The notes beneath the pieces are model-generated. The model had not been told where the DNA came from and did not search any database. It saw only the letters and a list, made by a program, of their open reading frames with translations. This document shows, piece by piece, positions 1-64,000 of a stretch of 64,000 nucleotides of DNA. Source of the stretch: Scenedesmus sp. PABB004 (lineage: Eukaryota). How positions within the stretch are numbered: position 1 is the first letter of the stretch; every line of letters begins with the position of its first letter. The position numbers and the translations under genes were made by a program. Location of the stretch: positions 2,046,001-2,110,000 of the forward strand of contig CM026547.1 of assembly GCA_014905635.1 (NCBI GenBank), in the 5' to 3' direction.

Positions 1-3000
1 ACCGCCCGGCGCTCGTGGAGCGGCTCATGGCCATGTGGCTGCCGGCCGCGGGGGAGGGCGCGGCCGCCGCGGGCTCCAGCTCGGCAGCGGCGGCCGCCGC
101 CGCTCCGCCGCCCGGCGGCGACGCCTTCACGCCCGCGCGCCTGCTGCTCCTCCTGCTGCACAAGGACGGCACGTGCCGCAAGGTCGCGGCGGACCAGGGC
201 CTCGTGCCGCGCGTGCTTGCGCGCCTGCAGTCGTGGCAGGCGGGCTACAAGGCGGACGTCGCGGCGTACGAGGCCGGCGGCCGCGCTCCCGGCGCCGCGA
301 GGGCGCTCGAGGTGCCCGCGTGGGTCGAGGCGGCGCTCATGCTGCTGGACCTCTGCGCCACAACCTCACCCAGGGCCGCCGCCGGCGCCGTACGCGCGCG
401 GGGCGGCCCGTGGCGGCCACCGCCGCCGCGGCGGCGAGGACCGCGGCGGCGAGGACCACGGCGGCGGTCGCCAACGCGGCAGCGGCGGTGCGCTCGGCGC
501 TGGAGGCGGCCGAGGGCGCAGCGCCCGCGGCCGCGGGGGCAGCCGAGGGCGCCGCGGCGCGCCCGGCGGACGCCGATGCCGGCGCAGCGCCCGCGGCGGA
601 GCGCGGGGGCGGCGACGAGCCGATGGCGGACCAGCAGCCGGCCGCGCCTGCCGGTGCGCAAGCCGCTGGCGGCGAGGTCGGCGACGAGGGCGCGGCTGGC
701 GCGCCGGCCGAGGCTGACGCCGGCGGCGTGCGCCTGCCGCCAGAGCTGGCGGGCCTCTCGGGCCTGAGCAGCGTGCTGGCGAGCTGGCGGCCCTGCGGGC
801 TGCTGGACGAGGAGCAGCAGGCGGCGGCGACGGCGCTGTGCATGGCGCTGCTGCAGCAGCTGCACGACCACGCCGACGCGTGGGAGCGCCCATCGACGAG
901 CATGTTTGAGGCCGACGGCTCGCTGCCCAACCCCAGCGCCGTGACGCAGGCGCTGCTTGGCCTGCTGGGCCACCTCACGCGGCGCCACGCCAACGCGCAG
1001 GCCGTGCTGGCGGCGGGCGGGCACCGGCTGCTGCTGTCGCTGCCGGCGGCGTGCCTGTCGCCGGCCATCAGCCGCGTCGAGCCGCTCATCGGCGGCGTGC
1101 TGCGGCACCTGCTGGAGGACCCGGTCACGCTGGAGGGCTGGATGGAGGCGGAGATAAAAAACAGCATGAGCGCCAAGCACGCGCTGCGCGACGCCTACGC
1201 GGCGCGCGCGCCACCGGGCCAGCCCAACGCGACGTCCAGGTGCGGGCGGCGGCGGCCGGGGCGCGGCGCGGCGGCGCGCCGCGCCGCGCAGCGCGCAGCG
1301 CGCGGGGCGGGCGCGGGCGTGGCGCGCCCGCGGCACGCCCCGGCTCACGGCGCACGCGCTGCGCCGCGCGGTGGGCGCAGGTGGCTGAGCGTGGGCAGCT
1401 TCCTGTCTGTGATGTCGACCCTCATTGCGCGCGAGCCCTCGGTCTTCCTGCAGGCCGTGGCGCGCACCTGCACGCTTGACAGCGCGCGGGGCGAGCCCAT
1501 GGTGCGCCTCAAGACGCAGCGCGAGGCGTTGCAGCCGCCGCAGCAGCCCGCGCCGCCCGGTGGCGACGCGCCGCCGCAGGCGGCGGCGTCGCTGGCGGCA
1601 CGCCGCCGCCGCCCTCGGCGGCGGCCCGCAGCGCGGCGCCGGGCGGCGGCGACGCAGCGGGCACGCCGCGCGCGGGCGAGGCCGGCGCGCGCGCGTCGCA
1701 GCGGCACAGCCGCAAGCTCGTGCCGGGCAGCTTTGTGGAGGTGGTCGACGCGCTGCTGGACGTGGTGCTCAGCTACCAGGGCGCGCCGCGCGCGGGGCAG
1801 GGCGGCCAGCAGCAGCTGGGCGAGCCCGCCGGCGCGGCGGCCATGGAGCTCGACGCCGCGCCGCCCGCGCCCGCGGCGGCGCCGGCCGGCAGCGCGCAGG
1901 AGCTCTCGCCGCTGCCGGCGGACCTGCTGCTGCGCCGGCTGAGCCCGCTGGTGCGCGAGGTGGGGCTGGCGTCGCTCGTGCTGCGCCTGCTGGCCGACTA
2001 CTGCCTGCTGTTCAACAGCAGCGTGGGCCTGCTGCTTAAGCGCGACAGCGAGTGCGCGCCCGGCGACGCGCGCACGGCGCTGCAGCACCCCCACGCCCAC
2101 GGCCACGCCACGCCCGGCGGCGAGGGCAAGGCGCCCGGCGGCGCGCGGCGCAGCAGCGGGCGGCACCACAGCAGCAGCAGCGGCGGCGGCGGCGGCGCCG
2201 GCGCGCGGCCGGGCGCTGGGGCGGACCCGCACCGCGCGGGCGTCGTGCTGCGGCACATCATGGCGGTGCAGCTCGTGGACGGGCCCAGCAGCGCGCCCGC
2301 GGGCACCAGCAGCGTGGCGGCCAACGCCTCTGCGCTGCTGCAGGCGGTGTGCATCCGGTCCGGCGAGGGCCGGCGCCGCATCCTGAGCGAGCTCGTGGCC
2401 ACGCTCAGCGCCGGCGCCGGCGGCGGCCAGCAGCAGCCGGCCGCTGCGGCGCCGGCTGGGTCGCAGCTGCCGTACGTGTGCAGGCCGGGCGGGCCGTCGC
2501 CAGCGCAGGTGTGTGGCCGTGGGTGGGCGTGGGGGAGTGGGCATGAGCCCGCTCAGGCGAAGCCCTTCCGCTGCCTGCCGCGCGCGGCAGACGGCGGCTG
2601 CGACAGCGCGCCAGCCTGCGCGGAGGCGCCCCCGCGCGCCGCCCACCCGCCGGCTCCGCCCGCCGCCCGCCGACGCCAGGTGGCTGCGTGCGTCAACCTG
2701 ATGGGCGCCCTGGTGCAGAGCGGCAGCACCGCCCCGGGCGTGTCGCGCACCGACCCGCGCCAGGCGGCCAGCAGCACCATGCCGCTCGAGGTGTTGCGCG
2801 CGATGCGCGAAGCGGGCGCGGTCAAGGCGCTGGCGCAGGCGCTGACGCTGGTCAACACAGGGCACCCGCAGGTGGGGCGCCGGGGAAGGGGGGAGGGGGC
2901 TGCCCAGCGCCAGCCCTCTGCCTGGCGCCGCTGTGCGGCGCCAGCCTCGCCCTGCGGCGGGCGGCCGAGCGCGCCACCGCGCGCCCCTGTCCCCCTCCCT

Positions 3001-3580
3001 CATCCCCGCCCCGCCAGGCCAAGGACGCGCTGAACGCCATCCTCAAGCCCCTCGAGGTGCTCACGCGCCCCCTGCCCAAGGCCCCGCCGCCGCCTGACGC
3101 GCCAGCAGCAGCAGCTGTGCCGGCGCCGGGGCAGGCGGCCGGCGCGGACCAGGCAGCCAGGCGCGGCGCCGCGCGCCCGAGCGCGGCCGCGGGCGCAGGC
3201 GGCGGCGCGACGCCCGCGGCGGCCAGGCCTGGCCGGGGCGCTGCGCCCAGCACGCCCGCGGCGCCCGCGGCCGACGCGGGCGCGCTGCACCGCGGCGCGG
3301 CAGCCGGCGCCGCCACGCCGCGCGAGGGCGCTGCGGGCGCGGCCGGCCGCTCCAGCGGCGAGTCCGGCGGCAGCGGCGGGCGCGCCGCGATGGAGGAGGA
3401 CGCGCAGCAGCACCACGCCCACACGCCGGCCGCGGGCGAGGAGGCGGCCGGGCCCGACGCGCTCGCGGCGGCCGGGCGCTTTGTCGGCGGCGGCGCGGGC
3501 GGCGCGGCGGCGGCGCCGGCGGCGGCGGGCTGCTGCCCCACCACCTCATGGAGCAGCTGGTGGACATTGAGGTGGAGCTG

Positions 3581-3611
<31 letters not shown>

Positions 3612-6600
3612 TCGACGACAGCGGCGACAGCGACACGGAGCACTCCGACGACGACATGGACGACGGCGACGCCGCGCCGGGCGACACCGAGGAGCACGGC
3701 GAGGACGGCGAGCACGGTGAGGGCATGAGCTCGCCCAGCCTCACGGAGGACGAGGACGGCAGCGACGTGCACGGTGCGCCGCCGCGCCGGCCGTGCCCGC
3801 GCCAGCGCAGACGCGGCACGCCCCGGCCGGCCGCAGGCGCGGCACGCGCTGCCCGCGCCCGCGCCGACCGCGGCCGCCCGCACGCGCAGGGGAGAGCGAG
3901 GAGGGTGGCCTGCTGCTGCCGCACGGCGGCGCCTTCATCGACGCGGGCGCCGCGGCGGCGGCCAACGGCGGCCCGGGGCACGCGCTCGACGCGCTCGACA
4001 GCGACGACGACGACGACGAGGGCCACGCCGGGCACGGCTTTGACGAGGGCGCGCTGCTGCTGCCCGACGACGTCGAGCTGCACCACATGATGCCGCCAGC
4101 CCTCGACGGCCACGCCCAGGAGGTGCGCTTGGCCTCGCCGCCGCCGCCGCCGCTGGCGCTGCCGCCGCGGGGCGCCGACCCGCCGCGCCGCCGCGCCGCG
4201 CCGCGCCACCGCGCCGCGCCGCGCGCAGGACGGCGTCGTGGTTGACCCGCTGGACGACGAGGTTGAGGAGGAGGAGGAGGAGGAGGAGGAGGATGAGTAC
4301 CTTGACGAGGAGGCGAGCGACGACGAGGAGGGCTGGGCCGACGGCGACGGCCTGCCGGGGGCGTTTGACCACGTCGGCGGCGGCCGCGGCCTGCCCGGCG
4401 GCTGGGCGGCGATGGAGGGCCTGGATGAGCTCCCGCCCTCGCTGCTCATGCACCCGGGGCACGGCTTTGGCCGCCTGCCGGGCGGGCGGCGGCTGAACAT
4501 GTTCCGCCCCAGCCCCGGCGGCGCCGGCGCGGGCGTGTGGGACGACGCCGACGCGGGCGACGCGGCGCAGGACGCGCTGCTCGGCGGAGGTGCGCGGCGC
4601 GGGGTCGGCGGCGGGGGCGGGCGCGGGCGCGGGGCGGCGCGCGCTGGCCTGGACCGCGCCACACCGAGCCGCCCCCGCCGCTGCCCTGCGGCGCCGCGCC
4701 GCGCCGCGCAGCCCCCGTGCTGACCATGCAGATGCTGCTGTCCCAGCTCGGCCTGCAGGCGGGCGGCGGCGGCGGCGTGGCGCTCGTCGGGCCCAACGGC
4801 CGCGCGATGCGCCTGTCCGGCACGCTCTCGGTCGAGGGCGGCGACGCCAGCGGCGGCGGGCGCGGCCCGGGCAGCGACGCGGTGAGCGGCGCCATCATCT
4901 CGGCGATGCAGTCCCTCACGCTGCAGCTGCTGCCGTCGCAGCACCGCCTGCTGGCGCTGCCGCCGCGGCTGCCCGCGTCGGAGAGCGCCGCGCTGCTCGC
5001 GTCGGCCGGCGGCGCGGCGGCGCCGGCGCCCGGCGACGCGGCGGGCGGGGCCTGCGCGGCCAGGCGAGCCACGTCAACGCGCTGACGCGGCTCCTGAGCC
5101 GCATGCCCGACGGCGGCGGCGCGTACGGGCGCGACCGCTCCGGGCGCATGGCCGTGCGCGGCACCGGCGGCCTGCTGCTGGGCGGCGGCGGGCTGCTGCA
5201 GTCGCCCGCCAACTTCCTGCAGAGCGTCGAGCTGCTGCAGGCGGCGGGCGGCCTGGGCGGCGGCGGCGGCGGCATGCTGGCCGACCTCGACAGCACGGTG
5301 TGGGACGAGGCGGTCAGCCAGCTGCTGGACGCGCTCGGCCCGGGGGGCCCCGCGCGGCAGCGCATGGGCCTCTCGGTGCAGGGCCCCGCGCGCAGCGGCG
5401 CCGGCGCCGACGACGCCGGCCTGGACCCACGTGAGCGCCACCGGGGCGCGCGCTGGGGGCTGCGCGGCGCGCGCCCGCGCGCCGCATCCGCTCGCACGCA
5501 GCAGCGCTCACGCGGGCTGCGGCCGCCGCCACGCGCAGGGTCGCTGGAGTCGCAGCTGCTGTCGCTGCTGCGCAGCCAGGCGCCGCCCGCGCCGGCAGCG
5601 CCGCCAGCAGCGCAGGAGGCTGTGCCTGGCGACGCGGCGGCGCCAGCGCAGCCAGCCACGGCAGCCGCAGATGCGGCCGAGGCCGGCGGCGGTGCGGCTG
5701 CGCTCGCCGCGGGCCCCGTGGCCGCGCCCAGCGCGGCAGCGGCTGCGACGGCGCCCGTGCCGCCGGCGGCCACGCCGGCGGCGGCCGTGGCGCCGTCGGC
5801 CGCGCCGGGCAGCTCCGCCCGGGCGGGCGGGGCGCGGCGCATGCTGACGGAGGACGTCTTTGCCGCCGCGTTTGAGGCGGCCATGCGGGACGACCCCATC
5901 CCGCCGCCGGCGCGGGGCGCGCCGGCCGCGCAGGCGGCGGCCCAGGAGGAGGCCCCGCCCGCGGGCGACATCGCCTCGCACCCCGTGGACGTGACGCCCT
6001 CCGCGCCGGGCTCCCCGTCGGGCGCCGCCGGGCAGGCGCCCGCGCAGATGGACACGGAGGACGCCGGCCAGCCCTCGCCCCGCGCCGCGGCGTCGCCGGA
6101 CGCGCCCGACGCGCCGGCCGACATGGAGGCCGAGGGCGCGGGCGCAGACGGCGGCGGCGGCGCGCTGCACGAGGCGCTGCGCGAGGCGGCCGCGGCGGCT
6201 GAGATCGACCTCGCCTTCCTGGAGGCGCTGCCGGAGGAGCTGCGCGTGGAGGTGCTCGCCGCGCGCGGCGTCGAGGTGCACCTGCCGCAGCCCGCCGGCG
6301 CCGCGCCGCCAGCAGCGGCGCCAGCGCCGCCCTCGGCCGAGGCGGCGCCCCGGCCGAGCGCGCCGCGCCGGCTGAGCCGGCGGCCGCCGAGGCGGGCGGC
6401 GCGGGCGCCGCGCCGGCGCCCGCCGCGGCTGGCGACGCCGCGGCCGCCGCGTCGGAGGCAGCGGCCGCCGGCGCGGGCAGCGGCGCGCCCGGCGGCGGCG
6501 GCGCGCCCGGCGGCGCGCCGGAGCCGGGCGAGGCGGGCATCGACCCCGAGTTCCTGGCGGCGCTGCCCGAGGACATCCGGGAGGAGGTGCTGGCGCAGCA

Positions 6601-9600
6601 GCGCGCGGAGCAGCGCGCCCGCGCGCGGCCGCCGCGCGCGCGGCGGCGGCGCGGCAGCAGGACATGAACCTGGCGGACCTGCTGGCGGCGATGCCGGACG
6701 ACGCGCGTGCCGACGCGTTCACGCAGCTCGATGACGGCGCGCTCGCGCAGCTGCCCGCGCAGGTGACGCGCGGGGCGGGCGGGGCGCGCCCGCCGCGGCG
6801 CCTGCCGCCGCGGGGCTGCTGGCAACGCGTGCGCCGCGCCCCTGCACTCACGGCCCCCACCCACCACCCGCCCACGCCCGCGCCCGCCCGCAGATGCGCG
6901 CGCAGGCGCAGGCGCTGCGGGAGCGCGCGGTGCGGCAGATGCAGCAGGCGCAGCAGGCGGCGCAGCACCAGCAGGCCGCGGCGGCCGGCATGCAGCAGGC
7001 GGCCGATTTCCCGATGTGGCGGCCGCTAGTGGACGGCCCGCTCGGCGGCGGGCCGGGGCGCATGGCGCTGCCGCTGCTGGGGCCCAACGGCCTGCCGCTT
7101 GGCGGCGGGCGCGGCACCTTTGTGAGCGTCTCCGCCGCGCTCGGCGCTGGCCGCGGCGGGCGCGGCGGCGCGTCGCGCGCGGAGCTGCTCGAGGCAGCGG
7201 CGCGGCGCGAGGCGGAGCCGGAGGGCCCGCCCGTGCTGGAGGAGCCGGAGCTGGCGGTGCTGGTTCAGCTGCTGCGCGTGAGCCTGCCGCTGAGCAAGGC
7301 GCACCTGCAGAAGCTGCTGCTCAACCTCGCGGGGCACAGCGTCACGCGGCAGTGCCTGCTGAGCATGCTGCTCGGCCTCGTCCGCGGCCTGCCCGGCGCG
7401 GCGGCCGGCGGCGGCGAGGCCGACGAGCAGCTGGGCGACGCTGGCGAGGCGGGGCGGGCGGCATGGACGTCGCGTCCGACGACGAGCGCGGCGCGCCGCC
7501 GCCCCGCGACCTCGCGGCCGCGCTCGACGCGGCCGTGCCGGCGCCGGCCGAGCCGGGCGCGGGCGGCGCGGGCTCGCCGCTGGGCGGCGGCGCTGGCGGC
7601 AAGCCGGCGGTGGTCGCGCGGCGCGTGCTGGACATGCTGGCCTTCCTCGCGCGGCACAGCGACAGCGTGTCGCGCCAGCTGCTCAGCCTGCGCGCGCCCG
7701 CGGCGCCGCCGCCGCCGCGCGCCGGCGACAAGGGCAAGGCGCCCGCGGCGCCCGCGGGCGGCGCGGCGCCCGAGCCGCGCGCGGTGGAGGTCCTGCTGGG
7801 CCTGCTGGCGGCGCCGCTGTGCCAGCGGAGCGTGAGCCTGCTGGAGCAGCTCATGCTGCTGCTGGAGGTGGTGCTCATGAGCGTGCAGCGCCACGACGCA
7901 GCGCAGGCCGTGCTGCAGTCCGTGCGCAGGCAGAGGGAGCTGGAGGCGGCGGCCGCCGAGCGCCGCAAGCAGCAGCAGCAGGCGGCGGCGACGGCGGCGG
8001 CGTCGGAGCAGGCGGCGGTGCAGGAAGCAGCAGCGGACGCTGGCCAGGCGGGCCAGCAGCAGCCAGAGCAGGCACCACCGCAGCAGGCGGCGGCAGCCGC
8101 TGGCGGCAGCGAGCAGCCAGCACCGCCGGGGCTGGCCCCAGGCGCTGCGCCGTCGCAGCAGCAGGAGCAGCAGCAGCAGCAGCAGCAGCAGCCGGCGTCC
8201 ACGCCCTTCCAGGCGGCGGCGGGCGCGCAGGAGCAGCAGTCGGCGGCCAAGGCGGCAGAGCCGCCGCCGCCCGGCGAGCTCGCGAGCACGCTTGCCAGCA
8301 TACCGGCGCCGCTGCTGTCGCAGCTGCCGGGGCTGCTGGCGGCCGAGTCGCTGAGCGAGCCGGCGTACGTGAGCGTGGCCAAGGTGATCAAGCTCGTGGT
8401 CGAGGCCGCGCCGGCGCGCCTGCCGCTCATGCTGGGCGTGCTCGTGGACGGCGTGGCGGGCGTGGGCGCGACGCTGCTCACCTGCCTCGACGCCGCGGCG
8501 GCCAAGGGCATCGACGCCGACGCGGAGCTCGCACCCACGATCGGCACCAAGAGCGGCGTCGTGCTGCGCATGCTGCACGCGCTGCAGGGTTTCCAGGCCG
8601 AGGTCGCCGCGTGGGCAGAGGCGCAGCAGCAGGAGCAGCGGGAGCGGGAGCGGGAGACGCAGCAGCAGGCGGGCGCCGCCGGGGCGGCGGCCGCGCGGCG
8701 GCCGCGGCGGGCGTGGCGTCGAGCAGCGCCGCGGCCGGCAGCAGCGCCGCGGCCGGCAGCAGTGCCGCGGCCGGCAGCAGCGCCAGCGCGGCGCCGCCGA
8801 GCAGCCTGGACCCCGCCGCGGCGGTGGCGGAGGTCGAGGGTGCCGTCGCGCTCATCGCGGCGCGCACGGCGCCGCTGTGGGCGAGCCTGAGCGCCGCCAT
8901 CCTGCGCGTCGAGGACAACCTGCGCGCGGTGCTGCCCGCGCACGGCATGGCCGGCGGCGAGACCGCCGGCAGCGCGGCGGCGCGGCTGCTGCCGCCCGGC
9001 GCGCAGCAGGTGCTGCCGCTGGTGGAGGCGTTCTTCGTGCTGTGCGCGCTGCGCAAGGCCATCCCGTCGCCGCCCAGCCAGGCCAAGGACCTACTCGCGG
9101 CGCCCAGCCTCGACGCGCACGCGCTCGGCGGCGGCGGCGGCGGCGGCGAGCCCGCCGGCAGCGGCGACGGCGCGCGCGGCACGCCGCCGCCGGGCACGCC
9201 CGCGGGCGCGCTGCGCCGGCTCGGCTCCGCCGCACCCGAGGGCGACGCGGGGTCGGCGCCGTTCCTGCGCTTTGCGGAGCGCCACCGGCGGCTGCTCAAC
9301 GCCTACATCCGGCGCCACACGGGCCTGCTGGAGAGCTCGCTCGCGCCGCTGCTGCGCGCGCCGCGGCTCATCGACTTTGACAACAAGCGCGCCTACTTCA
9401 GGTGGGGCGTGCGTGCGTGTGTGTGTGTGTGGGGGGGGGGGGAGGCTGTGGGGGGCTGGGGGCGCCGCAGCCCGCCCGCCGGCGCTCGACGCGCGCTCAC
9501 GCTGCCCGCCGCCGCCGCGTCCGCCGCCGCCGCGGGCGCGCGCGCAGGTCCAAGGTTCGCTCGCCCGACGAGCGCAGCTACGCGGGCAGCCTGCGGCTGG

Positions 9601-11115
9601 TGGTGAAGCGGAGCGCCGTGTTTGAGGACTCCTTCAACCGCCTGCGCGGCAAGAGCGCGGCGGAGATGCGGGGCAAGCTGAGCGTGTCGTTTGTGGGCGA
9701 GGAGGGCATCGACGCGGGCGGCGTGAGCCGCGAGTGGTACCAGGTCATGGCGCGGGAGATCTTCAACCCCAACCTCGCGCTCTTTGTGAGCGTGCCCGAG
9801 GGCGGGACGACCTTCCAGCCCAACCCCGCGAGCGTCGTGCAGAGCGCGCCGGGCGTGAGCCACCTCGAGTTCTTCACCTTTGTCGGCCGCCTCGTCGGCA
9901 AGGCGCTGCACGACGGCCAGATGCTGGACGCCTACTTCACGCGCTCCTTCTACAAGCACATGCTCGGCGCGCCGCTCACGCACGAGGACATCGAGGCGGT
10001 CGACCCCGAGTACTACAAGAACCTGCGCTGGATGCTGGAGCACGACATCACGGACGTCCTCGACCTCACCTTCACCGCAGAGTCAGACTTCTTCGGACGC
10101 ACCGAGGTGCGCGGCAGGGCACGCGCCAGGACGCGGCGGCGCGGCATGGCGCGCGTGCGCATGCTCGCACCGCGGCGCGGCGCGGCGCCCGACGCGCGCG
10201 ACCGCCCCGCCCCGCCCCCGCGCGCCGCGCAGGTGATCGAGCTGGTGCCGGGCGGGCGCGAGGTCAAGGTGACTGAGGCCAACAAGCACGCGTACGTCAA
10301 CCTCATTGCCCGGCACCGCATGACCACCAGCATCCGCGCACAGATCCAGGTGCGGCCCCGCCCGCCAGCGCGCGCGCCCACCGCCGCCCGCGCGCCGCCC
10401 GTCGCATCCTGCCCCCCCCCCCCTCCCCACACACAAGCACACTCACCTCCCCGCCCCGCCCCGCCCCGCCCCGCCCCGCCCCGCCCCGCCCCGCCCGCCC
10501 CGCCCCGCCCCGCCCCGCGCCCGGCCAGGCGTTCCTGGAGGGCTTCTGGCAGCTCGTGCCGCGGGCGCTGATCAGCATCTTCAACGACCACGAGCTCGAG
10601 CTCCTCATCAGCGGCCTGCCCGACATCGACGTCCCAGACCTGCGCGCCAACACCGAGTACAGCGGCTACACGCCCTCCAGCCCCGTCATTCAGTGGTTCT
10701 GGCAGGTCGTGGCAGACATGGACAAGCAGGACCTCGCGCTTCTGCTGCAGTTTGTCACAGGTGCGGCCCCACGGCTGCCGCGCCCGCGCGCCACGACGCG
10801 ACGCGGCGCGCGCGGGCGCCGCCGCTCCGCCGCCGCCACCGCGCGGGCCCTGACGCCGCGCGGCCTCTGACGCGCCCGCGCGCCTCGCCCGCAGGCACGA
10901 GCAAGGTCCCGCTGGGCGGCTTCCGCGCGCTGCAGGGCATCAGCGGGCCGCAGCGCTTTCAGATCCACAAGTCCTACGGCGCCACCGACCGCCTGCCCAG
11001 CGCGCACACGTGCTTCAACCAGCTCGACCTGCCGGAGTACGACTCCAAGGACCAGCTCGCGGAGCGCCTCGCCATGGCCATCCACGAGGGACACGAGGGC
11101 TTCGGCTTCGGCTGA
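1..11115 (+). CDS. UPL1: HECT E3 ubiquitin ligase, UPL1/HUWE1 family (5'-truncated, multi-exon)
   Basis: HECT domain motifs: [53 protein letters not shown], and [16 protein letters not shown] (catalytic Cys), ending GFGFG* at 11115. Ubiquitin-binding repeats [14 protein letters not shown] and [14 protein letters not shown] at ~6200-6600. [10 protein letters not shown] motif and an acidic region. Several frameshifts in GC-rich exons. Confidence 0.95.
10449..10516. repeat. (CCCCG)n pentanucleotide microsatellite in a HECT-gene intron
   Basis: Visible ccccg tandem run. Confidence 0.85.
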
Positions 11116-11332
11116 GCCACCGCGGCGCGGCGCCGGCAGCGGGTGGGGCGCACTCGCAGCGGGTCGGCGGCAAGGCCGCGCGCTGGCCAAGCCAGCGGCG
11201 GCTGGGTGGGTGGGGCGGCTGCGCCGCGCGGGGGGCAGGGAACCTAGAACCAGCATTCCCGCAGCGGAGGGAGGGGCGGCGGCTCTGCTTGACGAGTTGC
11301 TGCGCCCCTTGCAGGCCTGCACCTAGCACGCG

Positions 11333-11337
11333 TGTAA
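11333..11337 (+). promoter_or_regulatory. TGTAA chlorophyte poly(A) signal for the HECT gene
   Basis: TGTAA ~220 nt after the stop codon; established green-algal poly(A) signal. Confidence 0.6.
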
Positions 11338-11399
11338 GCTTTTTTCGGCGTCTCCGCGACCGCGCGCGCACCGACGCCGACGCGCCCCGGCACTCTGAT

Positions 11400-11404
11400 T
11401 TACA
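11400..11404 (-). promoter_or_regulatory. TGTAA poly(A) signal for the NAD kinase gene
   Basis: ttaca on the + strand, ~100 nt past the NADK stop. Confidence 0.6.
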
Positions 11405-11501
11405 GGTCACACCTGCGCCTGCGATTGAATTTGCTCCCCGCCCCGAGCTCGATCGCGACCGGCGCGCGCGTCGTCGCAGCGCGCGCCCTGCTGCCGCGTC
11501 C

Positions 11502-13454
11502 CTAGCCCAGCCCCGTCTGCGCCGCCCGCCTGGCCTTGGCCCTGATCGTGGAGTTCCAGCCGAGCTGCGCCGCGGCGCGGGCGGCGGGCGGCGGAGCTGA
11601 GCGGCGCGGCGCGACGGAGGCACGGCGGCCGCGCGCGCGCCACGCGCCTTGTCTGTGATGCCGCCGATCCAGTCGGTGTCGAGGGCGCCGATGTTTATGA
11701 GCGGCAGCGGGCACAGCGACGACTTGAACTCCACGGCGCCGCCCTTGGCGATGCGCACGGGGTGCTTGCCGTCGAACGAGGCGCGCGCGTGGCAGCGGCT
11801 GTTTGATGGCAGGCGCACCAGGACGTCGGCTGTCTCGGGCAGGATCAGAGGACGGAAGGAGAGGCTGTGCGGCGAGAGCGGTGTGAGCAGGGTGCAGGGC
11901 ACGCTCGGCGCGACCATGCTGCCTCCTGGCGCGCGGGGGCGCGCGGGGCGGCGGGCGAGAGAGGGGCGGCAGGTATTGAGGAGGGGGTGAGGGGGGTGAG
12001 GGGCAGGGCCTGAGAGGGGGCGCCCGGGCTGGGCCGCCGCGCGGCCGCGGGTGACCTGCGGACATGGAGTAGGCGGTGCTGCCCGACGGCGTCGCGACGA
12101 TGAGGCCGTCCGCCTCTGCCGCGGTGAGCAGCGCGCCGTCGACGTAGATCTCTAGGAACACGCTCGACGGGAACGCGCCCCTGGCACGGCCCGCGACACG
12201 CGCGGCGCGGCGCAGCGCAGCGCGTGGGCGGGGCGCGCGTGGGCGGGGCGGGGCGCGTGGGCGCGGCGCGCGTGGGCGGGGCGCGTGGGCTGCGCGGCCC
12301 GGCCCGGCGGCGGCGCGCGCGCGGGCGGGCGCGCGGGCTGGGCGTGCGCCATGCGCGGGCTTCGCCCACCTGTCAACGACGCACTCGTTGAGCACGTGGT
12401 GCACGCGCAGCGCCTCGCCGCCCGGGCCGAGCACGGTGCAGCGCTTGCGCGTGCGCAGCGTGCAGAACAGCGGGTCGCGGTGCGCGGACAGCACGCGCGA
12501 GAGGTGCGCGGCGCGGTCGGCGACGTCAAAGGGCGTGAGGAAGCCGAGGCTGCACGGCGCGGGCGGGACCGGGGCGGGGCGGGCGGGGCGAGGTGAGGCC
12601 CGGGCGGGCCGGCCTGGGTGGGCAGGCACCGCCGCCCGTGGCGCACGCACGCGCCGCGCCGCCGCGCGGCCGCGCGCGCGCCTGCCCATGGCGAAGCACA
12701 TGACCGGCGGCAGCGGCGCGTCGGCGGCAAAGAGCGACGCGAGGTGCAGCACCGTGCCGTCGCCGCCGAGCGTGACCGCAAAGTCGACGGGCGGGCCGGC
12801 CGCGTCAAAGGGCGGCAGGCGGGGGAACTCCGCCTCCGCGACGCCGCGCTCGACCAGCACCTCCAGCCCCCGGTCCTGCAGCCACGCGGCCATGTCGGCC
12901 AGCGCCGCCGCCGCGGCGGGCACGCCCGGCTTCTTCACGATCAGCACGCGCCGCGGCCCACGCCCCTCCCACGCGACCATCGCGCGGCGCCGCAGGCGCA
13001 GCGCGGGGCTGTCGCTGAAGCGCACCGTCGCGCCGGCCACCAGCCCCCGCACGCCCTCGTCGCCCCCGTCCGCCGACACCGCCGCCGGCGAGCCGGGCGG
13101 CGGCCAGCCGCCGCTGCCGTTGCCGCCGGAGCCGCCGCTGGCCGTCGTCGCGCGCCGCCGCCGAGCAGCCGGCTGCGGCGGCGCGGCGCCGCCGCTCCTG
13201 CTTGCGGTGCCGCTCCGGCTCCGGCGCCGGCTGGGCGCCTGCTGCTGCGGCTGTGCCTGCTGCTGTGCCTGCTGCTGTGCCTGCTGCTGTGCCTGCTGCT
13301 GTGCCTGCTGCTGCTCCTCCCCCGGCTGCGCTGGCTGCGCTCGGCCGCGCGCCGCGGTCGCCGCGACGCCCCTGCCAGCGGCGCGCCCCGGGCGCCCGGC
13401 GACGCTCCGGGCGGCGCCGCAGCCGGACAGCGGCGATGCCGGGCGCAGCAGCAT
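11502..13454 (-). CDS. ATP-NAD kinase (multi-exon, probable organellar transit peptide)
   Basis: TLGGDGTVL, SLGFLTPF, VLNECVVDR, DGLIVATPSGSTAYSMSAG, LTPLSPHSLSFRPLILP and C-terminal KLGWN. Confidence 0.93.
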   Translation of the reverse strand: MLLRPASPLSGCGAARSVAGRPGRAAGRGVAATAARGRAQPAQPGEEQQQAQQQAQQQAQQQAQQQAQPQQQAPSRRRSRSGTASRSGGAAPPQPAARRRRATTASGGSGGNGSGGWPPPGSPAAVSADGGDEGVRGLVAGATVRFSDSPALRLRRRAMVAWEGRGPRRVLIVKKPGVPAAAAALADMAAWLQDRGLEVLVERGVAEAEFPRLPPFDAAGPPVDFAVTLGGDGTVLHLASLFAADAPLPPVMCFAMGRRARGRAAARRVRAPRAAVPAHPGRPARASPRPARPAPVPPAPCSLGFLTPFDVADRAAHLSRVLSAHRDPLFCTLRTRKRCTVLGPGGEALRVHHVLNECVVDRWAKPAHGARPARAPARARAAAGPGRAAHAPRPRAPRPRAPPRPRAPRPRAALRRAARVAGRARGAFPSSVFLEIYVDGALLTAAEADGLIVATPSGSTAYSMSAGHPRPRGGPARAPPLRPCPSPPSPPPQYLPPLSRPPPRAPPRARRQHGRAERALHPAHTALAAQPLLPSSDPARDSRRPGAPAIKQPLPRARLVRRQAPRAHRQGRRRGVQVVAVPAAAHKHRRPRHRLDRRHHRQGAWRARGRRASVAPRRSAPPPAARAAAQLGWNSTIRAKARRAAQTGLG

Positions 13455-13880
13455 GGGGGGGGGGGGGCACGGAACGGCGAGGCGGCGCCCGGGCGCTGCT
13501 GGCGGCGCGCTCGGCAGCAGCAGCTCGCCGGGGCGCGGCGGCGGCGCGGCGGCGCGGCAGCAGCTCAGCGAGTCTCAGTGTCGCAGTGCGGCAGGCCGCA
13601 CGGAGCGAGCCAGACTTGAGCGCACGACAAACCCCGCTCGTTGAACAGCTTTTCCTTTCAGAACATGCCAGCCGCACGTCGTGCAGCGCCCAGCGCCAGC
13701 GCCACGCCGCATCATCGGCGCCCACGCACTCCCCGGCAGGCCAGCGGCGTCCTCGGGGGTCTGCAACCAGCTCGTTGTTGACGCCCATCACCACCGGCTC
13801 CCGCGTCGCCCGGGCGGGGCGCCGCACGCCCTCCCGTCCGGCGGAGTCAGCAGGCCGGTGCCTCCGCAGCGCTCGGCCGC

Positions 13881-16404
13881 ATGCCGGCCGAGGCGGAGGG
13901 CAGCGCGGCGCTCACGGCGCGCGGCGCCGCCGCCCGCGCCTGGCTCGCGGCGTTCAGCCCGCAGGACCGCCCCGAGGCGGCGCGCCTGGCGCTGCTGCAC
14001 GGCGTGCTGACGCTGGGGTCGGAGTTCCCGGGCCGCACGCCGGGGCTGGCCGAGCTGCGCGCCGCGGTCGAGCGCGGCGCGGCGGGCGCGGCGGCGTCGC
14101 GGCGCGTGCCGGAGTTGCAGCGCCAGATCCTGGGCCTGCAGAGCGCGCTGGACGGCGTGTTCGACCGCCTGGCGCTGGAGGTGGGCGGCCGGCCGGGCGC
14201 GGCAGGGGGCACGGCGCGGCGCAGAGCGCCGCGCGCCAGGGGCCTCATCAGCGAGCAGGCGCTCGCTGATCACCCGACCCCGCCCCCTGCCCGCGCCGCA
14301 GCCCGCGCCCGCCGGCGCGGCGGCGCGGCCCGCCACGAGCGGCGAGGACCCCACAGCGGCAGCGGCGGGCGGCGTGCAGCAGCCGCGCGGCCTGGGCGGG
14401 GGCGCGGTGCCGCGCCTGGCGGCGGCGGCGGTGTTGCGGCCCCGCGCGCGGCCCCGCCTCAACATCGTGGCGCCCAAGCCCTCCGGCGCGTGGCGTCAGG
14501 GCGAGCCCTCGGGCTTCCCGTCGCCGACGCGGCCGGAGCTCCCGCTGCGGCGGTCGCACGGTAGGGGGACCGCGCGTGCCGCTGCCGCACCGCTCCGCAG
14601 CGCCCCGCGCGCCGCCTTTGACCCTTGCTCGCGGCTCGCGCCGGCGCCGCCTCAGACAACCAGGGCGCCACCAACCCCATCTACCCGGACTGGTGGCTGG
14701 CCGACCCCGCGGAGAGCGCGCCGCCGCCGCCGCCGCCGGCCGAGCCGGCGCAGGCGCCGTGCCAGCAGCCGCGGCTGGCCTACTCGCTGCCACCGCCACA
14801 GGTGTGTGTGGGGTGGGGTGGGGGGGGGGGCATGAGCCAGCGGGACGGCCACGCGCGCTGCACACTGTGCGCTGCACACTGAGCTGCTGGCCGCCGCCCG
14901 CGTGGTGGGCCGCCACCAGGTGCAGGCCGACGGCGAGGCGCCGGCCCCGCAGCAGCGCGTGCTGCGCGGCGAGGGCCATGTCGCCGGCGCAGCGGCCCTC
15001 GGCAGCGCCGCGAGCAGCCCCATGCGGCAGCGGGCGGCCGGCGCGGCGGCGGCGCGCGCGGCGCCCGCGCGGCCGAGTGGCGGCCCGCTGCCGCGGCCGC
15101 GCGTCAAGCAGGCTCAGTCCAAGATCAAGCAGGCGGTCGAGGCGTCGCGGCGGCAGGCCGAGGGGCGGCAGCAGGAGCGGCAGCACATGCTCGCGTCCGT
15201 GGTGGCCGCCAGCAGCAGCGCGGCCGCTCGCGCGGCCGCCGCGCCACAGCGCGCCGCGGCAACCGAGGCGTCCTGCCCGTCCGCGGCGACGGCAGAGCAG
15301 TTCATGGCCAACCCGTGGACGAGCTGGTTCCTGCCGCCCGGTGCGCAGCCGGACGCGGCAGTGCCGGCAGCGGCCAGCGTCGCGGCGGCGGCCAGCGTTG
15401 CGGCGGCTGCGGCGGCTGACGAGGCGGCCGCTGCGGCTGCGTACGGCGAGGCCCTCGCCAGCGGCGACGCGGGCAGCGCTGAGGCCTCGCTCGCGGGCAG
15501 CGACGTGGCGCCGCCACCCTGCGCCGCGGCAGCGGGCGCGCCGGCGCGTGGCGCGCTGGCGGACATCACCGCCGGCCTCAACGCGCAGTGCGGCGCCGAC
15601 GGCGCGGCCGCTGCGCACGAGCCGGCGGCCAAGGCGCTGGGCGCCGGCAGCCTCAGCAGCGGCGCGCACGGCGGCGGCGGCGGCGGCAGCAGCATCTTTG
15701 CAGCGCCGCCCCCGCAGCACGTGGAGGCCGCGCTGCTGGCGGCCGCGCCGCCGCGGCAGCCCTGGTCGGCCGATTACGGCCACCTGGACGCGCCCGCGCT
15801 GGAGCAGGCTGTGCGCGCGAGCGCGGAGGCGCGCGCCGGGCAGCAGCGCCGCCACCAATCGCGGCGGCAGCAGTGGAGCGACAAGTGGGTGGGCAACTTT
15901 GGCCACCTGGAGGGTCCCAGGTTCAGCAGCGCCACGGCCTTCAGCCACCACGAACCGCGCGAGGACGGCGCCGGCAGCGCGCGGCCTTACCTGGTGTCCC
16001 CGGACGAGCTCGACGGCCTGCTGGCGGCGGCGGCCCGGCGGGCAGCACGCGGCGAGGGCATCGCCGCGGCGGGGGAGCAGCAGGCGGCAGCCGCGGCGCC
16101 GCCGCCGGACGGCGGCGTGGCGCTGGCGGCGCTGCTGGAGCAGTGGGAGTTGCGGCAGGCGGCGGCGGGCGGCGCGCCGGTGGGCGAGGCCGCGAGCGCT
16201 CAGCTGTCGGCCGAGGCAGAGGTGAGCAGCGGCGGTCAGAGCCCCGCCGCGGCCGTCGCGCTGGGCGTCGAGGAGTGCCTTGCGGGCCTCGCGGAGACGA
16301 GCAGGGCGCTGCAGGCGGCGCTGGAGCAGCACAGCGAGGTCATGACGCTGGTGGCGGGCCTGGAGGCCGCCGACGACGACGAGGCGGCCGGCGGGGACGC
16401 ATGA
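13881..16404 (+). CDS. Hypothetical protein (multi-exon, Ala-rich, possibly coiled-coil)
   Basis: Coding-like exons 13881-14180, ~14657-14801 and ~14919-16404 with GT/AG-like junctions; no recognised domain. Confidence 0.6.
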
Positions 16405-16554
16405 CCACGCGCGGCGCTGGCTGTGCTCTGGGCAGCGTGCTGGCTGGCTGCGTGCAGTAGCGGGCTGCGGGCTGACGCTGGCGGCAGCGTTGCTTTTGAT
16501 TGACTGACACAGACCTGGTGGTGGGCCGCAGGGAGGCGTAACACAAACGCCCGC

Positions 16555-17454
16555 TCACGCGAGCAGCCACGCGACCACCGCCGCCGCGCCCGCGCTGGTG
16601 AAGGCAGCAGAGAGCAGGTTGACGCCCTCGTTGCTCAGCACCGCCCGCCCGCTCACATGCTGCACGCCCGGGCCGGGTGCACTGGCGGCGCGCCCTGTTT
16701 TGCTGCAGAACCCCGACCACTGCAGCGTCGCCCCCAGCAGCGAGTCCACGCACGACCCCGCCAGGCCCGCGGCGACGCCCAGCAGCAGCCATGCCGTGCC
16801 CGGGAGCCGCTGCAGCGCCGCAGTCGCGAGGCCCGCCGGCAGCCGCGCGAGCGCGCGCGACACGGGCGGCGCCAGCGCGGCGCCCTCGCCGCTGAGCGCC
16901 GCCACGCAGCACAGCACGGCCGCCATCGCGGCGCCGCCGGCCGCCGCGGCGCCGAGGCCGAGGCGCGTCACGCCCCCGTGTGTCCCCGCCGGCACGCGTC
17001 GCGACGGGCGCGTGATGAGGCGGGGCGGCGCGGCGCTGAGCATGCCGACCTCGCTCGCCCAGGTGTCGGCGCAGGCGCAGGCATAGTGCGCCAGGAACGC
17101 CGCCCACGCCGCGGCTTCCAGGCGTTGCGAGCCGGCGGCGGAGGCGGCGGTCGCAGCCGCGGCCGCCGCCGCGCCGCCCGCGCCCGCGCAGAGCACCTGC
17201 TTGGCGCCGCGCCGGCCGCCGGCTCGGCAGCTTTCGTCCAGCGCCGCCTTGAGCTCCTGGCGCCGCCGCGTCAGCCGCGACGACGACAGGTAGAAGGCGA
17301 TGAGCGTCGCGCCAAAGGCCCAACCCGCAGACAGGTGCACGACGCCAAGCGTGAACGCCGCGACCGCGCCGCGCGCCGACAGCGAGCCGCGCCGCGCGCC
17401 GCGCGCCGCCAGCAGCGCCGCCAGCGCCACGGCGACGGCCGCGCGGACCAGCAT
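16555..17454 (-). CDS. DUF92 / TMEM19-family membrane protein (single exon)
   Basis: LIAFYLSSSRLT, GGRRGAKQV, ACADTWASEVG, VPAGTHGGVT, GSCVDSLLGATLQ and LSNEGVNLLS. Confidence 0.92.
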   Translation of the reverse strand: MLVRAAVAVALAALLAARGARRGSLSARGAVAAFTLGVVHLSAGWAFGATLIAFYLSSSRLTRRRQELKAALDESCRAGGRRGAKQVLCAGAGGAAAAAAATAASAAGSQRLEAAAWAAFLAHYACACADTWASEVGMLSAAPPRLITRPSRRVPAGTHGGVTRLGLGAAAAGGAAMAAVLCCVAALSGEGAALAPPVSRALARLPAGLATAALQRLPGTAWLLLGVAAGLAGSCVDSLLGATLQWSGFCSKTGRAASAPGPGVQHVSGRAVLSNEGVNLLSAAFTSAGAAAVVAWLLA

Positions 17455-17721
17455 GCTGGCAGGGCTGGCGGTGTGGCGCTGCGCAGGTGCCCGCGTGTGC
17501 TGAACGTGCGGCCGTCAGCGACGGCCCCGCCGCTCAAACCCTGTTCTCACGACCTCCCTCTCGATCTCGCACGGTGTCGCCCGGTCTCGGTGTCGCCCGT
17601 GTTTCCGCTGGCACAGGCACGGCCGCTCACGGCGCGCCGTCTTCGCAGCGGCGACTGCCCGTCGCAGCGCAGCTGCTGCTGCCGCCGCCGCCGCGCCCCG
17701 GCCCCGCCCTGGCCCCACGCC

Positions 17722-20700
17722 ATGCTGCTGGGAGGTCTGTCGTCGCGGGCGGCGGCGCCATCGCTGCGGCAGCAGGCGCCGCGGCACGCAGCGGCGGCCG
17801 CTGCCGGCGGCAGCGGCGCCCGGCGCCCGCGCCGCGGCGGCCCCGGCCGCCGCCCCGAGCCCGATGCGCAGCCCGCTCCGGTGACGTCGGACGGTGAGGC
17901 CGCGCGGCGCGCTCGCGCGCGCGCCCCGCGCGGCGCTGGCGCCGCCGCTGCTCACGGCGCGTGCGGCCTGCACAGAGGCGCTCATCCGGGAGCTCAACAG
18001 CGCCCACCTCTGGCTGCCGGGCGAGGAGGACGACTTTGGCCTGGACGACGTCGCGGGTGCGCCGCGCCCCCGCCCGCGTCGCCCGCCCGCGCCGGGGGTG
18101 CCAGCAAGCGCCCCCGTGACGCCCGCCCCCCTGCGTGCGCCCGCCGCGCGGCCGCAGCGCACGTGGCGAGCCGCAACCAGGCGCAGACGCTGGGTGGGGG
18201 CGGCGACCCCGTGCAGGCCGCGGGCAGGGGCGGCCCTGCGAAGCGCCGCGCCGCGCGCGGCGCGCCGCCGCCCGCGACGCTGGCGGGTATCGACCCCGCG
18301 AGCGGGCAGCTGCCCGCGTGGGTCGCCGACCTGCAGGCGGCGGGCTTTGAGGTGCGCAGCCGCAGCGGGGAGCTCTTCTTGCAGCGCGGCGGCGGCGACG
18401 ACGCGGGCGAGGAGGAGCCCGGCGACGCCGACGGCTTTGGCAGCGAGCGCGCGCGGCCGGCGGCGCCGCCGCCGGCGCCGGCCGAGGCTGCTGCGGCGGA
18501 GGCGGCGCAGCGCGCGGCGGCGGCTGCGGCGGCAGCGGCGGCTGCTGTGCCTGACAAGAGCCTGGCGGTGCGGGGTGAGTTTGATCCCCTCGTCTGGCAG
18601 CAACAGCCTGCGGGCGGCGGCCAGCACACGCCATTGGCGCCGCAGCGGGCGGCCGACGCGTGGTACGGGGCGCCGGAGGCGCCGCCGCAGCAGCAGGAGC
18701 GGCAGCAGCGGCAGGAGCAGCAGCAGGAGCGGGAGCCGCTGCCCCCGCCCAGCGCGCCGCGCCGCCCGAGCGGCAGCGCCGGCGCGGCCGACGTGCGGCG
18801 GGTGCTGCTGGGGTTCAAGCACCCCGACGCGCTGCTGGCGCACCTGGAGGCGACCTTCCCCGTCTGGGCCGCAAACGGCTGCTGGCTGCTGGACCAGCAG
18901 GCGGCGGGCGTGGTGGCGGCGCCCACGCCGGCGGAGGCGGGGGTCGCCCTGAAGGGCGTGGCGCTGGCGGCGAAGCGCGCGGGCCTCAACCCGTTGCAGA
19001 TGCAGAGCCTGGTGCGTGCGGGCGCGGCGCGCGTGCGCGCGCGCGCGGGCCGGCAATGCTGCGGCGGCGGTCACCCTGCTCACCCAACGCGCACCCCGCG
19101 CGCACCCCGCCCCGCAGGCACGCGACCGGCGGGTGCTGGGCCTCGCCGAGGCGATGCGCCTCGCCTCGCCGCGCCTGCCGCCGCACCAGGCGCCCGCCAT
19201 CACGCAGCGCCTGTGGGGCGTCGCCAAGGCCTACTGGCGGTCTGCGGGCGCGACGGCCGCGGCGGCGCAGCAGCTGCTGCTCGCGGCGGTCAGGGCGCAG
19301 CGGCCCGCGCAGGAGCTGAGCGGCACCGCGGCGGGGCAGGTGCCGGCGCTGGGCCCGCTGCTGGCGCAGCTGCAGGCGGCCGGCGTAGGGCTGTCGCGGG
19401 AGCAGCTCGGCGCGGCGGCAAGCCTGGTGCGCGCGCGCGCCGACGACCAGGTGCGCAAGGCGGCGTTTGTTGGCGGCGTGTGGGGCCTGTCGGTGCTGGG
19501 CGGGCCGCTCTTCTTTGCTGACGAGGTCGAGGCGCTCACCCAGGTGCGGCGCCCGCCCGCGCGCCTGCCGGCGGGACGGGGGCGCCCCGGCCCGGCCGCG
19601 CCCCCGCGCCTGGCTGACCCCGGCCGGCGGCGCGCAGGTCGCCGCGCTCGGCCGCTGGGCGCTGGCGCCGCACGAGGTTTCAGACGTGCTGTGGGCGCTC
19701 GCGAACGCGCGGCACTGGAGCCCGCGCCTGGGCGAGCTGGAGGCGGCGCTGCTGGCCGCGGGCGGGCCGCGCGCCTGCACCGCGCCGGAGCTGGTGACCG
19801 CGCTGTGGGCGTTTGCCACGCTCGGCCACACGCCCGCCAGGCTGCTCGCGGAGCTGGATGCGCGGGGCTGGTGCGTCAAGCCCGCCAGCGCGCTGCCCGC
19901 GGCGCAGCGCGGGCGGCAGCCGCCGCCGCCGCAGCAGCAGCAGCGGCGGCAGCAGCAGCAGCAGGCTGGCGCGCGGGGGCGGCGGCAAGCCGCAGCAGGC
20001 GGCGGGGCGGCTGCACGAGCTCTCGCCGTCGCAGCTCACGTCGCTGGTGTGGTCGCTGGCGTGCATGCAGCGCGTGGACGGCGCGCTGTTCAGGGCAGCG
20101 TGGCAAGAGGTGTGCGTGCGGGGGCCGCGCCTCGGCGCGGAGCCCACGGGCCTGGTGCGCGTGGCGCAGGCGGCGCTGGCGGTGGAGCTCGAGGGCAGCT
20201 ACGCCCCTGACGCGCTCTACTGCGACGACGGTGCGGCGCGCGGGGAGGGCAAGGAAGAAGGGGGGGGGGGGCGCTGACGGCGGGACGGGGCCGCGCGGGC
20301 GGCTCACGCGCGCGCGCCGCCACCCCGCCGCGCGCGCAGGCACGCGCCAGCTGCTGGGCGACGCGGCGGCGGCGTTCAAGCGCACGAGCGGCGCGCTCGC
20401 GGCGGCGCGCGCGCACAGCAGCTACCAGCGCAGCATCGCGGCCAGCCTGGGGCGGCTGCGCGTGATGCACGTGCTGGAGGACGTGCGCGGGGCTACGCGG
20501 TGGACGTCACGCTGCCGGGGCTGCGCGTCGCGATCGAGGCGGACGGGCCGAGCCACTGGGCGCGCAACGCGCCGCGGCAGCGCCTCGGCGCGACCGCGAT
20601 GAAGCGCCGCCACCTGCAGGCGCTCGGCTGGGCGGTCGTGAACGTGCCCTACACCGTCTGGGACGGCCTGGCAGGCGAGGAGGCGCGCGCGGCATACCTC

Positions 20701-20748
20701 AAGCGCCAGGTCGCCGCCGCGCGCGCGGCGCTTGCGGCGGCCGCGTGA
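17722..20748 (+). CDS. RAP-domain helical-repeat (OPR/FASTK-like) organellar RNA-binding protein
   Basis: Repeats such as PHEVSDVLWALA, PELVTALWAFATLG and PSQLTSLVWSLA. C-terminal RAP domain RVAIEADGPSHW...TAMKRRHLQALGWAVVNVPY. Transit-peptide-like N-terminus. Confidence 0.85.
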
Positions 20749-20874
20749 GCGGGCGGCGCCAGGGCGGGCGGAGAGAGACTGCAGGGCAACAGAGCGTTCC
20801 TTTGCACCCGCGGACAAAATTCCCCGCCCGCCCGATTTTGGTCACAGCTGGTCCCCCGGTCGTCCCCCCAGCGT

Positions 20875-23800
20875 TCACAGCGACAGCGCGAGCTCGATGA
20901 GCCGCTCCGCCGTGAGCTCGGGCAGGGTGTGCCCCGCCGAGCCCAGCGCGTCCAGCCGCGCCGCGGCCGGCAGCGACCCGCCATCCGCAGCGGCCGCCGC
21001 GACGTCATACCCGTCGTCGTCGCCCTTGCCCTCGGCCTCTCCTGGCGCGTCAGCGGGGCTGCCGCCGGCGGGCGGCGCGGCGGCGCTGCTGCCTGGCGAG
21101 CCGGCCGCGCCTTCGGCCGCGCCGTCGCTGCCGCCGCCGCCGCCTTTAGCCGGCGGCGCCGCCGCGGCCTCGCCCGCAGCGGCGCCATCACCGCTGCCGT
21201 CGCCGTCGCCGCTGCTGTCCACGCGCGCGCGCTTGGGCGCCGCCGCCGCGTCGGCCGGCGCCGCGACGCCGTTGGCCCGCCCCGGCTGCTGCTCGCGCTG
21301 CTCCCCGCCCGCGGGCGAGCCGCCGCCGCTCGGCGCTGCCGCGGCGCCCGGCGGCGCGAGCGTGACGCGCACAAAGGCCCAGCCCATGGCCTCCGCGGCG
21401 GCCTCGTCCTCGGGGCCGTCGCCGACGGCCACGTAGCGCGCGCGCGGGCCAAACTTGGAGGCGATGGCCCCAAACGCGGCGAGCTTGGGCGCGTGCGCCG
21501 CGGCGTAGACGTCGTCCGCCTCAAACGCGCCGTCCAGGCGGAACAGCAGCAGCTTGGCCAGCAGCGGCGCGAGCTGGCTCGTCCCCACGAGCGCGTGCGT
21601 GACGACCAGCGACCCGCCCGGCTCGCTGAGCCGGCGCAGCAGCTCGCGGCCCGCCGTGAGCCAGCCGCCGCACGCCGCGTCGAGCTCCTCCCAGAGCAGC
21701 CCCAGCGCGCGCCGCTCCTCGCGCGGCAGCGGCAGCGCGCCCGAGCCGGTGTCGTAGAGGGCCTGAACCTCGCGCGCCAGCGCCGCGAGCGCGTCCGGCC
21801 GCGGGCCCACCACGGTGGGGCGCACCACGAGCACCGGCTCCGCCTCGCCCGCCGGCGCCGCGCCCGACGCCGCGGCGTCGGGCGCGGGCGGGGCCGGCGC
21901 GGGCGTGCCGCTCGGCGAGCCGCTGCCACCGCCGGCCGCGGGCGCGGCCCCGCGCCCGCCGTCGGCGTCGGCCTCAGCGTCGGCGTCGCCGTCGGCGTCC
22001 GCGCCCGCGCCGGCGTCCGCGCCCGCACTGGCGTCCGCCGGCGCCGCCTCGCCGCTGCCCGACCGCGGCTCGTCCCCGGCCGCGTCCACGTCCATCGCCT
22101 CCGCCGCCGCCCCGGGGCTGCCGGGCGGCTGCGGCTCGCCGGCAGCGCGCTGCGCGCGCTTGACGCGCTCAGCGTGGCGCGCGGCCAGGCGCCACGCGTC
22201 GCCGAGGCAGAGCAGGTCGACGTCCTCCAGCTGCCTGAAGTGCAGGCGCTCGTCCGCGAGCTTCAGCACCAGCGCCTGCATGCGCCGCGCGAGCGCCGCC
22301 GCGGCGGGGCCGTCGACGGCGCCGCCCGACGCGGCCGCGTAGCGCCCCGTGACGAGGCTGTGCAGCAGGACGAGCGTCTCGTCCAGGTCCCACACAAACA
22401 CGGCGTGCTGTGCGCGCCGGCGCGGGCGAGGGGGGTGAGCGCGGCGCAGGCAGGGCGCGCGGCGGGCACGGCAGCGCCCAGCGCGCGCAGCCGGCGCGGG
22501 TCCGCACGTTGTTCTTGGCGGGCGCGGCCTTGACCACCGGCGGCGGCGCCGCGGCGGCGGCTGCGGCTGCCGCGCGGCGCAGCTGCGTGCCCAGCCCCAC
22601 GGGGGGCAGGCCCAGCATCTGGCGCCGCGACATGGGCGGCGCCTCGATGGCCGCGCGGGCCGCCGCGTCGACGGCGCCCGCCCCGCGGCCGGGCGCCTGG
22701 TCATCATCGTCGTCGTCGTCGTCATCGTCCTCGTCGTCGTCGTCGTCGCTGCTCTGCACGGGCTCGGGGTCGCGCAGGCGCGCGGGGCGCACCCTGGGGC
22801 GCGACTGCAGGGCCCCGCTGCCCGCCGCCTGCTGCCCGTCCGCGCGCTGCGGCTGCTTGGCCTGCCGCAGCGCCAGCGCCTGCTGGGCGGCGCGCGGCGG
22901 CTGCAGGGCGGCGGCGGCGGCCGCCGCCGCGGCCCTGCCGCTGCCGCCGCCGGGGCTGTTGGGCACGGCGAGGTGCTGCGCCGGCACCTGCGCGCCAGGG
23001 TGCAGCACCTGGTTGCTGTCGGCGGCGCTCATCGACCCGGAGCCGGGCGCCGCCCTGCCCAGCAGCTGCCCCGACCACGTGCGCCCCGGCTCGCCGAGCA
23101 GGCCGGCGCCGCCGCGCGCCGGCGGCGCCAGCCACGGCTGCTGCTGCTGCTGCAGCATCCCCGCGTGCGGCGGCCGCAGCGCCTGCTGCTGCTGCTGCTG
23201 CTGCTGCTGCGCCAGCAGGAACTGCAGCTGCTGCTCCTGCTGCTGCAGCACCGCAAGCTCCTGCATCTGCAGCTGCTGCTGCGCCTCCATCTGGAGCTGC
23301 CGCGACGCGTGCTGCTGGCGCTGGCGCTGCAGCAGCTGCAGCAGCTGCACCTGCTCGTCCTGCTCCGCCTGCTCCGCCTGCTCCGCCTGATCGGCCTGCT
23401 CCGCCTGCTGCGTGACGCTCATCACCAGCTGCTGCAGCAGCGCCTGCTGCGCCGCGTCGAGCTGCGGCTCGGGCGCCGGCGCCGCCGCTGGCGGCGCCGC
23501 CGGAGTGGGGCCGAGCCGGTTCTGCAGCAGCTCCGCAAACTGCGGCGGCCGGGCCGCCCGGGACGGTGCGGCGCGCGGCAGCGGCAGTGAGCGCCCGCGC
23601 GGCCCGTGGCGGCGCTTGCGCGGCGGCGTGCGGCGCCGAGGCGGCCGCCACGCGACCGCGGCGGCGCACCTCGGGCAGGGCGGCCACGATCTGGTTGGCG
23701 ATGTCGTCCAGCGAGTCGGGGCCCCCGCTGCTGCCGCCCGGCCCCGCCTGCCCGCCCCCCGCGGCGGCGGCCAGCATAGCCCAGGCGTCGCCACGGCCGG

Positions 23801-23924
23801 CAGACGCGCCGCCGCCAGCGCCGGCGGGCGGCTTGCGGGCGGGCGGGGGCGGCATGGCCTGCGACCCGTTGCGGTCGGCCTCCTCGCTCGCCAGCGACGC
23901 CATGAGCGCTGCGATGGCGTCCAT
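20875..23924 (-). CDS. EYA: Eyes absent (EYA) HAD-family protein phosphatase with long Q-rich N-terminus
   Basis: HAD motif I VFVWDLDETLVLLHSLVTGRYA; LAKLLLFRL; VAVGDGPEDEAAAEAMGWAFVRV. The upstream exon joins in frame via intron 22408-22507. Confidence 0.88.
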
Positions 23925-24228
23925 GACGGGACCCTCAGCACGTCCGCGAGGCACGGCGGGGGCCTGCGTGTCTTGTTGAGCGCGGCGGGGGCCGCGACGC
24001 CGCCGCTGCCGCTTTGTGTGTGCGGGCGCGCGCACGCCGATCGGCGCCTGGGCTTCGCCCGCCGCGCTGTCGGTGGAACGATCTGGGGAGCGCCCAGCGG
24101 CCCCGGGAGCGTTGGCGTTGCGGCGCCGAGGAACGACAAACGACGGGACGCACGACACGACGGCGGTGCGTGCTTGTGCTGCAGCGCTCCTCCCTCCCGC
24201 CACTCCCACTTCAAAGTCTGTCACGATC

Positions 24229-26803
<2,575 letters not shown>

Positions 26804-26903
26804 GGCGGCGGCGTGCAACTCAGCAGTGTCACAACTCGCGCGCTCCGAGCCCAGCAGCGCCTGCTCCGTGCGGGCCCGTGCGCGCGGCGGAGCGCTGCCC
26901 GCG

Positions 26904-27404
26904 CTACGGCACAACGCTGGCGCGGCCGCCCGCCGCGCTGCCCCGCGCGGCGAGCATGTCCACGATGCTCCGCTGCTTGCCGCCGCCCGTGTCCTGCCGC
27001 TTGCCGCCGCGCCCGGCGCCGCCGCCGCCCGCGCGCTTCTTGCTGCCGCCCGCTGCGGCGGCGGGCGCGCGCGGCCCGCCTGCGCTGGCGCGCATGCCCT
27101 GGACCTCGATGTCTCGCAGGATGCGGGCCTGCTCAGCGACGTCGACGCCCGCGAGCGCAGCCGCGTCGGCGGCCGCGTCGGGGCCGCCGTCGGCTGCTGC
27201 CGAGGACGGCCGCGGCTGCCCCTGCTGCTCCTGCTCCTGCTGCTCTCGCTGCACCTGCTCCTGCTGGTCCAACTGCTGGCTCGCAGGCGGCTGGCCGAGC
27301 TCAGCCGCCACCACAGGGTGCGCGGAGGGCTGGCCACGGCCGCTGGGAGCTCCCAGCTGCTGCCCCTCGTGCTGCGGGCTCGCGGGCTGCGCTTGCAGCC
27401 CGTC

Positions 27405-27480
<76 letters not shown>

Positions 27481-29541
27481 CCCGCCTGCTGCTGCTGCTG
27501 CTGCTCCCCCGCCTGCTGCTGGTGCTGCTGCTGGTGCTGCTGCTGGTGGCCGCTGTTGCTGCCCGTGAGGAAGCGCGCGAGCGCCGCTGCGCCGCTGCTG
27601 TCGCCGCCGGCGGTGAAGTCGGTCGCGACCAGCGCCAGCCGTGCGACCGGCCAGGGCGCTGGCACGAGGCGCCGGAACAGCGCCAGCGCCGCCGCGGCGA
27701 TGGCGTCGGGGCTGGGGCCGTCGGCGGTGCGCGCCGCGGGCATGGCGCCCCGGATGCTGCGGTCGCCGGCGCCACCGGCGCCGCCGCTGCGCCACTGCAG
27801 CACGAGACTGCGCGGCCGCCGGCTGTGCTCGCACTCGTCCTCGGCCGTGCGCTCTGCCAGCTCCGCCGCGAGCACCGCCAGCCAGGCCTCCACTGCGCGC
27901 AGGTCGCGCGCGGGCACGGGCAGGCTGCGCCGGCGGCGGCGGGCACGGCGGAGTTTGCGGTTGGCGGCGGCGGCGGCGGCAGCAGCGCGTCTCCCGCCCA
28001 TCCCGCGGCGCGCACGCTGCGCGCGGTGCGGGCGCGGTGGTCCACCTACCTTTTGCAGGCGTTGAGTGACTTGATCTTGTCCTTGGGCTGCACGTCCTCG
28101 TCGTCCACGCCGCGCACCGCGTCGTGCACCCACCTGGCCTTGCCGCCAAAGTGCGACACGAGCGTCTGCCAGCTGAACTCGGCCGCGGCGCCCGCGGTCG
28201 CGGCCCCCAGCTCGTGCAGCGCCGCGCCGAGCTTGCCGCCGAGGCCCTTGACCTTGCCGAGCGGCAGGTCCCGCATCAGGCCCGCCACCCCGCGCGGCAG
28301 CACGATCGTCTGCTGGTTGGGCTTGTGCCTGGCGCTGCCGATCTTGGCGAGCAGCTTGTTGTGCGCGATGCCGGCGCTTGACGTGAAGGCGAGCCGGTCA
28401 AACACAGCGCCGCGCAGCGCCAGCGCCACCACCGCACCTGCGTGGCGCGCGCGCGGCGCTGCTGGCTGCGCGGGCGCTGATGGCGGCCGGCGGGGCCCCG
28501 CGCGCGCACAGGCGGCAGCGCGCAGCCCCCGCGCCGCCGCCGGCGCCCCCAGAGCCACGCACCCGCCGCTGCCAGGCGGTCAAACCCCAGCTCAGCCTGC
28601 AGCCCGCCCTCGCCCAGCACGACGCTGCCCGCGCCGGCGCGCGCCAGCAGCTCCACGACGCCGTCGCCCGTGCCGTCGTCGCCCGGGGCGCGCGCCTCCG
28701 CCTTGGCCAGTTCGCGCACAGCCAGGGGCGTGACGTCCACATAGACCTGCGCGGGCCGCCGCCGCGGCGCCACAGCGAGGGGCGCGGTCAGGTCACACCC
28801 CTCGCGGGGCCACGCCGGGCGAGCGCGCGCTGGCGCGGCCGCGTGGGGAAGCACGCCGGAGGCGCGTGCCGGCGCGCGGGTGGCGGCGCGGACCTCGTCG
28901 ATGCTGGCCTTCTCCAGCGCGCAGCCCGGCGCGAGCTGCGCGAGCAGGCTCACAATCTCAGCAGACGCTCGCCGGTAGCGCTGCAGGCAGGCCTTGGCCG
29001 AGCCGCGGTCCTGCGCCGCGCCCTCGGCGCCGTCCGCTGCGGCGTCGGCTGCTGCGGCATCGGCCGCGCCAGGGGGAGGTGCCGAGCCAGAGGGGCCCGC
29101 CGCGCCAGCGGGGCCCGCCGCGCCGGAGGGGCCGGCCGCGCCGGCAGGCTGCACGCAGCCTGCGCGCAGCGCGGGCAGCGTTTGGTGAGCTTTGTCGGCC
29201 GGCTGCTGGGCCGCAGACCGGCGCGAGCGCCGCCGCGCGCCGCCGCCGCGCTGCCGCGCGCTGCGGGCCCCCGTACCGATGGTCTGCACGTGCACCAGGC
29301 GCAGGGCGGGGCAGTGCTTCAGCGCCTCCCTGACCCGCATGTGCCGGGTCACGCCCGCCGCTCGCGCCGCGTAGTTGACCGCAATCAATCCCTCCCATTG
29401 CTGCACCGCGGTCGGCGTGTCGCGCGGGATGGCCAGGCGCTTCTGCTCCACCTGGGCGTAGAAGCAATCGAGGTCGAGGTGCACGATCACGCGGCGCGGC
29501 AGCCCCGGCGCCGCCGGCGGCGGCGCGCCGGGCTCAAACAT
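26904..29541 (-). CDS. POLH: DNA polymerase eta (Y-family translesion polymerase)
   Basis: IVHLDLDCFYAQVE, AVQQWEGLIAVNYAARAAGVTRHM, LEKASIDEVYVD, SAGIAHNKLLAKIGSARHKPNQQT, VKGLGGKLG, and a C-terminal PIP-like QRSIVDML. Confidence 0.93.
27408..27545 (-). repeat. CAG (polyQ) tract in the Pol eta C-terminal region
   Basis: ctg runs on the + strand; QQQ... in ORF 26904..28133. Confidence 0.9.
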
Positions 29542-30068
29542 GGCGGCTGGCCCTCCTGCTCGACCCACCGGCCGCGCGCTGCGGACTGGCGCCGAACCCT
29601 CGGCGAGCGAGCGAGCGCACGGCGGCGAGCGCGGCGCTGCTGCCGCTGCCGCCGCCGCCGCCGCTGGCTACCGCCGCGCGCAGGGCATGCCCCCTGGCCA
29701 CCGCTCGCGGGCGGTCGGCGGCTGAGCTAGGCGCGCTGCGGACCAGCACCGAGCGAGCGCAAAGCGGCGAGCGGCGCCGCTGCTGCGGCCAGCCGTGTGC
29801 GACGCAGCCGACCGCCGTCGCTGAGGGATGTGTGTAGGAGGGGGTGGAGCGGGCGTTTGGGCGGGGCTGCGGGTGGCGCGCGTTGGGGCCGCCGCCGCGC
29901 ACGTTCGTGCGCGGCGCAGAAGCGCTGTGACTCGTCGCACGGCCGCACAGCTCGTCGCGCCTGCCCCCTTCTGCGAAGCCTATTCCCCCCTGCGCACTCG
30001 AGTGCTGCGCCAGCACCTGGACCGCTGCGCTCGAACGCTCGCGCGCCGCCGCTCGCACCAGCGCCGCC

Positions 30069-31266
30069 ATGGCGATCGGCCTCTGCGACCTCCCCCGCGA
30101 GTGCGCGCTGGCCGTCGTGGGCCGGCTGAGCGTGGTGGACGCGCTCGCCGTCGGCGCCTGCTGCTCCGGTGCGCACGGGCCGCGCCTGAGCGCACCTGTG
30201 CCGCCCGCCGCCGCTGTCGCGAGCCTCCGCCCGCCGCCGCGCACGCCCGCCCGCACGGCGCCGCCTGCGCCCGCAGCGCTGCGCGCGGTCGTCGCGGACG
30301 ACGGCCTCTGGCGCGCCCTCGCCGAGGCCAAGTGGGGCCCCGCGGTGCACGAGCTGAAGCCGCTCGCCGACGCGGCGCTCGCCGAGCGCGGTGGCGCGGC
30401 GCCCGGCTGGCAGGCGTACTGCTGCGCGCGCCTGGAGCTGCGCAGCATCCCGCAGAGTCCGCTGTCGCTGCTGCAGGAGCGTTACGCGGACCCGTGGCAG
30501 CACATCGTGTGCTGCGTGCTCTGCGCGCGCACGAGCGGCAGCGCGCTCATTCGTGCCTCGGTGGCCGCGTTCTTTGACGCGCTGCCCACGCCCAGCGCCG
30601 TGCTCGCCGCGCCCGACGCGGCGGTCATGTCGCTGCTGCAGCCGCTGGGCCTGCAGGCCACGCGCCTCGCGGCGGTGCGCGCGGTGTCGCGCGACTTTCT
30701 CGCCACCGCCTGGGCAGAGCCGAGCGAGTTCCGGGGGTGCGGCAAGTTTGTGGCCGACAGCTGGCGCATCTTCTGCCGCGGCGCCCGCGACGCGCGGGGT
30801 GCGTCCCCGCCCGCGCGCGCGCGCAGCGGCATGGCGCGCGCCGGCGCTGCGACGCCTCAAGCACTGCCCGCCGCCGCGTGCGCCTGCCGCCGCAGGCGTG
30901 GAGGACGCCAAGCTGCGCCAGTACCTCGCCTGGGCCAACCGGGCCGCAGCGGATCCGGACCGGGACCAGGCGCCGACGGCGCCCCCCGCGGCGGCCGGCC
31001 GCGCCCGCAAGCGCGCCGGCAGCGGCCGCGACCAGCAGGCGCGCGCGGGCGAGGCCAAGCGCCCGCGCGTGCAGACGCGCGCGGCGGCCGCGGCGGCGGC
31101 CGACGTGGACGCGCCCGCGCGCGGCGCTGGGGCGGGCGGCAAGGCAGCGGCCGCGGGCGGCAAGGCAGCGGCCGCGGGCGGCAAGGGGCGAGCCGGGGCC
31201 GCTGCGCGTGGGCGCGGCCGCACGCGCGCCGCGGCCGTCGCGGGCGGGCGGGCCGCCGCGCGCTGA
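30069..31266 (+). CDS. F-box-like domain fused to an MBD4-like HhH-GPD DNA glycosylase
   Basis: F-box pattern LCDLPRECALAVVGRLSVVD...VVADDGLWRAL. MBD4 catalytic-domain patterns SPLSLLQERYADPWQHIVCCVLCARTSG, LLQPLGL, GCGKFVADSWRIFC and VEDAKLRQYLAW. Confidence 0.85.
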
Positions 31267-31311
31267 GCGAGCTGCGTGCGCGTGTGACTCGCCGAGGCTG
31301 CTAGCCTGTTG

Positions 31312-31316
31312 TTACA
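31312..31316 (-). promoter_or_regulatory. TGTAA poly(A) signal for the PIMT-BTB gene
   Basis: ttaca on the + strand, downstream of the stop at 31605. Confidence 0.5.
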
Positions 31317-31604
31317 GTTGGTGAGGGGAGCTATCATACAACGCCCGGCTAGGTGCGCCGCCGCCGCTGCAACAGATCAACAAGAGCCGTCCTGCATGCC
31401 GGGTGTCGGCCCGCGACGAATCACGCGCGCGCCCGCATCCGCGCTCTCCAGCCACGCACAAGCACATACAACGGCCGCGGACGGCAAGCACAAGCGCGCG
31501 CGCCCACTGCCCACGTCCACGGCACCACCCTGCGCCCCCCGCCCCACCCACCCACCCTGCACGCGGCGCGCCGCGGCCGCCGGCGCCGCCGCCGCCGTGC
31601 TCGC

Positions 31605-34432
31605 TCACCACCAGGCGCGCCGCTTGGGCACCGCCGCCGCGCCCGAGGGCGGCTCCAGCTCCTTGAGCAGCGCCGTGAGCCGCGTGACCTCGCCCGCGAG
31701 GTGCGCCGCGACGTGCTCCACGGCGCTGCGGTCGAGGCCCGCCCACGCCTCGCTGCGGGAGACGTCGGCGTAGCGCTGCGCGACGTAGCAGGCCGCCGCG
31801 CGGCGCAGCGCCACCAGGCCCAGCTCGTCCGCCAGCGCGAGCAGGTGCGGCGCCTCGGCCGCCGCCGCGGCGGGCGGCATGCGCAGCAGCTCCGCGACGA
31901 GGCTCTCCTGGCACAGCTCAATCAGCCTGCGCGGGGCGGCGGGCGCGCGCGCGCTCGGCGCCCCCGCCCAGGCGCGCGCCGCGGGCGGCCGGCCGGCCGG
32001 CGGAGCTGCCGCGGGCCCCGCCCCCATGCCCCGCGCGCGCGCCTGGGGGTGCCGTAGAAGCAGGCGGCGTGCAGCAGGCGCACCACCGCGGGCGGGTCGA
32101 GCCCCGGCGGCAGGTCATCATGGTACATGTAGTGCAGCAGGCTCTGAGGAAAGGGGGGGCCAAGGGAGGCGAGGGAGGCGAGGGGCGTGGGCGCGCGCGC
32201 CGCCCCCCAGGCACGGCAGCCGCAACGCCCCCCCCCCAGCACCCCCGCGCACCCCGCCACACTCAACCCACCTTCATGCAGGCGAGGCTGAAGCCCTCCG
32301 GCGCGGTGTGGCTCGCGTCGTGCGCGTCCCTCATCCCGCTCGACAGCCGCGCAGCAAAGTGCGCGGCGCGGGCCCGCAGCACCGCCTTGTGCGCGGGCAG
32401 GCGCCAGCCCTGGCCCAGCAGCTCGATGTCTGGCGTGCCCAGCCCCGCCAGGCCCCCCCACAGCTCGCCCGGGCCGTCGCCAGCGCCCGCACCGCCGGCG
32501 GGGGCAGTTGGCGCCGCCTCCGCTGCGCCCGCCGCCACGCCGTCCTCGCCCGCCGGCGCGGGCGCCGCAGTGCGGCCGCCCCGCATCACAGGCGTCTCGG
32601 GCAGCGGCAGCGGCTCGCTGCCGGGGCTCGTGCCCGGCGCCGGCGGCGTGGCGTTGGCGCCAAAGGGGCTGAAGCAGCTCGTCCACACGCTGGCCAGCAG
32701 GCCCCCGCAGCCTGGCGGCGCCAGCGGCGGCGGGCGCGTCGGGCGCGGCGTGCCGGCGGCGCCGCAGCGCGCGCTGCACGCGCTGCCCGCGCGCACGGCG
32801 CGGCGCGGCCTGTCGCGCGCCGTGCGCCCCGCGGCGCGCACGCACCCGGGCCCGCGCCGTCGCGCAGGTCCTGTGCAAGCGTGGGCGGGGAGACGTCGAT
32901 GCGCATCGCGCCGCGCCGCGCCTCGCCGAGCACCGCGAGCGCGATGGTCGCGTCGGAGGGAACATCGAGCTCGCTGAAGCGCACCGACGACACGAGGCTG
33001 TGCCGCACGCTGCCGTCGGGCGCGCGGCTGTACAGGCGCAGGTCGCTGTCCACCGGCGCGAGCAGCTTGCCCGACGGCTCCAGCAGCGTCAGCAGCAGGT
33101 GCACGCGGTCCTCGGGGCACGCCGCGCCGACGCACACCTGCGCGCGCGGGGGTGAGTGCGCGGGGTGTGCACGCGCAGCAGCCAACAGCGTGCGCGGGGT
33201 GTGCACGCGCAGCAGCCAACAGCGTGCGCGGGGTGTGCACGCGCAGCAGCCAACAGCGTGCGCGCGTCGCGCCGCCTGCGGCCGGCGGCCTGCGGCGGGG
33301 CGGCGCGGCGCGCACCTTGTTGAACTTGCCCTTGAGCTGGGGCGAGGGGATGAAGACGTTGTGCTGGAAGAAGCTCAGCGGCGCGGCGGACGACGCAAAC
33401 TCGGCGTTGGCCTCGGCCAGGCGCGCGACGTTGTCGCGCGACAGCTGCACGCAGCGGGGCTTGGTGTCGATGCCGACGACGCGCCCCGTCCGCCCGACCA
33501 GCAGCGCCGCGCACGCCGATATGATTGCGCAGCCGCACCCCACGTCCAGCATGCGGTCGCCGGGCGCGAGCTCCAGCGAGTCCAGCATCTGCGCGTGCCT
33601 GGGCGCCGCGGCGCGGCGCGCGCGCACGCGTGCGTGTGTGTGTGTGTGGGGGGGGGGGGGGTTGCGGGGGCGCCGCGGCGGGCGCCGCGGCGGGCGCCGC
33701 GGCGGGAGCTCGCGGGGGGGGGGGGCTCGCGCGGCGGCGCGGTGGCGCAGCGCGGCCGACCCCGATCGCGCACATGTGGGGTGCGCTGATGTTGAAGTCG
33801 TCCTCCTCCACGCGGATGGGCGAGTCGACCCAGGCCTCGCCCCGGTAGGCCTCGGGGACCATCGCGCCGCGAGGCACCGCGAGCATCGCGCGCGCGACGC
33901 CCTCGCTCGTGAGCATGCCCGCGCGCTTCAGCCCCGCGACGAGCTCCTCGTTGCTGCGCGCCGCGTCGCGGCGCTGCACGACCACGCGCTGCCCCGCCAG
34001 CAGGCGCAGCAGGCCCTCCAGCGGGATGGCCTGCGGGGGCGGGCGAGGGCGGCGGTTGCGGCAGCAGCGCTGAGCAGCGGCAGCGGCGGCGCGCGCGCGG
34101 CGGGGCGCGGCCGCCGCTGGGGGGTCCGTGGCGGTCGTGCGGATTGATAAAGGTGCCGGTGTGTCACAGCGGCGGCGCACAGGGGCAGGGGACGGCCGCG
34201 GCGGCGCTGCGGGCGCGCGCGCCGCCGCTGCTCGCCGTCGCCGCTGCCCGGCGCTGCGGCGCGGGCCGCGGGCCCGCGCCGCAGCCTGGCGGCGCACCTC
34301 TGCGTGGACTGCGCGCGCTCGGCGGCGCCGGTTGCCGTGGAGGTCCTCCTCGGCGCCCTCCTCTGCCGCGAGGTCCTCCTCGGCATCCGCCAGGCCCTCC
34401 GCGTCCAGGCCGGGCTCGCGCGGGTCAGCCAT
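31605..34432 (-). CDS. Protein L-isoaspartyl methyltransferase (PIMT/PCMT) domain fused to BTB-BACK
   Basis: PIMT motifs NEELVAGLK, ISAPHM, LDVGCG, GRVVGID, KVCVGAA and LEPSGKLLAPV. BTB motifs DIELLGQGWRLPAHKAVLRARAAHF...SGMRD and LLHYMYHD. BACK-like LLALADELGLVALRRAA. Confidence 0.87.
33156..33264. repeat. 34-bp tandem repeat x3 in an intron
   Basis: Unit gtgcgcggggtgtgcacgcgcagcagccaacagc at 33156, 33190 and 33224. Confidence 0.95.
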
Positions 34433-34821
34433 GGCGGCCTGGGTTTCGGGCCTGCGATCGGGCGCCCGGAATTGAGCGCTGGAGGCTGCTGGAGCGCGGG
34501 CGTCTCGGGGGATACCTGCGGCCAGGGTCTGCGCGAATCGAGCTGTCGCCGCGGCGCAGTCGCTGCGTCCCGCCGAACCCCGCGCTCGCAGTCGCGCCCC
34601 TGACACACTCCGGGCCGCGGGCGGCCCGGCGCGACACGCAGGGGCAGCGGCGACCCAACAGAAGCCCCTGAGCCGGCGCGCGGCCCGCAGCATGCACCCC
34701 GCGCGCGCCTGCGGCTGAGGCACGCTCCTACGGCTACGAGAGGGCTGCTGAGCGCGGCAGTGACGACCGGGGCGAGGCGCCGCGCGAGCGCAGCAACAGC
34801 GGCGCGCTCGAACTGCGCGCG

Positions 34822-37800
34822 ATGCAGGCGCCGATCCAGGTGCGCGCGCCGGCGGCCCCAGATCCCGCCGCACGCCGCGCCGCGCTCACGGGCCGCACGC
34901 CCCTGCGGCCTGCGCAGACGCCGGACGCCGGGCGCGCGGGCGCGCGCGCCGGCAGCGGCAGCGGCAGCGGCGCCGCCGCCGCGGCGTCGTCGTGGCTGGC
35001 GGACCTGGACGCCTACATCGCCACCCACGAGCCGGGCGACGCGGAGCGGCGTGAGCTCGTGGCGCGCGTCAAGGGCGCGCCGCAGTCGGCGGCGGCGTGG
35101 CGCGCGCTGCTCGCGCACGAGGAGGCGTGCGGCAACGCGACGCAGCACGGCCTCGCGCCGCCGGCCGACCCCGGGCGCGTCAGCCTGTACCACATGTACT
35201 ACTGGGCCACGCAGCTCGTGCCGCGCAGCAGCACGGCGCAGCACAAGGAGGCGTACCTGCAGCTCTGGCTCGGCTTTGCGCGGCAGCAGTGGTCGCGCAG
35301 CCCCGACGACGCGCGGGACACGCTGAAGACGCTGAAGAACCAGCACATCGGCGGCGACAGCGCGGCGCTCTACCACGCGTGGGCTTCGCTCGAGCACGCG
35401 GCGGGCAACATCAGCAGGGCGCTCGGCGTCCTCGCGCGTGGCATCAAGGCGGGCGCGCAGCCCGCGAGGTGCGCGGCGCGCGGACGCGGCGCGCGGACGC
35501 GGCGCGCGCTGCGCGCGGACGCCGCGGGCCGCAGCCGGCGCTGACGCCGCGGCCGGCGCACGCGCACGCGCGCGCGCGCAGCCTGCTGGAGCAGCTGCGC
35601 GGCGAGATGCAGAGCGGCACGTTTGACCTCAAGGCGGCCGGCGCGTTCACCGAGACGCTCACCATCGACGCCAGCAGCATGGCGGCACGCCAACTGCAGC
35701 AGCAGCATGGCGCCGCCGCGCTGAGCACGCCCGCACCGACGGGCGGCGCCGGCGTGAGGCCCCTGGGCGTGACGGCGCCGCGTGCGGGGCCGCCGGGCGT
35801 GGCGAGCTGCCTGAAGGGCAGCGCGGCCGCGCCGGGCCCCGCGCACGAGCACGCGGGGCGGGCGGTGACGTTTGCCGCCGACGTGCACAGCGGCGGGCGC
35901 GACGAGCACGGCAGGCGGCCGGCCTCCGCGGTCGCGGCAGGTGAGCGCGGCGCACGCTGCCGACACGGGACTGCTGCGCGCGGCCCGCTGGCGGTCGCGG
36001 TCGAGCGCGCCACGCTGCGCCGGCGCAGGCTCTGCGAGCGCGGCCAGCAGCCGCTCCGTGGCGCGCTCGGGGGAGGGCCACAGCGGCTGCCTGTCCTCGA
36101 GCAGCACGTCCAGCCGCTCCTCCGCCTCGGGTGCGCCCGCGCGCGGTGCAGCGGCCCGCGCCAGCAGGGGCGAGCGGCTCGCCCGCCGCTCCCCGCCGCG
36201 CGGCCGGCCAGCGGCTCACCCCTGGCTGCCGCGCCGCGCCGCGCCGCGCCGCCGCAGTGCACGACGGCGCGTACCTGCCCTTTGCCGGCAGCGCGCCGAG
36301 CTACAAGAGCAGCACCACCGAGAGCTCCGCCATGGGCGGCGCTGAGGAGGACACCATCACCTGCCGCGCCGGTGCCGCGCCGCCGGCGGGCCCGACCTCC
36401 AAAGGTGCGCGGCCCGCACCGCGCCGCGCCGCGCCGCGCCGCGCCAATGTGCCCGCTGCGCCCGGCGCGCCGGCCTGAGCCCCTGCCCGCCTGCCGCCGC
36501 AGCGAGTGCCGCCAAGCCCAGCACCGCACCGCTGAGCGGGAGCAGCCTGACGCCGGGCGCGGGGCTTGGCTCCAACACAGCGACGCTCGGCCTGAAGCGC
36601 TTTGGTGGGTGCCGCCGCCGCTGCCGCCTGCGTGGCGGCCTGCTGCAGCGCGGGCCCCGCCGCCGTGCAGTGCTGGCGCCGAGCCGCGCCCCGCCCGCAC
36701 GCCGCCGCAGGCTTCAAGTCGCGCGCGCTTCGCGTGGGCGGCGCCTCGGACGCCGCCGCGGCGCCCGCCGAGCCGGGGGCTGCGGCCGGCGGCGCGCCCG
36801 CGAGCAGCATGCCGCCGCCGGCCGCGCGCGCTGCGCCTGCGGGCGCGCAGCCTGACGGCCAGGCAGGGGCCGCGCCGCCGGCCGCCGTGGCTGCGGGCGA
36901 CGCGGCAGACGACGGCGCGCTCGGCCGCAAGCGCCGCGCGGGGCAGGGCGGCACGCCCAGCCCCAAGACCTCTCCCAAGCTCACGGCGACCTGCAAGGAC
37001 GGCCAGCAGGTCCGGGCGCGGCCGGAGGAGCTGGCGCGCGGCGGCGCGGCGCACGCCGCCGCGCCGGCCGCAGGCGCCGAGGAGTCGTCCGATGGCGACA
37101 GCGTGCCGCTGGTCAGCAGCAAGCTCGCCGCGCGCCTCGCGCCCGACCGGGGCACGCCGCAGGGCGCGCCCAGGCAGCGGCCCGCCTGGCGCGAGCCGAG
37201 CGGCGACTGGACGCCGCCCGCGGAGGGGCAGCTGCCGAGCTCGCTGGAGAGCACGCCCGAGTTTGCCCCGTTTGGCGGCGGCACCGGCAGCGCCGGCGCG
37301 GCGCGGCAGGGCGGGGCGCCGCCCCGCGCGCAGCAGCAGCCCACCGGGGCGGCGCCGCGCGAGGGTGAGGGCGAGGGCGAGGAGGAGCAGACAATGCCCA
37401 CGGTCGTGCTGTCTGAGGCGGCGGCGCGCGGCCAGCACAACGGCGGCGCCCAGCGCGCGGAGCAGGCACGGCAGCAGCCGCCGGCGCAGCCGCCGGCGCA
37501 CCGGCCGGCCAGCAACGCAGCCGCTGCCGGCGCCGGCGCCGCGCCCGGCGCCAGGGAGCCGCTCAGGTGGGTTGGGGGTCGGCCGGCTGCGCGTGCGCGC
37601 TGGGCTGCCGCTGGCCAGCGGAGTGCCCTCACCGCGCGCCCCGCGCCCACGCCGCCGCAGGCCGCTGCAGGCGCAGGGGCACGCCGGCGCCGCGGCGCAG
37701 CACGCCCGCCCGCACGGGAGCGGGGCGCCTGCCAAGCAGCAGCAGGCAGCGCCGCCGGCCGCGGTGGAGACGGGCCAGCAGCCCGGCGTGGCGCGGGCGC

Positions 37801-40007
37801 CGCCGCAGCAGCAGGCGCCGCAGCCGCACCACCAGCCCGCCCCGGCCCCGCCGCAGCCGCAGCGCGGCCAGCCCGAGCAGGCGCCGGCGCAGGCGCAGCG
37901 CGGCCAGCCCGAGCAGGCGCCGGCGCAGGCGCCGCCGGCGCAGGCGGGCGTGCGGCAGCTGCGGCCGCGCGAGGACGCGCAGACGGTGTACGTGCAGGGC
38001 GTGCGCTACACCAAGCTCGAGTGCGTCGGCCGCGGCGGCAGCAGCAAGGTCTTCAAGGTGCGCGCGCCCCGGGTTCGCCCGCGGCGCCAGGGGGCGTGGC
38101 GTGGCGGCAGCTCGGCAGCCCGCCCCGCCCTGCCCGTTGACCGACGACCGCCACCGTCCGGGCCGCGCAGGTGATGGGCCCGGGCTGCAAGATCTACGCG
38201 CTCAAGCGCATCCGCCTCGCCGGCCGCGACGCCGAGGCGGCGAGCGGCTTCATCGACGAGATCAACCTCCTCACCTGCCTGCGCAACAAGCCAAACATCA
38301 TCCAGCTCGTCGACAGCCAGGCGCGCCGCCGCAACCGCGTCCCCGCGCCCCCCGTGCCTCTCTCATGCCCGCCGCGCCTGTCTCGTGCCCGCCGCCCCTC
38401 GCCCCCTCACGCCCTCCCCCCTCGTCTCCTACCCCCCGTGTCGGGGTGCCCAGGTGTTCCCCGAGGAGGGCCTCATCTACATGGTCCAGGAGTACGGGGA
38501 GATTGACCTCGCGCGACTCCTCGCAAAGCACGACGCGCCGCGCCGCGCCGCCGCCGCGGGCGGCGGCGGCGCGCCGGGCGCGGCGGGCGCGCTGCTGAGC
38601 GAGGCGCTGGACGAAAACTTCATCCGCCTCTATTGGCAGCAGATGCTGCAGGTGGGCGGGGTGGGGGCTGCAAGGGAGAGGGGGACCCGTCGTGCGGCCG
38701 GGCGCGCCCGGGCGTGGCGGCGCCACGGGCGGGGGCTGCGCGCGCGCGCTCCCGGCCGGCCGGCCCGCCCGCCGACCCGGCCGCGCGCTGTCGCTGCTGC
38801 TGCCAGGCTGTCGCGGGCGTGCACGAGCAGCGCATCGTGCACAGCGACCTCAAGCCCGCCAACTTCCTGCTCGTGGAGGGGCAGCTGAAGCTCATCGACT
38901 TTGGCATCGCCAAGGCCATCAGCGGCGACACCACCAGCATCGCGCGCGAGTCGCAGGCGCGGCCCGCGCGCACGGGCCCGCGCCCGCGCTGCGCGTGCGC
39001 GCCGGCGCGCCCCGCCGCGCCCGCCGCCGCCCGCCCCCTGCCGTGATGGCGCTGCGTCCGCCGCCGGCGCGCGCGCGTGCGCGCAGGTGGGGACGCTGAA
39101 CTACATGTCCCCCGAGGCCATCCTCGGCGGCAGCACCAACATCCTGGGCGGCCCCGCGATGCGCGTGGGCCGGCCCAGCGACGTGTGGTCGCTCGGCTGC
39201 ATCCTCTACCAGATGGTCTACGGACGGTGCGCGGCCCCAGGGGGGGGGGGCAGGAGCAGGGCGGGGTGGCCCGGGCCGGGCCAGGCCGGGCGGCCGAGGG
39301 CTCGCCGCTGCCAGCCTCTGCGCCCCGACGCCCGCCCCGCCCCTGCCCCCGCCGCCGCCCTCGCCCCCGCCCCCGCGCCCGCCCTTGCCCCCGCCGCCGC
39401 CGTCGCGGCGCGCCGTGCCGCGCAGCACGCCGTTTGCTGAGCTGCCCTTCCTGCCCAAGATGCACGCGATCTGCTCGCCGGGGCACGCCGTGGCCTACCC
39501 GCCGCTCGCCAACGCCGACCTCGCCGACGTCATGCGGCGCTGCCTCGACCGCGACCCAAAGACACGCATCACGCTGCAGGCGCGTGCCGCGCTGCGCGCG
39601 GCACGCGGCGCCGGGGGGGGGGGGGCCTCGCGGCGGCGCCGCACCGACCGACCCGCCTGCCACGCCGCGCCACGCCGCGCCGCGCGCGCCTCGTCGCGCA
39701 GGAGCTGCTGGACCACCCCTTCCTGCACCCCAACCGCCGCCCCGCGGCGGCGCCGCCCGGCGGGGGGCTGTCGGAGGAGCAAATGAAGGCCCTGGTCGCG
39801 CAGGTCGCGGCGGCGGGCGCGGCAGGCGTGGCCGACATTGACCAGCTCACACGCGACCTCATGGCCAAGCTCGGCGCGCCCAGCGCGCCGGGCGGCGGCG
39901 CCGCGCACGGTGGCGGCGGCGACGCGGCGGGCGGGGACCGGCACGACCGGTCGGGCCGCGCGCGCCGGCCCGCGCTCGCGCCCGCGGCGGACGGCCGCCA
40001 CCACTAG
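34822..40007 (+). CDS. MPS1: MPS1/TTK spindle-checkpoint kinase (N-terminal TPR-like region, C-terminal kinase)
   Basis: [85 protein letters not shown] and [16 protein letters not shown]. Confidence 0.92.
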
Positions 40008-40144
40008 CTGGCCGGCCAGCGGGCGTCCGGCGGGGCGCCAGCGGGCGGGGCTGTGCATGGCGTGGGGCGAGCTTTTGTGTTTAGACCACTCTCTGACGGC
40101 GGCGCGGCTGTTCGTGGGCTGGCCGCGGCGCGCGTTGCACAGGC

Positions 40145-40149
40145 TGTAA
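40145..40149 (+). promoter_or_regulatory. TGTAA poly(A) signal for MPS1
   Basis: TGTAA ~140 nt after the stop codon. Confidence 0.6.
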
Positions 40150-40276
40150 GCGAGGCAACCTCGCCCGGTTGCGCGGCGCCCCTCCTGCCTGCCCGCCCGC
40201 CCCACCCGGCGCCCCCTGCCGCAGAGCCGCGCGCGTCTGCCGCTCCGCCCGCCCGCACGCCGCCGCGCCGCGGGGC

Positions 40277-41763
40277 TCAGGCGTAGTAGGTGCCGGGGCC
40301 GGGCGCCTCGTTGGCATACTCCTTGAGGCGCTGCGCGGCGCGCCGCGCGGCGCGGCGGGGCGGGTGAGCGGCGCCGCGCGCAGGCCGCCAGCCGGCTGCG
40401 CACAGCACGCGGCGGGGCGCCGCGCGCGCGCCTTGGAGGTGCCGAAGCCCCAGGTGGGGTTGGTGGCCTTGGTCGAGAGCTGCTGCGCGCCGCTGGCGGT
40501 GTAGGGCTTTGCCGTGCCGGGGCCGGGGCTGGTCATGCCGAACGCCTGCTTCTCGTGCTCCTTGCTGATAAACGTCTGCGCGCGGGGCCAGCGGACACGC
40601 GGCGCGGCGGCGCAGCGAGTGTGGCGCGGTCAGCCGGCGCGGCGGCGGCGCGCGGGGCCCTGCCGAGCGAGCGCGGCGCGCAGAGCAAGGCGCGCCTTCT
40701 TGCTCGCGTCGCGCGTGCTCTTTCCAAACGAGTGCGCCGGCAGGGTCTTCTTGTTGCTCAGCGGCTGCTTGCCCACGCCGGGGCAGGTCGCGTACGCGCC
40801 CGCGCCGGGCATGTCGCCCGCGCGCATCACCTGCGGCGGCGCGCGGCATGAGCGCGCAGCGGCGGCGCGCAGCCCAGCCCGGCCCCGCGCGGGGTGCGCG
40901 GTGTGGGGCTCAGCCCGGCGGGCGCGCCTTGTAGTCGAGGCTGCGCAGGCTGGTGCCAATGCGTATGCCCGGCGCAGAGGCCTTGGTGCTCGCGACCTGC
41001 CGGCCCATCGCGCCGGGGACGTTGTAGCTCCCCGGCGGCGCGCTCTCCTTGCCGTAGTACGTCTTCATCAGCTCCGCGTCGAGGTAGACCTTGGCCTGCC
41101 CGTCGCGCGTGGCGGTGCCAAACACGGCGCGCGACGCGCTCGACCGCTTGCTCTCCGACTGCTCGCCCAGCGCGGGCGACGCCTTGTAGTGCCCTGCGCC
41201 GGCGCGGCGCGCGGGGCGCGGCGCGCGGGGCGCGGCGCGCGTCGGCGCGCCCGCAAGGCAGGGGGCGGCGGCGGCCAGCCCACGCGCCCGCCGCGGCTGG
41301 CGCAGCGCGCTGGCTGCGGCGCGCCGCGCACCCGGGCCGGGCACGCCGCTCTTGCCCGGCTTGGGCAGGCGCTGCGCGGAGCCAAACGTCATCGTGCCCT
41401 GGTTGGGCACCGTCGAGTCCGGCTGCGGGCCCATGGACGACTGCGCGGCGCGCGCGGGCGGCGGGTGGGCGGCTGCGCACGCTGTGCGCGGCGCGCCCGC
41501 GCGCGGCGCGCGTCCGCGCAGCCCGGCGGCGCGCGCACGTAGATCTTGTACACGGGGCCCTGTGAGTTGTTGCCGCCCGCGGCGCGCGCGTGCTCGGGGC
41601 TGATGTACTGCCGCAGCCCCGCGTCGCGCACGGACGTGCCGAAGCCAAACGACGGGTTGCTCGGCGAGCTGGAGCGGACCTGGGAGCCGAAGCCGCTGCG
41701 CAAGCCCTTGACGCTGGGGTCGGGCCGCCGCACGCGCGCGTGCCGCTGCGCGTCCGCGTCCAT
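40277..41763 (-). CDS. SHIPPO/ODF3-like PGP-repeat protein (axonemal microtubule-associated family), multi-exon
   Basis: Recurring units PGPG.Y...G.Q..S.....P.(F/W)GFG(T/S)..R across ~6 exons. Confidence 0.75.
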
Positions 41764-42412
41764 GGCTGCCAGCACCGCGACGCCGCGCCCCGCGCGCCGC
41801 CGCTGTTCCGCGCTGCGGCGCGGCGGCAGGAGGGCGGGCAGCGCGTGTGGAGGTCAGACGCCCGCTGCCAGGGGCGTGGAGCTGCGGGCGCGGGCTGGCG
41901 ACCGCCGTTGCGCCGGCGGCGCGGCGCGCGCGAGCAGCGGACTGGCGCCGGCTCGCCGCCTCTCGCCCGCGCACCGCCGCGCGCCTCGCCGGCGTCGCCG
42001 AGGAGCTCACACGAGCTCCTGCAGGGCCGTGCGCGCGGGGCCTGGGATTTTGCGGGCTGGCTGGGCAGGACTGCACGCGACCAGGCCCGCCTGCCGCTGT
42101 GGCCGGGGCTCGCTGCGCGCAGGAGTGCGGAGCGCGAGGTGCGGAGTGTGCGGGGGGCGCGGCCGGCGCGCCGCCGTGTGCTCGGCCGGCTACAGCGACG
42201 CGGCTGACCGCCGCAGCCCGCTGCCGACGGCCGCTGATGCAGACGCCACGATGCAGGCGACGCTTACCAGCCCCCTCGCACGCTGCTTGCGCCCCGCAAC
42301 AAGCCGGCCGCCGGCCGCCGACGGAAGAGCCAGCGGCGCTGCACGGCCCCACGGCGCCGCGAGCCCCGCGCCGCCGCCGCCGCCGCCGCGCCGTCCACTC
42401 GCCGTCCACTCC

Positions 42413-43830
42413 TCACGCCTCCTCCTCAATGCTGTTCGGCTCCGAGTCGGTCTCCGCGCTCTCCGCCGCGGGCGCGGGCGCCTCGCTGAAGGAGACCTTG
42501 ACCATCGCGGGGCGCAGCAGGCGGTCGCCCATGCGGAAGCCCTTGCGGAACTCCAGCAGCACCGTGCCGTCCGGCACGTCGTCGCTCGGCTCGCGCATGA
42601 TCGCCTCGTGCAGCTCCGGGTCAAACGGCGCGCCCACGGTGTCGACCGCGTCCACGCCGAGGCCCTTCAGGAAGTCGACCATCTGCTTGTACAGCCCCTG
42701 CGCGCGCACACGGCCGCGGCGGCGGCGGCGGCGCGGCAGCGCGGCGGCGAGGGGCGGCACGGCTCAGGCGCCCCCGCACGCGCGCGCGGCCCCCGCCCCT
42801 CCAGCGCCGTGCGGCGCCGCCGCCGCGTGCCGCCGCCGCCGGCGCCGCCGCGCCTGGTAGCTGTTGTTGATCTTCTCCTCGCCCTCCGTCTCGGGCTTGA
42901 CCTGCGTGCGCGCGAGCTCAAACGCGTCCACGAGCGGCAGGATGCCCGCCACGACGTCGCCCTTGGCGCGCGAGGTGAGCTCGTCCTTCTCCGTCGCGGT
43001 GCGCTTCCTGAAGTTTTCAAAGTCCGCGGTCAGGCGCAGCAGCTGGTCCTTGCTCGACGCGAGGCTGCCCTCCAGCGCCTCCGCCTTGGCCACCGCGCCC
43101 GCCGACGCGGCGAGCTGGTCGCGCAGGTCAAACTCCTGGCCCTCGAGCTCGGCAAGCAGCTCCTCCTGCGCGGCGCGGCGCGGCGCGGCGCGCGGGCCGG
43201 CGCTCGGCGGCGCCGCCGCGGCGGGGCAGCGGCCGGCGCAGCGCGGTCTGGTGCGCGGCGCGGTCTGGTGCGCGGCCGCACCATGAGCGACCTGTCGATG
43301 ACCTCCGCCTCGAGCGCCTGCCGCGCCCGGTCCAGCGGCGACATCGCCGACGCCGCGTCGTCGCCCACGGCGCCGTTGCTGCGAGGCCGGCGGCGTGGCG
43401 GTCGGCGCGGCGCGGCGCGGCGCCCGCCCGTGCGCCCGGTTGCCACCGCCGGCGCCGCCGCCGCGCGCGCACCTCTCCACCTCGGCCGCGGCCTCGGCCT
43501 CAGCCTCTGCTGTGGCCGCCGCCGGCTCCTGCGGGCGGCGCCGCGGCGCGCGGGCGGCGGGCGTCGCATGCATGCCCGCGCGCCGGCGGCAGCGGCAGCG
43601 GCGCCCGTCGCTGCCGGGGCGGCGGCGCGCCGCGGCGCGCGCTGGCGGGCGGCGCGCCCCGTGCGCCGGGCGCCCCCGCGCCGCACCTCTGCGGCCCGCA
43701 ATTGCACCGCCCGCCGCTGGACGCGCGGCGCGAGCTGCTGCAGCGCGCGCACGGGCGGCGCGCGGGCGGCCCGCCTGCTGCTGGGCGGCGGCCTCGCCGC
43801 CAGCTGCGCCCGTCCCGCGGTCAGCTGCAT
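42413..43830 (-). CDS. CGE1: Plastid GrpE nucleotide-exchange factor
   Basis: LLRLTADFENFRKR, ILPLVDAFELA, FDPELHEAI and GFRMGDRLLRPAMVKVS; transit-peptide-like first exon. Confidence 0.92.
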
Positions 43831-44200
43831 CGCGCCGCCCCTGGACACGCAGGTGGTGGGCGCCGGACGGCCGGGCGCAAATTGCGGGGCCACAGGCGGC
43901 GCGTTGGGTCGCGGCGACGTGCGGGCGAGCGGCGCGTGTGCGGGCGCGGGGCTGGGGGCGGCTGGAAGCATCGCGAGCGACCGATGAATGAACGCGCGTC
44001 CAACCCGCGCCCGCCGCGCTGCCTCCATGGCGCTGCGCGCGCGCCGAGCCGGTGAGCGCCCACGGTGCGGCGGGCTGCGTCGCGCCCGGACGGGCGCTGC
44101 GGCGGCGCCGCGGCAGCGCGCGGCAAAGTCTGCGCCCGCCGCCGCCGGCGCGCGCCGGCCCGCCGCCCCAGGCACCAGCCCGGCACGTGCGCACGGCAGT

Positions 44201-44205
44201 TTACA
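44201..44205 (-). promoter_or_regulatory. TGTAA poly(A) signal for the second RAP gene
   Basis: ttaca on the + strand, ~32 nt after the stop at 44237. Confidence 0.55.
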
Positions 44206-44236
44206 GCAGCACCCCGCCCGGCGCGCGCGGCGCCGA

Positions 44237-47200
44237 TCACGCGCCGCGGCCGTCGAGGCCGAGGAGTGCGGCGAGGCGCGCGCGCTGCGCGGCGCGGTCC
44301 CCGCCCAGCGCGTCCCACTCGTCGACCGCCAGCGCCGCGACGCGCCAGCCGGCCGCCTCCAGCGCGGCGTGCTCCAGCGCGGTGCGGCCGAGCGCGCGCG
44401 GCGGCCAGCTCGCGCTCACCGCTGCGGCCGGCAGCAGCGCGACCGCGACGGGCGGCGCGCCCGCGCCCAGCGCGGCGCCCGGCACGCCGACGCGCACGCG
44501 CAGGCCGCCGCCGCCGCCGCCGGCGCACGGCGCGAGCCAGCGCTGCACGAGCGGGCGCAGGCCCATGCCCGCGAGCGCGGAGGCCGCCTGCTGCTCGGCC
44601 TCGCTCAGCGTGGCGGCCGCCTCGGCGTGCTCCCAGGCGGCGGCGCACTGCCGCGCCAGCTTGCCGCGCAGCAGCGCCGCGGCCTCGCCGGGCGGCACGC
44701 CCGCGGGCGGGCGCCGCGCCGCGCCGGCGTGCTCGCGCGCGCCGGCGTCGGCACCGGCGGCTGCGTCGGCGACGTCGGCGGAGTCGGCGGCGGCGGCGTC
44801 GCAGTCGCCGCAGTCGTCGCCGCCGTCGCCGCCCAGGCCGGCGTGCGCGCCCCAGGCCACGACGCCCCAGTCGGTCGCGAGCAGCGTGAGCGCGTGGTGC
44901 AGCTGCACGCGCCGCGCCGCGCCCAGGCGCGCCGCGCCCGCGCCCTGCAGCGCGCGCAGCACCGCCGCCAGGAACGGTCCGTGCGTGCAGTGCGCGCCGC
45001 CGGCGACGGCGGCCCACGCCAGCAGCGCGAGCGCGTCGGCGGGCCAGGCGCGCAGCTGGCGCGCCCAGCGCGCCGCCTGCCGCTCGCCGGCCGGCGCGGC
45101 GGCTGCGGCGGCGCCCGCCTCGCGCTCGGCGCTCGGCGCCGCGCGCGCGCCGCCGTCGCCGCGCCGGCGCGCACGCGCGGGGTGCTGGCCCAGCACGCTG
45201 GCAGCCTGCAGCGCGTCCAGGCTCGGCCCGCAGTCCTCGCGCAGCAGCGCAAAGCTCTGCAGCAGCCCCGCGATGTGCGCCGGCGCGAGCTCGCCGTCGC
45301 GCAGCAGCGGCGCCGCTGCGTCGCGCAGGGCGGCCATGAGCTGCGGGTCGTGCCAGCCCAGCCCCGCGAACGCGTACGCCAGGTTGCACACGCCCTGGGG
45401 CGTGAGCTGCTTGGGCCGCAGCGCGCGCAGCGCCGCGCCGTGGAGGGCCGACGCGGGCGCCTGCGGCCGGCTGCTGCCGCCGGCCGCCGCCGCGCCGCCC
45501 AGCCACGGCGCCGGCCCGCGCGCGGCGGGCGGCGGGCCGCCGGCGCCGGCGCCGCCACCGCCCCGCAGCGCGAGCGTGGCGACCGCTGCGCTCGTCGCCG
45601 CGCCGGCGAGGCCCGCGAGCAGGCCGGGCTCGCGGAAGCGCGCCTTGGCGGCCACGAGCGCGACGCCGCACACGTCCTGCGCGTTGTAGGTCCCCAGGTT
45701 GGCCAGTATGGCGGGGCTGGCGGCGCGCAGCACGCCGCACGGCACGCGGCCCATGCGCCCGAGCGCCCAGAGCGTGGTGGCCACGCCCTGCGGGCTGAGC
45801 TGCGGCAGCACCGCCTGGAACTGCGCCGCGGCCGCGGCGGGCAGCCCCGGCGGCAGCTCGCCGCCCGCTGACGCGGCCGCCCACGCCCAGTTGCTGAGCG
45901 ACTGCGGGCCAAACAGGTGCAGCGTGCGCAGCGCCCGGCGGTGCAGCGCCTGCTGCGCGCCGCGGCGGCGGTGGCGCAGCACCTCGAGCGCCCACGCCGC
46001 CTGCGCGAGGTCGCGCGGGCTGGCGCCGTCTGCCACCGCCACCAGGCGCGCGCACGCCGCGTCGAGGGCCGCATCGTGGCGGTGCCGCTGCACCGCGCAC
46101 GCCCACAGCAGCGAGCACACCTCCTGCGGCTTGGCGCCCGGCAGCAGCCCCACCGCGGCGTCGCACAGCGCCGCCATCGCGGCGCGCGCCTCGCCGCCGG
46201 AGGCTGCGCCGGCGCCGCCGTCCGCCTGGCCCAGCTTGGCCAGCGCCCAGGCGGTGTTGGCCACGCCCTGCATGGTGAACCCGCCCGCGACGCGCGCGGC
46301 GTGCCGCCCCGCGGCCGCCGCCAGGGCGGCGTCGCGCACGCCGAGGCTGGCCAGGCCCCACAGCAGCACCGACAGGCTGTGGGGCTCAAACTCGGACATG
46401 CTCGCGAGCGCGCGCACGCGCAGCGCGCTCAGCAGCCGCGCGTCGTAGTGCCGCAGCCGCGCGGCGCCCCACAGCAGGCGCGCGAGCGCGCGCGGGCTGA
46501 AGCGCTCCATGCGCCGCGTGGCCGCCCCGCACAGGTCCGACACCGCGGCGTGGTGGTAGTGCCCCGCGCGCCCCGCCGCCCACAGCAGGCAGGCGACGCT
46601 GTCGGGCGGCAGCGCGCCGGCGGCGCCCCGCACGCGCTGCAGCACCGCGTGGAGCAGCCCCGGCTCCTGCGCCCGCGCCGTCGCGAGCGCCCACGCCAGC
46701 AGCACGCAGTCCTGCGGGCCCAGCTGCTCCAGCTGCTCGCCGGCGACGCTGGCGAGCTCTGCCCAGACGCCGCGCTGCCGCACCTGCAGCCTCGCCAGCG
46801 CCCACGCCGACCGCGCCACGACGTGTGGCGGCGCCTGCGCCTGCGCCTGCTGCTGCTGCACCTGCGGCTGCTGCTGCGCCTGCTGCTGCTGCTGCTCGTG
46901 CACCTGTCGGTGCTGCTGGCACGCCTGGTGCAGCGCGCGGTGCACCAGGTCGGACGCGAGGCGCTCCAGCACCGCCGGCGGCAGCGCCACGCGCGCCGCC
47001 GCCGCCGCCGCCAGGAAGGCTGCGAGCGCGTGCGCCGACGCCGCGGGCAGCCGCGCCGCGAGCGCGCCCGCGAGCTGCTCCGCGAGCGCCCGCTGCAGGT
47101 CGCCAGCGCGCGCCCGCTCCCGCGCCGGGCGCGCCTGCTGCAGCGCCAGCAGCTGCTGCATGGCCACCGCCAGGCAGCTCGGCGGCAGCTCGCGCAGCCG

Positions 47201-47705
47201 CGGCTGCAGCACGGCGGCGAGCTCGTCCACGCTGCCGCAGCGCCGCAGCGCCGCCGCGACGCGCTCCACCTCGCCGCGCGCGTACACGGGGCGCGGCCGC
47301 AGCTGCTGCGCCCAAGGCTGCTGCTGCTGCTCGGGCTGCTGCGCCTGCGACGGCGGCGCCGCCAGGGCCTGCTGCGGGTCGGCCAGCAGCAGGCCCACCG
47401 CCGCGGCCCCGTGCACCTGGCCCGTCTGCACGAGCGCCTGCGAGCACGGCGGCGGCGGGGAACAGCCGCTGTTCTGGGCGCGCTCCCGGGCGGCAGCGGC
47501 AGCCTACCACGCAGCGCGCTGCTGCTGCTGCGCCGGCGCACCTGGATGGCCAGGTCCGCGAACCCGCCTCCCTGCGGCGCCGCAGCAACGGGCCGCACGA
47601 CACGCGGCGCGCTGCGGGCGGCGGGCGGCGCGGATCAGGCGGCGCGGGGGCGGCGCGGTCGGCGGTGGTAGGCGCCGCGCCGCGCCGCGCCGCTGGGCGC
47701 CCCAT
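44237..47705 (-). CDS. Octotricopeptide-repeat (OPR)/RAP-domain protein; 5' exon uncertain
   Basis: 1064-aa ORF with ~38-aa repeats (PQDCVLLAWALA, PHSLSVLLWGLASLG, PQSLSNWAWA, PQGVCNLAYAFAGLG) and a degenerate RAP domain (LEAAGWRVAALAVDEW). Confidence 0.85.
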
Positions 47706-48281
47706 GCCGCGCGGCGCCGCGTCGTGCGCGTTCAATTACGCCCCCGCCACGCCCTGAGCGGCCGCGCAGCTCACGTCGCGCGCTGGGCGGAGTGCTCGGG
47801 GGGCAGGCAGCGGCACGCCGGGCCCGCCCGGCCCCGCGCCGCCTGGGCCGCCATGCCGGAGGCTGGCGCAGGCCTCACGCAGGCATCACGCGCGGGGGCG
47901 TCGCTGCCGTTGCTGCTCCCCTGCTGCTGCTGCTGTCGGCGCGTCCGGCGTCGCCGGGTGCGCGGCGAGCACTTGTTGTGTGTGATTGTGTGGGCCGCCT
48001 GACGGGCATGGCGCTGGCGTGCTGAGCTGAGGGCAACGGCACGACGCGCGCCGCGCAGAAGCGCGCCGGCAAAGCCCTCGCGACAGCGGCGCCGCCCGCG
48101 CGCCTCCCTTTGGCGCATGCGCCCCCCGTGCGGTCGCACAGCGGCTGCTCCCCCGACCACCACACCCCGGGCCCGCCACGCACGGCCACCGCGCACCCAA
48201 TCGCGCGCGCGCCACGCCGCTGCTGCTGCAGCGGCCGCCGCTCCGCCGCCGCGGCGCCGCCGCGCTCGGGGGGGCAGCGCC

Positions 48282-49913
48282 ATGTACGCCAACGGTTATG
48301 TGGGGACGGCTGACGACGCGGCGCGCATCCGCAAGCTCGACAAGCAGCGCGAGGAGCAGCGCAAAAAGTTCGAGGACGCATCCGACAAGAAGCGCAACGA
48401 GGCGGCCGGGCTGCGGCAGTTTGGGTCCTCCAAGAGCGAGGCCTATGAGGCGGCGTTCAAGAACGACACCGTGGGGCTCGTGACGCGCCAGCAGTTCTTG
48501 GAGAAGCGCGCCACCATCGCGAGCGCCGAGGACGACGAGGCTCGCGACCGCGCGGCGGCCGAGGCCGCGGCCCTCGCGGAGAAGGACCGGCGGCGCAAGG
48601 AGAAGGCGGCGAAGAAGGCCAAGAACAAGCTGTCGTTCGCGGCCGACGTGCGCCCGGGCCGCCGCTGCTGCCGCCGCGCTGCTGCTGCTGCCGCCGCTGC
48701 CGCCGCGCTGCTGCCGCCGCTGCGCAGGCGGCGGCACCGCAGCCCCCGGCTGCGCAGTCGGGGGGGCGGCCGGACCAGCAGGCGGCTGCGGGGCTGGCTG
48801 CGCGGGCGCACGGCGCGGCCTCACGCCGGCGGCCCCGCGCGCCCGGGCGCCGCCGCGCAGGAGGAGGAGGAGGAGGCCGAGCCGGCGCCGGCGCAGCAGG
48901 CGCAGCAGGAGCAGGCGCAGCAGCCGGACGCCGCAGCGGCGGCCAAGCGGCAAGCCAGCGGCAGCGGCGACGAGGCCGCCGGCGCGGGCGAGGCGGCGGC
49001 TGCAGCGGCAGCAGGCGCCGCGCCGAAGCGGCCGCGGTTCAGCAAGCTGGGCAAGGACCCGAGCGTGCAGACGACCTTCCTGCCGGACAGGGACCGCGAG
49101 CTGCAGGAGGAGGAGCTGCGGCTGCAGCTCAAGCGGGTGCGCGCGGCGCGGCGGGCGTGCACAGCGCCGGCGGCGGCGCCGCCCGCCGCGGGCGTGGGCC
49201 GCCGACGCGCGCACCACGCCGCAGGAGTTTGCCGCGCAGCAGGAGGCAATCAAGAACGAGCCGCTGGAGATCGTGTACAGCTACTGGGACGGCAGCGGCC
49301 ACCGCCGCAAGGTGCGGGCGCGGGCGCGGCGCGGCAGGCGTGCGCGCGCGGGCGCGGCGGGCGCGCGCGAGGGTCCGAGCGCCCCGCCCGGCCGCGCCGC
49401 GCCGTGCCCCGCCGCGGGTGCAGGTGACGGTGCGCAAGGGCGACACCATCGGCGGCTTCCTCAAGGCGGTGCGGGAGCAACTCGCGCCGTCGTTCCGCGA
49501 GCTGCGCGCGGTGAGCGTGGACAACATGATGTACATCAAGGTGCGGCGGGGGGGGGGGGGGGGGGCGGGCGGCGGGGCGGCGGGAGAGGGCGCACGGGCG
49601 CGGGGCGCGGGCGCGGGCGGGAATGCGGGCGGCTGCGCGCCGCGCGCCGCGCGCCGCCCACGCGCGCCCCCCGCGCCGCCCACGCGCGTACCCGCGCGCG
49701 CCGCGGGCCAGGAGGACCTGATCCTCCCGCACCACCACTCCTTCTACGAGCTCATCGTCAACAAAGCGCGCGGCAAGTCGGGGCCGCTGTTCGACTTTGG
49801 CGTCAAGGACGACATCCGCATGCTCGGCGACGCGAGCGTGGAGAGCCAGGACGTGCACGCGGGCAAGGTGCGCCGCGGCGGCGCGCGCGCCTGCTGCGCG
49901 GCGGCGGCGGCGC

Positions 49914-49959
<46 letters not shown>

Positions 49960-50095
49960 GCCGACGCGCCCCGCCCGCCGGCAGGTCGTGGAGCGGCACT
50001 GGTACGAGCGCAACAAGCACATCTTCCCCGCGAGCCGGTGGGAGATATTCGACCCCACCGCCGACTACGGCGAGAAGTACACGATCAAGGGCTGA
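48282..50095 (+). CDS. XAP5: XAP5/FAM50 (XAP5 CIRCADIAN TIMEKEEPER-like) nuclear protein
   Basis: AFKNDTVGLVT, KLGKDPSVQTTFLPDRDRE, IVYSYWDGSGHRR, KEDLILPHHHSFYELIVNKARGKSGPLF and KVVERHWYERNKHIFPASRWE. Confidence 0.96.
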
Positions 50096-50454
50096 CCCCC
50101 CACGCCCCGGTCTGCGGTCGACCGTGCTCACGCGCAGCGCGGCGCCGCACGGCAAGGGGCCTGGCCCTCAGCAGCGTGGTGCCGCAAATCCCGTCGTGCG
50201 CTTGACCCCCGCTTCCCTTGTCCGGAGCGGGCGCGGCGGCGGCGCGCGTTTTGAGCGCTGCGCCGTTAAACCTCGCGCACCGGGCGCTCCCCGCGGCCCA
50301 ACGTCCCCCGTATCCTCCGTCGCTCCGCGGCAGTTGTTTCCCCAGCCAACGCTGCAGCAAACGCCGGCGGGGGCGACAGCTGCAGCGCGGCAGCAGCAGC
50401 GCGGCAGCAGCGGCGGCGGCCGCGCGCGGCGCGGATGGCGCCCTGCTGCGTTTC

Positions 50455-52227
50455 ATGAGTGGGGCGCTCGCCATGCTCACGGCCTCGCTGCGGGGGTCCG
50501 CTGCGGAGCGGGGCGGGGCTCCACTGCTGCGTGGCGGCGGGCGTGCTGCGGGCGGGCGGGCGCTGTGCGGCGTGCGGGCCGCGGCGGCCAAAGCGGCAGG
50601 GGCCCGCGCAGCCGGGGCCAAGGCGGCGCCGCCGGCGAGCGCCGCGGCGGCCAAAGCGGCGCCACCGGCGAGCGCCGCGGCGGCCAAGGCGGCGTCGCCG
50701 GTGCCGGCGGCGGGCTCGCCGCCGCGGCTGCTGCTGGTCGACGGCCACAGCATTGCTTGCAGGGCCTTCTACGCGCTCCAGCGCTCGCTCGCGCCGTCAA
50801 CGGGTACGGCGCGCGGCGCGGCACCCACAGCGCGCGGCGCAGCACGCGGGGGCCCAGCGCGCGCCCGGGGCGCGTGGCGCGGCGCGGCGCTGAGACGCCG
50901 GCGCCCTCCCCCCTGGTCTGCGCCGCGCGCCCAGCCGACGGCATACCGACGTCGGTCGTGTTTGGCTTCACGCGCAGCCTCCTGGCGATCACGGAGCAGG
51001 AGCGGCCGCACGCGCTGGTGGCCGTCTTTGACGCGCCCGGGGGCAGCGCGTTCCGCGCGCAGCTGCTGCCGACCTACAAGGCCACCCGCGCGCGGTTGCC
51101 GCCGAGCTTTGCCCCTGACCTGCGCAACCTGCGCACGCTGCTGGCGCACATGCGCGTGGCCACGGTGAGCGTGCCGGGGTTTGAGGCGGACGACGTCCTC
51201 GCCGGCCTCGCGGCGCAGGGCAGCGCGCAGGGCGCGGAGGTGCGCATCTTCTCGTCCGACTCTGACCTCTGGCAGGCGAGCGGCACGCGCACGCGCGCAC
51301 GCGCGCGCGCGCACGGCCCCCGCCGGGCCCGCGCCGCCACTCACGCGCGTCCCGCCGCCGCCGCCGCCGGCAGCTGGTCGACGACGCCGCGCGCGTCGCG
51401 GTGCTGCTGCCGGCGCCGGCGTCGCGGCCGGCGGCGGGGCGCGGAGGGCAGGCGCGGGCGCCCGCGGGCGCGCTGCTGGACGAGGCGGCCGTGCAGGCGC
51501 GGCTCGGGGGCGTGCCGGCGCACCTCGTCGCCGACTACAAGGCCCTGGTCGGGGACGCGTCAGACAACGTGCCGGGCGTGCGCGGCGTCGGGCCCAAGAC
51601 CGGCGCGGAGCTGCTCACCGCCGGCGGCAGCCTGGCGGGCGTGTTCGGGGCGCTCGAGGCGGGCCAGCTGCGCGAGGCGCTCGCGCGCAAGCTGCGGGGG
51701 CAGCAGGCGGCCGCCGAGCGCGCGCTGGAGGTGACACGCCTGAGGTGGGCGCCGGACCCCGCGCCCGGGCGTGGTGGCCCGCGTCGCCCCGCGCGCCGCG
51801 CCGCCGGCGCCGGCCAGGCCCGAGACCCCGCCGCCGCCCGGGCGGGGGCCGCCCCGCCGCGCAGGCCCGAGGCCGCGCCGGCGCTGGACCTCGCCGCGTG
51901 CCGCATGGCGGGCTTCTGCGCCGCCGAGGTCGAGCCGCTGCTGCGGCGGCTCGAGCTTAACAGCCTGGTCAGGGGCCTGCCGGCGCTGCAGGCGGCGCTC
52001 GGCGGTGCGCGCGGGCCGCGCGCGCGCCCCCGCCGGCGCGCGGCCGCGGGCGCCTCTGCCGCAGCCCGCCGGCGCTCACCGCCGCCGCCGCGGTCGGCGC
52101 AGGGCCCGCGCCGCCGGACCCGCAGCTCACGGCGTCGCTGCCGGCGGCGCTGGCGTCGCTGGAGGGCGCGCGGCCTGTGGAAGGGGGGCCGCGGCGAGCT
52201 GAGCCGGGCTGCTGCGTGGAGGGCTGA
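50455..52227 (+). CDS. Pol I-type 5'-3' exonuclease / flap endonuclease (organellar OEX-like); termini approximate
   Basis: LLLVDGHSIACRAFYAL, AVFDAPGGSAFRAQLLPTYKATR, PGFEADDVLA, SSDSDLWQL and DYKALVGDASDNVPGVRGVGPKT. Confidence 0.88.
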
Positions 52228-52603
52228 ACGCGGCGCTGGCCCGTGCTGCGGGTGCTGGCCGGCGGCCCTCGCGCGGTCGTCGCCGTCACCGCACGAAGAA
52301 GGAGGCAGCTCGCCCTGTCGCTGGTCCTCAACACCACGCAGCGCAGAGGGTCATCCTCTCTCGCTGGCCCGAGGCCGCGCACCCCGGGCGCGGAGTGCCG
52401 ACGGCGGCGCGCGCGCGCCTCTGTCCCGCCGCGCGGCGCGGGTCGGGCGCGAGCGCACGCTCTCTCTGCGGCCGCGCCAGCGCGCTGCGCGGCCCACGAC
52501 GCTGCGGCGGGCAGGCTGACGGTGGTTTGGACGTGCTACACAACCGAAGGCGTAGCTGCCCCCGGGGCCCGCTGGGCAGCCCTGCACCGGGCACCGCAAC
52601 GCA

Positions 52604-53037
52604 CTAGGAGCGCGCGACTTCTGAACGGCCGCGCGAGGCGCGGCCGCCACCAGCAGGCAGGCTCCAACAGCAGCACGACAAAACCGGGGCGCGGCCAGCA
52701 CACCTTGTTCAGGTGGCCTGCTGGTGTTCTTTATTACTAGCCGCACACACACGTGTGTGGCGCCCGGGGCCGCTTGCCCCCAGACGCGTCGGGCGTCCCG
52801 GCGGGACGCCCCGCGAGGGCGCAGCGTGCTGCTGTGCACACGGTCATCGGCCGCACACACACCACACATGAGCAGACGCGCAGGCAGGTCCTGAGCAACT
52901 CGGACGCAGGCGCCGCTCAAACCCATTTAAGCCCGGCACCCGCCGCGACCGGGCACCGGCCGCCGCCGGGGCGCGCGCCCCGGCGGCGGCGACGGCTGGG
53001 ACCTCGGACCTCCGACCTCGGGACCTCAAACTCAACT
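52604..53037 (-). ncRNA. Candidate Fanzor omegaRNA scaffold region
   Basis: Immediately 3' of the Fanzor stop. Perfect 32-nt palindrome 52959-52990, stem 52791-52811, stem 52766-52780, palindrome 52746-52759 and stem 52626-52646. Confidence 0.45.
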
Positions 53038-56000
53038 TCAGCCCGCCCCTGGCTCCCAATCCATATCGTCGCCGTCAGACTGGGGCGGCGTGAGCTCGCC
53101 CCCGCCGCCCCGCCCGCGCCCGCCACGCCCGTGCCGGCCGCCGCCCCGGCCCCGCCCGCCGCCGCGGCCGCACCCGCCGCGGTCACGCCCGCGCGTGGCG
53201 CGCGCGGCCGCGCGCACCGCGCGCGTCGCCGCCGCGCCGGCGGTCGTGCTGGCCAGGCCGACCTGCGCCTCGGTGAAGCCGGCCGCCAGCAGGCGCTGGC
53301 GGTCGGCGTTCACAAACGTCTGCGCCAGGCCCAGCGCGGCAATGTTGGCCGCCGCGTTTACGTCGCGATTGAACAGCAGCGGCCGCGGCGGCACGGCGTC
53401 GGTGCGGCAGGTGCCGTAGCACTGCCGCACCTTGAAGCCGTCGCGCTTATTCATGCCGGGCGCGGCGTTGGTGGTGGCCGCCATGCAGGCGTGGTGGACC
53501 TGGGAGGTCCAGCACTTATTCACAATCATGCAAACACAATACCCATGGCGCTCGCCAAACCTGACGAGCGTCTTGACCGGCGCGTCCTGGGGGCGCGCGA
53601 TGATCGACCCCCGCCCGGCGGACGCGCTCCCGACAAACAGCACGGCCGCCGGCGCGCGCGCGCGGTGCTCGACGCGGCGCCGCAGGTATCCCAGGCGCCC
53701 GCGCCCCTGCCTGAAGAAGGGCGTCCAGCGCCCGCGCACCGTATGAAAGGTCGTGTTGGTGCACGTGTCAAAGTTGCGAATGCGCTAAAAAACCGGTGCA
53801 TCTCCTTGTCGTTCAGCATGTGCACCCGAAACTCCCACGCACACGCATGCATGCAGCCGTAAACACAAAATGCACGGTCAAACAGGCCCACGCGCGCGCC
53901 CGCCGCGTCGGCGGCGGCCAGGAAGCTGCCGCAGAGCCGCGGCGCGCGCGTGGCCAGGCCCTCCTGCGCGCGCGCAAACGTCCGACGTGCCCCCGCCCCC
54001 GGCCCCCTCCGCCCCGCGCACCCGGGTTTCTTGGTTGCGTGTGCGGTTATTGAATGCTGATGCGTCCCGATACCCCCGCATTGAGAGCGTCACCACGTCG
54101 GCGCCGCCCCGCGCGTCGTGCGCGGCGGGGCAGCGGTGCTGCGCGGCGGTGCGGTGCCCGCGGCGCGTGCAGCCGCAGGCAGGGTGCGACAGCGCCCGGC
54201 ACGCGGCGATGTCGCCGAGGCCGGGGTCCCAGCCCCACGCCAGCGTGCGCCCCAGCGCCGCCACGGCCGCCGGCGCGGCCGGCCGGGCGGGGTCAAACGC
54301 GGCGTCGAGGACCGCGCCGCCGGCGGCGAGCGCGGCCTGCGCGCGCGCGCGGTCGTCGGCCTTGAACGCGCGGCGGTCGGCGGCGCCGGGCCGGGCGGGC
54401 CGGCGCCAGGGCGGCAGCGGGTCGCGCGACGGCGGCGCCGCCGCCGCTGCAGCCGCCGCCGCCGCGGGGTCGGGCGCCGGCGCCAGCCCGGGCTCGGCGT
54501 CGCTCGAGCCCGGCTCGGCGTCGCTCGAGCCCGGCTCGGGCGCCGGCGCCGGCGCGGGGGCAGCCGGGTCGGCGCGCGCCCGCATGACACATGCATCGTA
54601 TCCATTTGTGCAAAGCTGGCCGGACGCGCGCCACGTGCGGGGTGCTGAGCCCGTCGCGATCAAGCCAGTCCGCCTCACCCTCGAGGTCAAACCCGGGGCA
54701 CGCGGCGCGCTGCAGCTCGAGCGTGTCGCGGTGCAGGTGCCCCTGGGCAGTCTCAAACAGGTGGAGGTGAACCCGCCCGTAGTGCTGCCGCGGCTGCAGC
54801 GAGAAGCCGCGGCGCCCCGCGAGCGCGTCGCAGCGGCCGCGCGCCTCGCTCAGCTTGCGCAGGCGCGCGAGCAGCGCGTCGTCCACGCCGGGGGCAAACG
54901 CCGCCGCGCGCGCGCGCGGCGCCGCGTCGCCTGGCAACCCCGGGTTGCGCTGGCGCAGGGCGGCGATGGCGCTGTCGGCCTGCAGCTCGGCCGCGCGGCA
55001 CGCGGCCAGGCCGTCCTCCAGCACCTCCGCCGCCAGGTGCTGGTAGAGGACCGCCGCGTCGGCGTCCAGCCGGTCCAGCAGCTCGCCCGCCACCGCCAGG
55101 CTCTGCGGCGCCGCCGCCGGCAGCGCCGCCGGCGGGTGCTACGCGCGCTCCTGCGCGGCCGCCGCAGCGACATGATCGCCGAGGTGCCGCCCGGCAAAGC
55201 GCAGCGCGCGCGCCCGCGCCTCGCCCAGCTGCTGGCCCGCGCCGGCGAGGGCCGCGTGGGCGGCCTGCGCGCCGGGCCAAACTGCAGCCAGGGGCCCTGG
55301 CGCCGCCTGCTGCTGCCACGCGGCCGCCTCGAGCTGCTCGCGCGCATCTGCCAGCGCGCCCAGGGCGGCTGCCATCTGCTGGCACGCGGCGCCCAGCACG
55401 GCCTCGCGCAGCGACCAGTCGGCGCACGCCGCGGCGGCGGCCGCCGCCGCCGCGGCGTCCGCCGCCGCCGCGTTGCCCGCCGCGGCCGCTGCCGGCTGGC
55501 CCCGAGCGGCAGCGGCGCGGCGGCGGGCAGGGCCGGGCGGGTCGCCCTGAAGCGTTCCAGCTTCGCCGGCCCCCATTCCGTCGCCGCCGCCTTGGCCTTG
55601 CCGCCGTCGCGCAGCGCCTTCTGCAGGCGCGCCTGGCGGTGCTGCGCCTGCGTGCGGTAGCGCCGCTCGCCCGCAGCGCGGGGGCGCGGCGACGGCCGCC
55701 CGCGCTGCACCTCCGCGAGCGCCGCCTGCCTGGCCGGCCTGCGGGCCTCGTGGAGCTCGTGGCGCGCGACGCGCTGCGCCTGCTGGCTGACGCGCTCCGC
55801 CTCGCGCGCCAGCCACTGCGCCTGGTGCACGTGCGGGTAGCCGCCGCGCCGGCGCGCGACCAGCGCGTCGGGCAGCACGTCGCCGCCAAGCCGCACCGCC
55901 AGCGCAGCCAGGCGCTGCTGGGCGGCCGCCATGTCGGCCTTGAGCTGCTGCAGCGCCGCGAGGCGCTGTGGTGGCGCCGACGGCCCGGGCACGCTCGCGG

Positions 56001-57948
56001 CGCGCTGCGCCACGGCCCGCGGCGTGGCGGCGAGCTCCAGCAGCGGCAGCCCCTGCACCTGACGCACCACGGCCGCGCCTGGCGCGCGGCGCCGCCACTC
56101 CCCCACTGCCGCCGCCTGCAGGCGCTGGGTGAAGTAGTTGAACAGCAAGCACTTCTGCAGGTCGTTGAACGCAACCGCTGCGTCGGCCTCGCGGTGGGCC
56201 GCGTCTGCCTCGCCCTGCTGCCGCTGCGCCTGACGGAGCGCGTCCAGGCGCTGCGCGTGGCTCGGTTGTTGGGCCGGCTGCTGCTCTGCGTCGTCGTCGG
56301 CACCGGGGTCGGCCGGCGCGCCCGCGGGCGGCGGCGCCTCCATCGCCGCGCGCCAGCCGCCGTCGCCGCCGCCGCCGCCGCCGCCGCCGCCAGCGTGCGC
56401 CGAGCCGCGGCCGGCACGCAGCCACGACAGCAGGTCCGCCGTCACGCCCTGGTGGCCGGCCGACAGGCCCAGGGCCTGCAGGTCCTCCGCGCGGCCGGCG
56501 GGCGGCCGGCGGTTCCGCGCGCCGGCAGCGGCGGTCGCCGCCGGCCCGCCGGGCGCCGCGTCGCCGTCGCCGGCTGCGGCGTCGGGGTCGTGCTGCGGCG
56601 GCAGCGGCCGCAGCAGCTCGAGCCGCAGCGCCAGCGCGTGGCGCCGCAGAAAGTCCAGCGCGCGGCGCGCCTCCGCCTCGCCGCCGCCGCCGGCGCGGCG
56701 CAGCCGCGCGGCGGCCTGGGTCAGCCATGTGGCAGCCGGCTGCCACGCCGCGTCCCACGCGGCGGGGCTCTCCGCCAGCACGGCGCACACGAGCGCGCCG
56801 CCCAGCTTGGCGCGCTCGCGCGCCGGCGGGCAGCGCGCGCCTGCCAGGTTGGCGGCGAGGCAGACCAGCAGGTCGGCCAGCTTGCGCAGCCGCGGGTGCC
56901 GCGCGTGCAGGCGCACGTTAAGCGCAAACAGCCGGGTGTAGCCGTGCGCCAGCTCCTCCAGAAGCGTGGGGCTCACCCAGCGCGGCAGCTCCACCGCGGC
57001 CGCGCCCGTCGCCGCCCAAAAGAGCGGCAGCATGCGCTGCAGCTCCCATGGGGTGCGCGTTGCGCACGCCTCATGCTGCCGCCCTGGCAAGCTGGTGACC
57101 GCGAAGATCAGGTCCTCCAGCGCGCGCTCGCTGCCGGCGACCCAGCGCAGGTAGTCGGAGCACGCTGCGGTGGTCACGGGACCGTCTCGCAGCAGGCCCT
57201 GGCCGGCGCGTGGCACCTCGTGCCCGGCCACACGCCTGCGGGCGCGGCAGCGGCGGCGGGGTCGGCGCGCGAGGCTTGGGGCGGCGGTGGCGCCACGCGT
57301 GCGCGCGCGCGTGCGCGCTGCCGCCGCCGCGCCGCGCGGGCACTCACGCGCAGGCGTAGTGAGTCATGAGCTCGTGCGCCTGCCGCGCCATGTAGGTGGC
57401 CTTGCTCAGCAGCGTCACCAGCTGGTTGATGAGCTGCATTCGCGTGTCGACCAGCGCCGCGGGCAGGGCGGGCCGCCCCACACGCGCCGCGCGCGCCAGC
57501 GCGCTGCGCAGGCGGCGCACCACCGTGCCTGCGGGGGCGCGGCGCAGCGGCGGTCGTCGGCCAGCCTGCGCGGCGCGGCGTGGTGGGCAGTCGTGGCGCC
57601 GAGCCCGCCCGCCCCGCTCACCGATCCGGGCGCTCTCCTCTGCCCGCTCGCGCTTGGTGCGCGGGCCAGCCTGCCAGTGCCCGCCGGCCGGCGGCGCCGG
57701 GCGCTTGCGTGGCGCGGGCGCGCGCTGCTGCTGCTGCTGCTGCTGGTGCGCCTGCTGCTGTTGCTGCTGCTCCTGCCCCGGCTCCTGCTGCTGCTGCTGC
57801 TGCTGCCGCGCCGGCTGCTGCCGCGGCGCCGGCGCCGGCGGCGCAGCCCCCGGCGGCTCCTCCGCCGCGGCGCCCCTGCGGCGGCGCTTCCGGCACCTCC
57901 GCGCGCTGCCCGAGCTGCCGCTGCTGCCGGCGCTGTCGTTGCTGCTGC

Positions 57949-57983
<35 letters not shown>

Positions 57984-59730
57984 TCGCTGTCCAGCGGCGC
58001 CGCGGCGCCCTTGCCCTTGCCGCGGCGCTTCTTGCGGCTGCGCCGCCGCTGCTGCGGCGGCTGCGGCTGCGGCTGCGGCTGCGGCTGCGGCTGCTGCGGC
58101 GGCTGCGGCTGCGGCTGCGGCGGCGGCTGCGGCTGCTGCGGCGGGCCCGCCGCCGGGCCCCCACCTCGTCGCTGCCGGCCGCGGCGCTGCCCGCGGACGG
58201 CCCGGCGCTGGCGCCGCCCGCCGCCGGGGCGCCGCCCTCCTCGCCGCCGCCGCCGGGCGCCGCCTGCGAGGCCGCCGCGCGCCAGGTGGCAAAGGGGCCG
58301 GGCGCCCGGCGCACCGCCTCCATGGCCGCCGCGCGGTCGGCCTCGCGGCAGGCCTGCGCGCGGCGGCGCAGCTCCTTCCAGTCGGCGTCGCCCACGGGCT
58401 GGCCCGCGAGCTTGGCGGGGTCCTTGGCGGTGTCGATGCCGCGCGCGGGCGGCGGGCCCGGGGGGCCGCCGCTGCGCGCGCCGCTCGCGCCGCCGCCGCC
58501 GCCGACGCTGCTGGTGGTGCTGCTGGTGCTGCCGCTGCGCGCGCCGCTCGTGCCGCCACTGCGGCGGCCGCCGCCGCCGCCGCCGCCGCTGGCGGCGCGG
58601 GCGGCGCGGCCGGCGACGCGGCGCGCGTGCAGGTCCGCAAAGACCACGCGCTGCTCGGCGGCCGCCACGGCCTTGGCAGACGGCGGGGCCGCCGCGGCGC
58701 GCGCCTTGGACGCGGCGAGCTCCGCAGCTTCCTCCTCCGACTTGGCCCAGGCCGCCGCGGTGGCAGCCGCAGCAGCGCTCGCGGCGCGCTGCTCCGCGTC
58801 GCGCCGCGCGGCCGCCTCGGCCGCCTCGCGCGCCGCGCGCGCGCGCGCCGCCGCGCGCCGCAGCTCGTCGGGCGTCTCGGCGCACCCCGGCGGCGGCTCG
58901 CGCAGCACGTCCGCGCGCACGAGGCCGACGCAGTGGTTGATCGTGGCGTCCTCGAGCGCCGCGCCGTCGAAGCTGGGCGCAGCGGTGGCGGGCATGAAGT
59001 ACGCCGCCACCTCGCGCGCCTCCTCGTCGCACACCACCAGCTGCTCGCCGCGCTCCAGCGCGGCGAGCACCGCCTGCGGCGGGTGCTCCGAGACCAGCCG
59101 CAGGCCGTTCTGGTCGCAGAGCAGCCCCAGCTCGGCGGCGGTCAGGTAGGTGCTGCTGTCGAGCAGCGCCTCCGAGATCTCCCTGATCGCGAGCTGCTGC
59201 GCAGCAAAGTCGCCGCCGAGACGGTCGCGCGCCATCAGCACCGCGGCGTGCGCCTCGCGGCTCGCCGCGGGGTCGGCGAGCGAGAGCACGAGCGCCGCGA
59301 GCTGGGGGTGCAGCTCCTCGTGCGCCTCGCTGTCCAGCTGGCGCCGCGTGTGTGGCGGGAAGTCCGCCACGTCGGCGCCGGGCGCCAGGCGCAGCAGGTG
59401 CAGCAGGCGCCGCCGCACCGCGGCGAGCAGGTGCAGCGCGCAGTTGCCGTTCGGCACGCCGTGGAAAAACACCACGCGGCGCTCGCGCAGCCCCGGCGCA
59501 GCAGGTGCGCACGCGTGCACGTTGGGGGCTTTATCTCCTCGTCCTCCTCCCCTGCGGAACGGCGTCGGAGTCGCAGTCGGGCGTGGCAGCGGCGGGTCAG
59601 CCGGCGCGGCAGCGGCGCGGCGGCGGCGCGGGCGCTCGCCGGCGCCCATCATCTCTGCGGCCGCCGGCGCGGCGGCGCGGCGGCGCGGGCGCTCACCCCC
59701 GCCCATCCTTGCGCTCCTCCGCCGGCTCAT
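53038..59730 (-). pseudogene. Fanzor1 (eukaryotic TnpB-like RNA-guided RuvC nuclease) with N-terminal OTU-like domain; intron-containing, disrupted
   Basis: FSLQP..HLHL and SGQLCTNG (TDG-like). RuvC-I WGWDPGL (D at 54226-54228), bridge-helix-like YG...WEFRVH, then LFVGS. RuvC-II VNKCWTSQ, Zn-finger HHAC...CYGTC, RuvC-III NRDVNAAANI (D at 53362-53364). Introns 57529-57621 and 57236-57347. In-frame TAG at 55139-55141 and several frameshifts. Confidence 0.85.
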
Positions 59731-60869
59731 GGCTAGCCGCGGGCGGGCCTGCGCGGGGCGCCGGGCAGCGGACGGCGCGGCGCAGATGTCGATCGACCCC
59801 GCCCGCCCCGGACGCGGCAGCGCGCCGCGGCGGAGCGGCGCGCGTCGGTCGGTGTCGGACGACCCACCCGGACGCCATGGCGTGCGCGACGGGTGCGCGG
59901 GTGCCGCGCGTGGGCGCTGCCACGCTCTCGAAACCTCGCCTCTCGCTGCTGTGACGCCTCTGGAGCCACAGGGACACGAGATGAGCGCGGTAGCACTGGG
60001 GGCTGGGCGGGCGCTCGCGGGGACACCGCCGCGGCGGAGCGCGGGCGGCGGCGGTGCAGCGCTGGACCGCGCCCCGAGCCGCCGCTCTTCAGCCCGCGTG
60101 GGCCGGGCGGGCGCGCGCTGCCGCTCTTGCAGCAGCAGGCGAGGGAGGGCGGGCGGGAGGGCCTCTGCTGAGCGAGGGCAGAGCGAGGGCAGCGCGCAGG
60201 ACGGCGCGGGCGAGCTGGCGGTGGGGCGCGGGCCGGGGCACAGCAGCTCGCGGGGCTTTTGCGCAGGAGCGCCATGGTGGGCCCCGCGCCAGCCCTCCAC
60301 GACGCGCATCATCGGCCCCGCCTGGGCCTCCAGCTCGCGCCAGTGGCTGGGGCGCCGGCTGTTCCGCGAAACGCCGCTGTTCCGCTCGCCCCAGCGGTCC
60401 GCTGCGCTCATTGGCGCGCAGAACGATCCCCCATCGCATTCAGCCCCACGTACGAGGGTCGCACGGACCGACTCCTGCGTTTGCAGCCGGGAGGAGGCTC
60501 CTCTCCACACCTGGACGGCTGCGGCCAAGGCCAGGCATGGCTACCCAGGCGGGCCGCCGCCGGGCCCGGGGCGCCTGACCGCGGGAGCGTCGGGGGCCGC
60601 AACTGATGCAGCGTGGCGCCCAGTCGAGCCGGCAAGGCCTGCGGCGCGTCTCGAGCCATCCGCCGGCGGCGGTCGGCAGCGCGCCCGGGCGTGGAGCCGC
60701 GCCTGAGGTGAGCACGCGGCGGCGCCAGGGCGGAAGACTCAGCGATGCCCGCTGCGTGCCCCTCGCGCGTGCGGGCCCGCCGCGCCCGCCCGCGCCGGCC
60801 TCGGGGCGCACGGCCCGGAACGGGCCGCCCGGAGGCGCGGGCGGGCGCGGCGGCGCGCGGGGACCGAAA

Positions 60870-62965
60870 ATGCCGCCAACGCTCCGCCAGCCAGCGGCCA
60901 ATCCTGCCGCCCGCGCGGCGCGCGCGGGGCGGGCGCGCGGCGGGGTCTGGGCGCGAGCCGCGGCGCGCCGGCGCGCCGGCAGCGCGCGCAGCGTGGCGCG
61001 GCGCCGTGACGTCGCATCGCCCGCCCCGCGCGCCGCCCGCAGATGGCGCCCTCCGGCGAGCCCGGCCTGCCTCGCGCGGGCTCCTCGCACGCCCTGCTGT
61101 CGCCGTTCAGCCCCGTGTTCGAGCTGGAGCTGGAGGCCAAGCGCGGCGCCGCCGGCGCGGGCGTCGAGCGGTGCTGCTCGGAGCAGGCGTTTGCGGGCCA
61201 CGCCGACGACCGCCCCGGCCTGCTGGCGCAGATCCTGGCCCTCTGCCGCTGCACGACGCCCATGGCCTGCCAGGTGGGGCCGGCGTGCCGCGGCGGGGCG
61301 CGGCTGCGCCGCGCCCGCCGCCCGGCCGAGCGGCGCCGCCCGACGCCGCCCCGCCCCTCCCCCGCCGCGCGCCGCGCAGCTCCTGCAGCAGCTGCAGCGC
61401 CTGCGCGTGACGTTTGCCGCCGAGAACCGGGCCGGCAGCGGCACGGGCAGCCCCGCGAGCGCCGGCAGCCCGCCCGGCGGCGGCAGCCCCACCGCCGGCG
61501 CGGGCGCGTCGGGCTTCCTGGCGCCGGAGAGCAGCATGGACATCGGCGCCATGGCGTGCGAGCTGCTGGCGTCGGGCTTCCTCGTGCAGGTCCGCGACGG
61601 CGCGCAGCAGGCGGAGCGCGCCAGGAGCGCGCGCAGCTGCCTGCAGCACCTGCGCCACCGCTTCATCGTGTGCCTCGGCTGGCGCGCGAGCGCCGAGGCG
61701 GAGCCCGAGTACCTGCCGGAGCCGCTCGTCGTCGAGCCGCGCTTCAGGGAGCAGTTTGCGATCGCGCACCCGACGCCCGAGTACGAGGCGCTGCTGCAGG
61801 GCGTGCCGCTCTGCTTCGTCGGGCCCGCGCCGCACCTGGAGGCCGTGGTGCGCCTGCTGTGCGAGCAGATGGTGGGCGCGTTCAAGGTGCAGGGCTTGCC
61901 CGTGCCGCCCTGGCGCACGCGGCAGGCGCTGCTGAGCAAGTGGTCGCCGACGCAGCTCGCGGAGCTGGCGGCCAAGATCGCCAACGTGCGCCGCCTCAGC
62001 ATGGACGTCACGTCGGCGGCCGCCGCGCACGAGCGGCTGTGCAACGGCGCGCGGCCCGCGGCCGCGCACGCGCCGCACGCCGCCGTGGGCAGCGCGCCGC
62101 CCGGCGCCGCGGGCGAGGGCGGCGCGGCGGGCCAGGCGGCGGCCCAGGCGTTTGCTGCGGCGACCGCGGCCAACGGCGGCCCGGGCGCCCTCACGGCCGC
62201 GCAGCTGCTGACGATCATGCCGCCGGAGATGCAGCAGCAGCTGGCTGCGCAGCTGCTGGCGCCGGCCGGGCCGCTGCCCGAGCACGGCGGCCGCGGCGGC
62301 GGCGGCGCGTCGCCGCCGCCGCACGCGCTGCTCAGGCAGCACCCGCCCGCCGCGCCGCGCCCGCCATCAGCGGCGCGCTGCCGCTGCCGGGCGGTGCGCG
62401 CGGCGGCGGCGGCGGCGCCGCGGCGGCGGCGCCGGCCGTGCTGTCGGCGCTGCCGCCCGGCCTGGCGTGCCTGTCGGGCGCGCCGGCGGGCATCTCCCCC
62501 GCGGCTGCCGACGTGCTCGCGCTGCTGGAGGCGGCCGAGGGCCTGACCGGCGGCGGCGGCAGCAGCACGCTCAAGTTCACGCGCAAGGCGAGCGCGGAGT
62601 GGAAGAACAGCCGCGGCAACGGGCGCAAGATGAAGGGCCTGCTCGCGGCGGCGCTCAAAAAGATGCCCGGCCCGCCGCGCGGCGCGCTGGCGCCGCCGCT
62701 GCCGTGCGGCGGCGACGCCCGCGACGCAGCGGCGGCGCCGCTGGCGGCAGCCGCGCTCGGCGCCGGGCCGCTGCCGGGCGGCGGCGCCGGCACGCCCGGC
62801 GCGGGCGGCAGCGACGCGCTCATCCGGCGCACGCACTACCGGACCACGGGGGACGAGCCCTGGCGGCGCATCACAACCGTGCGCTGGGGCGCCTACGCGG
62901 CGCCGCCGGCGCCGCCCGGCGGCGCGGCGCTGCACCAGCAGCCACCCGCCATGGCCAGCGGCTGA
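60870..62965 (+). CDS. DUF506 (plant/algal PDDEXK-like) protein; start approximate
   Basis: HRFIVC, VVEPRFREQFAIAHPTPEYEALL, FVG and GLPVPPWRTRQALLSKW. Confidence 0.88.
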
Positions 62966-64000
62966 GGCGGCGCCGCGCGCGCGGCGGCCACCGACCGAGG
63001 GCTGGGGACGGAGCAGTTGCTCTGCGTGCGCACACCCACAGCCCGCGCCATGGAACGGCGCCGCTCTCCTGCTGCTGCGGGGCGGGGCGCTGGGGCGCGT
63101 GCGCCCCGCCGCCCGGCGGGGCGCGGGGCGCGGGGCGGACGGCGGGGCCGGACGGCGGGGCGGGCGGCTCGGTCGCCCATCTTTGGCGCGCGCGCCGCGC
63201 GCCGTGCTTTGCATCTCCATGTGTTGATCGTTTGCCGCGGCCGGCCGCGCGCCGGCGGCGGTGCTGACGAGCGGAGCGCGCGCGCCCGATGCGCGCGCGC
63301 CTGGCTGCGACGGGGATATTGCGCGCCCTCCAGAGCGGCGCCCGCGCGGCGGCAGGCAGCCTGTGCTGCTGCCGCCGCGCCGTCGCGCGGCGCCATGTGC
63401 CGCGGCGGATGCACATGGCGCCAGCTTTTTGCGGCGGCGGCGGCGGGGGGCGGCGCACGTGTGGGTGCAGCGGCGGGCCGGACCCCGGCGCGGCCGCAGC
63501 GGCGGCGGCGCGCGGCGGCACACGGTGCAGGAGGACGGCGGCACGGCACGGCCCTCGCGCGTGGGCATGCAAACGCATGCGCATGCGCACCTGTACAGGC
63601 CGTGGTTTTGAGCGGCGACAGGCCAGTTTTGGGGCGGGCGGGCGGGCGGAGCGCGCGTTGGGGGCGGCGTGTGTGCTCGCCCCTTCGCGGCGGTCGTGGC
63701 GACGACGACGATTGTGAGGTGCGGGGGGGGCGCCGGCCCTCGCCGCCGTGCTGGAGACGCAACGTAGGAGGGTTGCTTTGTTTGCGGCCTCCAGGCTGCC
63801 GCCGCCGGCCGCCTGGATGTCTGCTGTTTGTGTGGCGCGCGCGCGCGGGGCGGACAGGAGGAGGACGGACGGCGACAAGGGTAGCGGCAGGCGCGGGCGG
63901 GGCGGCGTCGGGACGGGTTGCGGGCCTGCCGCACAGGCAGCCGCCGCGCAACAGCACACGGGCACGAAGCGGCGCGGCCGGACGGCCGCGCCGCACGGTT

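Follow-up and report, generated by a model that had tools for sequence, protein, structure and literature searches.

The window analysed here, a stretch of 64,000 nucleotides from contig CM026547.1 of Scenedesmus sp. PABB004 with a GC content of about 80%, carries on its minus strand a nuclease gene of Fanzor1 type followed by a long non-coding tail. The coding side of the locus comprises the following features, given in window coordinates.

53038-57231, minus strand: apparent Fanzor1-type nuclease pseudogene with about four frameshifts; 5′ limit uncertain
58918-59490, minus strand: segment of an upstream open reading frame, tentatively OTU-protease-like (Atlas feature match of 0.90; of the members of the matched cluster, 19% carry OTU)
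59935-60080, minus strand: 5′ limit of similarity to a long copy on contig C6; the segment, also found in host DNA, was probably captured

The nuclease frame ended in RuvC and zinc-finger motifs, with its stop codon at 53040-53038. The reading frame changed near 54630, 54000 and 53787 and probably also near 55500, and introns may account for some of these breaks. The RuvC-I Asp (about 54228) and the RuvC-III Asp (53364-53362) were kept, and the WDPG and NRD motifs aligned with those of homologues. The alternative RuvC-II Glu, present in all five homologues displayed, was replaced by Lys (AAG, 53517-53515), and the zinc finger retained three of its four Cys, the first being replaced by His. The alternative Glu is essential in ApmFNuc (PMC10530073). 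The window nuclease, judged from its sequence, is a pseudogene, and because Lys stands in place of this catalytic residue it is filed as a decayed Fanzor1 derivative rather than as an active member.

An exhaustive homologue search gave seven matches at E ≤0.001, of which five were homologous over the domain (best P0001, E 1e-20) and two, long repetitive proteins, were set aside. Three of the four homologues scanned matched Pfam Cas12f1-like_TNB, one of them (P0001) above the cut-off, and profile A4 searched against solved structures matched SpuFz1 best (E 0.0098), with Fanzor2 L79 at E 0.032. No Fanzor match was obtained when eight window reading frames were scanned with Pfam, a single-sequence search of the PDB gave no match, a word-seeded search for longer homologues yielded none among 1320 candidates, and none of 96 viral contigs searched with alignment A2 was confirmed. 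The C-terminal part of the nuclease had only two matches in the genome, the window itself and a fragment on C32, and no intact nuclease was found in the assembly.

The upstream segment 58918-59490 contains Cys and His boxes that we take to be those of the OTU-protease motif; it had no Pfam match, and its structure model was too poor to use (pLDDT 43.5). The segment is partly present in the long C6 copy and in the C14 copy. An OTU domain is known from Helitron-like elements (PMC11417382), and the OTU-like identity of the segment is a lead only. A low-complexity part of the upstream reading frame (about 58170-58790) matched a repeat of about 590 bp at several loci with 71-75% identity (C35:1118443, C24:679230, C15:261384, C1:2180916, C38:64862 and C76:1056305); either a further multicopy element or similarity in composition may explain this. 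The segment at 59935-60080 is regarded as probably captured since it also occurs in ordinary host DNA at C6:1143700.

Repeats and hairpins in the 3′ tail

The original prediction had placed a candidate omegaRNA at 52717-53037, in a stretch marked by tandem repeats, a 32-nt palindrome and a stem, all of which are present. Four GACCTC units (GAGGTC on the minus strand) follow the stop codon immediately, at 52998-53027; a perfect palindrome of 32 nt, to which no strand is assigned, spans 52959-52990; and 52791-52811 forms a stem with 10-nt arms around one base (as RNA, 9 bp and a 3-nt loop). Smaller stems lie at 52744-52759 and 52626-52646. Among 500 dinucleotide shuffles of 52717-53037, none contained a 16-nt arm and nine contained a 10-nt arm. 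The folding z of the same stretch was −2.07 on the minus strand and −4.0 on the plus strand. The flagged hairpins and repeats are thus real and exceed shuffled sequence, yet they are not unusual for this genome, because arms of at least 10 nt occurred in 25 of 199 window tiles of 321 nt, seven of 45 random window tiles folded equally well (z ≤ −2.0), and three further perfect or near-perfect palindromes of 30-33 nt with arms of at least 15 nt lie in the window (21858-21887, 34253-34285 and 55426-55458).

These features were compared between copies of the element. The palindrome was perfect in three of the five end-bearing copies that span it, the other two having lost 1-2 nt in one arm, and it was wholly or partly missing from three of the eight end-bearing copies. 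The stem at 52791-52811 was invariant in six spanning copies and is uninformative on pairing. The GAGGTC unit occurs four times in five copies and three times in the long C6 copy, the three shortest copies being without it, and a natural deletion contig from freshwater data retained 52534-52903 with the palindrome and repeats deleted. A new 33-nt inverted insertion was present in the C8 copy, and the long C6 copy contained several local inversions. Inverted duplications arise readily in this Fanzor1-type family, and the palindrome is probably a template-switch product.

The element end and its flank

The genome searched comprises 40 Mb in 80 contigs, and copies are named by contig (C1, C4, C6 and so on). 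Its eukaryotic genes are split by introns, which, together with the freshwater samples that contain the sequence, suggests a green alga. The following features define the tail and its end.

52535-53037, minus strand: conserved non-coding 3′ tail, 503 nt from stop codon to element end, with 90-100% identity in seven other copies
52535-52556, minus strand: terminal hairpin with a 7-bp stem (GCUACGC/GUGUAGC) and a variable loop, in all eight copies
52535, minus strand: last hairpin base and element end; 52534 if the following A belongs to the element
52515-52534, minus strand: corrected predicted guide, the first 20 nt of the flank, ACGUCCAAACCACCGUCAGC
52604-52607, minus strand: CTAG read earlier as an end, internal; followed by 70 conserved bases in eight of eight copies
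52737-52740, minus strand: CTAG read earlier as an end, a private variant found in one of seven covering copies

Searching the genome at the DNA level gave seven further loci, identical at 90-100% of positions over the part retained, which all ended at window 52528-52535; a terminal pattern search gave eight matches against none for the reversed control. In the alignment of the eight copies, a shared hairpin, GCTACGC-loop-GTGT(A/G)GC, ended at 52535 and the sequences then diverged. Its loop contained indels in three copies, and one stem change converted U-A to U-G. An A directly followed 52535 in five copies, all of one subfamily. A freshwater metagenome DNA contig departed from the window at 52534 and continued for 279 nt, and five matches to the terminal motif in metagenome contigs all lay in unrelated context. 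The element end is, with near certainty, at 52535 (±1).

Beyond 52535 the flank differed in all eight copies. Both guides that had been predicted before are internal, conserved element sequence, and the variable flank starts only at 52534, where the corrected guide begins and reads downward; its first A may be the terminal base of the element. The corrected guide had no other site in the genome within two mismatches, and three sites at three mismatches compared with seven for the reversed control. TGTAA is the chlorophyte-type poly(A) signal, and none was found in the tail (52535-53037).

Several observations concern the flanks themselves. The C8 copy (L048 9349-9391) has a 21-nt tandem duplication across the element end and the first flank bases. 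The 3′ flanks of the C11 (L045) and C4 (L050) copies begin with GAGTTCC and GAGGTCC; the latter is identical to the unit repeated within the element behind the stop codon, a coincidence not significant against background. Guide-directed insertion and inherited fuzzy ends were rejected, as the flanks were no more alike than background (p 0.57-0.81); the p values of 0.01-0.17 obtained over four lengths by shuffling within flanks are not taken as support. On the plus strand, an intron-split 5′-3′ exonuclease gene (50218-52202; Pfam PF02739 and PF01367) converges on the element end. The flank at 52203-52511 is a partly inverted duplicate, about 78% identical, of C1:2110297-2110628 (L052 297-628), which lies 12 kb away and upstream of what is presumably a GDP-mannose-pyrophosphorylase-like gene; the 22 nt between the flank duplicate and the element end match nothing else. 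This duplicate was rejected as a long target duplication, being partly inverted, 22 nt off the element end and separated from the 5′ limit by 4.4 kb that include a host-like gene.

Dispersed copies and mode of spread

Nine loci were found in the genome, eight of which keep the 3′ end; the seven other end-bearing copies retain 93, 272, 431, 672, 674, 694 and 762 bp. In the C14 and C32 copies the tail is joined to distant parts of the element (internal deletion). The C8 and C11 copies carry about 700 bp of a C13 host gene, and the capture is placed at the DNA level because this segment holds upstream DNA and an apparent unspliced intron (boundaries by eye). Its donor at C13:~1487630-1488380 (L088) covers a host promoter region and first exons; the C8 (L048) and C11 (L045) chimeras have different breakpoints, and the chimeric unit moved at least twice. 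The captured promoter region could drive transcription of the tail at both loci. At the 5′ junction of the C67 copy, a 29-nt exact match was found to a host exon, presumably of a cysteine-synthase-like gene, 300 bp upstream of the C4 copy (L049 8950-8988 and L050 8802-8830), with a 9-nt microhomology in the palindrome arm, which suggests that copying ran from the element into the donor flank with a microhomology jump. The ninth, long copy (C6:1175892-1180207) is without the end; a duplication of 53 bp with 91% identity flanks it.

No short target duplication was present at any of the eight end-bearing copies, and no TTTT was found at the 5′ junctions. Asymmetric terminal inverted repeats were sought at the 5′ junctions with five terminal or subterminal words at one mismatch and no match was obtained, though the native 5′ end may differ. 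Two weak Pfam searches of the assembly found neither RepHel nor a transposase: Helitron_like_N had no match, the control genomes being silent too, and PIF1 had one, at a locus that reads as an intron-split host helicase. DNA-based spread of this family keeps the 52535 end and truncates or replaces the other end. The element works like a CRe element and is at most a candidate member of Helitron2.

Position of a putative omegaRNA

The following features bear on the place and length of an RNA.

52535-52627, minus strand: extent of the shortest dispersed copy and candidate omegaRNA core, 93 nt; C6:234595-234687 is identical to the window
52599-52615, minus strand: candidate 7-bp stem-loop, possibly SL1; six of seven pairs never vary and one is broken in one copy
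52579-52592, minus strand: candidate 4-bp stem-loop; C-G became U-G in two of six distinct rows, with pairing kept through a subfamily change
52525-52927, strand not given by contigs: span under high-identity contigs from three RNA-library runs (two studies)

The omegaRNA interval first proposed lies within the 3′ tail of a minus-strand Fanzor-type element, and in this it holds, the tail being conserved in all seven other copies; it stops short of the true end by 182 nt and leaves out the probable scaffold core at 52535-52716. A likely core, on our analysis, is 52535 to about 52700, outside the flagged 52717-53037. This placement is favoured because changes in the terminal hairpin are confined to the loop or keep a wobble pair, because characterised Fz1 omegaRNAs have a first stem of 7 bp and a length of 75-150 nt (PMC11423790), and because a natural copy keeps 52534-52903 and lacks the palindrome and repeats. 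Under one-ended copying, truncation points need not track RNA boundaries.

Structural conservation among the copies was checked over the last 93 nt. Pairing was kept in 99% of cells; among 18 tested pairs in six distinct rows of near-alike copies, two changed on one side and none showed a compensatory change. The stems of the flagged stretch itself were invariant or broken by deletions. The last 93 nt and last 182 nt folded with z of 0.33 and −0.77, no better than shuffles, and an Rfam search gave one match at chance level (E 2). The stems of the last 93 nt would be compatible with a scaffold and are not evidence for one.

Contigs from four of ten listed freshwater runs (three RNA, one DNA) were compared, leaving out six, including RNA run X7. 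The RNA-library contigs give neither strand nor true ends and may be DNA. An X2 contig (52527-52710) and an X3 contig (52525-52675) had no difference from the window allele, including 8 and 10 nt, respectively, of the window's own flank; the X3 pieces probably represent a single read pair that was duplicated. X2 and X5, which come from one sample, also hold a C14-like allele, and X5 runs 5 nt past the end. RNA contigs stop 5, 8 and 10 nt past 52535, and this near-coincidence between two studies hints weakly at a transcript that carries a guide from the flank. The stretch 53340-53859 had no depth in the three RNA runs (GC 0.67 compared with 0.69 in the covered part), which is not evidence either way.

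Preferred explanation and alternatives

The explanation that we prefer, with confidence a little above even, is that of a decayed Fanzor1 tail with its end at 52535, an end-proximal scaffold with a flank guide, and one-ended copying. Of the non-coding 3′ tail of this decayed Fanzor1-type transposon, 52717-53037 forms the upstream 60%. By analogy with Fanzor1 and TnpB biology, the ancestral transcript would have run through the tail into the flank and been trimmed to an omegaRNA consisting of a scaffold ending at 52535 and a guide of about 15-20 nt from the flank, here beginning ACGUCCAAACC. Its scaffold core would most likely be the last 95-200 nt or so, and the flagged repeats and palindrome would be precursor or 3′-UTR sequence. 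One-ended copying of a rolling-circle-like kind, such as has been proposed for CRe-1/2/3, probably also has its origin at the terminal hairpin. That the ancestral omegaRNA ended at 52535 is held with good confidence. Production of a discrete RNA today is doubtful, and any RNA made now is probably an orphan, because the assembly yielded no intact nuclease. For the flagged palindrome and repeats, a place in the mature RNA is improbable, whereas 52717-52927 is a somewhat better, if still unlikely, candidate.

The corrected end and guide would stand equally if the mature RNA were about 400 nt long, starting near 52930 and passing 52535 into the flank, with the lower two-thirds of the flagged stretch (52717-52927, including the stem at 52791) as scaffold. 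We consider this long form unlikely. It is favoured over a short core by RNA contigs that extend to 52922 and 52927, inside the flagged stretch and about 110 nt after the stop codon, as in Chlamydomonas Cre-1, whose small RNA begins some 100 bp beyond the last exon and continues across the element end (bioRxiv 2023.06.13.544871). It also agrees with the natural deletion copy, which retains nearly the same interval, and with the folding of 52515-52930 (z −2.49), which two of 100 shuffles equalled; five of 45 background tiles nevertheless reached z ≤ −2.5. The two upstream contig ends derive from a single sample and are 30 nt away from the perfect GC palindrome, which could break assembly; the 33-nt insertion and variable patches fall within 52717-52927, and the characterised Fz1 omegaRNAs are much shorter (PMC11423790).

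A further step down in probability is the reading that no RNA role is left, the conserved end being an origin of DNA transposition and the RNA contigs host read-through or DNA carry-over. The broken nuclease and the lack of covariation fit this reading, as do the position of the C4 copy, 110 nt after a host stop codon and in sense orientation, and that of the C8 and C11 copies behind a captured promoter region; a DNA origin of the contigs is also possible. Against it stand the clustering of contig ends from two studies 5-10 nt past the element end and the 3′-end omegaRNA of every Fanzor tested in PMC10530073, the CRe-1 analogue included.

It is also conceivable, at a low probability, that there is no Helitron end at all and that the omegaRNA hairpin is the fixed end of one-ended copying, possibly by break repair that the Fanzor drove while still active, with modules of 93-762 bp scattered as a dispersed guide array that is still transcribed and usable in trans. 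If so, modules would lie in host 3′-UTRs, in introns and behind captured promoters with at least eight different flank-derived guides, and guides transcribed in wild populations could program an intact Fanzor in trans.

Marginally less probable again is retroposition, in which a LINE or PLE enzyme would have reverse-transcribed an omegaRNA-ended transcript from its 3′ end, leaving 5′ truncation and short A tails. The fixed 3′ end and variable 5′ end would agree with this, and A is enriched at the start of the flanks (15 of the first 32 bases, p 1e-7; 10 of 32 at flank positions 2-5, p 1e-3). However, the A runs are just 0-4 nt long, short target duplications are absent from all eight copies, the captured C13 segment includes upstream DNA and an apparent intron (boundaries by eye), and local inversions and microhomology joins suggest DNA synthesis. 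The earlier reading, in which the element ended at 52737 or 52604 and the guide was one of two sequences beginning there, retains only a negligible probability: both proposed ends are CTAG, the Helitron1 end motif (CTRR according to PMC3627910), and are ruled out since all eight end-bearing copies run to 52535, with both guides conserved inside copies and the first CTAG private to the window copy.

Comparison with known systems

The corrected guide prediction supplies exact coordinates for an omegaRNA test. With this locus a second alga-like genome shows one-ended, DNA-capturing Fanzor1 behaviour of CRe type, and no Helitron2 ends are recognisable in it. This is relevant to a point left open in PMC3627910 and PMC10288648, namely whether Fanzor contributes to its own spread. 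Given a decayed nuclease and copies too similar to show covariation, the locus is of little value as a tool or functional system. A literature search that fell short of most subscription journals found no paper on this Fanzor1-type family.

CRe-1/2/3 of Chlamydomonas reinhardtii are Fanzor1 non-autonomous Helitron2 elements (PMC3627910, PMC10530073 and bioRxiv 2023.06.13.544871), in which 5′ truncation, internal deletion, intact 3′ ends and captured DNA are read as one-ended rolling-circle copying (PMC3627910). The window family is like them in having a Fanzor1-type gene without a transposase, intact 3′ ends, 5′ truncations, internal deletions, captured 5′ sequence, an occasional long flanking duplication (here 53 bp, 91%, at the long C6 copy) and many copies of the RNA region only (20 extra in C. 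reinhardtii). No cleavage by CrFNuc-1 of C. reinhardtii is reported in these papers. In the CRe-2 3′ region and the C4/C67 variant, GCGGTGCCTGT, CTAGTGC and CCTTCGG occur in the same order (by eye; this may be chance). Unlike CRe and Helitron2 elements, the family shows no recognisable 3′ asymmetric terminal inverted repeat and has no subterminal hairpin or CTTGT end, and its hairpin closes on the last or next-to-last base. It also differs from CRe in lacking TTTT at 5′ junctions and target duplications of 7-19 bp (0/8), in its A-rich 3′ flank, in that no RepHel was found in the assembly, in its 503-nt tail and decayed gene, and in having only nine loci. Because CRe-3 has target duplications in only 10% of loci (PMC3627910), age may have erased them here.

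Like the omegaRNAs of SpuFz1, GtFz1 and PpFz1 (PMC11423790), the predicted RNA would have its scaffold at the element's 3′ end and take its guide from the adjoining flank, and a candidate 7-bp first stem lies at 52599-52615; unlike those RNAs, the one here is a prediction, and no covariation was found. With the Fanzor1 family MCi-2 of Mucor (PMC3627910) it shares near-identical 3′ parts, variable 5′ parts, the lack of terminal inverted repeats and an unclassified status, although the patterned 11-12 bp target duplications of MCi-2A/D were not seen here. Replitrons (Craig 2023; PMC10288648) are likewise green-algal copy-and-paste elements with a right-end hairpin, but neither a terminal direct repeat nor a Rep gene was seen in the window family, and inherited 'fuzzy ends' are unsupported. 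The arrangement of the window family resembles that of the known Chlamydomonas CRe elements.

Follow-up and report, generated by a model that had tools for sequence, protein, structure and literature searches.

The locus is an intron-bearing coding region on the minus strand that runs from 59730 to 53038 of the window (the whole 64-kb stretch of DNA analysed) and is flanked by ordinary host genes, in a genome that is very rich in GC and resembles that of a green alga. In a model that reads through the breaks in frame, its seven frame blocks have a conceptual length of about 2,016 codons, 58% of which are low complexity. The features are listed below, with f0, f1 and f2 denoting minus-strand frames.

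58165..59730, minus strand: candidate exon 1, f1 (favoured by GC3 and codon log-odds at about 59500-58180)
58049..58164, minus strand: candidate GT-AG intron, f1 to f0; donor GAG/GTGGGG, several in-phase acceptors
57348..58048, minus strand: candidate exon 2, f0; codon log-odds strongest at 57460-57350
57236..57347, minus strand: best-supported intron, 112 nt, GTGAGT...CCCGCAG, phase 2, f0 to f1
55602..57235, minus strand: candidate exon 3, f1; largely helical-looking
55489..55601, minus strand: candidate GC-AG intron, 113 nt, GCAAGG...CGGCAG, phase 1, f1 to f0
54679..55488, minus strand: candidate exon 4, f0; holds FSLQP and an in-frame TAG (55141-55139)
54447..54678, minus strand: candidate intron, 232 nt, AGG/GTGAGG...CTGCAG/, phase 1, f0 to f1
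54022..54446, minus strand: candidate exon 5, f1; RuvC-I-like strand GWDPGLGD (Asp 54228-54226) and MRGYRDASAFNNRTRNQETR motif
53964..54021, minus strand: candidate intron, 58 nt, CGG/GTGCGC...GCGCAG/, phase 0, f1 to f2
53787..53963, minus strand: exon 6a, f2; conserved helical segment between RuvC-I and RuvC-II
53785..53786, minus strand: zero-gap frameshift site, HRFF/ag/RIRNFD; one base missing relative to the homologue P0001 (HRFAQRLTNFD)
53041..53784, minus strand: exon 6b, f1; RuvC-II, zinc finger, RuvC-III and RGG-rich tail, with stop TGA at 53040-53038
52700..53000, minus strand: 3' flank, candidate 3' UTR; 14-bp GC hairpin (52990-52959) and AATAAA (52735-52730)

Frames, exons and introns

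Long chance ORFs occur in all six frames because the GC content of the window is 74.5-83.6% per 2-kb bin. Frames were chosen by GC3 periodicity together with codon log-odds trained on host ORFs from the same window. Coding periodicity by these measures is strong along the whole 6.7 kb, and the favoured frames are f1 at 59500-58180, f0 at 58120-57348, f1 at 57235-55540, f0 at 55480-54680, f1 at 54580-54022, f2 at 53980-53790 and f1 at 53784-53260. The initial annotation had stitched eight ORF fragments, in order, into one intron-containing gene for a protein of roughly 2,100 aa. All eight fragments are in the stop-to-stop ORF list of the window, host-type codon usage backs each of them, and GC3 and codon log-odds choose the same frames in the same order. 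The introns are of the host spliceosomal type and in phase, and the size is indeed unusual, the conceptual reading frame being about three times the usual Fanzor length. The single protein stands only in part: the ordered minus-strand frames do amount to some 2,016 codons, but the stitch from f2 to f1 at 53786-53785 cannot be an intron.

Candidate exon 1, whose putative start ATG is at 59730-59728, has a globular-looking N-terminal stretch (59500-58900) followed by Ala/Gly/Ser/Arg-rich filler; it found no relative in Pfam, NCBIfam, PDB or sequence database searches, and its AF2 model (pLDDT 38.8) gives no usable structure. The acceptor of the intron that follows is ambiguous, lying inside a CAG/CCG repeat. 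Candidate exon 2 consists of poly-Q/S/R filler with an NLS-like RKKRRGKGKG and then a non-repetitive end (MQLINQLVTLLSKATYMARQAHELMTHY). The 112-nt intron after it takes out the f0 stop TGA at 57346-57344, and the f1 coding signal already begins upstream of the first f1 ATG. Throughout candidate exon 3, each 60-nt window between 57220 and 55540 gives f1 the highest log-odds, with five of these scores below 3 and one (57100) negative; neither a word-indexed search with residues 40-610 nor Pfam gave a match.

The segment 55489..55601 would be either a 113-nt GC-AG intron or the site of a frameshift near 55500. In the enumeration of in-phase introns it is the sole f1-to-f0 candidate without strong contradiction, and GC-AG introns are also seen in a host gene of the window; the f1 log-odds are still positive within it. 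In candidate exon 4, f0 is favoured on either side of the TAG at 55141-55139, and the introns able to remove this stop have weak donors only (GTCGCT, GCGCGG and similar). The TAG and the frame change near 55500 are possible further lesions. No frame is favoured at 54640, within the 232-nt candidate intron, and weaker alternative sites leave its exact acceptor ambiguous. The f2 coding signal that follows candidate exon 5 starts at about 53980-53960. For the roughly 1,300 upstream codons as a whole, no relatives were detected in Pfam, NCBIfam, PDB or sequence databases; with so much of the reading frame in low complexity, the multi-domain effector initially proposed is not borne out.

Fanzor descent and altered nuclease residues

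Among the RNA-guided TnpB/Cas12 nucleases, Fanzors form the eukaryotic branch, and they attract interest as compact genome editors. Sequence comparison supports descent of the last ~1 kb of the coding region from the TnpB/Fanzor family. Failure of the C-terminal fragments to align to the TnpB/Fanzor RuvC and zinc finger had been named in advance as the result that would speak against a Fanzor, and matches were found: the piece 53784-53263 hit P0001 at E=2.8e-22 in a phmmer search of 1.84 billion proteins, with five of the seven matches being true relatives, and an HMM built from the homologues only hit two pieces, at E=9.2e-29 and 2.9e-9, when the whole window was searched as 633 six-frame ORF pieces. 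The first of these is in exon 6b; the second is exon 6a, which covers HMM positions 21-85, is 48% identical to P0001 residues 57-96 and has a strong f2 codon signal. P0001 itself matches Pfam PF07282 with 31.8 bits (cut-off 26.3), and three more relatives score 24.3-25.6; the locus piece has no direct Pfam match. Against the PDB, the top solved match of the family profile is SpuFz1 (8GKH, E=2.7e-4), from RuvC-II through RuvC-III, with both the best score and the longest alignment (23.5 bits, profile 94-252). Its further best matches are LaTranC, PpFz1, Cas12f and the mimivirus TnpB-like L79 (9B0L, which we take to be a Fanzor2), the last with 20.7 bits over the finger only.

The five relatives (P0001, P0003, P0005, P0006 and P0007) are unnamed predicted proteins encoded by contiguous ORFs of 215-332 aa, probably fragments, and are 30-44% identical to the locus from RuvC-II to RuvC-III. 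They have RGRW, GxASxGxGS, the TSQ finger and RD in common with it; P0001 also shares the C-terminal LxAAGF.

The conceptual translation contains the strings FSLQP, TNG, GWDPG, LFVGS, WTSQ (53508) and NRDVNAAANI. The TNG counted among the Fanzor1 landmarks by the initial annotation falls in a stretch without coding signal, that is, probably in the intron 54447..54678. For the other landmarks the outcome is mixed: GWDPG, the Gly of LFVGS, the TS and NRDVNAAANI are present, but the site expected to read xxE..TS has Lys rather than Glu. The Gly (53631-53629) occupies the canonical RuvC-II Glu position and corresponds to the Gly of SpuFz1 VVMGDWS and of all five relatives. Thirty-eight residues after it, at the alternative-Glu position, is the Lys (AAG 53517-53515; IVNKCWTSQ), where the relatives have Glu in five of five; in the profile alignment this column is that of SpuFz1 E541, which binds Mg together with D606. 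The TS (53508-53503) is followed by a finger-like motif, as had been claimed, but one of the form HxxC...CxxxC instead of C4: its first ligand is His (CAC 53496-53494), a Cys in all five relatives. Thirteen residues past the last Cys comes the RuvC-III motif NRDVNAAANI, whose Asp (53364-53362) aligns with SpuFz1 D606. Of 19 alignable columns invariant among the relatives, 16 are kept here; the catalytic Glu and a zinc ligand account for two of the three that differ.

The available text of Bao & Jurka 2013 (PMC3627910) gives a motif in which the RuvC-I Asp lies 125-275 residues before [TS][TS], then X-X and a C4 zinc finger, and RD, with the RuvC-III Asp, 5-50 residues after the finger. In the read-through model the GWDPG Asp is 220 residues before TS, and the spacing D-X220-TS-xx-finger-X13-RD agrees with that motif. 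The RuvC-I assignment of GWDPG stays at the level of a motif: it resembles the GVDPG of P0005 and P0006 by eye, with local alignments that are not significant, and homologue-profile positions 1-24 match the region at E=0.81 only, the profile lacking RuvC-I cover. Fanzors have a conserved alternative Glu, essential for cleavage, about 45 residues downstream of the canonical RuvC-II Glu site. According to the available text of PMC10530073, that canonical site as a rule carries a non-catalytic Gly or Pro in Fanzors, and mutation of the equivalent of the alternative Glu in ApmFNuc abolishes cleavage.

The frame break and the state of the locus

At 53786-53785, within colinear HMM matches in f1, f2 and f1, the neighbouring codons that match HMM positions 85 and 86 are read in two different frames. 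Enumeration of in-phase introns yielded none here that keeps the conserved residues, and because no intron fits we read the site as a 1-nt frameshift or assembly error, known from one assembly. By comparison, each of four host frame changes that we checked spans a gap of about 100-440 nt, as introns do. The unshifted f2 reading stops at 53528-53526. Splicing out 237 nt in phase, from 54021 to 53785 (acceptor TTTTTTAG), would hold the frame at the cost of the f2 segment. Only this frameshift is firm as a lesion, because introns may contain both the TAG at 55141 and the shift near 55500.

The surroundings show no recognisable mobile element, the setting initially proposed. We found no flanking inverted or terminal repeats (only low-complexity repeats around the locus), no second copy within the 64-kb window and no transposase or helicase Pfam match among the 60 distinct window ORFs scanned outside the locus; Rfam contained no known RNA family matching 52300-60600. 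The 3' flank, possibly a 3' UTR, folds with a z-score of -3.09, none of 100 shuffles being as stable, a fold that is not specific to a guide RNA.

The reading we favour, to which we give a probability of about 60%, is that the locus is the relic of a disabled Fanzor1-like (eukaryotic TnpB) gene, swollen by filler and long resident in the host nuclear genome. Like other Fanzors, the ancestor would have been a RuvC nuclease whose guide was an RNA encoded by the 3' end of the element itself. A long stay in a GC-rich, green-alga-like nuclear genome would have given it host codon usage and host-type introns, and low-complexity filler would have inflated it to about 2,000 codons; the host-like codon log-odds and the host-like donors and acceptors of its introns point to such a residence. 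The nuclease would have been disabled by replacement of the Mg-coordinating alternative Glu by Lys and of the first zinc ligand by His. The one-base deletion at 53786-53785 would break the frame after the RuvC-I part and before the RuvC-II part; without a shift, translation ends at 53528-53526, ahead of RuvC-II, zinc finger and RuvC-III. The locus does not appear to encode a working nuclease, and we infer that the gene has become a pseudogene and that its broken state does not come from misassembly.

A possible objection, which we consider a good deal less probable, is that the assembly is in error at the frameshift or splicing avoids it, and that the locus encodes an intact Fanzor derivative, naturally nuclease-dead, which the host has recruited, for instance to bind DNA under RNA guidance, and which has a long disordered extension at its N terminus. 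The retention of 16 of 19 columns, with the catalytic Glu and a zinc ligand among those lost, fits selective nuclease loss in a still-constrained protein as well as it fits early decay. Host-like codon usage and in-phase host-type introns along the whole locus, a single copy in the window between host genes with no transposon features, and the NLS-like basic run would all suit recruitment; the zero-gap frameshift in the one assembly sequence, the possible nonsense TAG and second shift, and the upstream 1,300 codons without relatives argue against it.

Somewhat less probable still is a pair of genes, one upstream and unrelated (59730 to ~58000), the other Fanzor-like, shorter and starting near 57500, the giant size being an open-frame artefact of 80% GC DNA. 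The coding signal is weak and low-complexity at 57940-57520, no homology joins the parts, and long ORFs arise by chance at such GC content. However, the parts are separated neither by a stop nor by an AATAAA or TGTAA signal, periodicity is not interrupted between them, f0 remains favoured at 58120-57700, and the intron 57347-57236 shows coding entering from upstream of the first f1 ATG.

We regard as improbable the fuller proposal of a host-recruited dead giant Fanzor1 derivative, with a core kept except for the catalytic Glu and one zinc ligand and a largely disordered extension of ~1,300 residues, that would bind under RNA guidance without cutting, as a eukaryotic counterpart of dead TnpB regulators in bacteria. 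The literature matches listed include no description of an inactive Fanzor taken over by a eukaryotic host, and the locus would matter more if it made an intact, expressed, nuclease-dead protein.

Finally, the proposal of the initial annotation, a mobile element with an active Fanzor1 nuclease of unusual size and several domains, is very improbable and not supported: it has in its favour the Fanzor homology, the RuvC-I-like Asp, the RuvC-III Asp, a Gly that replaces the canonical Glu as it does in other Fanzors, and introns such as the available text of PMC10530073 describes in other Fanzor genes, but the essential alternative Glu is replaced by Lys, the RuvC domain is split by at least one zero-gap frameshift, domain searches revealed nothing further, and the window has no element ends or second copy, the scanned ORFs no transposase and 52300-60600 no known RNA family.

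Comparison with known systems

In all likelihood the locus is a dead copy and so provides neither a new tool nor a new mechanism. It adds a divergent green-algal Fanzor lineage that escapes direct Pfam detection, and it shows the extent of host reshaping, with introns and codon usage of the host type and a roughly three-fold gain in length from filler.

TldR proteins are nuclease-dead TnpB derivatives that serve as RNA-guided regulators in bacteria. The locus is like them in the loss of a RuvC catalytic residue from an otherwise conserved TnpB-type protein; unlike these prokaryotic proteins it is additionally frameshifted.

CRe-1/2/3 and CrFNuc of Chlamydomonas reinhardtii are Fanzor1 proteins carried by Helitron2 elements; in the available texts of PMC3627910 and PMC10530073 (Jiang et al. 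2023), green-algal Fanzor1 copies are intron-bearing and often truncated or degenerate. The locus shares the green-algal nuclear setting, the introns and the degeneracy, a comparison made with the published descriptions. It differs in that searches of the window revealed neither a Helitron Rep/helicase, among the ORFs scanned, nor element ends.

SpuFz1 of Spizellomyces punctatus (PDB 8GKH; Saito et al. 2023) is a 638-aa, intronless, multi-copy protein gene with 30-nt flanking inverted repeats (PMC10432273). The locus differs in its ~2,016 conceptual codons, introns, frameshift, lack of repeats and single copy in the window, and in having Lys at E541 and His at the first zinc Cys. It is like SpuFz1 in the order of its motifs, and the two align from RGRW..F via the RuvC-II Gly and the TS-zinc finger to NRD.

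Descent of the 3' part

The C-terminal fragments of the locus (59730-53038, minus strand) can be aligned with the RuvC-zinc-finger core of TnpB and Fanzor proteins, so the initial annotation passes the refuting check that it had set itself. No family was returned by Pfam for the eight ORF fragments or, at E≤10, for four sub-pieces, nor by NCBIfam for six pieces, and a phmmer search of the PDB with the last ORF gave RGG-type low-complexity matches only. A HMMER scan of 1.84 billion representative proteins with the conserved 3' piece (53784-53263, in minus-strand frame f1) gave seven matches at E≤1e-3. Five are true relatives, the predicted proteins P0001 (E=2.8e-22), P0003, P0005, P0006 and P0007; the other two, bacterial repeat proteins aligned over a short Gly/Pro stretch, were rejected. 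Against PF07282 (Cas12f1-like TNB, the TnpB zinc ribbon), P0001 scores above the curated threshold, three of the other relatives just under it and one far under. When a six-sequence profile was compared with solved structures, the top match was SpuFz1, the Fanzor1 of Spizellomyces punctatus (8GKH; E=2.7e-4), running from the RGRW..F motif through RuvC-III; next came mimivirus TnpB-like L79, LaTranC, Parasitella Fanzor1 and Cas12f. It is only this best PDB match that suggests the Fanzor1 label.

A profile of the five relatives alone was compared with the window's six-frame ORF pieces, 633 in total. The top piece was f1 53041-53784 (E=9.2e-29, profile positions 86-271), followed by an f2 piece (E=2.9e-9, positions 21-85) and an upstream f1 piece that was not significant (E=0.81, positions 1-24). 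Counted from a putative RuvC-I Asp, the motif spacing in the window, D-X220-TS and X13-RD, fits the published family motif D-X(125,275)-[TS][TS]-X-X-C4 finger-X(5,50)-RD (PMC3627910).

Fanzors are reported from green algae (PMC10288648, PMC12633428). Searches of metagenomes with A2 and P0001, and of viral contigs and prokaryote genome contigs with A3, found no related locus; P0006 had a single weak 39-residue match (L001) among viral sequences. A word-indexed search with the last piece, over longer lengths only, a range that omits the 215-332 aa relatives, found none, which is weak evidence. Global MAFFT alignment of the RuvC-I piece with P0005 and P0006 misplaced it onto RuvC-II, and AF2 on 53784-53263 with a six-row alignment gave an unusable model (pLDDT 43.6).

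Reading frames, introns and genomic setting

GC content is 74.5-83.6% in every 2-kb bin of the window; ORFs of 50 aa or more number 95 across 11 kb, and frames of hundreds of codons are open in all six. Because long frames abound at this composition, a bare ORF is uninformative here. The eight fragments named initially are all present in the stop-to-stop ORF list, and GC3 and codon log-odds (the latter trained on eight host ORFs from the window) each favor, stretch by stretch, a single minus-strand frame, in the same order as first proposed. This agreement between the two measures indicates that the stitched region is coding or recently coding DNA.

Coding frames (GC3 and codon log-odds), predicted introns and neighbouring genes of the locus
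59500-58180, minus strand, coding frame f1
58164 to about 58049, minus strand, predicted intron, in phase, acceptor ambiguous within a repeat
58120-57348, minus strand, coding frame f0
57347-57236, minus strand, predicted intron of 112 nt, GTGAGT...CAG, in phase
57235-55540, minus strand, coding frame f1
55480-54680, minus strand, coding frame f0
54678-54447, minus strand, predicted intron of 232 nt, in phase, host-like signals
54580-54022, minus strand, coding frame f1
54021-53964, minus strand, predicted intron of 58 nt, in phase, host-like signals
53980-53790, minus strand, coding frame f2
53784-53260, minus strand, coding frame f1
About 49.7-52.5 kb, plus strand, 5'-3' exonuclease gene, one neighbour
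60.6-62.5 kb, plus strand, PDDEXK_6 gene, other neighbour

The gene was expected to contain introns, and four frame changes are indeed accounted for by predicted in-phase introns with host-like signals. That at 57347-57236 also excises the f0 stop, and coding restarts upstream of any f1 ATG. Introns have already been described in Fanzor genes (PMC10530073). The four host-gene frame changes that we checked are likewise intron-like: they span gaps of roughly 100-440 nt that open with GTGCGG or GCGAGC donors and close with CAG acceptors. The HECT-domain gene is interrupted by C-rich introns with GTGCGG donors at 10350-10527, which contains a long (CCCCG)n-like tract, and about 10760-10893 (plus strand). 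In the 5'-3' exonuclease gene a GC-AG intron (51275-51378, plus strand; CAG|GCGAGC...GGCAG|CTG) links ...SDSDLWQ to LVDDAARV..., and GC donors must therefore be permitted when splice sites are predicted in this genome of 80% GC. The TNG put forward as a Fanzor landmark sits in a stretch where codon log-odds give no coding signal, and that stretch is probably intronic.

For the single protein of roughly 2,100 aa proposed initially, the conceptual length is about 2,016 codons. Low-complexity windows (Ala, Gly, Arg, Ser, Gln, Pro) take 1,168 of these (58%), and much of the giant size is due to such filler. At the putative 5' end a 54-nt direct duplication (59597-59650 and 59654-59707, 80% identity) encodes MGGGERPRRR... 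twice. The Fanzor core (53500-53880, minus strand) has the lowest GC of the locus, 48-58% per 50-nt window vs about 80% for the genome; its third positions are nonetheless mostly G or C.

The surroundings are an ordinary eukaryotic nuclear region: Pfam matches on other window ORFs include HECT, DUF92, DNA polymerase eta/Rev1-type IMS, Mad3/BUB1, NAD kinase, TFIIA, FAST-kinase-like, 5'-3' exonuclease and PDDEXK_6. This gene set, along with the base composition and the type of intron, suggests a green-algal genome. The FAST_1 matches are weak (44240-47503, minus strand; 19798-20274, plus strand), one lying within an unbroken 1,088-codon ORF with GC3 of 0.97; these ORFs may be genes for organelle RNA metabolism, of a kind characteristic of green algae. 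Apart from self-matches, DNA similarity within the window is confined to one pair of segments (6383-6617 vs 44908-45168, inverted, 69% identity over 266 nt), which probably reflects low-complexity coding repeats.

Algal Fanzor1 can be carried in Helitron2, and degenerate copies occur (PMC3627910). The suggestion that this locus lies in a mobile element was not borne out: there is no second copy within the 64-kb window, Pfam found no transposase or helicase among 60 distinct window ORFs outside the locus, and the repeats around it are low-complexity direct and inverted ones only. No Rfam family was found at the locus, the one sub-threshold match (radC) lying outside the gene. The 300 nt past the stop, which include a 14-bp GC hairpin and AATAAA, fold more stably than shuffled sequence (z=-3.09), a result that is not specific. 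Right behind the stop codon (52959-53030, minus strand) are a short GAGGTCC-type tandem repeat and the hairpin, a perfect one, which could equally belong to a 3' UTR, form the stem of a guide RNA or be the terminal hairpin of a Helitron-like element.

Putative lesions and the upstream region

The segment between RuvC-I and RuvC-II reads in f2 and the remainder in f1, with the switch at adjacent codons (53786-53785; HRFF / RIRNFD in the window vs HRFAQRLTNFD in P0001). No GT-AG or GC-AG intron across this point can preserve the conserved residues, and unshifted f2 terminates at 53528-53526, upstream of RuvC-II. At the TTTTTTA run, programmed slippage into the -1 frame would meet TAG immediately and was therefore rejected; a T-run length error of ±1 leaves the frame unrestored. 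The assembly does not look indel-ridden, since host frame changes are intron-like and DUF92 is covered whole-length in a single frame; a single-base assembly error at the switch may have occurred. The in-frame TAG at 55141-55139 may be a further lesion or could be hidden in an intron with weak donors; near 55500, the change from f1 to f0 is another candidate lesion, or could reflect a plausible 113-nt GC-AG intron (55601-55489).

The multi-domain architecture envisaged initially found no counterpart in the upstream 1,300 codons, for which no families or relatives were found. PDB phmmer with the N-terminal and f0 pieces gave nothing relevant, and word-indexed searches with the N-terminal piece (128-408 aa) and with residues 40-610 of the middle ORF (460-1465 aa) gave no homologue, each weak evidence. 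AF2 on 59559-58861 gave an unusable model (pLDDT 38.8). In the N-terminal non-repetitive stretch (58900-59500, minus strand), NGNC...INHC is reminiscent of OTU-type cysteine proteases, a resemblance for which Pfam and the PDB gave no support.

Active site and comparison with SpuFz1

In Fanzors the canonical RuvC-II Glu is replaced by Gly or Pro, and activity depends on an alternative Glu some 45 residues downstream, whose mutation abolishes cleavage (PMC10530073). Two features are retained in the window: Gly at the canonical Glu position (53631) and Asp in RuvC-III (53364). The downstream xxE..TS site, listed initially among the landmarks, has Lys (AAG, 53517-53515) vs Glu in all five relatives, and the first zinc ligand is His vs Cys in all five. 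Because of these two replacements and the frameshift, the locus is probably not a working nuclease. The reading we favor, at a probability of roughly 60%, is that a Fanzor1-like gene has long resided in this genome, has taken on host introns and filler, and survives as a disabled relic.

The chief alternative, less probable, is that the shift at 53786-53785 is an error or is bypassed, and that the product is a host-recruited, nuclease-dead Fanzor derivative; an in-phase 54021-to-53785 splice would bypass the shift, and 16 of the 19 family-invariant columns are kept, with two of the three losses falling on the catalytic Glu and the zinc ligand. Two genes instead of one are possible, but we do not favor this. 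An active giant Fanzor nuclease is very unlikely.

In SpuFz1, with which the probable relic can be compared, Mg is coordinated by D383, N385, E541 and D606 (PMC10432273). Profile alignment places E541 in the 'vdE..TS' column and D606 in the 'nRD' column, so that the window has Lys where SpuFz1 has a Mg ligand. Fanzors are about 600 aa long (PMC10530073), and SpuFz1 has 638 aa (PMC10432273), whereas the window holds about 2,016 conceptual codons.

Follow-up and report, generated by a model that had tools for sequence, protein, structure and literature searches.

Introduction

Fanzors are eukaryotic RNA-guided nucleases, and to our knowledge little has been learned about the role of their long, variable N-terminal regions. 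OTU proteases carry a Cys loop of the form (D)G(N/S)C, with the cysteine at the N-terminus of a helix. Their variable-loop block (aromatic-G-G..E..AL) is followed by a strand, and in their His loop the histidine is usually followed by an aromatic residue, with Asp or Asn at position +2.

The closest described systems are the green-algal Fanzor1 genes, represented by CRe-1, CRe-2 and CRe-3 (Bao and Jurka 2013) and by CrFNuc, a Fanzor1c (Jiang et al. 2023). Excerpts of the former paper (PMC3627910) term Fanzor N-terminal regions “highly variable”, assign 5–10 exons to green-algal Fanzor1 genes, and give the TnpB/Fanzor motif order as D-X(125,275)-[TS][TS]-X-X-C4 zinc finger-X(5,50)-RD. Excerpts of the latter (PMC10530073) describe a RuvC-II glutamate that is rearranged to a site ~45 residues downstream, basic NLS-like clusters as typical of Fanzor N-termini, and copies of Fanzor1c in C. 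reinhardtii that all sit in Helitron2 elements. OTU domains recur in Helitron2-type elements, where they lie upstream of RepHel (excerpt of PMC11417382). In the literature searched, no report was found of a single ORF that combines an OTU domain with a Fanzor.

Here we describe a Fanzor-like locus from a very GC-rich eukaryote (~80% background GC), analyzed within the whole 64-kb stretch of DNA that contains it (hereafter, the window). Two short motifs in its putative first large exon recall an OTU ubiquitin-removing protease, a likeness confirmed by neither profile nor fold. The neighbors of the gene are two ordinary host genes: upstream, on the opposite strand, a PDDEXK_6 gene, and downstream a 5′-3′ exonuclease gene.

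Comparison with known Fanzor-bearing loci

The locus resembles green-algal Fanzor1 in being a multi-exon gene with the motif order D...TS..zinc finger..RDxNAAxNI, in having Gly where the canonical RuvC-II Glu would stand, and in its disordered, basic N-terminal region. Judged against the CRe and CrFNuc descriptions, however, it is far longer (~6.5 kb), lacks the rearranged Glu (N-K instead) and has HxxC as its first zinc knuckle. It also differs in lying between host genes, in having no detectable sequence relatives, and in being present as a single copy, with no second copy of the locus within the 64-kb window.

An OTU-like module sharing a locus with a Fanzor would be a point of likeness to Helitron2/Helentron-type elements (HLE2). 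Unlike these elements, the locus is accompanied by no Rep, helicase, RepHel or other transposase domain among ORFs of 150–180 aa or more in the window, and by no terminal repeats, hairpin ends or element ends over ~52.0–61.5 kb, where only GC-rich simple repeats were found.

Relatives were sought for each part of the unit. A word-index search with P0001, the product of the flagged exon, examined 8000 candidates of near length and gave none at E≤0.01. The RuvC fragment (2258 candidates) and the helical region likewise yielded no relative among longer proteins. In viral contigs, 4 pattern matches for P0001 and 70 for the RuvC fragment were obtained, and in metagenome contigs 180 for P0001; none was confirmed.

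A coding exon and a TnpB/Fanzor-type core on the same strand

The minus-strand frame from ~59,510 to ~58,850 is genuine coding sequence. Coding periodicity starts at ~59,510, and codon-position GC over 58894–59490 is 0.82/0.46/0.97 (GC1/GC2/GC3), the last value being similar to the GC3 of host genes in the window (0.92–0.99). This host-like codon composition persists throughout the unit, where nine correctly framed segments have GC3 of 0.90–0.97; the values for 57348–57527, read one base out of frame, are disregarded. The three OTU-like strings of the exon share one minus-strand frame (ORF 57415..60528, in which the domain occupies about residues 340–545) and lie where a preliminary description of this DNA had placed them, with the proposed Cys-loop string VVFFHGVPNGNCALHLLAA at 59475–59419 and the other two as listed in Table 1. 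The span flagged in that description has ends that are not codon-aligned, so that its literal translation is in the wrong frame, which does not affect the result. The P0001 exon is most likely the first large one of a long Fanzor-like gene split by introns.

Table 1. Features of the Fanzor-like locus, in order along the minus strand; positions are those of the window.
Feature	Position	Strand	Basis or remark
Orphan domain exon P0001, 211 aa, with OTU-like strings	58879..59511	minus	GC3 0.97, GC2 0.46
NGNC, proposed Cys loop	59440..59451	minus	Cys codon 59442-59440
YLTAAELGLL, proposed variable-loop block	59119..59148	minus	unsupported; -10.3 bits, MAFFT places block elsewhere
TINHCVGL, proposed His loop	58921..58944	minus	His codon 58935-58933
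Low-complexity Ala/Gly/Ser/Gln/Pro/Arg linker	57623..58878	minus	contains frame change near 58,165-58,120
Basic NLS-like clusters	58048-58007, 57901-57872, 57712-57689, 57661-57635	minus	in linker
Candidate intron, 93 nt, GTGAGC...CCGCAG	57529..57621	minus	phase-preserving; sequence reading and splice model
Exon TVVRRLRSAL...HELMTHYAC	57348..57528	minus	ends at GTGAGT donor
Long, mostly helical coding region	54679..57130	minus	two frames; no detectable relatives
GWDPGLGD, RuvC-I-like Asp motif	54211..54234	minus	assigned by eye; outside every profile alignment
Exon with TnpB/Fanzor C-terminal core	53290..53709	minus	motifs and hhalign
AVLFVGSAS	53646-53620	minus	within C-terminal core exon
IVNKCWTSQ	53526-53500	minus	TSQ at 53508-53500
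VHHAC, first zinc knuckle	53499-53485	minus	HxxC
CYGTC	53421-53407	minus	CxxC
NRDVNAAANI, RuvC-III	53370-53341	minus	
Gly/Arg-rich C-terminal tail and stop	53038..53289	minus	TGA 53040-53038

Downstream of P0001 on the same strand lies a core that its motifs assign to the TnpB/Fanzor type. NRDVNAAANI is the sole match to D.[ND][AG][AS].N[ILVM] in all six frames of the window. In hhalign, the core aligns with 72 viral TnpB C-termini over 75 columns spanning the TNB/RuvC-III portion (probability 79%, E 1.6e-5), a score that is partly circular because the profile and the locus were both found through the RD..NAA..NI motif. A weak match to the phrog_506 transposase was also detected (E 0.018). The curated models PF07282 and PF01385 did not reach their cut-offs, PF07282 matching only at E 5.9 with 7.6 bits versus the 26.3 required, and NCBIfam gave no match. 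The C-terminal pattern of Bao and Jurka, [TS][TS]..zinc finger..RD with DxNAAxNI, is present, with HxxC rather than CxxC as the first knuckle. The putative RuvC-I motif is located ~240 codon-equivalents upstream of this core, introns counted. Despite its likeness to prokaryotic and phage TnpB (IS200/IS605 OrfB), the gene stands apart from that family by its introns, its huge N-terminal half and its eukaryotic setting.

No RuvC-II glutamate is present at the canonical position, assigned by eye to the Gly in AVLFVG, or at the rearranged position, where hhalign aligns the TnpB IDR with N-K in IVNKCWTSQ. From the lack of Glu at both positions we infer that the nuclease may be impaired. No guide RNA was recognized by Rfam in 52400–60700. 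The 301 nucleotides after the stop codon fold with a z of −2.58 (2 of 100 shuffles fold as well). Near the core, FGERHG contains a Glu that is a possible RuvC-II alternative.

The reading that we favor, at about even probability, is that P0001 is an orphan, lineage-specific N-terminal extension of one long Fanzor1-like gene and not a demonstrable OTU protease. One multi-intron minus-strand gene would run from ~59.7 kb to 53.04 kb. Its product would begin with an orphan alpha/beta domain of ~200 residues, continue through a low-complexity linker of ~400 residues that contains the basic NLS-like clusters and then a large helical body, and end with the TnpB/Fanzor-type RuvC, zinc-finger and RuvC-III core. 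All of these parts would form one transcript, and the basic clusters would target the product to the nucleus, in the manner of other Fanzors.

OTU-like motifs of P0001

An unlikely alternative, though the one that survives best, would make P0001 a cysteine protease of OTU type (papain-like) that has diverged strongly and is joined to a Fanzor-like nuclease. Its nucleophile would be the cysteine of NGNC, which begins a helix, and its general base the histidine of TINHCVGL, on a strand. Its activity would be removal of ubiquitin or ubiquitin-like tags, or cleavage of a polyprotein-like precursor. A possible source is the OTU modules of Helitron2-type elements, which carry Fanzor1 in Chlamydomonas. 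The recurrence of OTU in these elements and the residence of all Fanzor1c copies of C. reinhardtii within them, as described in the excerpts cited above, favor this origin, whereas the lack of RepHel or other transposase domains in the window ORFs counts against it.

The likeness of P0001 to OTU deubiquitinases (PF02338, MEROPS C85; OTUB1, nairovirus vOTU and giant-virus OTUs) would rest on GNC before a predicted helix and on one His on a predicted strand. In P0001, as in these enzymes, (D/N)GNC follows a hydrophobic strand, and the His lies ~170 residues past the Cys, a spacing that falls inside the OTU range. However, P0001 has Asn for Asp before GNC and lacks a WGG..E block, and the residues after its His are Cys and Val; the aromatic residue and the Asp or Asn at +2 are both missing. 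A second candidate His is present in SEHPP.

The preliminary description had gone further and read the segment as an OTU-like cysteine protease domain. The OTU identity is not supported, as no sequence-profile test found more than GNC itself. Against a block profile built from 17 Pfam-confirmed viral OTU domains, the Cys loop scored 3.9 bits, the variable loop −10.3 bits and the His loop 7.4 bits, this last from NHCVGLV on a block of 7 columns. The His-block score favors a divergent OTU. The Cys-loop score, by comparison, is equaled or exceeded at other places: 168 window places score 0 or more, and the best 25 scores among the matches listed are all at least 4.4 bits. The variable-loop score argues against an OTU, and YLTAAELGLL is unsupported in the role proposed for it; MAFFT twice preferred other placements, aligning LGGDF to the variable-loop block in both runs. 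The MAFFT placement of the OTU blocks also differed between the two runs.

NGNC is unique in the window, a point in favor of an OTU; among 127,996 six-frame positions there is one GNC, and there are two matches to [DN]G[NDS]C. Overall, the OTU string match is not clearly in excess of chance. A regular expression that joins Cys loop, E-block and His in one pattern finds the flagged locus alone in the window, and is not counted as a test because it was composed after the sequence had been inspected.

Profile support for an OTU stops at 7–9 columns. With hhalign, P0001 aligned over 7 columns with the 17 Pfam-confirmed viral OTUs (probability 0.6%) and over 9 columns with 6 divergent viral OTU-like proteins (probability 0.2%). 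By hmmscan, no Pfam family matched P0001 at E≤10, the PF02338 curated cut-off of 23.3 bits was not reached, and the whole 1037-aa ORF gave no Pfam family either. Sequence searches with P0001 returned no PDB chain at E≤10 and, using phmmer, none of 1.84 billion representative proteins at E≤0.001; with phmmer --max, the best E against 33 motif-bearing viral ORFs was 0.3. These profile tests are insensitive, because P0001 has no relatives and each was run with a single sequence.

AlphaFold models of P0001 reached a pLDDT of 43.9 from the single sequence and only 51.2 with an OTU-containing alignment, a deliberately biased threading whose small gain speaks against an OTU. Both models are too poor to count for or against the OTU fold. 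In these low-confidence models, a helix is predicted directly after NGNC (pLDDT below 65), and the order of strand, Cys at a helix start, helical lobe, and strands with the His fits a papain-like layout, a point in favor of a divergent OTU. Foldseek searches with both models gave no match at E≤0.001, the best being unrelated folds at E 0.34 and 0.60; a viral OTU, PRRSV PLP2, appeared at E 3.9 and rank 36 as a local match of 25 columns.

Structure comparison with VIA-align depended on which model was supplied. The alignment-free model matched helical bundles (best Z 6.4), with OTU in none of the 50 rows listed. For the model built with the OTU alignment, 12 of the 50 rows listed were titled OTU and spanned most of the model, a circular result with Z values of 3.5–4.8 that fall under the 7–8 typical of this tool for unmatched models and are therefore below its noise.

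The language-model neighbor search provides the only positive lead for an OTU. ESM Atlas neighbors of the whole domain included OTU-labeled giant-virus clusters at 0.91 (label on 11 of the 30 matches listed), and OTU-labeled clusters were again found at 0.89 with residues 36–211, which lack the Cys loop. With or without that loop, OTU was the sole named family among the matches listed, and an orphan would not be expected to lead by chance to the very family that the preliminary description had guessed. The label denotes PF02338 on 18–19% of the cluster members, from giant viruses. The Atlas “recognition” value was 2109, under the 2300 mark, and thus the high Atlas scores are weak evidence. An OTU-type fold for P0001 is conceivable but doubtful, and the OTU assignment is not established. 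The suggestions in the preliminary description that deubiquitinase activity could protect the protein from degradation, edit chromatin ubiquitin at the target or allow self-processing are speculative.

A decidedly unlikely variant would have a spliced, host-adapted gene of a green-alga-type nuclear genome carry a very divergent OTU-like thiol protease in one chain with a Fanzor-type scaffold, which may lack the RuvC-II Glu.

Connecting P0001 to the Fanzor-like core

The preliminary description linked the N-terminal domain to the Fanzor through a frameshift near 58160. The frame change is real, the best coding frame being phase 1 before ~58,180 and phase 0 after ~58,120. The Fanzor does not follow right after it, however; the recognizable RuvC motifs (54,234–53,341) are 4.7–6 kb downstream of the P0001 exon. 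The change sits in simple CAG/CCG repeats that are open in frame 1 as well as in frame 0. An in-place GT..AG at 58164–58136 would fix the frame, but at 29 nt it is too short for a normal intron.

Candidate introns with strong consensus are present further along, one at 57621–57529 and another that begins with the GTGAGT donor at 57347. A crude splice model joins all parts into one ORF of 1,331 codons with 13 GT-AG introns. Over 59,400–57,500, GC content does not dip and periodicity is not lost, nothing intergenic-looking separates P0001 from the core, and no other gene or transposase domain lies between them. With no separator, and with a splice model that can join the parts, one gene is likely: on composition and this crude model, P0001 and the Fanzor-like core probably belong together. 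The long helical region between them (Table 1) is presumed to be the N-terminal or REC-like body of the Fanzor-like protein.

It is quite improbable that two genes are present, a short one for the orphan or OTU-like domain and its low-complexity tail, and a Fanzor-like one of its own that starts in or after the repeat region, so that the “frameshift” would be the boundary between them. The frame change itself could be read this way, as could the 29-nt length of the sole in-place GT..AG that restores the frame; in addition, the basic clusters, of a kind typical of Fanzor N-termini (excerpt of PMC10530073), begin just past the switch. Nonetheless, frame 0 has no ATG between 59,512 and 57,440, and therefore a separate Fanzor gene must start in frame 1 or upstream. 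Frame 1 has no stop before 57,415, the compositional signs of an intergenic spacer are missing, and the splice model finds longer GT-AG introns able to bridge the frames.

It is highly improbable that the locus is what remains of a Fanzor-carrying element in decay, with a true frameshift, a dead nuclease and an N-terminal exon outside any functional protein. The missing RuvC-II Glu and the change of the first zinc-finger CxxC to HxxC (compare the excerpt of PMC10530073), an in-frame stop near 55,141 that needs a small intron to be bypassed, the lack of relatives for any part and the single copy in the window would suit a relic. Against it, canonical splice signals are retained, and more than 5 kb still shows strong codon-position periodicity, GC2 falling to 0.46–0.59 where the background GC is ~80%; in a dead gene, the mutation bias of this genome would erode such periodicity.

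Implications

If P0001 were an OTU-type enzyme in one protein with the Fanzor-like core, the gene would combine an RNA-guided, possibly nuclease-dead targeting module with an eraser of ubiquitin or ubiquitin-like tags, or with a self-processing protease. A deubiquitinase-like fusion of this kind would be the first hint that a Fanzor can deliver a protein-modifying activity to a site chosen by RNA, and would connect Helitron2-type transposons' OTU modules with the Fanzors that these elements carry. For now, with P0001 read as an N-terminal extension, the best description of the locus is one more algal Fanzor-like gene, rich in introns and with an orphan domain at its N-terminus. This is a modest finding, and the locus is chiefly valuable as a marked candidate to return to when transcripts or related genomes become available.

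Coding status of the orphan exon

Because a G+C content of about 80% all along the window (0.75–0.84 in 2-kb steps) leaves all six frames open, an open frame alone is uninformative here, and real coding frames were picked by codon-position G+C. Genes recognized by Pfam are ordinary eukaryotic nuclear genes, with matches to HECT plus a UBM motif, NAD kinase, DUF92, TFIIA, Y-family polymerase, PCMT, Mad3/BUB1, protein kinase, GrpE, XAP5, 5'-3' exonuclease and PDDEXK_6. The large HECT-type ubiquitin ligase gene (4497–11112, plus strand), which includes the UBM ubiquitin-binding motif and whose introns spread its coding sequence over several frames, is one of the ordinary genes of the host, and shows that ubiquitin machinery encoded by the genome itself shares the extreme G+C.

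A preliminary description proposed an OTU-like cysteine protease domain (OTU being a ubiquitin-removing family, PF02338) at the N-terminus of a Fanzor. Its three putative catalytic-loop strings do share one minus-strand frame (see table), in a segment that we term the orphan exon. Along this frame, from ~59,510 to 58,850, G+C is 0.94–1.00 at third and 0.42–0.52 at second codon positions. Values over 58894–59490 are 0.82/0.46/0.97 for positions 1/2/3, which resembles host genes (third-position G+C, or GC3, of 0.92–0.99). Thus, the orphan exon is real coding sequence, with strand and frame as originally described, and it is single-copy within the window.

The putative 5' end of the gene carries a tandem duplication of ~54 nt (59597–59707; 80% identical, spacing 57) encoding MGGGERPRRR.../MMGAGERPRRRR... 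A GTGAGC donor follows the first ATG-GGC-GGG, the true start codon being uncertain. Weak coding-like periodicity in the phase of the orphan exon also occurs 5' of it, at 60400–60180 on the minus strand (...MMRVVEGWRGAHHG...), and may mark an upstream exon or a 5' UTR by the divergent PDDEXK_6 promoter region (~60.4–60.6 kb).

Coordinates of candidate OTU strings, splice signals and basic clusters
Feature	Position	Strand	Remarks
VVFFHGVPNGNCALHLLAA (proposed Cys loop)	59475-59419; Cys codon 59442-59440	minus	frame of ORF 57415..60528
YLTAAELGLL (proposed variable loop)	59148-59119	minus	frame of ORF 57415..60528
TINHCVGL (proposed His loop)	58944-58921; His codon 58935-58933	minus	frame of ORF 57415..60528
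Basic cluster RRRSRKKRRGKGKG	58048-58007	minus	low-complexity linker
Basic cluster RRCRKRRRRG	57901-57872	minus	low-complexity linker
Basic cluster PRKRPAPP	57712-57689	minus	low-complexity linker
Basic cluster RTKRERAEE	57661-57635	minus	low-complexity linker
Candidate intron GTGAGC...CCGCAG	57621-57529	minus	93 nt, phase-preserving
GTGAGT donor	57347	minus	canonical
Candidate intron GTGAGG...CTGCAG	54678-54447	minus	canonical
Candidate intron end, CTTCAG closing lower-G+C stretch	53711	minus	canonical

A Fanzor-like core lies downstream

When the RuvC-III signature D.[ND][AG][AS].N[ILVM] was sought in all six frames of the window, a single match was obtained, NRDVNAAANI (53370–53341), on the strand of the orphan exon. 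The surrounding exon reads ...AVLFVGSAS...IVNKCWTSQVHHAC...CYGTC...NRDVNAAANIAALGL. Curated models barely detect it: PF07282 scores E 5.9, NCBIfam gives no match, PDB gives low-complexity matches only, and PHROGs returns phrog_506, 'transposase', at E 0.018. We aligned the last ~170 residues of TnpB-like proteins from viral contigs, using the 72 of 107 fetched DRDxNAAxNI loci whose ORF extends at least 250 residues upstream. In hhalign this profile matches 53290–53784 with a probability of 79% (E 1.6e-5, 75 columns), a score that is partly circular because profile and query were both chosen via one motif. The aligned columns nevertheless reach well past that motif: they start with the strand preceding TSQ, take in the zinc-finger region and end at RuvC-III. 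A candidate RuvC-I-like motif, GWDPGLGD, lies at 54234–54211, and its spacing to the core would agree with the formula of Bao and Jurka, D-X(125,275)-[TS][TS]-X-X-zinc finger-X(5,50)-RD (PMC3627910). A TnpB/Fanzor-type core is thus very probably present, as the preliminary description held.

The core (53646–53485 region, minus strand) is unusual in two respects. Its first zinc knuckle is HxxC rather than CxxC, and no RuvC-II glutamate was found at the canonical position (Gly in AVLFVG) or at the rearranged one (N-K in IVNKCWTSQ), the latter set by hhalign to TnpB 'IDR' and the assignment made partly by eye. The canonical position in Fanzors is described by Jiang et al. as 'proline or glycine' (PMC10530073), and is apparently Gly here too. 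With this glutamate apparently missing, the nuclease may be catalytically impaired or repurposed.

A guide-RNA scaffold is expected just past the stop codon of a Fanzor. The 301 nt past the stop codon here (52740–53040, minus strand) begin with GAGGTCC-like short repeats and have neither a Rfam match nor copies for comparison; their predicted fold is more stable than that of shuffles (z −2.58), with 2 of 100 shuffles doing as well. An AATAAA occurs at ~52,733.

One gene or two

Frame tracking reveals a minus-strand coding signal that is nearly unbroken from 59,510 to 53,040, with several frame changes and canonical splice signals (see table). About 1.2 kb of Ala/Gly/Ser/Gln/Pro/Arg repeats separate the orphan exon from the next well-scoring exon (57528–57348), and within these repeats, near 58,165–58,120, phase 1 gives way to phase 0 as the best frame, both frames being open there. 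The change of frame previously noted near 58160 is real. The sole phase-correcting GT..AG in place at the frame change spans 29 nt and is too short to be convincing as an intron; the change may reflect introns of greater length, an indel introduced into the repeat during assembly, or a true frameshift such as the 1-nt one originally proposed. The four basic linker clusters directly past this point look like the N-terminal nuclear localization signals described for Fanzors.

Several points speak against two separate genes, one for the orphan domain and an independent Fanzor-like one: frame 0 has no ATG from 59,512 to 57,440, frame 1 is stop-free until 57,415, and no spacer-like G+C dip separates the two parts. 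Dips occur at ~60.4–60.6 kb, by the divergent PDDEXK_6 gene, and at ~54.1–53.7 kb, the latter an intron because it lies inside the RuvC domain. A simple dynamic-programming splice model can join all parts into a predicted 1,331-codon ORF with 13 GT-AG introns, which speaks to the feasibility of a single ORF only. GC3 is 0.90–0.97 across nine correctly framed segments, and the gene is therefore compositionally at home in the genome. On balance, the orphan exon and the Fanzor-like core probably belong to one gene, in keeping with the link originally drawn.

Is the orphan domain an OTU protease?

The orphan domain has no recognizable relatives: no Pfam family or PDB sequence matches at E≤10, none of 8000 word-index candidates at E≤0.01 and, with phmmer, none of 1.84 billion representatives at E≤0.001; viral-contig and metagenome scans confirmed none. 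For an independent OTU profile, 33 viral DGNC[LF]FRA loci were reduced to 25 (6 duplicates and 2 short ORFs dropped), 17 of which carry PF02338. These 17 align by hhalign over 7 columns around GNC (probability 0.6%), and 6 divergent viral OTU-like proteins over 9 (0.2%); phmmer with filters off detected none of the fetched motif-bearing viral ORFs (best E 0.3). On the positive side, the 127,996 six-frame positions hold a single GNC and two [DN]G[NDS]C matches.

Scored against block profiles, the proposed loops yield 3.9 bits (Cys), −10.3 (variable) and +7.4 (His). The Cys-loop value is not distinctive, with 168 window positions at ≥0 and the best 25 of these all at ≥4.4. YLTAAELGLL is unsupported as the variable loop: besides its negative score, two MAFFT runs both pair the WGG block with LGGDF. 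For the OTU His, the two runs choose different partners (QNGLRLV and VRADVL), so residue correspondence is ambiguous.

Some giant-virus proteins (L005, L009, L013 and L026; also L007 and L029) share DDGNCFFSAIFRA...W(V)xEIEV...HYEYF. They have an unusually long helical insert of ~135 residues between Cys and the WxxE block, lack a PF02338 match at E≤0.001, and look like an OTU-like family outside Pfam coverage.

Structure prediction was similarly unsupportive. The single-sequence AlphaFold model (pLDDT 43.9) gave nothing in Foldseek at E≤0.001, and VIA-align listed helical bundles only (best Z 6.4; OTU 0 of 50 listed). Supplying 17 viral OTUs as the alignment, a deliberately biased test, raised pLDDT no higher than 51.2, again with no significant Foldseek match. 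VIA-align then listed 12 OTU-titled structures among 50 matches, as well as 3von_A, titled only 'ubiquitin protease'. The OTU matches cover most of the model at Z 3.5–4.8, under the tool's typical noise of 7–8, and the top match is an unrelated glycosyltransferase (Z 5.2); for this model the result is both circular and weak. The predicted order, in which a strand leads to Cys at the beginning of a helix and four helices precede strands with His on the last, is compatible with a papain-like layout, but not diagnostic.

The OTU reading is kept alive by ESM Atlas embeddings. OTU is the sole named family among the matches listed for the whole domain (0.91, rank 3, label of 11 of 30) and, with the Cys loop removed (residues 36–211), an OTU-labelled cluster is again the sole named one listed (0.89, rank 5), although recognition (2109) is below the reliability mark and shuffled sequences reach ~0.9 in 4–10% of cases. 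In the top OTU cluster, 19% of members, mostly Nucleocytoviricota, carry PF02338. It is notable that this is the family first guessed from motifs. A tripeptide, one His and the embedding lead are what the OTU label rests on; no available profile or fold test supports it, and those tests are themselves weakened because the domain has no relatives at all. We regard the assignment as doubtful.

Relation to known Fanzors

Helitron2-type elements repeatedly carry OTU modules, which sit upstream of RepHel (PMC11417382), and all six C. reinhardtii Fanzor1c copies described lie within Helitron2 transposons and have introns (PMC10530073). Such elements are therefore a plausible source for an OTU-like module beside a Fanzor. 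In contrast to them, neither a Rep nor a helicase nor any other transposase domain is encoded by window ORFs of at least 150–180 aa, and no mobile-element ends were found around the locus. Judged by titles and abstract openings, none of the papers listed in full-text searches has an OTU-Fanzor or deubiquitinase-Fanzor fusion as its subject. In main text, 'OTU' is absent from PMC3627910, PMC10288648 and PMC12633428, 'ubiquitin' from PMC10432273 and PMC10288648, and 'protease' in PMC10530073 and PMC10432273 concerns purification methods only. CRe-1, 2 and 3 are reported to have 5–10 exons, and Fanzor N-termini to be highly variable (PMC3627910). A true OTU-Fanzor fusion appears improbable, and we class the locus among the algal Fanzor-like genes, as a new member that is long, rich in introns and carries an orphan domain at its N-terminus.
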